The translations under genes and the position numbers were made by a program. From Paraspadella gotoi (lineage: Eukaryota > Animalia > Chaetognatha): a stretch of DNA of 64,000 nucleotides. The notes beneath the pieces are model-generated. The model had not been told where the DNA came from and ran no database searches. It saw nothing but the letters and a program-made list of their open reading frames with translations. The DNA lies in contig CM119266.1 in the NCBI GenBank assembly GCA_051294375.1, positions 8,456,606 to 8,520,605 on the forward strand, written 5' to 3'. This document shows positions 1 through 64,000 of this stretch, piece by piece. Each line of letters starts with the position of its first letter. Within the stretch, counting starts at the first letter, position 1.

Positions 1-3000
1 ACTCAGCGTCACGCGAGGTCCACCACTTGTACAAGGGTTCAACACCCTCGCGAAACTGAGACAAGATGGCGTCGGCGTCGCTTTCCGCCGAACTCCGTGT
101 TGGCATGACGATGAGAGGGCGCCAGAAAGGCTTGAGGCGGGAGGAAGATAGTGAAAGAGGAGATGGAAGAGGAGGCGGCAGTGGAGGGATATGGAGATCC
201 CTCCCAGCCGAGACGGGGATTTTGTAATGACTGCAAAGGAAAGAATTTTAGAAGTTGAAAATCGAATTTGAGTGAAAATTCGCGGGTTGGAAATTTTGGG
301 TGGGAAAAAAATTAAAAAAAAAAGGAGTAAATGCAAGTTGAGAGGAAAATTGTTGGGAAATCCAAGCAGAGAGGGGAAGGTGAGTAGTTTATTTTTTTAG
401 TTCCAGTTTTTCACTCTTCTCACTAGCGCGAGCCACACGGAGCTTCTTTCCTATCCCACTCTTTTTTTATTTTTTCATCCCCTGTTCCCCTCTCTTCATC
501 GAGTTTTCAGGAATTTGTTCACCAAAAGAGCAGAGAGAGAGATCATTTGATTCCGGAGTCCTTGGGGGAGCAGTAAGGCTTTTTCTTGATCTACCCCACC
601 ATTTATTTATTGGCAGACTTATTCAAGTCTCATTTATTCCTCCCGTCCCTTAGAGAACACCGACGACTTCCGCACCAGCCAGCCACAGCCAAGATGAATA
701 ATCAGCAAAGAACAAAATTTATACAAAAGCAAAAACCACGACAACTAAAACTAAAAAATCAATTTAAAAAGAAAAGAAACAAGAAGAATAACCTGTTTTT
801 CGATAAGATCGCTTCCGCCCAACTGCCGAAGACAAGATTTAAGGAAAACGGTGGAAATGATGTAATGACCAGAGCGGACCCAAATCGCAAAAAAATTTTT
901 CGCTGACACATCGATGAGGAAAGAAATTCAATCTTGAAAATGGATGAACGTCAGCACGAAATCCAGACGTCACTTGGGGCAACGCAATCGTCGTGCACAG
1001 TGGCGTGCGCCCACACACGCAACGCCAGCTCGCACACAGACCGGGATGCTTGGCCGCAAAAAAATCGTACACAGATCGACACCGCGCTGAATAGACATTA
1101 CTTATCAGTCATATAAGAAACCAAGTCTGATTGAACAAATTGATACTAAAAAAATAAAATTTGAGAAAAGAAAATTAATTTATAAACAAAGAAAAATTAA
1201 TTTTGCGATTGTAAATTAAAAAAATATAATAATACCGAGGAGAATTAATATGTTCTAAATATAAAACTATACAAAAAGTAGTTTTTCTTTTGGTCATTGT
1301 CAATTTCATCTGTCATAAAACTGATTTTCAGCAGAAACGGCAGTCCCCTGAGAAAAAGAAAAATTTGAGTAGAAGGGGAAAGAAAATTTTAATTTATAAA
1401 CAAAAGAAAAAATTTCTTTTTTTGTGATTGTCAAATTAAAAAAAATAATAAAAGTATCGAGAGAAAATAAAGTTACAGTTTTCTGAAAAAAAAAAAGAAA
1501 AAAATTATTTTCAAAAAATCAACTTTCAGGCAGATGCAGCCCTGAGAAAAAACAAGTTGACAAACAATGTCGGATCTTGCCTACGATAATTAATTAATTG
1601 ATTTAATTAATAAATTTTAAAAATTAATTTAATTTATAAAATTATTCATCGAGACTTGTCATCACCTCGATGTCATAAAAAATTTGAAAGTCAGGACAGT
1701 TATTAAATGTTTTGGTTTTAACATTTTATATCAAAAAACAAAACAAATTCTGATCCCATATTTTTTATTTTTATGTCCTCCCTTCTCTCTCTCTCGTCAC
1801 AGGTCTCTCTCTCTCTTCTTTCCCCTCTCTCCTCTCTTTTTATGCAATTGCGACGATCCTTATAGCTTTTAAGATATTTTTTTAACTTGCATCATTTTTT
1901 CAACTTGCATAATTTTTTCAACTTGCATTCCGTCAAAACTTTATCTTGCCTTCCACTACTTTCCTACCGGCTCACAAGAAGTTTGAATCGAATGCGGCGA
2001 CCTCTCTCTAAACACTGTCCGAAGCCATTCCCCAGATAAAAGAACAAAGTGAAGACTTGAATCAGGCTGACGAAGTAAAGTAAAGAGTAAAGTGAAATAA
2101 AAACCCGATGTTATTACTATAGCAAAATGAATAACACACGAATGCCGAATGCCAATTTTAACCGAGTTACAATCCGCAATGTTCATATTTTTTTTTTTTA
2201 AATAAAAAAAGAGAGAGAGAGAGAAAAGGCGAACAAGAAAATCAACATGGCAGCGGCAGAAGCATGCAGGAAGAAAAGAGAGAAAGGAGAGCCCTGCAGA
2301 GCAGCTGCCAGAACCTCAAAAGGCAGCCATGCATGAAAAAGCAAGCAGGAAGAAAATGAGAAAAAGAATAAACCCCTGCAGAGACAGCTGCAGACTCGTT
2401 TTTTTTTCCCGAACTATTGATTATGGAAATATCAGTGAATACGGGAAAAGAGAGAGGGAGAGAGCATGTAATTCAAAAGAAAAAGAGAGAGAGAGAGAGC
2501 AATATGGAAAATAAAAAGGACAGGAAATTTGTTTCTGTTTTGATAAAAAAAACGTAAACAAATAACATATTTAATAACTGTCAGAAGATCATTTTAAGGC
2601 ACATCGATGATGAGAAGCTGTAAATATAAAGTTTTCAGCTTCATAAAACCCAAATTTTTTAATTAATTCATAAAAAAAGGCAATCTATTTAATTTGGAAC
2701 GCCAACCGACGAACGAACAACGTGCCGTTTAAAGAAAAAAGTGTTACCAATATCGTCGCAAATGCCTTTTAGCGATTGCCGACGATAAAAAAGAAAAAAT
2801 AAAAGGCACGCATCAGAAGGCAGCAGGAGAAAAAAAAAGGAAAAAAAAGAGAGCCCCTGCAGAGCCAGCCTGCAGACTCGTTTTTTTTTCCCCAGTAATC
2901 AGTAATTAGGGAAAAGAGAGCGGGAGAGAGACATATAATTAAGAAGAGAAAAGGAGAGAAGAAAAGAAATATAAAAATAAAAAGAAAGAAAATTTGTTTT

Positions 3001-3346
3001 TGTTTTGACACTAAAAATGTAAAAAAAACATATTTAAAATAAAAACTGTCCCTGGACTCAATTTTTAAGCACGAAAATGATGATCGATGAATCATAGAGA
3101 AGCTGTATAAATAATAAAATTTTTCTGCTCAAACACCCAAATTTAATAAAAAAAAAGGCATCTATAATTTGGACCGCCGACGGGTAGAAACGACAACAAC
3201 TACCGTGAGACGCCAAACTTATGTGCAAATCACAGAAGCATGAAAATCGATAAAAATAGTGTTTCTTAATTTTTTTTTAACGCGACAGCTATTAGTTCTG
3301 GACATTATTATAAATTATCTACAGAAATTGTTAACGATTTCTTCAG

Positions 3347-3478
3347 GACGAGACGGGCACTCCATCTCTAGACGAGATCCTCTACGGTCATTTGTCTCTG
3401 TCTCGCTACGAATTCCACGTCGACGATCGAATCTTCGTCGACGGAGATTTTGATCTCCCGACGACAGGAAGAGATTGA
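3347..3478 (+). CDS. Probable terminal coding exon of an unidentified gene entering from the left (DETGTPSLDEILYGHLSLSRYEFHVDDRIFVDGDFDLPTTGRD*)
   Basis: GC-rich island after the acceptor ttcttcAG (3345-3346); 43 open codons then TGA at 3476-3478. A candidate upstream donor AAG|GTGAGT lies at 379/380. No domain recognised. Confidence 0.4.
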   Translation, partial: DETGTPSLDEILYGHLSLSRYEFHVDDRIFVDGDFDLPTTGRD

Positions 3479-3578
3479 GCGCCGATTTGGTGCCAATTGA
3501 GCGCCGATTTGGATTCTATTGAGCGCCGATTTGGATTCTATTGAGCGCCGATTTGGCGCCGTTCGGGCGCCTATTGAG
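3475..3578. repeat. ~22-bp tandem minisatellite (attgagcgccgatttggattct)
   Basis: 4-5 visible copies starting at the stop codon of the preceding exon. Confidence 0.85.
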
Positions 3579-3789
3579 ATGTAACCACTTTTTCCGTAAT
3601 TTTACTACAATTTTCATTTAGGGAAAAACGTCTGTAATTTTAATAGATATCTGCTCATATTTTGTATATTTAATCTTTAAGAGGTGCTTTTTTATAATAA
3701 TTTTAAATTAACCTGCAAAAGTTCAATATTTTTTTAACTCTGTTGTTTGATATATTAGTTTAGTTTTAATATGATCTAAAAATCAAGAC

Positions 3790-3792
<3 letters not shown>

Positions 3793-3852
<60 letters not shown>

Positions 3853-3985
3853 AAAAACGAACAAAGAATTCTCTCTCCTTTACTAATACTTCCCCTAAAT
3901 TCTTGGCACTTGCTCTTTTTAAAGCTCTCCTTTGATTGGCGCCGTTCCAAGCAACTTCTCTTTCCTTGACTTGACATTTACTGTA

Positions 3986-4050
<65 letters not shown>
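3793..4050. repeat. (AG)n and (CT)n microsatellites, representative of many across the window
   Basis: (AG)n at ~3793-3848 and (CT)n at ~3991-4050. Similar tracts occur at ~6150, 10860, 11420, 15370, 16110, 16510, 24050, 27770, 30970, 32690, 33850, 34020, 37310, 37560, 42670, 49230 and 60790. Confidence 0.95.
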
Positions 4051-4052
<2 letters not shown>

Positions 4053-4102
4053 CTCGTCCCCCAACGGATTTGGGTCTAGAAACCCAGGAGAATTGAGCTT
4101 TG

Positions 4103-4136
<34 letters not shown>

Positions 4137-4439
4137 CGTTCGAAAAGGGCAGTTTTCTCGTTAGGGGACGGCGCGCACCTAATATAATAATGCATAGATA
4201 ATGCATACATAATACATCCATCTTCCCGAGTTTGTAAAATTTTAAACTATTTTGATTTTCGATTTGAGAATTATGGCGAAAAGCAAATTGGATTATAACA
4301 TACTAGATCAAAGATATGCTGCTAAGATTTGAAGTAGTTTTGTCAGTCCGACACAGTTATCTTCAATGGTCTTACACTTTACATTGCATCGATAATAACA
4401 ATTCACCTTCAACTTTTACATTTTCTTAATCTTCTCACT

Positions 4440-4615
4440 TCAGCATCGCTCTATCTCCTTACTCCAGCATATCTCTTTACTCCAGCATACCTCCATCTCC
4501 AATCTCTAGCATTGCTCCAGCATCGCTATATCCCCTCGCTCCAACATCGCTCTCTTCCCTAGATCCAGCATAGCTCCAGCATCGCTCTATCCCCTCGCTC
4601 CAGCATCGCTCCAGA
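4440..4615. repeat. Degenerate tandem repeat (tccagcatcgctctat-like)
   Basis: Recurring ctccagcatcgct motif. Confidence 0.7.
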
Positions 4616-6166
4616 CTCGACCCAATTTTCGTGACATCGGCTCCGCGTCAGCTGTCGCTTCTGACGGCCATTGCTTCCTGGAGGAGGAGGAGGAGGAGGA
4701 GGAAGAAGAGGAGGGGAGAATAGAGAATGGAGGAGGGAGGAGGAAGAGGAAGAGGAGGAAAATAAGGAGAAAGAGGAATGAGAGGAGGGGAGGTTGAAAG
4801 AAAGAAGATACGAAAAAAGGTAATATTAAAAGCTAATAAAAGAAAAAAGGTAAAAAAGATAGTATGAAAAATGTGAGGTAATATTAAAAGCTAATAAAAG
4901 AAAAAAGAAAAAAAATAGGAGGTAGAAGAGAAAGAAAGATAATACAAGAGGTCGAGGGGATCTTGAAAAAGAGCCTTACAATTAATTGTTTTGTTACAAT
5001 TAGTTAACCGATTCGATAACGAAGTAGTAGTTAGGAAAAGAGGAAAGCAAAAGGAAAACAGACAGAGATATAAGGTTATCTCAACGTTGTTTCTTGCCTT
5101 AATAAAAGGAATTTTAATTGCAAATAGTTCTAGCCTCAAAATGAATTAACCTATTTGATATACAGTGAGGTAGAATAGATAGACTGAGAGAAAAGTAGAA
5201 GAAAAACGAAAAGAAGGAAATCAGGAAGAGAAAGAGGAAGATAAGGAAAAAGAGAGAAAGAGAGAAAGAGAAAGAGGAAGATTAGAAGAAGGAGAGAAAC
5301 CGACGAGGAACGGACGACCGCGAGAAAAGACGACGACGACGACGACGACGATGAGGACGATGAGGACGACGAGGACGAGAAAAACGAAGATACATTTCCT
5401 TCTCTCAAAACGTCCGGCGGAGGATTTTGAATCCTCGGGATCTCTCAGAAAAAAAAAATAAAAGACAAATGACGAAGGGGGACGACGGTAAGGAGAAATA
5501 AATGACAAATACGACAGACGAATGAGAATCGGACAAAAAATAATGACGAAATGACCAAGGAAAATTAAATTTTATTTTAAATGTCAAAAGTTGCAACGAT
5601 GAAAATTAAACAAATAATTAAACATTTTGACCCCCCAAAAAATACGTCCAATGAACCGGTGAAGCAAATTGTCAACAATTGGAAAATGGCTCGAAAACGA
5701 GGTTAAATTTTTTTAGTCTTAACCAGTATTCATAAACCGTACTTATAAAACAGTCAAATGAACCAATTACCGAGGAAAATTTCAAAAAAAAAAAAAGCGG
5801 TGAAAAATGATTTTTTTTTAAATATACCATTAAAAATTTACATATTTACATCGAACGTGAAATTTTTAAACGAGAAAATCACATATAAAAATACAAATAA
5901 AAAAAAAGAAAAAACAAGAATTTTCTTAATTTTTTTCGTTTTGGATCAAATTTATTTTTTTCTTTTTCGATTTATTTCTTCTTTCCTTCTCTTTTCGTTA
6001 TCATTTCTTCCATTTCTCCTCTCTCTCTTTCTCTCTCTTTCTCTCTCTTAGTCTTGTATCTCATTTTCTTACTTTATTTCCTTCTCTCTTGTGTTACTCC
6101 AACTCCTTCCCTATTCTTGTCTCTCTCTCATGCGCAATGTTTGTAAATCTCTCTCTCTCTCTGTCG

Positions 6167-6222
<56 letters not shown>

Positions 6223-7208
6223 AATTGTATTCTGTTTTCGCAAAAACAAACATTGATTTATATTCAGCGCGAGACGCGAGTATCGGAAGAAAAGACCGAG
6301 TGCAAACATATGCAATAACTGAAAAGAGCAAATGCAAACACGTGCAGTGACTTGAAAAAGCAAATGCAAACACATACAGTGACTTAAAATAGTAATTTCA
6401 ACCATATGCAATAACTAAATAAGATAAATACAATCACATGCAGAGGACTCAGTGACTTGAAAAAGCAAAATTCAAAAATATGCAAAAACTGCAAAGAGAA
6501 AATGCATAAAAATATAAAGGGACAAGAATGACTAATTGAGTATTTTCTGCATTTACAAATAAACATTTACTCAAAACGACACGACCCATCCACCAAAATA
6601 TATTTAATTTTTAACATTTTACGGATTGAAATAATTGTTTGAAAACAAAGGAAATCGATGTCGGATAGGTAGATGAAAATGCCATTCGGTTATTTTTCAG
6701 TCAAGTTCAAGTGAACAACTGAAAGAGAATGACTTCCGAATTTTTTTAAAAAAAGCGACTCTGCATTTTGATTTGAGGCTTTTAAATTAAATGGAATAAT
6801 TTTTACGACGCTCAGAACCTTGAGCACTGTGAGCACTGTGAGCACTGCCAACGATGGCGATGCAAAGTCGGAGAAAGGGGAAAAATATGAAATATCATAA
6901 AAATTGGGACCGCATGTATAAAATTTAAAAAAACATAACAAAACGGTGAAAAAAAATTTTAAAAGAGAAACAAATTGGAAAAAAATGGAAACCGAAAGGA
7001 ATCAAATTCGAAGGCGAATAAATTCGAACAAAAAAAAACAACCAAAAAAAGAGAGAAAATAGAAAAAAATTAGAAGAAATTTAATTTGAAATTTTATTGG
7101 ATTCAACTGGGAGATTGCATCGTAATGAGATTGGAAGGCAAGAATGAAGGGAAACGAAAAAAAACTAAACGTGATAGGTATAAGGAAATAGCAATTTATG
7201 ATAAATAA

Positions 7209-8153
7209 TTAAGGTACATAATCCTTTTCTCCAGTTTCTTCCTTCTTTTTTCCTTTCAACAACGTCACCACGATGATGGCGACGAAGATGACGACCACTC
7301 CCACCGTCTCCAACGCCGTGGGAATCTCTCCAAAAAAAGCCATCGCCATGAGAGTCGTGGTCGCGATGGAACCCGCGCGTAGAACGTTTCCAAATATTCC
7401 CGCGAGACTTTCCTCAAATTCTTCCAACTCGGCACAACCGACCTGTTGCGCGAGTCTGTAGATGGTTGAGATGCCTCCTACGAGTGTCACGGCCACCAAC
7501 GCCGTCGATGGCGCAGACGAAAATCCTGAAAAATCGGCGACTCCGAAGCACACGACGGCGATGGCGCTACTGAAGATCCAACGGAAGACAAGAAAGTTGG
7601 ACCAGTGTTCATCAGCGATGGCGCCATAAAAGAAAGGGGTCATCATTGCAGTCACTGCGTGAAAGAATGCAAAGAGGTAAGACCAGAATGGCGCTGAGAA
7701 TGGCACGCCAAAGAGAAAGGGCGGATGTGTCACCAGCAGCAGGCCTATTGTTACAGCTATGACGCCACCAACATCGACGGCCTCTATGCATTGTCGACGC
7801 AGTGCTGTCATTAAAAATGGTGAAAAGAGAACGCCAGAGCAGGATATAGCGGAGTAGGCGCTCAGCGGCATGACGGCTGCAGCGGAGCGCCAAAGGATGA
7901 TGCCTATGTTGATCATAAAAGCAAAGGCAAAAAATAAGGCCCAACGTTTCGGCTTGGTCACAGTCCAGTGGCGCCATGCAAATGGGATGAGGGGTATAGT
8001 TGTAATAGTCTCTCCAATGAAAATAAAAACATAAGCGATGGGAGTTGACAGCGGCGACGAAGTTCGAAAGATGTTGCTGCTGACGCTGCGGAGCAGCACG
8101 AAACAGCAGAGGAAGAAAACGCCCAACGCGAGATTGACAAGGGAGCGGGCCAT
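7209..8153 (-). CDS. EamA/DMT-superfamily membrane transporter, SLC35G-like, single exon, 314 aa
   Basis: Intact ATG-to-TAA ORF with about 10 hydrophobic helices in two repeats. Motifs GLLLVTHPPFLFG (typical of SLC35G) and FFGEIPTALETVGVVVI (end of an EamA repeat), plus a basic/acidic C-terminal tail. Confidence 0.85.
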   Translation of the reverse strand: MARSLVNLALGVFFLCCFVLLRSVSSNIFRTSSPLSTPIAYVFIFIGETITTIPLIPFAWRHWTVTKPKRWALFFAFAFMINIGIILWRSAAAVMPLSAYSAISCSGVLFSPFLMTALRRQCIEAVDVGGVIAVTIGLLLVTHPPFLFGVPFSAPFWSYLFAFFHAVTAMMTPFFYGAIADEHWSNFLVFRWIFSSAIAVVCFGVADFSGFSSAPSTALVAVTLVGGISTIYRLAQQVGCAELEEFEESLAGIFGNVLRAGSIATTTLMAMAFFGEIPTALETVGVVVIFVAIIVVTLLKGKKKEETGEKDYVP

Positions 8154-9999
8154 GAGTAGAAATGTGCTCTCTTGAGAATTATTCCAGTGGAACTGTAAAT
8201 TAAGGGAGTGGCCTTTTCATACAATTAAAACATTCTTTGAAACATTATACCACTTCATTGATAGGTACTCTGGGAGTGAATAAACGAGACTGTGATAGAG
8301 TCTTGATTGAAAGCATGAAGGGACCTCCTATGTCATTATCTTGTAAGAGTGATGGAGGCCTTAAACCACCAAAGCCTGTCCAAAGTCAGGGGCAAGATAG
8401 CTTATTGATTAAATGAATGGATAATTTTTATATTGGTTGTACCAATTTCATAAACAATATCTTTCTTCAGTGGAAATTAAATGTTCATTTTTTGACATTA
8501 ATTCAATTTTGAAAGGCCATTGGCATCCACGTAGCCCTCCTGAATGGAGTTTTAAAGCAGTGATGATGCGTCCTATTATTTGGAGACAATCTTTTTATAT
8601 ACATAAACATTTTACTCGCCGTTTATTGTTATCTTACACTGCGGCGCAAAAAAAAGAAGACACTTTTTCACATGGAAAAAACCGTATTGGATGGCTGAAT
8701 TCTACTAAGGTATAGAAACGTAAAACAAAGCTTATTGAAAGATAAAGCAATTGGTCTAAGTCCCAATAAAATCGAGCAAAGCGTTCGAAAGTTATAGGAC
8801 GTCAAAATCGATTGGTACAAAAAATCGGGGAAAAAAAATTCGTTTTTTTTTTTAATTAACAAGAGTCAATAATTTTTCCCTATTATAAAATATTTATAAT
8901 ATAAAATTGGCTAAACAAATTCCGCATAGAATATCTGTAGGGATAGGTGTCAACCATTTTTGACCTAAATCAAATTAAAATAAGTAAAGAAACTACTTAA
9001 AAAAAAACAATCTTTTATCATCAGTCCGAAAAAAAAGTATCATCAACTTAACCTCCAAAAATCATTTTTTCCCCAATTCCGTTTTCAGACTCTGACTTTA
9101 AAATATTGCTGTATTCTACTGCCTGAACCAATTTATTTTTTTGCACCAATAGATTTTTAAAAAATATACATATTTATTTTAAATTAAAAAAGAAATAGTC
9201 GGGGTATTTTAGAGCTAACAAGCGTCTTCTTTTTTTTTTTTTTTTGCGTCGCAGAGTACCATGAAATAAATTAGATTTACCTTTAAGTGTTAAAATATCC
9301 AATTAAATCCAGAGAAGAATTTTTATCTTTCAAGTTTCTTTCTAATAAAACTTGTGGTTTTTAAGAGAAAAAGAAAACGGGTTTCTTCCTATAAGTGATA
9401 AGAGAGTTGAACAGGTTTTAAATTAAGACCTCGTGGGAAAATAAAATTCCGACGACGACGAACCAAAGTAAAGAACAATTTATCCAAGTCAAGCAACTTA
9501 TGGTTTTTTTTACTTATCTGTAAACTAAACTTAACCAGTGATTTGGAGTTGAAAGTGAAGTTGAAACGGACGGACGGAATGAAGATGAAGTAACTGAGCA
9601 ATCAAAACAGGGAGATGACTGGCTGATCCTACTAAAAATACGAAAAAAAAAAAATATTGAACAATTAGGAATAAATCCGGGAGAATCGTGTTAAAATATA
9701 GGATAATTAATAACGTATTTAAATACGGCAACTGAATTTAAATCTAGATGCTTTTAATTTAAATAACTCCGAACGGCTGCTATTCTCACTACTTTTTCGA
9801 GAAGAAAGAGAGACTCTTTTAAATGACAATTGAAAATTATGCTTAACTTTTTTTCGTACATGAACGTTGATATAATAACATTAAATACAAGAATAAAAAA
9901 CCACTTTTATCCATTGAGTATCGCCACTCATCGCCATTCAACCGGTCGCCAATGAATCCATCCTATCTTCTCCTTTAAATAATTCTCACCCATCGTCAA

Positions 10000-10320
10000 T
10001 CCCCATCTACCCTCTATCATCTGTTGCCCAACTACCCTCTGACCCTCTATCACCTGTTGACCACATATAAACAATCTGTTGCCAATCTACCCACTAACTC
10101 TCTACCACCTGTTGACCCCCTATAAACCATCGGTTGCCCATCTACCTACTAACCCCCTTCCCCATGTTGACCCTATAAGCCATCTGTTGCCCATCTACCC
10201 ACTGACCCTCTACCACCTGTTTACCACATATAAACCATATGTTGCCCATCAATGGGCCATCATCCCACTGACCCTTAAAAACCTGTTGACCTCATATAAA
10301 ACATCTGTTGCCCATTTCCC
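10000..10320. repeat. ~55-bp tandem minisatellite (cccatctacccactgaccctctaccacctgttgaccacatataaaccatctgttg)
   Basis: 5-6 imperfect copies visible. Confidence 0.8.
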
Positions 10321-10855
10321 GTAGATGCCTTCCCACACGCCTCCCCACAATTACAACCACATCCACCGACCCCCTTTACCCACAAACACCTAAATCTACC
10401 CACGAACCCCAACTTCTGCTGATTCGGACGGACTTTTTTTTCTATTTTTTTGCGTCTTTTGCTGACGAATTTTGCGCCGGCAAAGCAGCTGTCGTCGTCG
10501 TCGTCGTTGTCGTCGTTATCGTCGACTTCATCGTCGTTTGTTACGTTGTCATTGTCATAAAACCGTCTCATCGCCTTTGTCGTCGTTGCCAACCCTTCAG
10601 CAGCCTTTGTTTTTGTTTCTATCATCGCTATCGTCGTTTACGTCATCGTCGTCGTCGTCGTCATCGTCTTTGACTCGCGTGTCCCAACGGAGATTCCTCT
10701 TCTTAAAATCGCAAAGGGGAGCAAAAACCTCTCTGTCTCTCTTTCTCTTTCTATCTTTCTCTTTCTCTCTGTCTCTCTCTCTTCCTCTCTCTCTCTCCCC
10801 CTCTTTTTCTTTGCCTATCTGTCTCTCTCTATGTTTATCTTTCTGTCTCTCCTGG

Positions 10856-10917
<62 letters not shown>

Positions 10918-11416
10918 CCTACGTATTCAGCCTTCAGTCAAAATCTATTCGTGGTTTCAGGCACGCACGCGCTTAGCACGTGACCGAACACGCTCGTGCC
11001 CGGTCGTTCACGTGCGCGGGTTAAATCTCAAGGGGGGGGGCATTTTCCTTCTCCGCTTACTCTTCGCCTTTTTTTGTCAGGCTCCATCTCTGTCTCGCTA
11101 CTTTCTGTCACATATCTCTCACATTCATTTCTGTCCTTCATATCTTTCTGTCTCTCTCATATCTATCAGTCTCTCTTTCTTTCCCGCTTTTTTCTGTCCT
11201 CCCTTTCTGTCCGCTCTTTTCTGTCCTCCCTCTCTGTCGCGTTCTTTTCTGTCCTCCCTTTCTGTCCCGCTCTTTTCTGTCCTCCCTTTTTCTCCCGCTC
11301 CTATTTGTCCTCCCTCTCTATTCCCTCTTTTCTATCTCCTTACTCAAATACTCACTCTCTTTTCTGTCTCTCACCTTTCCCTTCTTTTTATCTCCTTTTT
11401 ATCGCCATTTTTTTTA

Positions 11417-11478
<62 letters not shown>

Positions 11479-11718
11479 CTCTCTATCTAAAGCATTTCCC
11501 AATTTTTTTCCCCAGGTAACCGTCAGCCACAAAACCGGATTTAAATTTTTTAAAAATAAGCATTCTAAATACTAAAACAGATTATCATTATTTTCAAAAA
11601 ATTGTAAATAGGAAACAAAATTTAAAGAATAAAACGAAACAAAGAAAGGCTTCCAATCAAGTTTGACAACAACGAAAAAAGATTTTCCAACAAAATCTAC
11701 ATCATCGACGGATCGAAT

Positions 11719-11745
11719 GTCACGTGATCTAACGATTCACGTGAT
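11719..11745 (+). promoter_or_regulatory. E-box (CACGTG) pair upstream of the DUSP start codon
   Basis: GTCACGTGAT at 11719-11728 and TCACGTGA at 11737-11744, about 210-230 bp upstream of ATG 11952. Further CACGTG at 10977, 11009 and 12265. Confidence 0.4.
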
Positions 11746-11951
11746 CCGGAATTCCTCGTGACTTTTTCTCGTCCGGTTGATTTCCTTTCTCCCTTTTTTT
11801 TTCTGCGATGGAAAAATAACAAAAATAACTGAAAAGAAAAAAAACTGATATCGGATTTTTTTTTTTTTGACAAAAAAAAAATCAGAGAGAAAACATGAAA
11901 AAATAAAGAAAAAAAGAAAACAAACGAAACAAAACTTGTTTTTTTATCAAA

Positions 11952-11972
11952 ATGGGGAACGGGATGAATAAG
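11952..11972 (+). CDS. DUSP22: DUSP22-like first coding micro-exon, MGNGMNK (N-myristoylation Gly2)
   Basis: ATGGGGAACGGGATGAATAAG|GTGAGT. This matches the known DUSP22 N-terminus and joins in phase 0 to 32350. Confidence 0.9.
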
Positions 11973-14900
11973 GTGAGTCATTCAAGAATGTGATGGTTAG
12001 ACGAAAACGACGACGACGACGACGACGACGACAACAACTATAAAAACGAAATCATTTTAACCGAGACAACTACAATAACAACGACTTTTATAGTATATGA
12101 ATTAGAACTAAGTGTTAAAAGAGATACAAGTTTCGTGTTCCAACCTAGAATAAAAAGTTATTAAATTTTGGATCAGATGCAGACTTAATATCAGGCATCC
12201 CTGGCCTTGATTTACAAATTTCTTATCGGGCCTCATACCCCTGGCTTTAATTTCAAAACTTGGTCACGTGACACAAGCCTTAAGCGTTAATTTCTTCACT
12301 TCTCATGTGTCAGTGATTTTTACTGAATGTCGGATTAAACATGAATTTTAAAAAAAGTTTTTTGCACATGAAACTTAATACAGATGCGTATATATCACAT
12401 TCGAATTACTAACTTTTTAACTTTCCGACTTTAAGATTNNNNNNNNNNNNNNNNNNNNNNNNNNNNNNNNNNNNNNNNNNNNNNNNNNNNNNNNNNNNNN
12501 NNNNNNNNNNNNNNNNNNNNNNNNNNNNNNNNNNNNNNNNNNNNNNNNNNNNNNNNNNNNNNNNNNNNNNNNNNNNNNNNNNNNNNNNNNNNNNNNNNNN
12601 NNNNNNNNNNNNNNNNNNNNNNNNNNNNNNNNNNNNNNNNNNNNNNNNNNNNNNNNATGAGACTATAAAAGATGTTTCGTTCTGTACGTATAGGGTAGAG
12701 AGAATCTACAAAATTATTTAATTATTATTTACATATTATTTTTGGTGGCTAGAATTCCAAAATCGTCAAAGATGCAAATTATGAAAAAAGATTAAAATGG
12801 GAGAAGAAGATAGTTTGAACTTTGANNNNNNNNNNNNNNNNNNNNNNNNNNNNNNNNNNNNNNNNNNNNNNNNNNNNNNNNNNNNNNNNNNNNNNNNNNN
12901 NNNNNNNNNNNNNNNNNNNNNNNNNNNNNNNNNNNNNNNNNNNNNNNNNNNNNNNNNNNNNNNNNNNNNNNNNNNNNNNNNNNNNNNNNNNNNNNNNNNN
13001 NNNNNNNNNNNNNNNNNNNNNNNNNNNNNNNNNNNNNNNNNNNNAAATAGCGACCATTAATCTCGCCCCCGACCCGCGATTCCTCCGCCCGCTTTTCTTG
13101 CTTCCGATGCTCTTTTCTTTTTTCCTTTTTTCTTTTCTTTTTCCCTTTTTTTCTTTTTTTCTTTTTTTCTTTTTTTCTTTTTTCCTTTTTTCTTTTCTTT
13201 TTTTCTTTTTTCTTTTTTCCTTTTTCCTTTTTTCTTTTCTTTTTTCCTTTTTTTAATTTTTTAAATTTTTTTTTTCCTTTTTAATTTGAATCTTTTGTTC
13301 TTTTGTTTTTCGCCGAGAGAAGAAAAAAGAAGAAAAATCTTCGTTGGGAGATAAAATCTCCCTCTGGACGCAAATCGCCCGGTTGTCGTTTTTTCTTGCT
13401 GTAAAAATTGACGGACTGAGACGGTCTGATGGTATTATTACGGATCAGACGGACAGACTGATATCATTCATTCGAGAGAGTAGGACCGACTAACAGTTAT
13501 TAGTTATGGACTGGTAGTATTCAATGGTGAGAGACATAGGAATTGATACTATATGCTCATTGTAACAAAAAGAGACAAATGCATGGAAATGAAAGTGCTG
13601 ATAAAGTAACCCAGATCCGTAAGTAGTAAATAAATGGATTCAGCCGAAAGACACAAATTTCAATTTTTTTTTATTTTAAAAATATAAACTTGTAGAATTC
13701 NNNNNNNNNNNNNNNNNNNNNNNNNNNNNNNNNNNNNNNNNNNNNNNNNNNNNNNNNNNNNNNNNNNNNNNNNNNNNNNNNNNNNNNNNNNNNNNNNNNN
13801 NNNNNNNNNNNNNNNNNNNNNNNGCTGTGAATTACATCATTATTGCAGAATTTTGTACAAGCATGCCTTGTCAATATCAGTAAGCAACAATATTTAAGTG
13901 AAAAAAAATTATATTTTCTTTATCCAAAAAAACTCTTAAAGTTTTTTTACTATAGTACAATTTAGCCTTTTTTCTTCAAGCAAATCACTAAAAAGAATTT
14001 AATTTGTTCATTTATTTTTTATGGGGTTTCATTAGTTTAAAAGATTCATTATAATTTTGAGCTTAGGTTTTGACAGCGTCACCCGTGCTCTAAGACGTCG
14101 GTTTCTAGCAGAAAGATAATTCCTGAGATATTGTAAACTTGTACGTGTGCCCTAATGCATTACTGGCTTCACCCTTTTTCGGTTACTATTGCCATCCCGT
14201 GTATCTTTGTTCCTTCAAGACGAATACCAGGAAAAATCAGTTTTTCTTCTCAACCTATCCTTTTAATTTCCTTGATTAAATAAAAAATTTCATGTTGCTC
14301 TCAAACCAGACCAATGCGACTTTACAATGTTAGAGTTACTATGCAAGAGTTGGTCAATAATTGAAAAGAAAAATTCCTGGCAAAGCCCTCTGAGACAAGA
14401 GGCCTTTTTTAAATCTCAAAATCGAACTCGACCTTAATGATTTCTATAATGTTAACCTTACCCCTAGCCCGCTTGTAAATTCTTGAAAAAGCAAAATTTC
14501 CCTTTTCCATTTTCTATAGTACAAAACTAAGGTTGAAAATTCTCCGCCGCAGCATGACTAGTCGCACCTTCTCCCCTGGCCCTTGTATTTGATATTTTAA
14601 ACTCCTTTATCAAATCGCCCCATTAAGACGAATTGGGCTAGCTCATTAAGAGACTATTAACGCGTATGCGGATTCGTGGTGTTTTTTACAACTGCATTTT
14701 TCTTTAGCCGCGAATTTTCTGGCAATCTCGTTCTGCAGATTTGGCCCGTGAGCGTCAGATTTAACGGAAGATCCCTGTTATTAGAAAAATGCTGGTGGAA
14801 CTTTTTTGTTGAGAGCGACGGGCATTTCTACGTCTGATGACGCCGTATCGTTTACACGTGAAAAAAATCGAAACTTGCGAGAAGAGATGTGCCCCGAGTA

Positions 14901-15367
14901 CCGAATTCTGTTAAACAACAAAATAGGCGAGCTGACAACATCGAATTTGATTTGACCCACTTTCGCCGATTGCCGGACAAAGAGAAGAAAGAATTCACAT
15001 TTTTGGGAATCTGCGGAGAGAACCCTTCACCCGCGCCCTCTAGACCGAAACTGCGCCTGGCCCAAATCCAGGCCACCGCACGACTAGCACGTTGCGAGAG
15101 GACCCGCCCAACAAAAAAGCGGCTCTCAGGCATATCAGCCTTTTCCCCCTGACCCCCTCGCCATCACCTGGGGTCTCTTAAGATTCTCTTCGTGATCATT
15201 GTCCATTATTTCTGGACGGAGCGAAATGGTTTTTTTTGCATTCTTTTTTTTCTTCTTATATTTGGTTTTTTTAAACTTTTTGATTCATTTGTTTTTCTCA
15301 TTTTTTGCTAAGAAACGCGACATCGATCCATCGCTGACACGCGAGAGGTTGAACGTGATTGCACGAG

Positions 15368-15416
<49 letters not shown>

Positions 15417-15902
15417 CCAGTAATTGAACAAAGAAAAAAGTGAGGAATTGAAGAATTTTTTTCTTTCTTTTTTCTGTCAACAGTTGAGTGATTTTTGCTT
15501 TTGTCGTCGTCAACCGATTTTTTTCTTACAATCGGAATCATTGTCATTACCATCTTCATCAGTTCCAGTGCCATCGGCATGATCATAATTTGTCATTAAC
15601 TATCATCATCATCGTCGTCATTTTTACAGACTTAATCTTCATCGTCATAATGATAATTTTAGTCAATATATTTATCAAAACCTTATCTTTAAACATGTCA
15701 TTATCATCATCATCTTTATCATAATCATCTACATCAGCAAATCATCATCATCATCATCTTCGTGGTCGTGCTTGAAAAAAAATGAAAGCGATGTTCGTCT
15801 AAGTAAAGAAAAAAGTTTTCAGCAACATCAACATTGTTGTTGTCGTCTTTGTTGTTGTCGTCTGTCTCGAATCAAAGCAACGACATGTGATCCTTTCTTA
15901 AT

Positions 15903-15939
<37 letters not shown>

Positions 15940-16107
15940 CCGAGAGAAACTCAACGCAATATTGACTGGTCTTTTCAACGTCGTCGTCGTCGTCGTCGTC
16001 GTCGTCGTTCGTCGTCGTCGTCGTCGTCGTCGTCGTGCGTCGTCGTTGCTTGACTGAATCTTTTTTTATAATCCATAGAATTAATTACGACGCCTTCTAA
16101 GAGAGAT

Positions 16108-16141
<34 letters not shown>

Positions 16142-16504
16142 GAGGAGAGAGAGAGAGAGAGAGAGAGGAAGAGAGAGAGAGAGGAGATGGCGTTTAATTA
16201 ACTCACTTCCTATTTGCTTCTATAAAGATAACAGAATTTCAAACCAAAGAACGAATTTTTTAATTGATATTTTTTTTTTCAATTAAAATTATTCATATAC
16301 GTATTAGCTTATCAACCTGGAATGGAGAGATATAGAGAAAGAGATACATAGTATAAATATTATACAGTATAGCTTAAGAAGGATTTATTATGAATGTTTG
16401 TTCAAAGGATAAACGACAGAATCTTCTGGAAAGAGAATTATTGAGAAATTTGCTCACAGAGAATTAGACGAGGGGATTATGTTGCCAACGAGACGGAGAG
16501 GAAG

Positions 16505-16552
<48 letters not shown>

Positions 16553-19500
16553 AATACGTAATCCTTCGGCCTAGTTCGTTTTATCAACTATGTATTTGTT
16601 GTGCCCATATAAATGTCACATTACTGTAGAAATACATTTTTGAAACATTTTTCCAAGTTTCGAACTTGTTGTAAAAAAGAACAACTAGTATCAATCACAT
16701 CAAAAACAAAAACGGATTAAAGATAAAATAAATAAAACTTTTTTTAAAAAAATATTTTCTAACAAATCATTGCTATTATTTATTTCAGAATATCAGTTAC
16801 ATAATAGAACAAACTTTACTATTCTTTTCTTCTTTTTTCTCCATTTTCTTGGAGGAATTTTCTTCTTCCGACCTGTTAAAGACAAAAAATAGGCATAATA
16901 AGTAAATTATTTAAATTCAAATATTACTTGATAAAAGTTACTTGTGATCCAAGCTGGAAACTATCTTGTAGGCTTTCTGCGCACCGCCGACCGCCATGCC
17001 GACCTTTTGGAATTTCGCCCTGAGTGACTTTGACGGCTTGGCGGTCATCTTCGCCAACTCCTCCGACAGAAGAGCCGCGTCTTCGTCGACCTTGAAATGA
17101 ATTGAAATGAATTGAAATGAATTGAAATGGATTGAAATGAATTGGAATGAATTGAAATGGATTGAAATGAATTGGAATGAATTGAAATGGATTGAAATGA
17201 ATTGGAATGAATTGAAATGAATTGAAAGTCAATTTTTCAGATTAAAAAAAATATTTCTATAATTATTTCAGTTTCATTTCATTTTTTTAAATTTTGCCAT
17301 TGATGTAGTTGAAAAAAATATTCTCTATTGTGGCGAATCATAAATTCGCCTCCCGTATAGCTTGGTGAAACTCAGCTCGTCCCATTGGCTTGGACCGCCG
17401 AGTACTCGTTTACCAACCCACATTACCATACTATTTCATTTTTTTATTGGCAAAAAATGCGATCGAGAAAAAATTGAAAAAAATTGATTCTAAAATTTAT
17501 TCTACTATGCACTAGGCCGAAATTTACCCTCTATTTAACTCAAAAGTAAACTAAACTAAATAAAAAAAAAAAAAATAAATAGCAATTCCACTATTACCAA
17601 ATGTTTTTCAGTCTTGGCGTCGGTTCGAGCGACGATCGTGATTCCCGGAACGTCGGCGACGTGATCGTCGCAAAGCCAAAGCGTCCGTCCGCTGGGAAGT
17701 TGACAACAATTCAAGCCTCCGCGAGTCGAGTCCCTGTCCGCCTTCACCAACTCCTTCAACGTCTCCAAATAAGATTCTTGCAAGCGTCGATTCACATCCG
17801 ACGGATCCGCATTTTCGCACAATCGCGCGACGAGCGATTCGTCCTTCAGCGCCTCCAGCGGAATCAACATGTGCATGAACAGTTTGAGGGCGATGACGAG
17901 GTAAGGTCGCGCCGACTCGAAGAAGCGTGCCGCGTCAATGTCCTGCGGCAGTGGAACTCCGGGTTCCACGGCGTGCCAGCCACGCTCCGATTCGCAGAAT
18001 AGACGGAAACAGACGGGAGCGCCAAAGGTTTTGGAGATGGCTTCCGGAGTTGGCTCTGAGATTTTGTCTATGGCGAACACACGAGGGTAGGCTGTCTCGC
18101 TGATCCCGGTTAATTTGCGAAGTTCCACGAGTTGACGAAGGAACTTTCGTTGCTGCAACTCGATCATTTCTTGGAATACAATGGATTGATTTTGATCGGA
18201 GATCTGGGGAGCGTCGATCGTTTTATCAGCGGCCTTGTCGCTAGTCAGGATTTCTTTCAATTTACCAACTAGGACATTGACGGCATTTGGAGATTCCAGT
18301 TGCATGTTGATTTCTTCTTTTCCCATGGCCAACATTCCAATCTCACTCTCTTTCCAGCCACTCTTTGTGCCAACGACCAAAACAATTATTGGCAGACGCA
18401 GCGACGTCGATGCAAACCGAAATTCCATCTGACAGTTTTTGGACTTGACGTATTCCTTGGAAAGGCAGGCAACAACGACTCGCGCATGGCGAAGTCCTTC
18501 AGCAATGTCCTCAAATAGTCCTGCATCTCCACCAACTCTCTCAAAATCCATCCAGCATTGAATCCCTTCAGCTTCCAACTCTGTCTTTAGCATTCGGGGA
18601 TCCTTCCATCCAATGGCCTCGTCCGAAGGTGTCAAGTTGCAGGAATTCATCGCCATCAACGAATTTGACCAACAATAAGAAATGAAACATGGCGGGAAAT
18701 CGGCAACGCTGGATTTGGTTCCCGTGATCTGTTTTCTAACCAAATCGATAAGTTCATCTACCTTTTGATCGTAAATCGATTTATCATGAAAACTGACGTA
18801 CAAGTCTCCGGCGAAAAGTGATCCGGTGGGAGTTTTGTTCCAATCTTGGTTGTCATCTAAAAGTATGAGTTGCATGGGCTTCTTGAGTGTGTTATTGACG
18901 AATGAAACATGGTTTTTGCATTTGGAATCTTCAAGGAATGACGATGACATACAGACGACCGCGGCTCCGGATGTTTTGATATGCAATATGTTTTTTTCGT
19001 CCAAATCTTTGTGAAGATCAGTTAAGCAAGTAAACTCGGTTTTATTCTCTATATCGCTCATTATTTTTCTTGCCGTATCGTCGTCCTTTTCACAGAAACA
19101 AAAATAAATTTTCAGACTCATCGCTCTTTTCAACTCCTTCAATTGCTGTACGCTCGATTCTAATTGAACTCGGACGTGATGAGTATCTGCTCCATTTGTT
19201 GGAACTTCAGCTTGAATTTGTTGCAACGGTATTGAATGGAAACTCTGATCACATTGTATCAAAGGGACTTTTAATGTTAAGGCTCGTTTCACTTTAGAAA
19301 GAGGAAATAAGGAAGGCTCTCTGCTTCCATTATGGACGCAATCATTGCAAGGAATTAACAAATCGTAAGATACGCCCGTAAATGATTCTAGGATTATATT
19401 CTCAACAACTTCGTGGACGAGATAAAGAAGATTTTGGGGGTGGCTGCCGTGTACTTTTATCAATATATTTTGTTGGTCCTGCTGTGAAAATAAGCATTTA

Positions 19501-22500
19501 TGATCGTTTTTTTGCAGCAATGAACCTTTCTTCCATATGGAAAAGTAATCGGAATACTCACTTAGTCTAACTTGAGCTCGGTTAAACAAACCAGCAGGTA
19601 CAATTGGAAATTTGTAAATAAATCTGGTTTCGATCAAGCCGGATTTTGTATCTGGTAGGGGCCATTCATACTCTGGTTGAATTTCTGGCATTAGGCAAGG
19701 TACTAAACTATATGGTTTTTCATTTTCTGTCACTGGAACCTTAAAAGTTAAATCAAACTCCTCGGTTAAATTAAGAAGCCATTCATGGAGATCTTTTGGA
19801 TAATGTTGCCAAATAATAGCCACATCTTCGTGAAAGAATTTACCATCGATTATTTTGGAATCTTTGACTGACACAACGCATTTCATGACGTCCACTATCC
19901 ATTGCGGATTAATAACGACATTGTTCTTCAATGTGGTTTTATTAAAATGTTGTATAGAACCCAATTCGTGAAGGAACTGGCATACATCTTTAATCTCAGC
20001 TTCATCAACAATACCTGAATCCATTGCATAACTTGAAAAATCTGACCACGACACATGTTCGGTACCACGTTTTGCTTTAGTCACTAAAACTCTCTCAAAA
20101 TCAAGCCAGACTTTCGGGATCTTTTCTCCCATGTACCATTCTTGTAGTGTACGTTCGATGATGGAATCTCTCAGCTCATTGACGCCCTCTTTCGTTTGAC
20201 AACTTACTTGAAAGAAACCAACAATTTGCGGAAATTGTTTCTGTAGAGAATCAGTGGGCAATGAGAATTTGGCTATTTCATCTAAATGAGTCCCAATTAC
20301 AAATATTGGAGCAGTTGGAGCATGCGATCGGACCGAACTAAGCCAAAAGAGTAGTCCAGCATGCTCGTAACCCAATCTCATATTCCACAAAAGGAGATAA
20401 ACTGCTCTGCTGGTTAAAAAAAATTGATGCGTGTTGTAATAAACCGACTGTCCCGCAAAATCCCAAGCAGAAAAGGTCAACTGTTCTTCAGGAATATTCC
20501 AGGTAGCAATATCGATTCCATCGGTTACGCTTGTCGAAAGTTGTTTATCCATTAGTGAATTAAGCAAACTTGTTTTTCCGGCTCCGCCTAAGCCGATCAT
20601 CATGAGTTTGGTTCTTTTGCACTCAACCGATCCTGTTAATAATCTTTTCATGTATCCCATGACCGCAATGAATCCTTTATTTACTATTTCTATCGGTGGA
20701 GTTTTCAAAGCGTAGCATCCAGAGAGATTGAGCATTTTTAAGCGAAGTACTCCAACTTGAGATGACACATTCTCTAACGATAGATTGTAGGACAAATCCA
20801 GATTTTCCAAATTTTCTAAATTCTGAATTGAATCATCAATTTCTTTGAATCCTTGTCTTGATAGATTTAGGAAAGTCAAATTTTTCATCGATGTTAAATG
20901 AGAAAATTCAATAAGCTTTGGTATTTTATTTTGAATTAAATCTGCATTGAGTTTCTGAACGACGGTTCGATCCAAAATTCCGCTGTTATCTTCATCGTAA
21001 TTCTTAAATTTTTCCTCCATCATTTTATAATCTGAATAGTCGTAAAAGAATATCTGTGATGTGTACGACGCAATATCATCCAGGGAATATAGATCTTTGT
21101 TCTTTTCAGCTATCCAAGGAATTCCATCTAATTGTAATGTTTTCAGAGGTAAGTCACGTATTGCGGTAGGAATATCACTAAAGCCAACGGCAGATAAACA
21201 AAGATTTTCCAGCCGTTTTAAATTACTGATTGAATCGGGGAGTTTGTTCATTGTAGTATTGCTGGCCGAAAGAGTCTTTAAATTCGAAAGCATTCCGATA
21301 TTGTCTGGAAGACGGGCTAATGGATTGGCATCAATGAGCAAAATTTCTAACTCGGTACATTTGCAAAGAGACTCTGGGCATTTTTTTATCTTATTGTAAG
21401 AGATGTCTAAAACTTTCAGCCGAACGCACGTTTCAATCGAATCCGGTATTACTTCGATAGAGTTATGGGCCAACTTGATGTTTATTAAATGCGTAATTAA
21501 TTGAGTTAGAACCGAGATTTCGTTGAACGAATAATCTATGCTAAATATGACATTTTCGAATCCGTCGAAGTCCTCCGGTATTTTTTCGAGCATTAAATTT
21601 TTGAGAAAAGCTTTATTGTGACCTTTGCATACATGTTTATTTCCCTTCACCCACCATTTATCGGTATCTTGCTTCCAATAATTCCATTTATCGACTAAAA
21701 AGTCCGACTCTTTCGGAAAATCATTGGTAATCTTTGTTTTTTGAATAATTCCAATCAGCTTTTCTAGTATGTCGCTTCCAATAAATAGGCTATGAATATA
21801 GCTGGAAAGAATACTTTGTAAGGTCGTAATATTTTTCTCGCTATTTTCACTGTCAAACAAATCTTTTGGAAAAAAATGTTGTTCTGCATCACAAACATCA
21901 ACGAAATAGATAAGAGCACTAACAAACAAGTATTCAACATTGGGATACCGGAGGTCAAATTTTGTGCCCCAAGACCCATTGAAATGACAACTCTCATCTG
22001 CGCAACACAAAAAATGCAAGGTTGTATCTAAAAAGTGACTATATGCAGATGACCCACTTTTCGACGTCAATGGCAAGAGAACGCTGGGTTGAATTCCTTG
22101 ACCTTCCAAAAAACTCACGAGGGATTTCCTCGACTCAGAATCGGAACTGAAAACAGAGGCTAAATATAGAAAAAGGGAAAATGCCGAAGAGAGGCTATCG
22201 CTCTCTGCTTCCGCTTCTTTCGCATGGTTAAGTATATCAACTGCTCTATTTATAAGAAAAGAGTCAATTGGTGCAGAAGAAAAATTGTAACTTTCCAAAA
22301 TCTTTTCCCAAGATTTTTTGGAAGAGCCTACGATTCTATCATTGGCATTCAAAATCAAGGCTCCGCCGTTTTCGAGGTAGACCGGATCATTTTGTATCAA
22401 GTACTCGTGATATCCAATGGGATGAATTTTGTCCGAATCAACTTCTAACCATGAAACTGAACCCGAACCGAAATTGGTGAGTTGCTTAAATCCAAACTTG

Positions 22501-24042
22501 GCGTTTTTAGGTTTGGCGACGATCACTGCTCCGTACAGCGTGAATTTGTCCTCGCCTTCGATTTCAAAGACTCGACCATAAACAAGACTTTCATCGGATG
22601 CTGACCCAATTATCTCTTCCGGAAGAACATACGCTTGGTGGGTGTTGAAAAAATATGGTGGCACAGCCTTTGCCTTCGCTTCGGACAAATAATCTTTCCA
22701 GTTGAAAGACTCTTTTTCATAATGGATAGGCGGAGTAAGCTCTTGATTATCTTGGGCCGCATAACCCGCGGGAAAAAACCCAAAAGCGGTGACGTTTTCT
22801 TGAACAATCGAAGTTTTCCCGTCACTAAGAACAGAGATTTCGAGTCGAGACAAATTAGTTTTCTCATCCTCCACCAGATGGAGATCCACTACTGAAGCAA
22901 CCTCTGGTATGTAATCTTCCGTATTCAGCATCTCCAATTTCATACCCGGTTTCCAACTGGCAATTTTTTCAACGTCTTTCAAATTCAAAAGACTCGAAGA
23001 AGGAAAAGAAAAGTTAAGGAAGAATTTCGAGGAATTTTGTTTGTTTTTGTCTTTCACGAATGAACCAAAGTGATAAAGTCCCTTTGGCAAAAGAACGTGA
23101 ACGTCTTCGCAGAGACCAGTCGACAAACGCAACGTGCATTTGTCGTCCTCATTGCTGGGAAGCAAGGACAGATGCAACGCGCCGAGTTCCCCTTTCCCAA
23201 ACTTTTCAAACAAATCCAGATTTTCTCTTTGATCTCCTCTCACAACGATGAGCTCCTTCGCGAAGGCATTCATCAGCACAGTGTTTTCTCCGTGAACGTA
23301 AAAGTATAAATTGGGATTGTTGTTTTTGGCGACGCGAACGGTGACCGTCGGTCCGTAGACGGGATCCAATGGGCTCAACGGCAACGAGAATCCGTTGGTG
23401 TTATCTTCGTGAACGAAGTTCATGTTGCCGATGAGAGAGAGCGAGTCTTGCGGGTTGTGAAGCTGGACCCACTGCGGGTTGAGCGCGATGTACATGAGCC
23501 AAATCTTGAAGGCGGAATCGGGATGAAGACGAGGGAAACTCGGGAATTGGTCGGGGGTCGGAAGTCGTTTGGATGTGAAGTCGAGTCTGCAGAATTCCTC
23601 GTGAGGAGTCAAGATGGAGTCGGTCAGTTCGAACGATTCAAAGGTTCGTGAAGTGCGATTGTTCTTTAAGAGAGAGAGAGAGAAGTAGAGGAATCGATTT
23701 TGGAAAACAAAGGTTTAACTTTAAAGTAAACCATTTATTTTTAGTTTTTTATTAGTATTCCTTTAACTCTTACTCGATTACATTTTCATTATCATGTCAA
23801 GATGGTTAGCCATTCAAACCAAGAGACAATGAAAGCCTAAGGGACAAACAAACAGATACCTTTAGAGACGGGTAGAATAACCTAGATACAAAGAGACAAC
23901 AGTAATTAATTCTCACCCTCGTTTTACGATTCTCCAAAAAAAAAATTGTTATGTTTTGCTAAGGTTAAGTAATCACGCCTCGCCACAGGGTCGATGCCCG
24001 GTTGTCATTGTGTTAAGCGGTCGTAAGAGAAGCCGCTTACTC

Positions 24043-24094
<52 letters not shown>

Positions 24095-24948
24095 TCTCTC
24101 TCTCTCGTCTACTTGATAATTGCCGCGCTCTCTCATTTCAGTTTCATTCGTGATTGTCAGTGTCTCATCATTATTACGTCAATAGAATGCTTTATTACTA
24201 CTTATAACTAATATGAGCCTCTACAAACAATAATCACCATCATTTGCTAAAATCGATCCCTCTCTTTCCCTTAAACTCGGCCGGTTTTCCGTCCTCCAAT
24301 TTTTCCGCCGCGAAATTGAAGCAAAGACCGAATTCTAAGAAAACGAATTCCGCGACGATTCTGAAGAGACGAAAGATCGAGGCCGAGTGCGCGAACAGAT
24401 CCGATCGTACGGACGACTCGTCTCTTTTCCCTCCGGACACGAAGAGACGCAACGCGGACGTACGGACGGAGAGACGGATCGACGTCGTCGTCGTCGTTTC
24501 GACGGACAGTCGGACGTCGGTGGCGCCGATTTTGAAACGAGCGGCTTTGGAGGTCACGTGACTCGGGGAAGCGATGGAGGCGGAGCGGGCGACGAGGATG
24601 TCGAAGAGGCTCGTCGAGGAGACGTCGAGTTTGCGGGAGACGGAGAAGGTGGCGATGAGGGATGTCGTGTGGAGGGACTCGTTTTGGGAGCTGGGAATTT
24701 TTTTTTTTTTTGGGGGGGGGGTTGACGAGTTGAAGAATCCATTTATTAAGTTAGTTTTTTAAAATTTTATTTAATTTATTTAATTATTTATTTAATTATT
24801 TAATTATCTATTTAATTATTTATTTAATTATTTATTTAATTATTTATTTATTTATTTATTTAGTAATTTTTTAAGTTAGTTTTTTACAATTTTATTTATT
24901 TATTTATTTAGTTAGTTTTTTACAATTTTATTTATTTAAAATTGTATT

Positions 24949-24988
<40 letters not shown>

Positions 24989-27402
24989 AATTTTATTTCA
25001 TTTAATTTATTTATTTATTTAATTTATTTAATTTATTTAATTTATTTAATTTATTTAATTTATTTATTTAAATTCTTAGTCTTACTGTATCTCCTCGTCA
25101 TCGTCGTTGTTGTCGTCCTCTTCTTCCTTTCCTCCTCTCATCCTCTTCCAAATCCTCTTCCTCCCTCTTCTCTCCATCATCGCTCCACCATTCGCCTCCA
25201 AAAACTCCAACGCCGCCTCCACCTCTTCGTCCGACACTTTCGTGGGCTCCTCCCCTCCTTCGCCCGACGCCTTCTCCTCCAACTCGGCCGCCAACTCGGC
25301 CGCCACGAATCTTTCGCGGCGAGAAGCGACCAAGTTATGGATGTCGACGATGAGGGTGCGACGCACCTATAAGAAATAATAATAAGCGATAATCTCATTT
25401 GCATATATTCGTGTTGACTCTAAGTCAACATAAATTTAGAACCTGACTCATTTCATGAACTCAAATCGAAACTTAACTCATGCGATTAATAATAATGATT
25501 TCTGAGGGAGTTTGGGACATTTATCAATATCAATTAATACTTAAATTGGTATTAAATCAAAACAATACTCCTCTTACGCACCTCGACGAGCGACTGCATC
25601 CCCGAGGATTGAAGACTCATAAGAAGACCGCAGTCGGCCAACAGGCGTCGGCACGATCGACCGGCGACGAAAGACGACAATTCCGTCGGTCCCTTTTCTC
25701 CGGCCGACAAAGCGTCGGCTTCTTTGACGAGATAGTCGGCGACGGACGGCTCCAGATTCGTCAGATAAGAGAGAGAATCTTGGATCAAGAGATCGTGAAG
25801 TTTGTCGATCGAATCCATCAGCATCGATCGAATCTTTGATTCGTTTTCCTCCTGATTATTGGCCTGTTTCTTCGCCAGGCTCGAATCGGTCTTCGAAACG
25901 GGCAAGACCTTGACGCGATTCGAGATGGGCGCTAGACTGAAATCGGAGAAGGCGAGCGCTCGTCTCAGTTTGTTCACGCGAAAAAGTTGAGAGGAAAAGT
26001 TTTTGTTTTCGCTGAGAGTCAATTTTTGAAATTCGGAAACAGCGGATTCGGAGATTTCCTGGGGACACAGAAACGTGGTAAAAAATGTATGTTGATTGAA
26101 AATCTGTTTAGTAATTAGTACCTAGTGGTTAAATTGTGATCGCGAGATAAACTAGAAATCTCTCTCTCTCTCTCTTTATTCTTGAGTCTCTCTATTAATT
26201 TTTTTTTTAAATCTTTCTCAATTTTTGTCTAATTAATATTATTTACTAATAAAATATATTTTTTTATCCCTAACCTGAAATTGTTTTCCAAAATCCACCG
26301 AAGCTTTGCTCTCTTGCAGCAAAACGATTCCGGCAAATGGATTTTGATTGAAAATGGATTCGAGTATCGATTGAATTTCGTCCATTTGATCCCAAAATGG
26401 AAGAACGCAAATCGTGTTACGAGTGACGTAAGTCGTCGGGGAAGAAGATTCTAAGAGTTGAAAGATCACGTGTTGCGTACGACCTTGAAAATAAAAAAAA
26501 TTAAGGAAATCTTATGAATCGGATAAATGTTTTGGAAAAAAAACTGAACTTATATTTAGTTCAGGTATTGGCTCCCAGTGAGTAAAGGCAGGCTAAATAG
26601 GCCGCAACATCTTTACTGCATTGCTATTATCGGGCTCATACCAAAAATCATTAGGCAGGGAACGGAAAGGGAAGGGGAAAAAAGGACTATAAATTAACAG
26701 TAAGTTTGGTTGATAATTTGTGAGAGGGTAAACAGTAAACGATATCATTCTAACTAACACTACTCTCAAACGAGGCTCAACAAGAGAACAAAAAATTCTC
26801 CATTTATTCAACAATTATACTAACTTTCTCCCTACTTTGAACTAGTCGGTTAGGTCCTCCGTCACTCATACGTATTTTACAAATGTATAGTTTCTAAATC
26901 AAATCGACCATCCCACCACCCTAAACCACCCCCCTCTCTTCACCCTCACCTCCCACGGTCCACTTTTTCTCCACCACCACCTCCTCGTCAAATTCGAACC
27001 CAAATTCTTTCTCCACCAAATTTCTACTTTTTTTCGGGACGAGAAAAACGACGTTTACGTGGAGGAAAGATTTGCGGCTGTTAAATTTGTAAAAAAAAAT
27101 CATTTAAAACAAATTAACTAAAATAAATAAAAATTGACATTTACGTTTTATTGAGGACGAGGTGTTTGGGCGTGTGGGATGGAGAGTCTCCGAACTCAAG
27201 CAGAGAGTCGAGGCCGTGGGGAGGAGGAACGAGGGCGTTCTGAGAGACGGGAGACATTTAAATGTAAATTAAATTGTATTAAACTAAGTCATTAATACCA
27301 TATTTTCGTTTGAGAAATAATTTTATTTTTGCCTTTTTCTTTCTTCCTCTGTTCTATTCGCTTGTCTCTCTTGTACCTCTTTGTTTTTTTTTCTTTCATT
27401 TT

Positions 27403-27434
<32 letters not shown>

Positions 27435-27762
27435 CCTTTTTTTCCCCTTTATTTTTTTCTTTTTTCCTTTTCTCATCTTTAATTTCTTTTCTTTTCTCTT
27501 TTCTTTTCATTTTTTCCCCATTTTTTTCTTAGTATTTTAAAACCAAAATCCCTAAAAAAAAATTTATTAACAAGAAAACTGACCAAAAATAAAATATTAT
27601 CCTATTTAGTATTTACCGGGTCCATCTTCACAGTGGCAAGTTTGGGACAAAACTTTTTGAGCGAAAGAATTCCACTGTGCGAGATTTTCGGGCAAGCGCG
27701 AAGTTCGACGCGTTGCAGTTGGTCGAAGGACAGGGCCGCGTAGTGGAGACCTGGTAGGTAGG

Positions 27763-27805
<43 letters not shown>

Positions 27806-30800
27806 AAATTCTTGTCATTCTTGTTTTATTCCCTTGCTTATTTCAGCTATATTAACCCCAATTAACCCCCTTTAACCGAAATTAACTGACCAACGTCCGT
27901 CAAGTGATGACAACCGTTGCACTTGAGATTCCTCAGTCCGCTCATGTTCGGCGCCACGAATTTGAAGAGACCGAAGAATGAATCGTTGAGTTGCTCCAAA
28001 CCGGAAAAGTCTAAAGTGGACAGGGCGTGGTCCTGAAAAGGGGAAATAGAATATTAAAATAATAATAATTATAATGATTATAAAGTATGATGTGGAATTT
28101 ACAGGATAAAATCAGGAATATAAAATGCTTGGATTCCATTTCATGCATTTCATAATAATTACTAATAATACTAACTAATAATAATAACCTTAAAATGTTT
28201 TTGAAAATCGTCGGAAACCCAATAGTTTGGGTTGACGAAGAACTGAGGGCGGCCATTTTCTTGGATCTCGAAAGTCGGGATGTCGAGGTAGATTTTCTTC
28301 TCGAGAGATAAGAGTAAATCTGTTGTCAGTCAAAAGGAGAACATTAACTGTGTGATATATTGGGAAAAAGAGAGAGAGATGGGAGAGAGAGAGAGAGATG
28401 GGAGAGAGAGAGAGAGAGAGACTAAATTAACAGTCAAGCAGACAGAAACAGACAAAAAAGATAAAGAGAAAGAGAAACATACAGACAGACAGACAGAAAA
28501 ACGAACAGAAAAACAGACAGCAGTCAGAAACAGATTAAAAAAGAGAAAGAGAAACAGACAGACAGACAGACGAACAGACAGACAGACAGACGAACAGACA
28601 AACAGACAGCCAGTCAGAAACAGATTGAAGAAGATCAAGAGAAAGAGAAACAGACAGATAGACCGACAGACATAGTTAAACTTACGTGTCTGAATGTTGT
28701 CTTCCTCCTTTTCTTCCGCTCCCTTATTCCTCTCTAAAGTATCCTTCCACCAAACAGCGATCAACCCGGGCTTCTGCCGCGTCCTCTCCGCCCTAAACCC
28801 CGCCCCAGTTTTGTCCACCACCACCGTTGTCCCCATGGGCGTCAGCGCCACCTTCCTCATCGTCCCCCGCCCCTCCCTTTTCGCCACGTTCAGTTGCAGG
28901 CTTCCCGTTTTGGCGTAGCCGCCGCCTGTGGCCACCGTGTGGCGGTGCTTCGCGTCTCGGCGTCGGGGACGAGGCGGATCCGCTGCCGGACAGCGACGCC
29001 ATTTTTTGCGTCGCCGATGTAGTTGATCTGCCGTTCAGCGGAGCCGAGGTCGTCTATCGCTCCGTGGCGTCGCCGATGTAGTTGATCTGCTGCTCCGCGG
29101 CGTCGGCGGCCGCGCGAAGCTGGAGATTCGATTTTTGGTCGGTCCTTTCTTACTTTTGCCCTTCTGGGGCTGTGGGAGGAGGAGAGGGGCGTTAGAGGGG
29201 AGAGGGGAGAAGGCGAAGGGGGGATGGGTGAGAGGGCAGAGGAGAGAGGATATCGAGGGGAGGAGAGATGAGAGAGGAAAGAATGCGAAAAAGGAAGGCG
29301 AGTTAGAAAGGCTAAAAAAAAATTATGAAAAAAAATTATTTTCTGAGCTTTACAACTGAAAAAATGATTGTAATCCTCATTTCAACCGAGACTGAACAGT
29401 AGAGCGTTCAAAGATAACAAAATATAAGAAATTTAATTTCATTCATCATTGTTTTAATGTAATAAGGTCTGAAGAATTCGATAATGATAACCATTTTTTG
29501 GTATAGTTTCATCTTCCTTGTCGCCAGTGGCGATTTTTGAAGCATATAAGGTGCTATTAAAATGGCGTAACCATTGTAGAGAAACTAAAATTATTAAAAT
29601 TTTATAAAAGTCATATTTAGCTTATATAATATGAAAATAAAGACCCATAAAAATATTTTGATAAGTTTATTTACAAATTTTATATTTTATTAACAGCTTG
29701 TTAACTATATTTATTAATAATTAGTAGTTAAAAATAGGCTAAAGTAAAAAAATAAATATTTTGAAATTTTAAAACCGGATTTGAATTCCTTGCAAAAAGT
29801 TGATATAAGGAAGTAAAATCCATTTTAACAAATTCTTTCATTAAGTTGGTTAAAAATGTTAAAAACTATGATTTTTGTTTAACTTTATTATTTTTGGCTT
29901 AAAATTATAGTTTTTTAAAATTTTGACTAACTTAATGACATAATTTTTTAATAAAAATTATATTTTCTTATATCAACTTTTTACAAGGAATGCGAATCCG
30001 GGATAATTTTTTTAAAATTAATTTTTTTTAACTTTAGCCTAATTTTTATTCATAATTATTAATAAATATAGCTAACTAACTTTTAATAAAACATAAAATA
30101 TAGAAAAAAACTTACCAAAATATTTTTATAGGTTTTTATTTTTATATTTCAAAAGCTCATGTAATTTTCAAAAAAATTTAATAATTAGATTTATCATAAC
30201 TTATAATGTTTGCCCTATTTTATTAGCATTTTATATACATTAAAAATCGTCATTTCCGACAAGAAAGATGAAATTATAGAAAAAAATGGTCATCACCATC
30301 GAATTCTTCAGACCTTATTACAGTAAAATAATTATGAATGGAATTTAATATCTTATATTTTGTTATATTTGAACGCTCTACTGAACAGTAAGCTTTTATT
30401 TCATGTCTGTTAAGACTGAATTTTGTTAGTAGTAAAGTTGACGGTTCATAATTTATAATTCATATAATTCATAATTTAGCAGTTGCTGACCTAACTCCCG
30501 GGTCAACCGGCGAGACCAAGGTTACCGAAACTATAACCAAATCTTTAACCCGAATCCTTAACCTTAACCCCAATCCCTAATCTCTAACCCAATATTCTAA
30601 CCTAATCCCTAACCCTATTTAAATCTAAAAACTAACTTAATTACGAATTGAAGTTGAAATGGGGCGTTTTTTTGGGGAAAACATGGCGAACGGGAATGCC
30701 TAGTCTCGTGCCCCCCCCCCCGGCTATAACTCACCGATTTCTTTTTAGAAAAAGTTCTGATGGCCTCAGTTCTTTCTTCTTCTTCATCGTCGTCGTCTTC

Positions 30801-30968
30801 GTCGGCATTGGAAAATAATTCGTCGGGCTCCTCTGTTTTCTTTCCTTTCTTTTTCGCCATGGCTGAAAGATAAAAAAAGGAAAAATTATGAATTAGATTA
30901 TAGACAAAGTAATTAAATTTGAATATAATTCTAAACGATATAACTTTTAAATTATTGAAAGGTCGACA

Positions 30969-31053
<85 letters not shown>

Positions 31054-32679
31054 CCTCTCACTCTCTCTCTTCCTCTCTCTCTCTGTATCATGAAACCTTA
31101 AGTTCAAATACGCAATCAGAAAAAAAAATTTTCAAAAGTTTTTTTTTATATCAACTTACCCAATAATTTTTTTTCTGTTTCGTATTGCTTTGTTTCTTTG
31201 TTTTTTTCAATTAAACCCGAAGTAAAAACAATCTTATTGCATCGCTGGAGGAACCTTGATAAGTTACCAAAACAAAGACGAAAACAATCAAAACAGAGAA
31301 AAAAACAACGATCGTTGCAGGAATCGGTTTCCATGGAAACAAAATAACTGGTTTACCGAAAAATCATCGCATGGTAGAAAAAAAAACCGGAAAAAAAAAT
31401 TTCTCATCGGGTTCTAGAGTCGAGCGATGGGATTGACACGCAACGTGCGCCAAATATATTAACACGCAACGTGCACAGATTCCGTGTCGCCAATGTCATT
31501 GGACAATGAATGAACAACGGAAGGACAAAAGGACAAAGAAGGGTTGACGTTGAGACAAAGAAGTGACAAAGACAGAGTGAGAGAAAAATTAGATAAAAAA
31601 AAAAACAGTGGAAAAATATTTTCTGTAAAGGCAACAAGACCATATTACTTTAGCAACTAAACTTACAAAATGAACAATACTAAATAACAACTATTTAACT
31701 AATTGACTCTATTTTTCTTTAACAGTATTACCATAATTTTTTCATCTTCTTTGTATATATATCTTTTATTCTCTGCCCTTTCTCTTTCTCTTTCTCTTTT
31801 CTTTTAATATTAAATTATTTTCTTCTCTTTCTTTTTTAATCTTTCTATTTTTTCTCTACTCCTCTTCTCCACTTCTTTTTCTTTTCTTTCCACATGTCTT
31901 TAACTTATCTATTTCTCCTTTCTACTTCTCTTTTCCCAGATCATCCCAGTCTCTCCCTCCTATTTCCTACTTATCTATTTTTCCTCTCTCCCTCTCTTTT
32001 TCCCAGATCATCCCGGGTCTCTCCTACTTATCTATTTCTCCTCTCTACCTCTTTTTTTCCCAGATTATCCATGGTCTTTCCTACTTATCTATTTCTCCTC
32101 TCTACCTCTTTTTTTCCCAGATCATCCCCGATCTCTCCTACTTATCTATTTCTCCTCTCTACCTCTTTTTTTCCCAGATCATCCATGGTCTTTCATACTT
32201 ATCTATTTCTCCTCTCTACCTTTTTATTTCCCATATCATCCCCGATCTCTCCTACTTATCTATTTCTCCTCTCTACCTCTTTTTTTCCCAGATCATCCCC
32301 GGTCTTTCCTACTTATCTATTTCTCCTCTCTACCTCTCTTTTTTCCCAGATCATCCCCGGTCTCTACCTCGGGAATCTTCGCGACGCCAAGGACGAAGAA
32401 CAACTGATCGAGAATCAAATCACTCACATTCTCTCGATTCACGATTCGGCGAGAGCCATTTATCCCGTGAGATCTTCTGTGAAGTAGAGTCATCTGCGTG
32501 ATGCGTGATGAGATGGGGAATCTAATTCTGGAAATCAGAGACTCAGTCGTCCGTGCGTTGTGAATTGTTTTATGTTTTATAATTAGATTATGTAACAGCA
32601 TCACTCACACTCCCTGGGTGAGATTGATTTTATAAAAAATTTCAAGATTATTATTTAATTGAAAGTTGTCTCTACACTT

Positions 32680-32727
<48 letters not shown>

Positions 32728-33848
32728 ACTCTCTCTCTGTCAAATGTGAGTTTTCCTCACTGTCGATGATCACTGTTGCAAAAAGGATGACTGAAATATC
32801 GTTAGAAGACAAAGTTTAATTATTTTGCAACCACTGCCAATAGAAATGCGCATATCCTCAATTTATTTTTGTTTTAACCCTTTTAATTTCTTTTTCATTC
32901 CATTAAAAATTCTCTCCCCTCTCTCCCGCAGAACAAAAAGTATCTCTGCATTCCGGCGGCCGACACTCCCAGCCAAGATCTGGCGCAACACTTCCCGCAG
33001 TGCATCGACTTTATTCACTCCGGGAGACTCGGAGGTGGCGCCGTCTTGGTTCATTGGTAATTTTAAACTTTAACATAATACAAATACGTAAGGATATATT
33101 TAGTGGAGGTCGATATAAATATGACGAACAAAATGAGATGAATCAATTCATTGAAATGAGTAAAGTGAATGAAATCGAATCGTGTAATTGCACTTATGTG
33201 ACATTCAATTTTATGGGGATAGAGAGAAAAAAAAGAATTGGTTTACTTTTTTTGAAAATAAACAATACTTAATCATTATTCAATAAGGTAAATGGCACTG
33301 ATAGAATATTATATAAAAAATATAAATAAAAAAAAAATAGAAAAAAAGTGAATGCGAGAAAAAAGAAAAGAAAAAATAAGAAAAAAATAAAAAAATAAAA
33401 AAATACAGTAGTAATAATGAGGCATAGGTGAATTATTCAGTTCCCGCTATTTCATAAAAAACATTCAAAGTATATCATTTAAGAATAGAAGGATCATTCA
33501 TATTCAGTAACTACGTGCTGACAATAAACGTCGATAATATGTTTTACAAATTTTAAATGATGAGAAAATAAGTCAATTGAACTCTCCGCTCTGACAACTA
33601 GAGTGTAATGCTTACTTGATGTTCCTTTAATAAAAAAAGAAAACAGAAAACAGCACTTGATTTATGCTTGAAAGAATTAAAATCTTTGGTTACTGAATTA
33701 CTGAGTTAATTTGACTCCTGGTAAGTGAACGCGCTCGTCTGTGGTTAATGATGAATGTTTCCCTCGTAATGAAGTAGAGCGCAACTGAGCTAACGACTAT
33801 GGGCTCATTTGTTGGGAGTGTGCGGAGAGAGAAGAGAGAGACGAGAGA

Positions 33849-33896
<48 letters not shown>

Positions 33897-34011
33897 GGGA
33901 GGAGAGGAAGGAAAGAGAAAAGAAAAGATTAAGCCGGGCTAAGAAAGAGATTTATATTTGTGTTCAAAGACAAATTGAAAAGTTGCAAGGTGGTAGACGT
34001 GACAGAGAATA

Positions 34012-34089
<78 letters not shown>

Positions 34090-34166
34090 AATCCCAGGGA
34101 AGACAGAAGGGACAGTCTAAGAGGAAAGGGGCGTCCAACTATTAATCTCCATTGTTCTTCCTCGCC

Positions 34167-34203
<37 letters not shown>

Positions 34204-37200
34204 ACTTTGCCTAATCCGAATCTCTAAAACCATCTCTAAAACCATCATCTAAAACCACCAACGGCTTCAGCAAATTAGATTCGTTCCTTCATGCGACGAT
34301 AAAAAAAAATCTAAGATCACATATCTTAAAAGTTTCTATAAATCCAGTTAAATCTCGATAAATCCCGATGAAATCTCGATAAAACCGGCACAAATCCGCG
34401 ACTCTTGACTTTTCTCTTTTCTTCTCTCTCTTTTTATTCTTTATTCTTTATTTCTTACTTAGCACTTTTCCATTTTAAGTTTCTCCCTTTATTTTAAATT
34501 TTGTTCAACTACTACGAAAATCCCTTTATTAAATAACTTGCCCCTGACTTTGGACTTTGGACATAGCAGAACTGCGCGAGCTTTCAATAAAGACTTTTCC
34601 ACACCTACGGTCTAGTTTATTAACTGAGATATATATTGATTTTTCAATAAATGACTTCCTTACAAGTTACAAGAATGAAGGTTAATATCTTATTAGAAAA
34701 ACTGAGCAGAAAGTAAATTTTAACTTTGTGTTGTAAATAATATAGATGAAATACTAAATCCTTCATAAAATATAAAAATAGAAAATAGTGAAACAAGTAA
34801 TTTGCAAATTTTCCTAGAATTATAGATGCTCCCTCTATTTCCAGAGGACCACACTAACATTTTTTCTCCAAATTACATTATTAAATATAAAATAACTTAG
34901 TCTAATATAGTAAAATAAGTAATCTTGCAATTGTCCAATCCTTGCTTCTCCTGTTATCTCCTTCTTCCACCCTTCCTTTCATTCCTCCTTCTCTTTCCCC
35001 CCCCCTCATCTACCCCCAACCACCCTTCACCCACCCCCCCATCCACCCCCAACCCTTCGACAGCCTCGCCGGCGCCTCTCGCTCCGTCACCGTCGTCGTC
35101 GCCTACTTGATGACCGTCACGAATCTCAACTGGCGCGACTCTCTTCTCGCCGTTCGAGCGGCTCGTCAAGTGGCCAACCCCAACTTTGGCTTCCAGCGTC
35201 AGTTGCAGGATTTCGACGCTGGAGGGGGACTGAGGAGGGTGAGTCGTGAGATCGGCCAATCGTGTCAGATAATCGACCAAGCAAAAACTATCTATCGAGC
35301 AATCATTAGATTCTTCGATCAATTGAACAATTATTTCGCCTTTGACGCAATCGAGAACACGATTAATCAATCATTTGTTAAGTTAATTTTGTTAATTTTG
35401 TTAATCAAGCATTAGTCGACCAAGCAAATAATCTGGCAAAAGTTCTATCAAGCATCAGTCAACCAAGCAAATAATCTTGCAAAAGAAGTCGCCATCTTAA
35501 CGCGCCGACAACGCCCGTTCACCCTATCATTTCATAAATTATTTCATAAACCAATTAATCCTTCGAAAAAACTATTATTTTTTTTTTATTAAATCATCTA
35601 ATCAAGAAATTATCCAAACAACAAATTAAAAAAAAATCTTAAAAGCATAAGGATCAAGCCATGATGATATTGATTCGGGTGAGCTTCTTTGTGACGTAGT
35701 CGTCGTCGTCGTCGTCGACGGCGTCGTCGTCGTCGTCTCGTCGCCGTCACGCTGTTTTTAATAAAAACTACTACGCTTTTATAGGTTTGGCTGTGACTTA
35801 CCGTTTTTTTTTTAAATAAAAATTATTATGAATTATGATAAAGTTTTACAAAAGTGTGCATTCATAGTAAGTTAAAAATTTAGATATGGATTCTCATCTT
35901 GAAATAGCTTTGATATTTTTTATTACATTTGGATTTAAGTATTTTTTGTTTGAATTTCCACTTCATTATGATTTACTGCAATATGCAAATGAGATTATAG
36001 TACTCATTATCATATCCAAATTAGTATATAGAAATGCTTTAATCTAATTTACATATTGCAGTATATAATATTGAAGATGAAATTCAAAAAATTTTTTTAA
36101 ATCTCTAATAAAAAATGGGAACTCAAAATAACTTTTTAATGAGAAGCTATATCTTAATTTTAATACAAATAAAAATAAAATCTTTTACAAGCTGCGATTG
36201 GAAAAAATTGGAAAAATTTCCAATTGTAAACCATTGTAACATTTTTTGCCTTTCTTTTATTTCTTTTATTCTTTTATTTTAGAAAAAAACGAGTTCAGTT
36301 TCTGCACTGACTGTACAGCGGCCTTCAAGCAGCTGTCCAGCTTTGTCTCTCTTTCTCTCTCTTTCTGTCTCTTTCTCTCTTTACGATCTCTTGCGTGATC
36401 GTTCTTTTTTGAAAAATTATGATTATGTTTTTTTTTCTAAAAACTTTTATTCAGGGCTTTTTTCTCAATACAAAATCCCAAATTTACATCCGAGATTTTC
36501 GTGAATACATTTTAAAAAAAGTAAAGAATAACTTATATTGACATGCATTGCCACATGTAAATCAGCTAATGTGACTTATTATATATGCAGCACTTTCGCT
36601 GAACAATATGCATTACATTAAAAAAATAAATTTGTATTTATTTATTATTGTAACTTTGAACTGGTTGGCCCACTATTGGCAAATTATATCTAAAATAGGA
36701 GTTGATAAGAGAGATATAGTCCAAATTAAACATTACTTTTTTGTTATTCTGATAATTTATACTATTATTAAATTATAAATATTTTTAGTGTATATATTTA
36801 ATCATTTTTATCTTTTTTTTAAATAATAATTATTTGAGTTGTGATAACTATTATAAATTAATTAAATATGCAAATATAAAATTTGACCTCGGTCTGGTTT
36901 CTTCCTAAAAAAGAACAATCAAAAATTTCATTCAAGATTAAATTTTTTTTAAAATGAGGAAAAAAAAATATTTGGAAGTCAAAAATATCATAGTCGTGAA
37001 CAGAGTATTTTCAACTATATATTTTGTTAATAGGGATTATAATTTTTGGATCATTATTATTGAAAAGAGTTTAGCTTTATCAAGTTTTTCTTCTTCTGAA
37101 TAGGGGTAGCCCCTCTCAAACGAAAATTTATGCATTTTTAAGTTTACTTTCAATGTACAAAAAATTTCTTATATGGCTCTATACCCAAATATTTATTTTG

Positions 37201-37359
37201 TAATATTTTTTATAGAAAGGAAAAGAGTTCGTCCCTACTCATATTCGTCGGAAAATGAGTTCAGCTCTGCAGCGGCGGTCCAGCGGCGGTCCAGCGACTG
37301 TCCAGCTTCTCTCTCTCTCTTTCTCTCTCTCTCTTTCTCTCTTCTCTCTCTTTCTCTCT

Positions 37360-37391
<32 letters not shown>

Positions 37392-37559
37392 CTTTCTAAA
37401 AACTTTTATTATCGCCATTTATTCCGCGCTTTTTTCTCAATACAAAATCCAAATTTACATCCGAGATTTTCGTGGATTTTTTCCCTAAAAATTCTGATTA
37501 TTCTTTATATAAACGAGAGAGACCTAATAATGCGTTTCGTTGGCGGGAAAACTGTCCAG

Positions 37560-37608
<49 letters not shown>

Positions 37609-40600
37609 ACTCATACACGCATTTGTTTGTTTTATTTACGATGAATGATTCATCGCGTCAATGAATGACTATCATCGCATCAATGAATGACTATCATCAT
37701 GGCTTGATCCTTATGCTTTTAAGATTTTTTTTTAATTTGTTGTTTGGATAATTTCTTGATTAGATGATTTAATAAAAAAAAATAATAGTTTTTTCGAAGG
37801 ATTAATTGGTTTATGAAATAATTTATGAAATGATAGGGTGAACGGGCGTTGTCGGCGCGTTAAGATGGCGACTTCTTTTGCAAGATTATTTGCTTGGTTG
37901 ACTGATGCTTGATAGAACTTTTGCCAGATTATTTGCTTGGTCGACTAATGCTTGATTAACAAATTAACAAAATTAACTTAACAAATGATTGATTAATCGT
38001 GTTCTCGATTGCGTCAAAGGCGAAATAATTGTTCAATTGATCGAAGAATCTAATGATTGCTCGATAGATAGTTTTTGCTTGGTCGATTATCTGACACGTT
38101 GGCCGATCTCACGACTCACCCTCCTCAGTCCCCTCCAGCGTCGAAATCCTGCAACTGACGCTGGAAGCCAAAGTTGGGGTTGGCCACTTGACGAGCCGCT
38201 CGAACGGCGAGAAGAGAGTCGCGCCAGTTGAGATTCGTGACGGTCATCAAGTAGGCGACGACGACGGTGACGGAGCGAGAGGCGCCGGCGAGGCTGTCGA
38301 AGGGTTGGGGGTGGATGGGGGGGTGGGCTTGAAGGGGGTTGGGGGGTAGATGGAGGGGGGGGAAAGAGGGAAGGAGGAATGAAAGGAAGGGTGGAAGAAG
38401 GAGATAAACAGGAGAAGCAAGGATTGGACAATTGCAAGATTACTTATTTTACTATATTAGACTAGGACCTTAATAATAATATAAAATTTCGACTATTAGC
38501 AAAGTATTTTTAGTTGTCTTGACTAAATATTTAAGCAATCATTTTCAAAAAAATTTACATTATACGTCTTGATTAATACATTAATATTACATGTTTTTTT
38601 TTACATTATAAAAATTTTTTTTGAAATCTTAAAATTTTTGATGGATCTGGATAGACATCAAAGTTAAACAAGAAATATAATTACAGCTTTAAAATCTCTT
38701 ACGTTTTCTATGTGNNNNNNNNNNNNNNNNNNNNNNNNNGGCAGTTACGTTATGAAAGAGCCAGCTAGGGTCAAGGATAGTTAACAGAAGGTGTAAGTCA
38801 AAGTAGGGTATGGTGGTTAGAGAGGCCTTTGGAAAGATAAACCTAAGATTTCTGTGGTCTTGACCTGGCAAAGACATTAGCCAAAGGTCTGTAGGAATGT
38901 GGGTAGGTCGAGGTGATTATTAAAAGCAAATTTTGCTTGATTGTTTTTAAGGTATTAAGCAAAGTTGACCCTCTTGGAAAACTCGGCCATTGTCAACTTA
39001 AGAAGGCAAAAGAGTTACTAATATATTTCTTTATTCTGCTTTATTGGTACTAGAACGAATTTGTTGACCCTCCGTGGGAGATTATTGATGCCTAGAACTG
39101 AGGTACAAAATTGGATGTTTTATGGAGAAAAGAGATGCCTAAGGATAGGCTGAGGGATTTCTTATTATAATGGTGGAGCGCAATAATGGTATTAGAGATA
39201 TAAGTTAAAGCACACGAGAATAATGTGGATTAAAAGGTTGTTTATTTTAAGGCATTGCCGAAGGATCCTTTCTAGAGTGTTTAGTGGTATGAGCTTATTG
39301 GAGGACAAGCATGTGGCTTATTTGGATTGGATAGCCTTAGGGCAATTGTAGCGGGATTACCTTTCGGTATTTAGTCGGTTTTTATGCTGAGGCTGTAAGG
39401 GCTTGGTCATGCTTGCCTTTTCAAATTGAACCGCGGTAGGTTGCCTGTTGATGGTTACCATTTTTATATAATACAAATGTGACTGGATTCAAATGGAAAT
39501 AGTTTTAAAGTCGTTTGAGTAATTATAGTAGAAGACGAGAATTAAGACTGTTTGGTCAATTCTTGAATACTGCCAATGATATGAAACTCCACGCTTCGTC
39601 AAGAGGAAAAGGAATTTTTGGATATCCAATGTAGAGTAAGGGAACCAGGTGAAAAATATTGTCCCAACTGATCATTCCTCTTCTTTGGAATTGGATAGAG
39701 GTATGAATTTTTGGAAAAGACTCTCTTGGAGTTAATTTATAAGTATAAGGCATTATGAAGAGAAATGGGAAGGAAAGAGTTACTTGGAATTAAGTTTAAC
39801 TAAGTGAGTGGAGGGCCATTCTGCGGGAGCAATTTATGTACTCTGGATACTCTCTTACTATGTTAGATCTTGCTTCTATTTGGGGCGCCAGGTAAATTTT
39901 AAAATTTTCTGGACAGCATACATGGAATTATTGCCTATGTAGGAAGAACTGGTTGATGGCTTTGTGGTCTTTTGTGGTGTTGTATGCCACGTTTGAAAAG
40001 ATGGCAATATTTTGACCTCCACAGCGGAAGTGGTGTAAGACTAATGGGAGAAATTGAGTGTGACACTGTTCAAATTTTGATGTAAAGCAAGCTAAGATAA
40101 CCGAGAGATTGAGCTTTAGGCTTAATTAGGACGAAGGGGTTAAAGTGAGGTTGTAAGAAATAATTAGGATTTATTTTAAAGATCTGTTATATTCAAGATG
40201 AGATGCACAGAGGATTAGAGAATGTTGGTCGGCGGTGGTTGAAAGACTGTTCGGAAATGATTTTGTTATTCATTTGAAAAAGGATTTAGAAACGAAGCAT
40301 TATGGGTGGCCAATTAAGGTGGCAGATTGGGAAGTTTTATAAAAAAGAAATCTTATTGGTGGGTAATGCGTACTGGTACCGGTACATTAAATGAATGATG
40401 GGACTGTAGAATTGGCGAAACTTAATTAAACGGGTTAAAATTGGCTATTTGGAACTTATTTAATCAATGAGGTATCTCGTATTGTGCGTATTTGGCTATT
40501 CAAGGTATTGAGGGACCACCATTATTCTATATCATTTGTTATGAGCGTCTTGTTTTGTATTTATTATATATAGGTTTTTGAGTATTTATTTGCGTCTCAT

Positions 40601-41620
40601 TTTGTTTTAGCGTCTCTTTTGTTTTTAATTAGCGTCGTCTTGTTTTTATTAGTTGTCCTTTTCTGATTTTTATTAGGCGTTTTATTAGCGTTTTAGTTAG
40701 CGTCTTGTTTGTTTTTATTTAGTTGTCTTGTATGTTTGTTAGCCGTCTTTTGTTTTTATTAGTGTCTTTCTGTTTTTAGCGTCTTTGTGTTTTTATTAGT
40801 GTCTTTTCTGGTTGGATTATTATTTAAAAAATATGTGTAATGTGTGTTATATATATAATAGTAATATTGATTGTAGTTTTTTATTCTATTAGATAGCGTT
40901 GTGGTCCCCTCTGCCCTTTACCTTTATACACATTGTAAATTATAAATTTTTGGGTATATGTTATACACTAAAGAATTAAATACGTTATTAAATGAGCGTT
41001 TTTATAAAAAATAAAACCTATGAGGTTTTATCGTTTTTCGTTTTACATTTTACGCATTAAACACTTTTTATATCTAGACATTTTTGTTTACTTTATAACA
41101 CTTTTTTACTGCTTTTCCGGTTTTAACGATATTATACAAAATTAGTTAAAAAAAAATCCCTTAGTTTTTTCCCTTTACTTTAACACATTATATATTATAC
41201 ATTTTAAGGTTATATTTCCATTTATGGCTTTATATTTTTTCTATTGTTCTTTTTTCATAATTTTTGTTTTTGTTTTTACTTTTTTATTAACAGTTGTTTT
41301 TCGTTTATGCTTTTATATTTGTTTTTGTTTTTTGTTTGTTGTCTTGAGTCTCATTTAAACGTTGTGTCTTTTTGTCTTTTTGATGTTTTTTTTGTTTTTA
41401 AAAATTTTGAATTTTGAATGTTCTTGAACGTTATATTTTATAGTTCTTTATGAATTAGTTACTAACCCATTTATTTATTTTATGAGTCAATTTAAACAGT
41501 TTAGTTGTCTGATTTTTTTTTTCTGTTGAAATTTTAATAGTTTAGTTTTATCTTGGTTTTACTGCTTTCCTAGTTATTACACTGATACTGTTTTGATTTG
41601 TCAATACTGTTTTGTTATTA

Positions 41621-41655
<35 letters not shown>

Positions 41656-42697
41656 CAGTTTCTGCACTGACTGTACAGCGGCCTTCAAGCAGCTGTCCAG
41701 CTTTGTCTCTCTTTCTCTCTCTTTCTGTCTCTTTCTCTCTTTACGATCTCTTGCGTGATCGTTCTTTTTTGAAAAATTATGATTATGTTTTTTTTTCTAA
41801 AAACTTTTATTCAGGGCTTTTTTCTCAATACAAAATCCCAAATTTACATCCGAGATTTTCGTGAATACATTTTAAAAAAAGTAAAGAATAACTATATTGA
41901 CATGCATTGCCACATGTAAATCAGCTAATGTGACTTATTATATATGCAGCACTTTCGCTGAACAATATGCATTACATTTAAAAAAAATAAATTTGTATTT
42001 ATTTATTATTGTAACTTTGAACTGGTTGGCCCACTATTGGCAAATTATATCTAAAATAGGAGTTGATAAGAGAGATATAGTCAAATTAAACATTACTTTT
42101 TTTGTTATTCTGATAATTTATACTATTATTAAATTATAAATATTTTTAGTGTATATATTTAATCATTTTTATCTTTTTTTTAAATAATAATTATTTGAGT
42201 TGTGATAACTATTATAAATTAATTAAATATGCAAATATAAAATTTGACCTCGGTCTGGTTTCTTCCTAAAAAAAGAACAATCAAAAATTTCATTCAAGAT
42301 TAAATTTTTTTTAAAATGAGGAAAAAAAAATATTTGGAAGTCAAAAATATCATAGTCGTGAACAGAGTATTTTCAACTATATATTTTGTTAATAGGGATT
42401 ATAATTTTTGGATCATTATTATTGAAAAGAGTTTAGCTTTATCAAGTTTTTCTTCTTCTGAATAGGGGTAGCCCCTCTCAAACGAAAATTTATGCATTTT
42501 TAAGTTTACTTTCAATGTACAAAAAATTTCTTATATGGCTCTATACCCAAATATTTATTTTGTAATATTTTTTTATAGAAAGGAAAAGAGTTCGTCCCTA
42601 CTCATATTCGTCGGAAAATGAGTTCAGCTCTGCAGCGGCGGTCCAGCGGCGGTCCAGCGACTGTCCAGCTTCTCTCTCTCTCTTTCTCTCTCTCTCT

Positions 42698-42761
<64 letters not shown>

Positions 42762-42878
42762 CTTTCTAAAAACTTTTATTATCGCCATTTATTCGCGCGC
42801 TTTTTTTCAATACAAAAACCCAAATTTACATCCGAGATTTTCGTGGATTTTTTTCCCTAAAAATTCTGGGAAACTGTC

Positions 42879-42921
<43 letters not shown>

Positions 42922-45900
42922 ACTCATACACGCATTTGTTTGTTTTATTTACGATGAATGATTCATCGCGTCAATGAATGACTATCATCGCATCAATGAA
43001 TGGACTCATCAAGCCTGAACCGGCTTCGCCGGTCATGGCTTGATAATTAACCAATCATTCAACTAACAATTCGTTCAAATAAACCAATCATCCAACGCAA
43101 CAAATTTTAAAATTGACCAATCCTCCCACTATCCAATCCGTCAATCAATCTATTATAAAATATATTAATCTTAACATCAAAACTTGGAAATCAACCAATC
43201 TTTCATAAAAATCATACCTAGTTTATCTAATCAATCAAATCAACCAATCAACCAACCAACCAATCAAATCATTTTCTCAAAACTAAACCCAATAGGAGCG
43301 TCGCCGCCTCCGCCAGACCTACGGCTCCCACGATTGCCCTGAGGCGGAGGCGAATCTGAAGGATCTCATCGACTCCTTCGTCGCCGCCGGAGATTTGGAG
43401 TCGGGACCCACGACGGTGATCGGCGCCGTGGGGAGCGTCAAGGCGCCGCTAGATTTTGACGGGGTGTTGGTACCGGCCGCTGGGGGTGGTGGCGGGACTG
43501 GAGGAGGGTCGATGCCCGCCAGCCCGCACGGCACGCCTAGGTGGGTCTACGAGTAGTTTCATCCTTGTGGGAAAAGTAATATTGGCAAAGAAAATTGATA
43601 AAAATACTATTTAAGTTTAACGTTAAAAAAATTCATTGATTACTCTCATTTTTCCGGGTCATAACATATTGCAAATTGATTTTGTTAAAGAAAACGCAAG
43701 GCCCGCTCCTCCTCGCGCAAATTCAAATCGGAAATTCGCAGACAAAAGATGAGAGTCGCGAGTTCGACGACAGATGTCGCTGGCTTAAAGGAGGACGGAC
43801 TCGCAGTGAAAACAAAGGAGCATCGACGGAGCAAAAGTCAAACAGCGATCGTCGTAGGACCCAGAGGTAAGGAATGAATGCTTTAAAAATAAATAAATGA
43901 TTCGGTATCTTTAGTTTTGTTTCCCAATTGTTGCAGGCCTTCAACCCGGAGAGGATCGTCCGCGAGAGTTCGAAGACGGCGGCGACGAATCCTCCTTCGA
44001 TTCGAGTCTCGATTCGACGCTCGACTCTTCATTCGAAGACCCGGGGCGTCAAGAGGAATTCCTGCAGGTTTGTTTTCTATTTTGTTTTGTAATTCATGGC
44101 TCTGTTTTGTTTTTGTAATTCGTTGATGTCAATATTGTATCAGTTTAGGAGTTCGTTGGTCCGTTTTTGAGTTCGTGGATTTGTTTTTTTTTTGTATAAT
44201 GTAGCCAATTACCTCGGCATCCCTCAACCAGGTCGTGGCTCAACTGGAGAGCGCCTACTCTCGCCGCGCCGCCTCCTCTCGCGAAGACATCTCCGTCGGC
44301 GGCGCCAAATCTCCGCGGAAACGATCGTCGATCACCTACGACGACCTCAACGCCCTCGGCGCCGCTTTCCGCGACCCCTTGCGCCAAAAGGCTCCTCAAG
44401 GTGTGCTCTCTCTATTAAATAATTTAAATTTTATAGCTGGTTTTTACTGGTGAGCTGGCTTTTACTTAGTCATAGACATAGAAAATCATAATTTTATTTT
44501 GAATAAAAAATTTTACATTCGTTAAATAAGTACAATTTAGTTTACTTACTTTGGAGTTTGGACAATATTAGATAACATTGTTAGATCCTCTAAGATTTTA
44601 ATGAGATTCTCTGACAATAAAGTTTAATAACTTGGCTTTAATGATATATATATATATATATATACTTCTAAAGTTAATTTTAAAATAATAAAATAAATAA
44701 CTAAATTATAAATTCGTCTCTGTGACTTTCTGTCCCTTAGTCGCCGCCTCAACGGACGATCTCAGCCTTCCATCCACCAAAGTATCACGCGTCGCAGAAA
44801 GAGTCAATTCGTCCCGAGATCTCCGCGCCGGCCACTCCAACGCTTCGTCGAGGGATCTTCGCGCCGGCCATCCCAACGCTTCGTCCAGAGACCTGAGAGA
44901 CAAACAGCCCAATATTGTTTTTTATTTTAAACCGGAAACGGTCTTCGATACAACAACGACCACGATGACGAAAAAGAAAACAACGACCTTATTCGTATCT
45001 CCGTCACGACCGACGAAGCGGCCGACCCACGACCGACAATGCCCGACAACACCCCCTCCCTGGCCCTCAAACAACGATAACGAGATCGATCCTGTCGTCA
45101 GTTGGTCTTCAAAAAACGACAACTTTGTCGGTCGGAACGAAATCCCGTCGGTTTGCGACGCCAACGGAAATCAACCGCCAACGATTTGCGAGGATCGGGT
45201 AAGATTTTGTAATATTATTATTAGTATTAGTAATATGTAATAGTACATATTAAGTTTGTCAATGCCACGAAACTTGGTTCAGGTAATCAGGATGTTATTG
45301 CCCGACTACTTATGATACTTAGAACAGTTGATGTGTGATCATTGATGAGGGAAGCGTTCTTTACACTTTTCATTCTTCAAATTTTGTGAATAAAATTTTC
45401 AACAATAAGAATTAGAACCAAGTAGTGCTTCTACTTCAAATGATACTTACATTAATTTTGTTAAATATAAGTTAATAGTCCGTACGTTTCTCCGGAGCAT
45501 ATTAATAATTAAATGTTACGTTAACAAAAGAAATAATATTTCTTTTCCCCGATTCTCAAAATATTTCCATCTTTATTTCTATAATCAAGTATTTTATGTT
45601 AATTCCCCAGATTTCTGAGAAATCTTCTCCGATCATCTCTTCTCAATCTCACGTCCGTCGACCTCTTCCACAGTCCATCTCTTCGTTCAGCAATATTCTA
45701 GAAGTCAGCTCGCCAGGTTTGTCATTTCCCAGTCTGTTGTTGCCCGGTTTATGGTTGCCCTCTCTCTCATCGTTATTTCTGTTGTTGCCATTTCTGTGTA
45801 TGCGTCAGTTGTCAATTAGACAGACTGACAAATTAATCATTTTGATATGAATTTTGGGAAAAAAAGGAAGCCCACCGGGCGTCGAGGGCAGCGGCCGAGA

Positions 45901-46125
45901 TTCTCCGGCAGCGGCGTCGGCGGCGTCAGCGGCGTCGGCCCGGCGGACTCTACGCAGCGGCGTCGGCGTCCTTCCACGCCCTCTGCTCCAAGTGACGGTC
46001 CGGGGATGAAGGGCGATACGTGGGTTTTCTCTGCGGCTTCTTCGCCTTCGAGAATTTCGGTCGGAGGCCAAAAAAACAAAAGACGCGATCCCAACAACTC
46101 AGGACAAAAGAGCAACGGGGATTGA
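11952..46125 (+). CDS. DUSP22: Atypical dual-specificity phosphatase, DUSP22/DUSP15 (JKAP/VHY) family, multi-exon, with a probable long low-complexity C-terminal tail
   Basis: Core exons 11952-11972 (MGNGMNK), 32350-32466 (IIPGLYLGNLRDAKD...ITHILSIHDSARAIYP), 32932-33056 (KYLCIPAADTPSQDL...FIHSGRLGGGAVLVHC), 35064-35238 (LAGASRSVTVVVAYLM...ANPNFGFQRQL) and 43296-43540 (ERRRLRQTYG...). All have GT-AG boundaries with matching phases. Candidate tail exons: 43742-43866, 43937-44067, 44205-44400, 44741-45198, 45611-45716 and ~45867-46125 (3' end uncertain). Confidence 0.9.
12439..13823. other. Assembly gaps (N runs)
   Basis: N at 12439-12656, 12826-13044 and 13701-13823. Further 25-N gaps at 38715-38739, 49881-49905 and 57106-57130. 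Confidence 0.99.
15904..16046. repeat. (GTC)n trinucleotide microsatellites
   Basis: Runs of cgt/gtc. Similar runs at ~5330, ~10490-10670, ~12008 and ~35700. Confidence 0.9.
16797..17090 (-). CDS. Two terminal exons of the Roco gene, ending in ...KKEEKNSKVCSIM* (CaaX)
   Basis: Exon 17090-16942 (VDEDAALLSEELAKM...SSLDHK), a 69-nt GT-AG intron, then exon 16872-16797 with TAA at 16797-16799. Confidence 0.8.
16797..30860 (-). CDS. Giant Roco-family protein (~2,980 aa): LRR-CC, degenerate ROC-COR, MBT x2, LRR/EF-hand-like, ROC-COR, TIR x2, C-terminal CaaX
   Basis: Manual exon chain: 30860-30735, 29169-28686, 28319-28189, 28032-27891, 27750-27617, 27239-27145, 27077-26950, 26483-26275, 26058-25582, 25366-25086, 24690-24238, 23663-17598, 17090-16942, 16872-16797. 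All introns are GT-AG with consistent phases, with two exceptions: exon 2 needs two compensating indels, and exon 11 needs one extra base to avoid the TGA at 24240-24242. Confidence 0.8.
17094..17227. repeat. Pentamer-based satellite (GAAATGAATT / GAAATGGATT / GGAATGAATT)
   Basis: About 13 ten-bp units with a 30-bp higher-order pattern, abutting the acceptor of Roco exon 13. Confidence 0.95.
17598..23663 (-). CDS. 6,066-nt exon of the Roco gene: MBT repeats, LRRs, ROC GTPase, COR, tandem TIR
   Basis: Corresponds to the 2018-aa ORF. MBT: WKPGMKLE...FFPAGYA...LTPP..Y..ESFNWKDYL....AKAVP and DSDKIHPIGY. LRR: LKVLDISYNKIKKCPESL. ROC: GLGGAGKTS, TDGIDI, WDFAGQ..YY.THQFFL, GTHLD, VSC. COR: KIPKVW...FLHELGSI...INPQW. 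TIR: CFISYCW...CWMDFE...NCQMEF. Acceptor cttaaAG at 23664-23665, donor GTAATA at 17597. Confidence 0.95.
24238..28319 (-). CDS. Middle exons of the Roco gene: cysteine-containing LRRs and a degenerate ROC-COR unit
   Basis: LSTLDFSGLEQLND, LRNLKCNGCHHLTDVGL and LQRVELRACPKISHSGI are LRR-CC type. They are followed by VIFQLLES..YVTRNTICVLPFW..ILESIFNQNPFAGIVLL, VLPVSK, EEVEAALEFLEANG and SLFDILVAR..SIRLSVR, which parallel the ROC/COR motifs of the downstream intact unit. Confidence 0.75.
24760..25075. repeat. (ATTT)n-like AT-rich simple repeat
   Basis: Visible tatt/attt runs filling most of a Roco intron. Confidence 0.9.
29400..30380. mobile_element. Non-autonomous foldback DNA transposon (MITE-like, hAT-type ends)
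   Basis: Termini TAGAGCGTTCAAA...TTTGAACGCTCTA. The arms stay complementary along ~480 bp (e.g. taataaggtctgaagaattcgat / atcgaattcttcagaccttatta). An 8-bp direct repeat CTGAACAG flanks it at 29392-29399 and 30381-30388. Confidence 0.85.
30535..30615. repeat. Degenerate (CCCTAA)n-like interstitial repeat
   Basis: ccttaaccttaaccccaatccctaatctctaaccc...ccctaaccct. Confidence 0.6.
31327..31340. promoter_or_regulatory. RFX X-box motif, putative promoter of the Roco gene
   Basis: Perfect palindrome GTTTCCATGGAAAC matching GTTNCCATGGNAAC. It lies ~170 bp beyond a minus-strand GTAAGT donor (31154-31159) that would end a 5'UTR exon spliced to the acceptor at 30863-30864, 2 nt before the ATG. Confidence 0.7.
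31897..32365 (+). repeat. 57-bp tandem array made of copies of the DUSP exon-2 splice acceptor
   Basis: Unit cctacttatctatttctcctctctacctctttttttcccAG-atcatccccgg. The acceptor G falls at 31939, 32006, 32063, 32120, 32177, (32234, mutated to AT), 32291 and 32349. Confidence 0.92.
35870..36160. repeat. Degenerate palindrome / foldback remnant
   Basis: tactgcaatatgcaaat pairs with atttacatattgcagta and gaatttccacttca with tgaagatgaaattc; centre at ~36010. Confidence 0.55.
37692..38464 (-). repeat. Inverted near-identical copy of 34898-35669, including DUSP exon 4 (38120-38293)
   Basis: Reverse-complement match with only small, mostly homopolymer-type differences. Probably the alternative haplotype rather than a paralog. 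Confidence 0.9.
38740..41652 (+). mobile_element. 3' part of a non-LTR retrotransposon (L1/Tx1-like) with repeat-rich 3'UTR and poly(A); low-quality sequence
   Basis: Ends in AATAAA plus ~30 A joined to host intron sequence that lacks the insert at 36290. Fragmentary post-RT-like peptides (LWKDKPKI, LAIWN). Tandem ttagcgtcttttg repeats at ~40540-40810. Confidence 0.55.
41652..43006 (+). repeat. Direct near-identical copy of 36292-37690
   Basis: Sequence identity from agttcagtttctgcactg to tcaatgaatg. Confidence 0.92.
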
Positions 46126-49100
46126 AACGATAAACTTTTTTTATACTTTGTTAAAAAAATTAAGTTGGACTTAGTAAAAGATGTAATGAAAACTTAGTAG
46201 AAAAGTTTTTTTCTGTTTTTTTTTTTTTTTTTTACAAATTTTAAGCAGCATAAGTTTTTCTAGATATACATCCCCTTTCTTATTATTAACATTCTGTTCA
46301 ATGAGCTTCTTTGATCAGTTTTACTCTAAACCAAATTTAATATGATCATGAAAAGTTAGTGTAATACTTTATATCACTTTGAAAACAGTTGATCGATTCT
46401 TGTTGAAAATGTTACAATGGTTGTTTGATAAATAGATTTTTAATTTAACATATCAACTATTTTTAGTAATCGAGAGATTTAAATGTTGATTTGAAATAGA
46501 ATATAATTAAATTATCCAACACAAAAAAATCTGTTAAAACTTTACTCTGCATGAGTTATAAAAAGACAAAGTTTCAAAGTCTATTATTTTCTACTATCTC
46601 TACATTTTCTCAAAACTATTGCTATCTATTGCAAAAGCAATCTTGTGGTTGTTACTCTTTGTTTTTTTTTCGTGCTTCAATTCTATAAATACAGAATTTT
46701 AAAAAAATATACTTTATAAAATATTAAAAAAATATTTTTAAAAAAATGTTTAAAAAGACAAAATTTCTTTTTAAACTGAAAAATTTTCTTGTGTATGATT
46801 ATTTTAATTATAAAATTAAAACAGCTAAAAGATATTTGTTAAAGGAAAATAATTGATTTTATTGTTTTTAGGGAACTAAAAATACAAACAAAACAATAAA
46901 AAACGAAGAGTGATGATCCAAAACTGCATGTGATTTTTTTTTAAAAAAGAAGCTTTTGACGGTTCATGAGAGCATGTGTCAGAACCCGAGCATCGCCCTT
47001 CATCCGAGCAACCATGGATTATGTTTATGGTTACTGTCAAAATGTACTTTGCTTACATAATAAGAACATAATGTACTTATGAGGCTTGTACCAGTATGTT
47101 TAGATCTGAAGCGAAGGATGAGTATTTTGTGTAGAAAAAAAAATTGAATCATGTTTTAAAAGTCTTTCAGTATTTAGAAATGGTAGTGACCGAAAAGTAA
47201 AGCTATGATTACTTTAAAATAGATTTAAGCATTTGGATACGATTTGAATACTGGATTTAATAACAACATACACAGAGTCATTTACATCCTTCTTGTTTTA
47301 TCAGCCGGAACATCTCGATCAGAAAGTCTTTCCTGTACCTGGTTTCATAATAGCCTTTTACAGAAGTTTTATCGGGGCTTTTGTTGTATGTCTCACATTG
47401 TAGTTTTTGATACTCCATGTATACAGTAAGCTTTTTGCTTATCGCATTTTTATAGCTCATTTAAAGTGTGTTAACTGTTGTAGAAAGTACACCAATGTTA
47501 TTTCCGTTAAGGATTATAATTACATCTTTTTAATATTAATACATAGACTATCAGGCAAAACGTTCAAAATTACCTGCGTTACTGATTTGTTTTGCTATTT
47601 ATTATGTTTTTTAGCTAACGCACAACGTAAAAATACTACTTTAAAAAATATTAATTACTTTTTATCAAAGCAGTCAGTTAATTTTTATATTTTAGGTTAA
47701 CTATTCTAACAACTTTTTTAATATTTAACATAAATTAGTACTTTTTTGCCTTGATTTTCTATTTGCTTTTTTTAGCTTATTACTTTTCTATTCTTTAATA
47801 GAGGAAATTCTTATCACAATAAAGTGATTGCTCCAAAAAAATTTCTGAAATAACTGAGAAAACTGTAGGTAGGCTTGCTAATCTCATATATATGTGTTGT
47901 AAGCATAATATTACAGAATCAGGTTCATAAGTCTATAAATCAAATTTAATTGCAATGATTTATTCAAAAAATTTGAATAAATGCTATTTTTTAATGCTGT
48001 CGGTAACTAACCATCTTCATTGGACAACATAATAACTATTACCCAGAGATACTCTCTGCCCACAAGCTTTATGAGAATAGTAGCTCTAATTTCAAATAAA
48101 AGAGATATTTTACCAAAAAATATAAATCATTCTTGTTGCACTATAATTAAATTCAAAATTTAAAACCAGAACCAAATAAAATTTGAATAGTGCATTTTTT
48201 TTACTTTTATATTGTTCACATTTTTAACAGTGTGCAACTTGTATGTGCCTGAATACCGATAAAAACTCAACTCTTCCATTTTTACCTACATAAATAATAA
48301 TGAACCTGCTTTTTGTAAACCATTACAAAATATTACATTGGCAAATGTTAAATGTACAGTCACTGGCTTAATAGATGTGTCTTTTTCTCCAATTGTTCTG
48401 ATTTAATGAGTTCAAAGTTAGAATTAAAAACTTACAAATAAAATTATTAACTCTGAGAGATAATTTGCTATTGGACCAACAACATCTATGTACTTACCTT
48501 CATTGGCACTTCCTAATTTTTTAAAGAATAAAATCTTTGATATCAACATTTTATTTGCAAAAGTAACAATAACAGTACAATAGTTTTTTCCCACAACACT
48601 ACTCAAAATTGACGAAATAATAACAAAATGATTTTTTTTTCGGAAGTAGCGTTCAGTAAGAGACATATATTTCAGTGTATAAAAGGAACCATAGCACGAA
48701 GTTGACCTTAAAGCACCGCGTGTTATTGTTTATCTGTAAAGCTCTTCTAATCTAAGAAAAAATCAGTAAAAATACTTCTTCATCGTTACTACTCATTCTA
48801 AATTTTCGTAACATAGTGCCGGTTGAGAACCGCAGGAAAGATATTAGCGGTTCTGCCAGATAAATTAAAAAGTAAATGCACTTGAGGATTAACAGTTCTT
48901 TACAGATGTTCATGAAAAAATATTTTTTAACAAATTAAAGTCATCATATAGTTTTAATTTTGAGGGTTATTGTACTGATAAACTGGCAATGCTTTCAGAA
49001 TTTTTCTATTCTAATTATTCAAATTAGTTTTTACTGCATCATTGTCTTTTGTTAATATTACTGGAATGCTATACAAAAGTTGAATAACCTTTCTATTTGT

Positions 49101-49226
49101 CCGTTCTTTTATTTTCATTTTTGTTTTTAAAAAAAAAACTTTCATGAAAATTCAATTTCAATTTCCGTGGACGCCGACGCTAAACCGTAGACAACTACGA
49201 TTGACGTCATCAGTAACTTCGCGACG

Positions 49227-49294
<68 letters not shown>

Positions 49295-49323
49295 CTCTTC
49301 TCCTCTCTCTCTCTCTCTCTCTC

Positions 49324-49880
49324 TCAAACGTAATCCGCCTCTAGAATCTCTCGCGAGAGCGAAGTTGTTCGGGCGCGGTCGTCGGCATTTTCCCCGCGGC
49401 GACGACGACAACGACGACGACGCCGCCGCCGAAGATTTTCGTCGCCGTTCCGTCGTCGCGTCTTAGTTCCGTTTTCGTCGTCGCGATCGTCGTCGCGCGT
49501 ACGTCGTCGCTTCGTCGTCGTCGTTGTGCACGGAGCGCGAGCGGCGATCCGGTGCGCAAGGCGACTGGGCGGCGACGAGGCTGGACGAAGCGACGCGCTC
49601 GGCCGACCTTTCCCGGTTGTATTCAAAGTTTAGCTCGGCTCGCGCTTGTGCGTCGCCGTGCGCGTCGGTCGCGCGTCTGATGACGTGTGGTTCCGTAGGA
49701 GTAGAGTTGTCGCGACGGTGGGTTTGACGCTTGGCACGCTTGGAACGGGCGTCCAATGAATCGTCAAAGGAACGGTTACGGGTTCGAGCGTCTACATTAG
49801 CCGTGCAGTAACGAGCGGTTCTTCTCTTTGCTGTGATCCGACTGTACGTGGTAACGACTTTTGTGGCGAGTGGCAATCGT
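49324..49880 (-). CDS. Partial duplicate of the terminal exon of the unidentified minus-strand gene (see 60865-61492)
   Basis: Near-identical to 60865-61400 (ARTRNRSFDDSLDARSKRAKRQTHRR); truncated by the N-gap. Confidence 0.55.
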
Positions 49881-49905
49881 NNNNNNNNNNNNNNNNNNNN
49901 NNNNN

Positions 49906-52370
49906 TTTACTAAACATTCCACATATGCTCATGAGCAACATAAAGGACACCCTTTGACCCTTTCATAACCTGACCTTGTTTATCTTTCAATGCATTAAAT
50001 TAAACTATCATAAATCTCATTTTTTCAACCCTACTAAAATATGCCAAACTTGGTTCCCTGTCTCAAAATGAGGTGCTCTAGACCTTATCCTTGCCCCTCT
50101 GCCTTCCTCTCTTCTTCCTCTACTAACCTTTCTTTGACTAAGCCAAATGATCTCATTAAAATAGATCCCTTACATTCGAATTCACTTTCTATCCTTTCTT
50201 TCTCTTTTCAAACCTCTAATAATCCTACTTCTCTCAATCTCTTTCTCCTTGCATAATCTATAGTAACACTGCGCAAAACAGATTTGCCACAGTCCCACCA
50301 TTCCCCTATATTCTCAAACTCACCCTTAACCTTGTCTGAATCTTTCCCATGTCTCCCTAACAAGTTGAATATATTCAATATCAAGTAACAAGAAACATTA
50401 AATTCCAATATCCACAACCTATTTTTAATTTTTCTTTAATTCGACCTTTAACATTTTATGTCATAATTTACCCAGGGACAAGCCTGAGAAGTGATTTACC
50501 CACTTCCCCTGCTTCGTCATATCGGGCATAAACTCCTATCATCCTACTTTCATTATCCCCAGCCCATTTAAAAAGTAAATCCGATATCATCACCATTTAA
50601 TAATCTAACACATCTTGCAGTCCCAACTTCCTCTTTCACATTCTCAAAAACCGGAATAAGAACCTGATCAATCTCGTTAAAGACTGGCTACTCCTATCCT
50701 TCCTTCCTCACAAAATTGAATCACCAATCACAACATTAGAACAGGAATCATCAATTCACCTCACTCAATTTTCTATCCACATTCTACCATCTACACCACC
50801 AGTTGTACCATAAATTAAAACATAATTTACAATCCTAGCAAAGACTTTATTCTTTTAACTTAACTGACATAACTCTACCATCAAGCTCTCACAGTACCAA
50901 TCACCTCCCAATCATTTGAAATAACACACAGAATCCAGCATACTCATCACCACAGTAGCAGGAGTATGCAACAACTTATGTTTAACTCCATGTCTTTTAC
51001 AGCCTGACACAGATCCACATCTTGCTTACAATGTGTTTCCTGAATAACATCAAGCTATCCCCTATCTGCATTCAACACACTCAGTAACCAATCACCCTTT
51101 TTCTGCCCTGTATCACCTTTTAACCCCCACTATTCCAAGTTACAACCCTGTAACAACATTATCCCCAAGATCAGCTACATTCCTTGCCACCGCCATCAAA
51201 ACAATTTTTATTTTTAATCTCTTAATTTTAAATTTTACTTCTTAATTTTTGATCCTAGAAACAGTTTATCGAAAAAATCAAAAAAATGCATGAAATTTTG
51301 AATTTTAAAAAACCTAAAAATATTTTTCTAATCCAAAAAATGAATGAAATTTTGAATTTCAAAAAGCCTAAAAAATATTTTTTAAGTCAATTGTAGTCCT
51401 CTAGATTCTTTTCTAATGATATATTTTAATTCAATGAAAAATAAAGAATAAAAGAATAAAAAGCCTACACTAATGATCTAATTAAATTCAATGAAAAATA
51501 AAAGAACAAAAAGCCAGACCACTAATGTTTCGTTTTTAGTTTCCCACTATTAAGAAAGAGTCACCTTTTTTCACTCAATGACGATTCTTGCTCTTCCAGC
51601 TGAAGGTTGAGCTCGACCTGTCCTCGAAACTCCGCTATACCAAGTCGTGCATGCTGAGACAAACGAGGGTCTCGCAGGAGTTGTGTTGTTGTTGTCGATG
51701 GTTGTAGTTGCTCTCCTCTCCTCTCCTCTCCAGTAGCTGGTCCGGAAAGTCTTGGCCGTTTGATCTCGACACCAAGTCCAACCGTATTCACTCTTGGAGT
51801 ACCCATGTCAACCATCAACGTCAACAAAGGAAGAATCATCCTCCTCCTCCTCTTCCTCTCCAGCTGGCCGACTCACCAGGGGACACGACAACATCCAGAG
51901 GTGACACCTTCCTCGCTCATGATCCGTGTACATCTATAACACCCCACTTGTAGTGGTTATTGAATATGCGAGAGTAGGGCGTCGTGCCGGCTCCACACTT
52001 CAAAAATCTTGATCCCCGTCTCTTCCTCCACCACGCGACTAACCTCTCCCAACACCTTCATTGTCCCTCATTCTGGAAGTGGACTCCACATCCACTAAAT
52101 CTCGAGAAGGGTCCACTCCAGCCTCTCCAACGAATCCATCCACTACCACTCTCCTCGCCACCTTCCTCATCGCCGACCTCACCATCAACAGTGTGACGCA
52201 CATCTGTCCCTTCTTCTGCAGCACCAACAGTAGGATCAACCAGGTAGACCTTTTCCCAGCCCCCACATATGGCGTCCAACACTTTAGTGAGCTCACACAC
52301 TGGTGACGTACGTGTTCCTTGGACTCTTCCATTGCGCCCATAGTCCACATTAGCTGCCAGCTGGACAACA
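49906..52370 (-). mobile_element. 5' part of a Tx1/L1-clade LINE: ORF1 with a CCHC-like knuckle, and ORF2 AP-endonuclease plus linker (frameshifted)
   Basis: Minus-strand peptides: VVTWNSGG (~51125-51147), IQETH (~51031-51045), DGRVMSVKLK, GCGYW.FNVS, GEWWDCGKSVLRSVTIDY (ORF 50208-50417), EERKAEG/ARIRSRA..FE.G....YF, and CYRC near 51935. Confidence 0.75.
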
Positions 52371-52371
52371 A

Positions 52372-52979
52372 TTAAAGAATAAAAGAAAATAAAAGAAAGG
52401 CAAAAAATGTTACAATGGTTTACAATTGGAAATTTTTCCAATTTTTTCCAATCGCAGTTGTAAAAGATTTTATTTTTATTTGTATTAAAATTAAGATATA
52501 GCTTCTCATTAAAAAGTTATTTTGAGTTCCCATTTTTATTAGAGATTTAAAAAAATTTTTTGAATTTCATCTTCAATATTTATACTGCAATATGTAAATT
52601 AGATTAAGCATTTCTATATACTAATTTGGATATGATAATGAGTACTATAATCTATTTGCATATTGCAGTAAATATAATGAAGTGGAATTCAAAAAAAAAT
52701 ACTTAAATCCAAATGTTAATAAAATATCAAAGCTATTTCAAGATGAGAATCCATATCTAAATTTTAACTTACTATGAATGCACACTTTTGTAAAACTTTA
52801 TCATAATTCATAATAATTTTTATTTAAAAAAAAAACGGTAAGTCACAGCCAAACCTATAAAAGCGTAGTAGTTTTTATTTAAAAACAGCGTGACGGCCGC
52901 GACGACGACGACGACGACGACGCCGTCGACGACGACGACGACGACTACTGTCACAAAGAAGCTCACCGAATCAATATCA
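52372..52979 (-). repeat. Inverted copy of 35665-36280
   Basis: Reverse-complement identity, e.g. gaatcaatatca versus tgatattgattc. Confidence 0.9.
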
Positions 52980-55900
52980 AGCCTGAACCGGCTTCGCCGG
53001 TCATGGCTTGATAATTACCAATCATTCAACTAACAATTCGTTCAAATAAACCATCATCAACGCAACAAATTTTAAATTGACCAATCCTCCCACTATCCAA
53101 TCCGTCAATCAATCTATTTATAAAATATATTAATCTTAACATCAAAACTTGGAAATCAACCAATCTTTCATAAAAATCATACCTAGTTATCTAATCAATC
53201 AAATCAACCAATCAACCAACCAACCAATCAAATCATTTTCTAAAACTAAACCCAATAGGAGCGTCGCCGCCTCCGCCAGACCTACGGCTCCCACGATTGC
53301 CCTGAGGCGGAGGCGAATCTGAAGGATCTCATCGACTCCTTCGTCGCCGCCGGAGATTTGGAGTCGGGACCCACGACGGTGATCGGCGCCGTGGGGAGCG
53401 TCAAGGCGCCGCTAGATTTTGACGGGGTGTTGGTACCGGCCGCTGGGGGTGGTGGCGGGACTGGAGGAGGGTCGATGCCCGCCAGCCCGCACGGCACGCC
53501 TAGGTGGGTCTACGAGTAGTTTCATCCTTGTGGGAAAAGTAATATTGGCAAAGAAAATTTGATAAAATACTATTTAAGTTTAACGTTAAAAAAATTCATT
53601 GATTACTCTCATTTTTCCGGGTCATAACATATTGCAAATTGATTTTGTTAAAGAAAACGCAAGGCCCGCTCCTCCTCGCGCAAATTCAAATCGGAAATTC
53701 GCAGACAAAAGATGAGAGTCGCGAGTTCGACGACAGATGTCGCTGGACGATCGAGTAGATACGGCAGTACAGCGACGTCTGCTGATGAATGTAATGAGGA
53801 CAGGGAGAACCGTCGGCATGCTGAAAAGACAAAGAGAGCTCATACTGACGGAGCAAGAAGTCCAATACAGCAGATCGTCGTAGGACCCAAGCGTAAGGAA
53901 TGAATGCTCTCTATAAAATAAATAAATGATTCGGTATCTTTAGTTTTGTTTCCAATTGTTGCAGGCCTTCAACCCGGAGAGGATCGTCCGCGAGAGTTCG
54001 AAAGACGGCGGCGACGAATCCTCCTTCGATTCGAGTCTCGATTCGACGCTCGACTCTTCATTCGAAGACCCGGGGCGTCAAGAGGAATTCCTGCAGGTTT
54101 GTTTTCTATTTTGTTTTGTAATTCATGGCTCTGTTTTGTTTTTGTAATTCGTTGATGTCATATTGTATCAGTTTAGGAGTTCGTTGGTCCGTTTTTGAGT
54201 TCGTGGATTTTTTTTTTTTTTGTATAATGTAGCCAATTACCTCGGCATCCCTCAACCAGGTCGTGGCTCAACTGGAGAGCGCCTACTCTCGACGCGCCGC
54301 CTCCTCTCGCGAAGACGTCTCCGTCGGCGGCGCCAAATCTCCGCGGAAACGATCGTCGATCACCTACGACGACCTCAACGCCCTCGGCGCCGCTTTCCGC
54401 GACCCTTGCGCCAAAAGGCTCCTCAAGGTGTGCTCTCTCTATTAAATAATTTAAATTTTATAGCTGGTTTTTACTGGTGAGCTGGCTTTTACTTTGTCAT
54501 AGACATAGAAAATCATAATTTTATTTTGAATAAAAAATTTACATTCGTTAAATAAGTACAATTTAGTTTACTTACTTTGGAGTTTGGACAATATTAGATA
54601 ACATTGTTAGATCCTCTAAGATTTTAATGAGATTCTCTGACAATAAAGTTTAATAACTTGGCTTTAATGATATATATATATATATATATACTTTAAAGTT
54701 AATTTTAAAATAATAAAATAAATAACTAAATTATAAATTCGTCTCTGTGACTTTCTGTCCCTTAGTCGCCGCCTCAACGGACGATCTCAGCCTTCCATCC
54801 ACCAAAGTATCACGCGTCGCAGAAAGAGTCAATTCGTCCCGAGATCTCCGCGCCGGCCACTCCAACGCTTCGTCGAGGGATCTTCGCGCCGGCCATCCCA
54901 ACGCTTCGTCCAGAGACCTGAGAGACAAACAGCCCAATATTGTTTTTTATTTTAAACCGGAAACGGTCTTCGATAACAACAACGACCACGATGACGAAAA
55001 AGAAAACAACGACCTTATTCGTATCTCCGTCACGACCGACGAAGGCGGCCGACCCACGACCGACAATGCCCGACAACACCCCCTCCCCTGGCCCTCAAAC
55101 AACGATAACGAGATCGATCCTGTCGTCAGTTGGTCTTCAAAAAACGACAACTTTGTCGGTCGGAACGAAATCCCGTCGGTTTGCGACGCCAACGGAAATC
55201 AACCGCCAACGATTTGCGAGGATCGGGTAAGATTTTGTAATATTATTATTAGTATTAGTAATATGTAATAGTACATATTAAGTTTGTCAATGCCACGAAA
55301 CTTGGTTCAGGTAATCAGGATGTTATTGCCCGACTACTTATGATACTTAGAACAGTTGATGTGTGATCATTGATGAGGGAAGCGTTCTTTACACTTTTCA
55401 TTCTTCAAATTTTGTGAATAAAATTTTCAACAATAAGAATTAGAACCAAGTAGTGCTTCTACTTCAAATGATACTTACATTAATTTTGTTAAATATAAGT
55501 TAATAGTCCGTACGTTTCTCCGGAGCATATTAATAATTAAATGTTACGTTAACAAAAGAAATAATATTTCTTTTCCCCGATTCTCAAAATATTTCCATCT
55601 TTATTTCTATAATCAAGTATTTTATGTTAATTCCCCAGATTTCTGAGATGTCAATATTGTATCAGTTTAGAGTTCGTTGGTCCGTTTTTGAGTTCGTGGA
55701 TTTGTTTTTTTTTTTGTATAATGTAGCCAATTACCTCGGCATCCCTCAACCAGGTCGTGGCTCAACTGGAGAGCGCCTACTCTCGACGCGCCGCCTCCTC
55801 TCGCGAAGACGTCTCCGTCGGCGGCGCCAAATCTCCGCGGAAACGATCGTCGATCACCTACGACGACCTCAACGCCCTCGGCGCCGCTTTCCGCGACCCT

Positions 55901-58900
55901 TGCGCCAAAAGGCTCCTCAAGGTGTGCTCTCTCTATTAAATAATTTAAATTTTATAGCTGGTTTTTACTGGTGAGGCTGGCTTTTACTTAGTCATAGACA
56001 TAGAAAATCATAATTTTATTTTGAATAAAAAATTTACATTCGTTAATAAGTACAATTTAGTTTACTTACTTTGGAGTTTGGACAATATTAGATAACATTG
56101 TTAGATCCTCTAAGATTTTAATGAGATTCTCTGACAATAAAGTTTAATAACTTGGCTTTAATGATATATATATATATATTATATTACTTTAAAGTTAATT
56201 TTAAAATAATAAAATAAATAACTAAATTATAAATTCGTCTCTGTGACTTTCTGTCCCTTAGTCGCCGCCTCAACGGACGATCTCAGCCTTCCATCCACCA
56301 AAGTATCACGCGTCGCAGAAAGAGTCAATTCGTCCCGAGATCTCCGCGCCGGCCACTCCAACGCTTCGTCGAGGGATCTTCGCGCCGGCCATCCCAACGC
56401 TTCGTCCAGAGACCTGAGAGACAAACAGCCCAATATTGTTTTTTATTTTAAACCGGAAACGGTCTTCGATAACAACAACGACCACGATGACGAAAAAGAA
56501 AACAACGACCTTATTCGTATCTCCGTCACGACCGACGAAGCGGCCGACCCACGACCGACAATGCCCGACAACACCCCCTCCCTGGCCCTCAAACAACGAT
56601 AACGAGATCGATCCTGTCGTCAGTTGGTCTTCAAAAAACGACAACTTTGTCGGTCGGAACGAAATCCCGTCGGTTTGCGACGCCAACGGAAATCAACCGC
56701 CAACGATTTGCGAGGATCGGGTAAGATTTTGTAATATTATTATTAGTATTAGTAATATGTAATAGTACATATTAAGTTTGTCAATGCCACGAAACTTGGT
56801 TCAGGTAATCAGGATGTTATTGCCCGACTACTTATGATACTTAGAACAGTTGATGTGTGATCATTGATGAGGGAAGCGTTCTTTACACTTTTCATTCTTC
56901 AAATTTTGTGAATAAAATTTTCAACAATAAGAATTAGAACCAAGTAGTGCTTCTACTTCAAATGATACTTACATTAATTTTGTTAAATATAAGTTAATAG
57001 TCCGTACGTTTCTCCGGAGCATATTAATAATTAAATGTTACGTTAACAAAAGAAATAATATTTCTTTTCCCCGATTCTCAAAATATTTCCATCTTTATTT
57101 CTATANNNNNNNNNNNNNNNNNNNNNNNNNTAATCAAGTATTTTATGTTAATTCCCCAGATTTCTGAGAAATCTTCTCCGATCATCTCTTCTCAATCTCA
57201 CGTCCGTCGACCTCTTCCACAGTCCATCTCTTCGTTCAGCAATATTCTAGAAGTCAGCTCGCCAGGTTTGTCATTTCCCAGTCTGTTGTTGCCCGGTTTA
57301 TGGTTGCCCTCTCTCTCATCGTTATTTCTGTTGTTGCCATTTCTGTGTATGCGTCAGTTGTCAATTAGACAGACTGACAGAATTAATCATTTTGATATGA
57401 ATTTTGGGGAAAAAAAGGAAGCCCACCGGGCGTCGAGGGCAGCGGCCGAGATTCTCCGGCAGCGGCGTCGGCGGCGTCAGCGGCGTCGGCCCCGGGCGGA
57501 CTCTACGCAGCGGCGTCGGCGTCCTTCCACGCCCTCTGCTCCAAGTGACGGTCCGGGGATGAAGGGCGATACGTGGGTTTTCTCTGCTGCTTCTTCGCCT
57601 TCGAGAATTTCGGTCGGAGGCCAAAAAACAAAAGACGCGATCCCAACAACTCAGGACAAAAGAGCAACGGGGATTGAAACGATAAACTTTTTTTATACTT
57701 TGTTAAAAAAATTAAGTTGACTTAGTAAAAGATGTAAATGAAAACTTAGTAGAAAAGTTTTTTCTGTTTTTTTTTTTTTTTTTTACAAATTTTAAGCAGC
57801 ATAAGTTTTTCTAGATATACATCCCCTTTTCTTATTATTAACATTCTGTTCAATGAGCTTCTTTGATCAGTTTTACTCTAAAACCAAATTTAATATGATC
57901 ATGAAAAGTTAGTGTAATACTTTATATCACTTTGAAAACAGTTGATCGATTCTTGTTGAAAATGTTACAATGGTTGTTTGATAAATAGATTTTTAATTTA
58001 ACATATCAACTATTTTTAGTAATCGAGAGATTTAAATGTTGATTTGAAATAGAATATAATTAAATTATCCAAGCACAAAAAAATCTGTTAAAACTTTACT
58101 CTGCATGAGTTATAAAAAGACAAAGTTTCAAAGTCTATTATTTTCTACTATCTCTACATTTTCTCAAAACTATTGCTATCTATTGCAAAAAGCAATCTTG
58201 TGGTTGTTACTCTTTGTTTTTTTTTCGTGCTTCAATTCTATAAATACAGAATTTTAAAAAAATATACTTTATAAAAATATTAAAAAAATATTTTTTAAAA
58301 AAATGTTTAAAAAGACAAAATTTCTTTTTAAACTGAAAAATTTTCTTGTGTATGATTATTTTAATTATAAAATTAAAACAGCTAAAAAGATATTTGTTAA
58401 AGGAAAATAATTGATTTTATTGTTTTTAGGGAACTAAAAATACAAACAAAACAATAAAAAACGAAGAGTGATGATCCAAAACTGCATGTGATTTTTTTTT
58501 AAAAAAGAAGCTTTTGACGGTTCATGAGAGCATGTGTCAGAACCCGAGCATCGCCCTTCATCCGAGCAACCATGGATTATGTTTATGGTTACTGTCAAAA
58601 TGTACTTTGCTTACATAATAAGAACATAATGTACTTATGAGGCTTGTACCAGTATGTTTAGATCTGAAGCGAAGGATGAGTATTTTGTGAGAAAAAAAAT
58701 TGAATCATGTTTTAAAAGTCTTTCAGTATTTAGAAATGGTAGTGACCGAAAAGTAAAGCTATGATTACTTTAAAATAGATTTAAGCATTTGGATTACGAT
58801 TTGAATACTGGATTTAATAACAACATACACAGAGTCATTTACATCCTTCTTGTTTTATCAGCCCGGAACATCTCGATCAGAAAGTCTTTTCCTGTACCTG

Positions 58901-60785
58901 GTTTCATAATAGCCTTTTACAGAAGTTTTATCGGGGCTTTTGTTGTATGTCTCACATTGTAGTTTTTGATACTCCATGTTATACAGTAAGCTTTTTGCTT
59001 ATCGCATTTTTATAGCTCATTTTAAAGTGTGTTAACTGTTGTAGAAAGTACCACCAATGTTATTTCCGATTAAGGATTATAATTACATCTTTTTAATATT
59101 AATACATAGACTATCAGGCAAAACGTTTCAAAATTACCTGCGTTACCTGAATTTGTTTTGCTATTTATTAGTTTTTTAGCTAACGCACAACGTAAAAATA
59201 CTACTTTAAAAAATTTAATTACTTTTTATCAAAGCAGTCAGTTAATTTTTATATTTTTAGGTTAACTATTCTAACACTTTTTTAATATTTAACATAAATT
59301 AGTACTTTTTTGCCTTGATTTTCTATTTGCTTTTTTTAGCTTATTACTTTTCTATTCTTTAATAGGGAAAATTTTTATCACAATAAAGTGATTGCTCCAA
59401 AAAAAAATTTCTGAAATAACTGAGAAAAATGTAGGTAGGCTTGCTAATCTCATTATATGTGTTGTAAGCATAATATTACAGAATCAGGTTCATAAGTCTA
59501 TAAATCAAAATTTAATTGCAATGATTTATTCAAAAAATTTGAATAAATGCTATTTTTTTAATGCTGTCGGTAACTAACCATCTTCATTGGACAACATAAT
59601 AACTATTACCCAGAGATACTCTCTGCCACAAGCTTTATGAGAATAGTAGCTCTAATTTCAAATAAAAGAGATATTTTACCAAAAAATATAAATCATTCTT
59701 GTTGCACTATAATTAAATTCAAAAATTGTAAAACCAGAACCAAATAAAAATTTGAATAGTGCATTTTTTTTACTTTTATATTGTTCACATTTTGTAACAG
59801 TGTGCAACTTGTATGTGCCTGAATACCGATAAAACTCAACTCTTCCATTTTTACCTACATAAATAATAATGAACCTGCTTTTTGTAAACCATTACAAAAT
59901 ATTACATTGGCAAATGTTAAATGTACAGTCACTGGCTTAATAGATGTGTCTTTTTTCTCCAATTGTTCTGATTTAATGAGTTCAAAGTTAGAATTAAAAA
60001 CTTACAAATAAAATTATTAACTCTGAGAGATAATTTGCTATTGGACCAACAACATCTATGTACTTACCTTCATTGGCACTTCCTTAATTTTTTTAAAGAA
60101 TAAAATCTTTTGATATCAAACATTTTATTTGCAAAAGTAACAATAACAGTACAATAGTTTTTTCCCACAACACTACTCAAAATTGACGAAATAATAACAA
60201 AATGATTTTTTTTCGGAAAGTAGCGTTCAGTAAGAGACATATATTTCAGTTATAAAAGGAACCATAGCACGAAGGTTGACCTTAAAGCACCGCGTGTTAT
60301 TGTTTATCTGTAAAGCTCCTTCTAATCTAAGAAAAAATCAGTAAAATACTATCTTCATCGTTACTACTCATTCTAAATTTTCGTAACATAGTGCCGGTTG
60401 AGAACCGCAGGAAGATATAGCGGTTCTGCCAGATAAATTAAAAAGTAAATGCACTTGAGGATTAACAGTTCTTTACAGATGTTCATGAAAAAATATTTTT
60501 AACAAATTAAAGTCATCATATAGTTTTAATTTTGAGGGTTATTGTACTGATAAACTGAATTTTTCTATTCTAATTATTCAAATTAGTTTTTACTGCATCA
60601 TTGTCTTTTGTTAATATTACTGGAATGCTATACAAAAAGTTGAATAACCTTTTCTATTTGTCTGTCTCTTTTATTTTCATTTTTGTTTTTAAAAAAAAAC
60701 TTTCATGAAAATTCAATTTCAATTTCCGTGGACGCCGACGCTAAACCGTAGACAACTACGATTGACGTCATCAGTAACTTCGCGA

Positions 60786-60869
<84 letters not shown>

Positions 60870-61400
60870 CGTAATCCGCCTCTAGATCTCTCGCGAGAGC
60901 GAAGTTGTTCGGGCGCGGTCGTCGGCATTTTCCCCGCGGCGACGACGACAACGACGACGACGCCGCCGCCGAAGATTTTCGTCGCCGTTCGTCGTCGCGT
61001 CGATGTTTCGTCGTCGCGATCGTCGTCGCGGCGACGTCGTCGTCTTCGTCGTCGTCGTTGTGCACGGAGCGCGAGCGGCGATCCGTGTGCATGAGGCGAC
61101 GGCGGCGACGAAGGCGGGACGAAGCGACGCGCTCGGCGGACCTTTCGCGGTTGTATTCAAAGTCTAGCGGTCGGCCGCGGTCGCGCGCGTGGTCGCGCGT
61201 CTGATGACGTGGTTCCGTAGGAGTAGAGTGGTCGCGACGGTGGGTTTGACGCTTGGCACGCTTGGAACGGGCGTCCAATGAATCGTCAAAGGAACGGTTA
61301 CGGGTTCGAGCGTCTACATAGCCGTGCAGTAACGAGCGGTTCTTCTCTTTGCTGTGATCGCGACTGTTACTGTGGTAACGACTTTTGTGGCGAGTGGCAT
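52976..61400 (+). repeat. Near-identical duplicate of 43007-49880 (DUSP exon 5 and tail exons, intergenic DNA, end of the minus-strand gene), with an extra internal copy at 55646-57105
   Basis: Identical ORFs recur (43319/53282; 44706/54731/56227; 49144/60705). Differences are mostly 1-nt indels and the blocks are flanked by N-gaps, so this is likely an uncollapsed haplotype. Confidence 0.92.
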
Positions 61401-64000
61401 CGGTTATGAGATCAGCGGAATCATTGAGGGCGAAGGTTTCCAGTTTTTTAGCGACGGCGGAAAGAATCTTCGATTGGGGATCGGTGTGATAACTGGCAAA
61501 TGGACGGACGAATTTGCAAAAGAAAGAAAGGTACAAAAATAGCGGTAAGTGTCCCGTAAATGAAGACTACTATCCGTAATTTCTGAGCCCCCCTCAGCAG
61601 CAATGCAACGGGTCCTACGCTCGGGGTTTTCCAGGCCCCCAAGGCGGTTTACGGCCGTCCTCACGCTTCCCGGAAGGTAGGTACCATCGGGGATCGATTC
61701 CGGTACCTAATGGTAATGAGCCGATGGTATTACTCAATGTTACTTCAAATGATCCTAAGAACTGGCAAATTTACTAATTGACCTGCCAATTAGAAATACT
61801 AGACCATGGATAAAAACTAAACGTTTACTTACAAAAAAAAATCTGCAGCATTTTTGTTCACAACTCACGCTCACCAGTCTCCATTGGCGCGCCGACTTTT
61901 GCTGTTTGCCACGAAGGAAGTGTCCTCGGTGTCGCCCAACTCCCACGAAATATCTGTTCCGCTCAAATTGACCTGCGAGTTTTGATGCCGATACTTGCGA
62001 TGCTTCTTCTGTTGATGTTTGCGATTGTTGTCATGGTGACGTTGATGATGATCGTCGTCGAGATCGAAAGAGGAATCTCGGGCGTCGATTGTCGCGCTGA
62101 AAGTCATCGATCCCGTCGGGTGAGAGGCAGAGTTGAAGACACTGCTGTGGTAGCCTGTCATAAAAAAATAATAACTTTGATACGAGTTTAAGATAAGTTT
62201 AAAACGAAATACTAGAGACTTCAACCTTTAAAGTTAAACTTCAATATATGTACAGTGTACTAGAAACTTCTGAAAACAAACAAAAGCCAAAAATTGATTT
62301 ACCAGAAGTGAGTGATGTATTCTTTCTCGACAATATTCTTCTCTCCTTTTCCTCTTTTTTAATTTTTTTCCCATTTTTGTTGTTCTCGTCGAAAACATTG
62401 ATGATCAATGACGCCGATTGTGCTTTGTCTGGCTGGAGTTTTGTCGCGTTGTCAAAATCCCAAGACCTCGCAACTTCATTTGATGATTTATTGTTATTAT
62501 TCGCTTTGTCCTTGCTCGAGTCGGGCCGACTGAGTCGCTTATCAAAGGCGTCCCTCGCGGCCAAAAATCGTTTGTTCAATTTGGCCTTTTTTGTCCAGCG
62601 AAACCGTTTAAAGGTCGGGGAGACGGGAGCCGACTTTTCCGCCTTGATATCAAGGGGTCTGAATGAAAACATGAGATTTATTGCTACGTTAAAGTCGGTT
62701 TAAACAGTAAGTGTTCAAAACTACCTGCCCGATAGTCTCTGTTTGTCATTCACTCTTAAATGATCCACTCTGTCCAAGCTTGAAGCTCTTTGTCGAGTTG
62801 CAGCTTCCGGATTAGACGCGACAGACATAGGCGAGATTGCTCTCGAACCAATAGCAGACGCTATCGCAGAACCCGTGGCAGTAATCCCAGAGCTTAATCC
62901 AAACCCGGGCATTCTACTTCCCTGTTTTCTACCGCTTCGAGCAAATTTGTGTCTTTTGAAAGCCGCGGTGCTGTCGAAAGATGCGCTGGCCAGTGGGTCC
63001 GCGGTATTGTCATCTCCAGGACTCTGAGATGTTCCATTAAATCCTGGTTTAGGAGTATTGATGCCGCCGGATCCGCCGCACTCTTCGTTGGTGAGTTCGT
63101 GACGAACGATTCCGCTGAAGATGAGCTCCTCCTTTTCCTCCTCCGCATCTTCAGTGTCTTCGGGGTCATCGTCTCTCGATAGTAGAGTCGTTTCGGTGTT
63201 GCTGCTTCGCTTCCGTCGACGCCATTCGTCTCCCCCTTCCAGGATGATTACGTGGGACTCGTCATCCAAGTCGATAGACCTTTTCCAAGTTGCGGCGGCT
63301 GACGGTCCCGTTTCTTGATCGATACTGGGATAGCAAGATCGCGACAACCGACCGTCACGACGGCCAAAAGATTTTTTCTTGACTTGACTTTTCTTGTGGA
63401 CTTTGACGTCGTCGTCGTCGTGAGATCGTGGGCGTCGTTTGTTGGGACTGTGGTGGACTTTATCTGTGGATTGGTTCTGAAAAAAATATATATATATTTA
63501 CTTGACGATGTCGCTGAACAAACCAGTCATTTTGGAGATAGAATTTAATCAATGTACAACAATTAGTAGGGTACAAGTAATATTTTATTTCTAGTTATAG
63601 GCTATTAAACCTATGAATGAAAATAACAATAAATAAAAATAAACATAAATATAAAATCAATAAAAAATGTTTTGATAAATAAATGTTTTAAAATCTAAAA
63701 CTTAAAATAGTAAAAAAAAAGGAATTTTGTAATTTTCATAAAAACAAAACTCAAAACAAAACAAAAGAAAACTCAAAACGAAACAAAACAAAACGAACCT
63801 TTTGGCTCGGAGTCTTTCTCCCAGTTTCCCATCCGGCCTCATCGCCGGAATCATCAACGTATCCGGAATTCTCGGCGCAGACTCTTCGATCGAGGGGTCG
63901 ATTCTTAGCGGCGCGCCTTCCTCCCGCCTTCTTTCCTTGATGACGACGACGGAGACTCTGGCGGCCGCAGCCACTGGCGCCGTTGATGGAGCAATTGGAG
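60865..64000 (-). CDS. 3' exons of an unidentified gene encoding a low-complexity S/R/D/K-rich region; 5' end lies outside the window
   Basis: Phase-consistent GT-AG chain: >64000-63799 (SNCSING...TPSQK), 63476-62725, 62658-62303, 62154-61875 and 61492-60865 (stop TGA). No domain recognised; the last exon contains indels. Confidence 0.75.

Follow-up and report, generated by a model that had tools for sequence, protein, structure and literature searches.

A kinase-free Roco protein of about 3,000 residues with one intact and one degenerate ROC-COR unit, paired TIR domains and a CaaX end

The window (the whole 64-kb stretch of DNA analysed) contains a real gene for a kinase-free Roco protein of about 3,000 residues. 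Its family has the domain order LRR–ROC–COR–variable slot–LRR–ROC–COR–TIR–TIR–putative Zn domain–CaaX. ROC2 keeps its motifs, the catalytic Glu of TIR2 is invariant and the CaaX end is conserved; ROC1 and TIR1 have lost their catalytic motifs. On this basis we propose, with a probability of about 0.5, that the protein serves invertebrate cell defence as a signalling switch that is prenylated, gated by GTP and cleaves NAD.

For LRRK2, the Parkinson's protein to which this invertebrate one is related, there is still debate on how a ROC-COR unit governs the output domain (PMC6337361). Here a TIR stands in place of the kinase, which provides a candidate output that is easy to measure (NAD+ turnover, cADPR). 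The natural pairs of degenerate and intact domains, with Trichoplax as an all-intact control, make GTPase-to-effector coupling directly testable. If the proposal is true, molluscs, annelids, rotifers and lancelets gain a class of TIR-enzyme receptors that work inside the cell and are distinct from the NLRs. Three prior surveys already list family members, without functional tests there, and the steps of the mechanism are proposals. As the earlier note on this DNA had supposed, the literature searched yielded no work on the function of the full protein.

Gene model

The model has 14 exons and 2,972 codons, running from ATG at 30860 to TAA at 16797 on the minus strand. Exons outside the domains described below are:

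30735..30860, minus strand: exon 1, with the ATG; N-terminus Lys-rich, acidic after
28686..29169, minus strand: exon 2, low complexity
28189..28319, minus strand: exon 3, cap preceding LRR1, placed by phase and profile
17598..23663, minus strand: exon 12, 6,066 nt, a large ORF with an open frame of 2,022 codons
16942..17090, minus strand: exon 13, helical linker
16797..16872, minus strand: exon 14, KVCSIM (CaaX box) and stop

The earlier note had spliced 11 upstream and 2 downstream exons to exon 12 by hand. All connect in phase, 12 of the 13 introns are GT-AG, and an N-terminal family profile matches the upstream exons in order (108 bits across exons 2–8), so that phase and homology support the chain, with flaws at exons 2 and 11. 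The Lys-rich start also occurs in many homologs. Exon 2, without significant match among the family proteins compared, contains as a single exon a TGA in frame at 29037, which lies in an imperfect duplication of 59 nt; the frame is also open if an intron at 29153-29028 or 29153-28926 removes the TGA. The end of exon 11 is set by homology, the sole in-phase consensus-like donor nearby being aag/ggaaag. Weak GC donors and upstream GT donors likewise preserve the frame, and homology does not tell the choices apart (64–73 bits).

The TGA and the lack of a good GT donor after exon 11 would fit a broken locus, either a pseudogene or a split with exons 1–11 separate from exon 12, but we regard this as very unlikely. 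Exon 12 is open throughout with all catalytic motifs present. Two homologs, P0140 and P0144, each consist of a single ORF and align in one stretch to model residues 764–2824, and the exon 11/12 join is supported because a close relative aligns across it. Near-identical copies elsewhere in the window show 91 gap openings versus 15 mismatches in 4,349 bp; since gap openings far outnumber mismatches, the assembly is indel-prone. Both the exon 2 stop and the missing exon 11 donor are consistent with assembly indel errors.

Family and distribution

The earlier note allowed for homologs in other invertebrates, and these exist: the family has 224 matches, from placozoans to lancelets, with the domain order in common. 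Of these, 120 are listed and 104 are not. Among the matches listed with names there is no vertebrate, arthropod, echinoderm, cnidarian or sponge, and among those listed Lineus, Dimorphilus and Ylistrum have at least six proteins each. One lancelet homolog is auto-named MFHAS1. In trees of 25 chosen rows the window protein groups only with P0140 (100/100); a grouping with Dimorphilus in a quick tree was lost once P0140 was added.

Trichoplax TRIADDRAFT_57945 (P0080) and Aplysia LOC101848126 (P0060), both among the 224 matches, belong to the same family as the window protein. The former is listed with a second Ras-like domain, proposed as its signalling output (PMC4104024), the latter in PMC9334734, and an oyster C2 form and a Trichoplax MBT form in PMC5094078. 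The domain listings of these surveys cover ROC-COR, LRR, TIR and MBT. Their relevant sections make no mention of a COR after the first GTPase or its degeneration outside Trichoplax, of a TIR1 without Glu or of a conserved CaaX. The window copy differs from the surveyed relatives in that its MBTs are degenerate.

Intact GTPase and TIR pair

The protein's C-terminal part contains:

20151..20612, minus strand: ROC2 GTPase; G1 GLGGAGKT, G3 WDFAGQ and G4 GTHLD intact
19215..20117, minus strand: COR-A and COR-B of the intact unit, by Pfam
18717..19115, minus strand: TIR1; His replaces the catalytic Glu, codon at 18911
18243..18701, minus strand: TIR2; catalytic Glu, codon 18425-18423
17652..18212, minus strand: C-terminal domain, no Pfam family; conserved Cys/His/Cys/His, a putative Zn site

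In exon 12, Pfam finds Roc (E 3e-20), COR-A (5e-28) and COR-B (3.5e-27) in order and above cut-offs, followed by two stretches of TIR_2 (7e-19). The ROC2 G1 motif is present in 120/120 homologs and DFAGQ in 119/120. With a ROC that adjoins a COR and intact G motifs, the protein is, judged by its sequence, a Roco. It is also kinase-less as claimed earlier: Pfam finds no kinase family in exon 12, and a regex for the kinase catalytic loop has no match in the model or in any of 120 homologs. We reject the database label ‘serine/threonine kinase’ because that motif is absent. Pfam likewise finds no NACHT or NB-ARC in exon 12 or the upstream exons tested, and the likeness to NLRs (STAND) is an analogy only. 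No relevant Pfam family came from ten single frames that were taken from exons on either side of exon 12.

The proposed tandem TIR effectors hold as two folds, but the catalytic Glu is in the second alone. The predicted fold of both is confident (pLDDT 86.6), and both match solved TIRs (Z up to 16.5), including SARM1 9hq0 (Z 14.4, rmsd 2.4, 126 aligned). The Glu on helix alphaC is found in 74/74 rows for TIR2 and in 1/74 for TIR1 (Trichoplax), and two working TIRs are rejected; mean identity to the window is 48% versus 23%.

A catalytic Glu is insufficient for activity, since only 12/61 Glu-bearing animal TIRs were active in an E. coli assay and 49/61 gave no product (bioRxiv 10.64898/2026.04.20.719644). 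According to the same study, the TIR of at least one eukaryotic protein with Roc/COR makes cADPR, and the domain abbreviations for cADPR-producing TIR proteins in its Fig. 3 include Roc, COR and LRR. The inactive majority favours a non-enzymatic alternative, in which the protein is a scaffold or trafficking GTPase whose TIRs recruit other TIR adaptors and which, like LRRK2 or Dictyostelium Rocos, serves phagocytosis, the control of the cytoskeleton or membrane traffic. The Rocos characterised so far function in trafficking and chemotaxis (PMC4104024, PMC6337361), and the cycle proposed for LRRK2 is membrane trafficking via Rabs (PMC6337361). Adaptor TIRs are among the nearest structural matches of TIR2, ahead of SARM1 (Hydra TRR-2, Z 16.5; MyD88, Z 15.9). 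However, the TIR2 Glu is invariant, whereas TIR1 drifts at this site, and protist and choanoflagellate TIRs of the same subtype also retain it. We consider a scaffold somewhat unlikely.

In the C-terminal domain the Cys/His/Cys/His positions are conserved in 74, 74, 73 and 71 of 74 rows; ESM Atlas gave no usable match. The prenylation box described earlier is borne out by the CaaX-like KVCSIM terminus of the model and by a Cxxx end in 96/120 homologs (81/120 under a stricter pattern; Cys is 2.2% of residues). There is no clear polybasic second anchor, as the tail before the CaaX has six acidic and six basic residues.

Degenerate N-terminal half

The N-terminal half (LRR1, pseudo-ROC-COR, variable slot and LRR2) is fast-evolving. 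Its parts are:

28032-27891 and 27750-27617, minus strand: LRR1, exons 4-5, Cys-containing repeats
27239-27145, 27077-26950 and 26483-26275, minus strand: degenerate ROC1, exons 6-8, no P-loop
26058-25582 and 25366-25086, minus strand: COR-A1 position, exons 9-10, helical/acidic, highly diverged
24270..24690, minus strand: COR-B of the first unit, exon 11; 3' donor non-canonical or mis-assembled
22979..23519, minus strand: beta-rich slot domain, weakly SPRY-like
22260..22955, minus strand: two degenerate MBT-like repeats without aromatic cage
20660..21614, minus strand: LRR2, typical LRRs with an EF-hand-like loop inserted

The two LRR types that had been noted are confirmed: Cys-containing repeats in LRR1, which we take to be FBXL/AMN1-like, and typical repeats in LRR2. 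The LRR1 exons match the family profile (E 2.6e-8 and 4e-5) and, by blastp, homologs down to 1e-16.

Two ROC-COR units had also been claimed. A COR homology is indeed present in the N-terminal half, but the first unit is degenerate. It scores 22.1 bits against the family ROC1-COR1 profile (best of the 133 scores reported from 200 shuffles, 1.3 bits), and its COR-B1 segment has E 4e-5 by family profile. Compared as family profiles, the N-terminal COR matches COR2 at 98.4% (97.8% without Trichoplax; reversed control, 0.1%). Exons 9-10 are placed by phase, with a weak match to P0140 (E 0.003). Pfam has no match to a first ROC-COR in the window exons scanned (exons 6 and 7 left out). A small-GTPase fold for ROC1 is weakly hinted at by hhalign (54–66%) and by a low-confidence model of a homolog's ROC1, which matches Rag, SR-beta and LRRK GTPases (Z ≤7.9, rmsd 2.8, 100 aligned). 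This model, made with AlphaFold for the ROC1-COR1 stretch of Ptychodera, was poor (pLDDT 46.8), and Foldseek found nothing for it at E ≤0.001. Its LRRK1/LRRK2 COR matches were discarded as circular because the alignment had laid the COR1 part onto homologs' COR2. The P-loop is absent from the window ROC1 and kept in 1/58 full-length homologs, that of Trichoplax (6/58 rows are empty in that column), so two working GTPases are rejected. Mean pairwise identity is 16% for ROC1 and 18% for COR1, versus 63% for ROC2 and 54% for COR2.

Across the family the slot holds MBT, SPRY, PLAT or C2 domains. The window slot domain aligns to family SPRY units at 56% by hhalign, a lead only, and had no usable ESM Atlas match. 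The MBT repeats of the earlier note survive as two MBT-like units, one found by family profile (E 9e-5) and the second by alignment, but they are degenerate, score 17.1 bits against a Pfam cut-off of 22 and are one of several slot occupants. The methyl-lysine cage (Asp plus aromatic) is absent from the window repeats, and its pattern is retained in 23/127 homologs. With the slot variable and the window cage lost, MBT as a constant functional reader is rejected. The window EF-hand-like loop is missing its acidic residue at position 12. Since both the MBT and the EF-hand have degenerated, neither can play its input role in the window protein.

An acidic position 12 is present in 52/108 homologs examined, and cADPR is linked to calcium signalling (discussion of bioRxiv 10.64898/2026.04.20.719644). 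TIR2 might thus be enzymatic with a constitutive or developmental cADPR/Ca2+ messenger as output, not defence, and the N-terminal half a passive duplication remnant, in keeping with the strong divergence of ROC1-COR1. Yet ROC1-COR1 is present in 75/75 family proteins of at least 2,600 aa examined (17/17 outside the profile-building set). The lineage expansions and slot swapping also resemble immune receptors, of which both are typical. We judge the developmental messenger improbable.

Proposed mechanism

For the signalling switch that we favour, the CaaX would be farnesylated, holding the C-terminal TIRs at the membrane, while the N-terminal half would sense an input and restrain the engine. 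GTP cycling by ROC2 would alter how the protein oligomerises through COR, a step that has been proposed for other Rocos. Clustering would then join TIR2 domains, leading to NAD+ cleavage and either cADPR-type signals or NAD depletion; TIR1 may be a non-catalytic spacer or brake. The sensor and immune roles are ones that we infer. The TIR-NLR-like logic put forward earlier finds support by analogy, with a ROC-COR GTPase and an intact TIR2.

A tentative, more specific reading is that of a self-paired receptor, in which a duplicated LRR-ROC-COR unit that lost its P-loop docks COR-to-COR on the active unit. In the off state the pseudo-unit would take the place of the Roco homodimer, and the dead TIR would cap the live one. 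Ligand and GTP exchange would lift both brakes, and TIR2 would polymerise on the membrane and make a cADPR-type messenger. Trichoplax would represent the ancestral all-active state. If true, a counterpart of the plant TIR-NLR resistosome, driven by a GTPase, would be common among invertebrates.

Comparison with known proteins

Among PDB sequences the best matches (E 4e-43 to 1e-30) are LRRK2/LRRK1 and prokaryotic Rocos (4wnr, 3dpu/6hlu), with which the window protein has the LRR-ROC-COR core in common. Unlike LRRK2/LRRK1, it has no kinase found, a TIR-TIR output, an extra degenerate ROC-COR and its own CaaX in place of recruitment by prenylated Rabs. The group 1 Rocos MFHAS1/MASL1 and plant Tornado1 are also LRR-ROC-COR proteins without kinase, but as described in PMC4104024 they have a single ROC-COR and no TIR.

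Plant TIR-NLRs, SARM1 and bacterial LRR-AP-GTPase-COR-TIR conflict proteins likewise combine a sensor, a nucleotide switch or brake and a Glu-TIR in one chain, an analogy of working. The window protein differs from TIR-NLRs and SARM1 in having a ROC-COR GTPase instead of NB-ARC/NACHT or ARM-SAM, and from all three in its C-terminal TIR, which is doubled (one degenerate) and followed by a lipid-anchor motif. Bacterial LRR-AP-GTPase-COR proteins bear variable effectors, TIR included, at the same position (PMC8195603).

The sea-anemone ‘Novel Gene 1’ has FBXL-type LRR, Roc, COR and TIR_2 in common with the window protein but is at most ~1,300 aa, with a single ROC-COR (PMC5094078). Thecamonas trahens XP_013756137.1 (P0215) has LRR-Roc-COR-TIR(Glu) and shares the C-terminal domain (by profile, E 1e-11), with a single ROC-COR and no CaaX; it is plausibly a pre-animal, single-unit form.

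Gene structure

The gene in the window is real: it encodes a divergent member of an invertebrate Roco-TIR family that is widespread but uncharacterised. An ORF scan found a stop-to-stop frame of 2,052 codons (17556-23714, minus strand), in which Pfam identifies LRR, Roc, COR-A, COR-B and two TIR_2 stretches. Phase-based splicing yields 14 exons (8,919 nt, 2,972 codons) from an ATG at 30860 to a TAA at 16797, with C-terminus KVCSIM; the earlier note's chain of 11 + 1 + 2 exons agrees in count. GT-AG boundaries occur at 12 of 13 introns.

The model has two defects: exon 2 contains an in-frame TGA at 29037, and the expected 3' end of exon 11 lacks a good in-phase GT donor. Read at face value, they would suggest a broken locus, which we consider improbable. 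Assembly error is the likelier cause of both, because the copies of blocks duplicated in other parts of the window are told apart mainly by indels (91 gap openings versus 15 mismatches over 4,349 bp); in one 540-nt ORF pair, three single-base gaps are the sole differences. The window assembly is indel-prone. The closest relative among the proteins compared, P0140/P0144 (2,469 aa, from contigs roughly 7.6 kb long), aligns continuously with residues 764-2824 of the model, spanning the exon 11/12 junction.

The near-identical blocks (97-99%, mostly single-base indels apart) pair 43008-49879 with 52976-61402 and 36283-37496 with 41643-42868; they represent either haplotypes left uncollapsed or copies in tandem. 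Towards its 3' end, exon 2 (28940-28690, minus strand) resembles a folded module (YAKTGSLQLNV...GLIAVWWKD), with no significant match in Pfam or among the proteins compared. The acceptor of exon 13 has its pyrimidine tract formed by a 10-nt tandem repeat (13.6 copies, 17092-17227).

Domain architecture

An N-terminal profile was built from 58 of the 120 listed homologs, those of at least 2,700 aa with a Cxxx end. It matches the family's second COR (COR2) at 98.4% (E 7e-15, 202 columns; 97.8% without Trichoplax; reversed control 0.1%). The match between the ROC1 and ROC2 profiles is weaker (54-66%). In Ptychodera, COR-A and COR-B are each detected twice by Pfam itself, and the ROC1-COR1 unit is present in all 75 family proteins examined of at least 2,600 aa. 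Window exons match it weakly but in order (22.1 bits versus at most 1.3 for shuffles). The two ROC-COR units proposed earlier are upheld by COR homology, but the first is degenerate: its P-loop is kept in 1 of 58 rows, Trichoplax alone, with six rows empty at that column. By its sequence it is best called a pseudo-ROC-COR. A regular expression also found GxxxxGK[ST] in P0002 and P0076; in the alignment, P0002 lacks a P-loop at the corresponding column and P0076 is blank at it.

The MBT repeats described earlier survive as two MBT-like units, one found by profile and the other by alignment; neither has the cage. The EF-like loop lacks an acidic twelfth residue, and both MBT and EF-hand are degenerate in this lineage.

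An AlphaFold model of 19166-17598 (pLDDT 86.6, pTM 0.47) is confident per domain, so it does not fix the relative placement of the two TIRs and the C-terminal domain (CTD). Both TIRs match solved TIR structures; by sequence, even the top PDB entry, the CRISPR-associated Cat1 TIR, matches weakly (E 0.047). In an alignment of the window protein and 73 of the 120 listed homologs, the Glu with a catalytic role (PMC7075850 and preprint 10.64898/2026.04.20.719644, both as partly available) occurs in TIR2 of all 74 rows and in TIR1 of one, again Trichoplax. Both tandem TIRs have the TIR fold, but in the window only TIR2 has the Glu. The CTD that follows (190 residues) has conserved Cys/His/Cys/His, probably a Zn site.

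Family distribution

Residues 700-1850 of the large frame matched 224 proteins, 120 of them listed. Named sources among those listed are lancelets, hemichordates, molluscs, annelids, brachiopods, nemerteans, rotifers, a flatworm, the nematode Plectus and Trichoplax. A Cxxx C-terminus is found in 96 of the 120 (81 under a stricter pattern), and several without it are partial models; a motif search found the kinase loop motif in none. Family-wide, MBT, SPRY, PLAT or C2 occupies the slot that separates the two halves, with MBT in 36 of 127 proteins by a family-derived profile.

Searching more deeply with the TIR-TIR-CTD region yielded 1,044 matches (150 listed). Twenty of these were looked up; among them, the family's TIR subtype recurs in choanoflagellate Tudor-TIR proteins, chytrid proteins and a Thecamonas protein, the last a single-unit LRR-Roc-COR-TIR-CTD form without CaaX. 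Because of these occurrences, the engine is probably older than the animals, and the second unit and CaaX are likely later additions, judging from few sequences.

Rotaria P0100, a family member, has TPR repeats and no CaaX end, a further domain swap, and Trichoplax P0080 shows Tudor/chromo-like matches in the slot. Choanoflagellate P0178, P0191 and P0211 combine Tudor with TIR_2 of the family's subtype, without ROC-COR. P0256, P0259, P0263 and P0279 form a separate family (about 1,400 aa, Death + TIR-TIR, related TIRs), molluscan wherever a source is named.

Proposed mechanism

The conserved C-terminal half carries an intact GTPase and the Glu-bearing TIR, and the protein holds a degenerate copy of each; the N-terminal half changes fast and CaaX is conserved. 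Prenylation at CaaX would anchor the TIRs at the membrane, the N-terminal half may sense and restrain, and the ROC2 nucleotide cycle would alter oligomer state, after the Roco model in the accessible part of PMC6337361. TIR2, once clustered, would cleave NAD+. We give this whole scheme a probability of roughly 0.5. Adaptor TIRs, the top structural matches, count against it; a scaffold or trafficking role is a less likely alternative, against which stands the Glu kept throughout TIR2. We also know of no infection link, and a non-immune messenger role seems rather unlikely. In a recent preprint screen (10.64898/2026.04.20.719644, seen in part), activity was seen for only 12 of 61 animal TIRs bearing the Glu, which likewise weighs against the scheme.

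Relation to published work

The domain list is already known in part. As far as the accessible portions of these sources go, PMC4104024 describes Trichoplax TRIADDRAFT_57945 (P0080) with a Ras-like domain N-terminal of ROC, an arrangement termed novel there; PMC9334734 reports LRR, MBT, ROC, COR and TIR in Aplysia LOC101848126 (P0060) and puts forward a GTPase-TLR cascade; PMC5094078 mentions forms with C2 in oyster and with MBT in Trichoplax; PMC8195603 covers bacterial LRR-GTPase-COR proteins bearing TIR effectors; and PMC7159879 adds nothing further on animal members. For its cADPR-producing TIR proteins, preprint 10.64898/2026.04.20.719644 includes Roc, COR and LRR in the list of domains; its tested Roc/COR protein may or may not belong to this family, which bears directly on novelty. 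A literature search, mostly outside subscription papers, found neither the degenerate/intact (pseudo/active) pairing, nor the CaaX lipid-anchor motif, nor a study of any full-length member.

Neighbouring features

7209-8216, minus strand, intronless 335-codon hydrophobic membrane-protein ORF
31840-35415, plus strand, dual-specificity phosphatase gene (DSPc E 4e-12); it and the Roco gene lie head to head

The ORF, without a Pfam match at E 0.01, resembles an EamA/DMT transporter. In the phosphatase gene, a 57-nt unit containing an exon's acceptor site is present in seven copies at 31965-32365.
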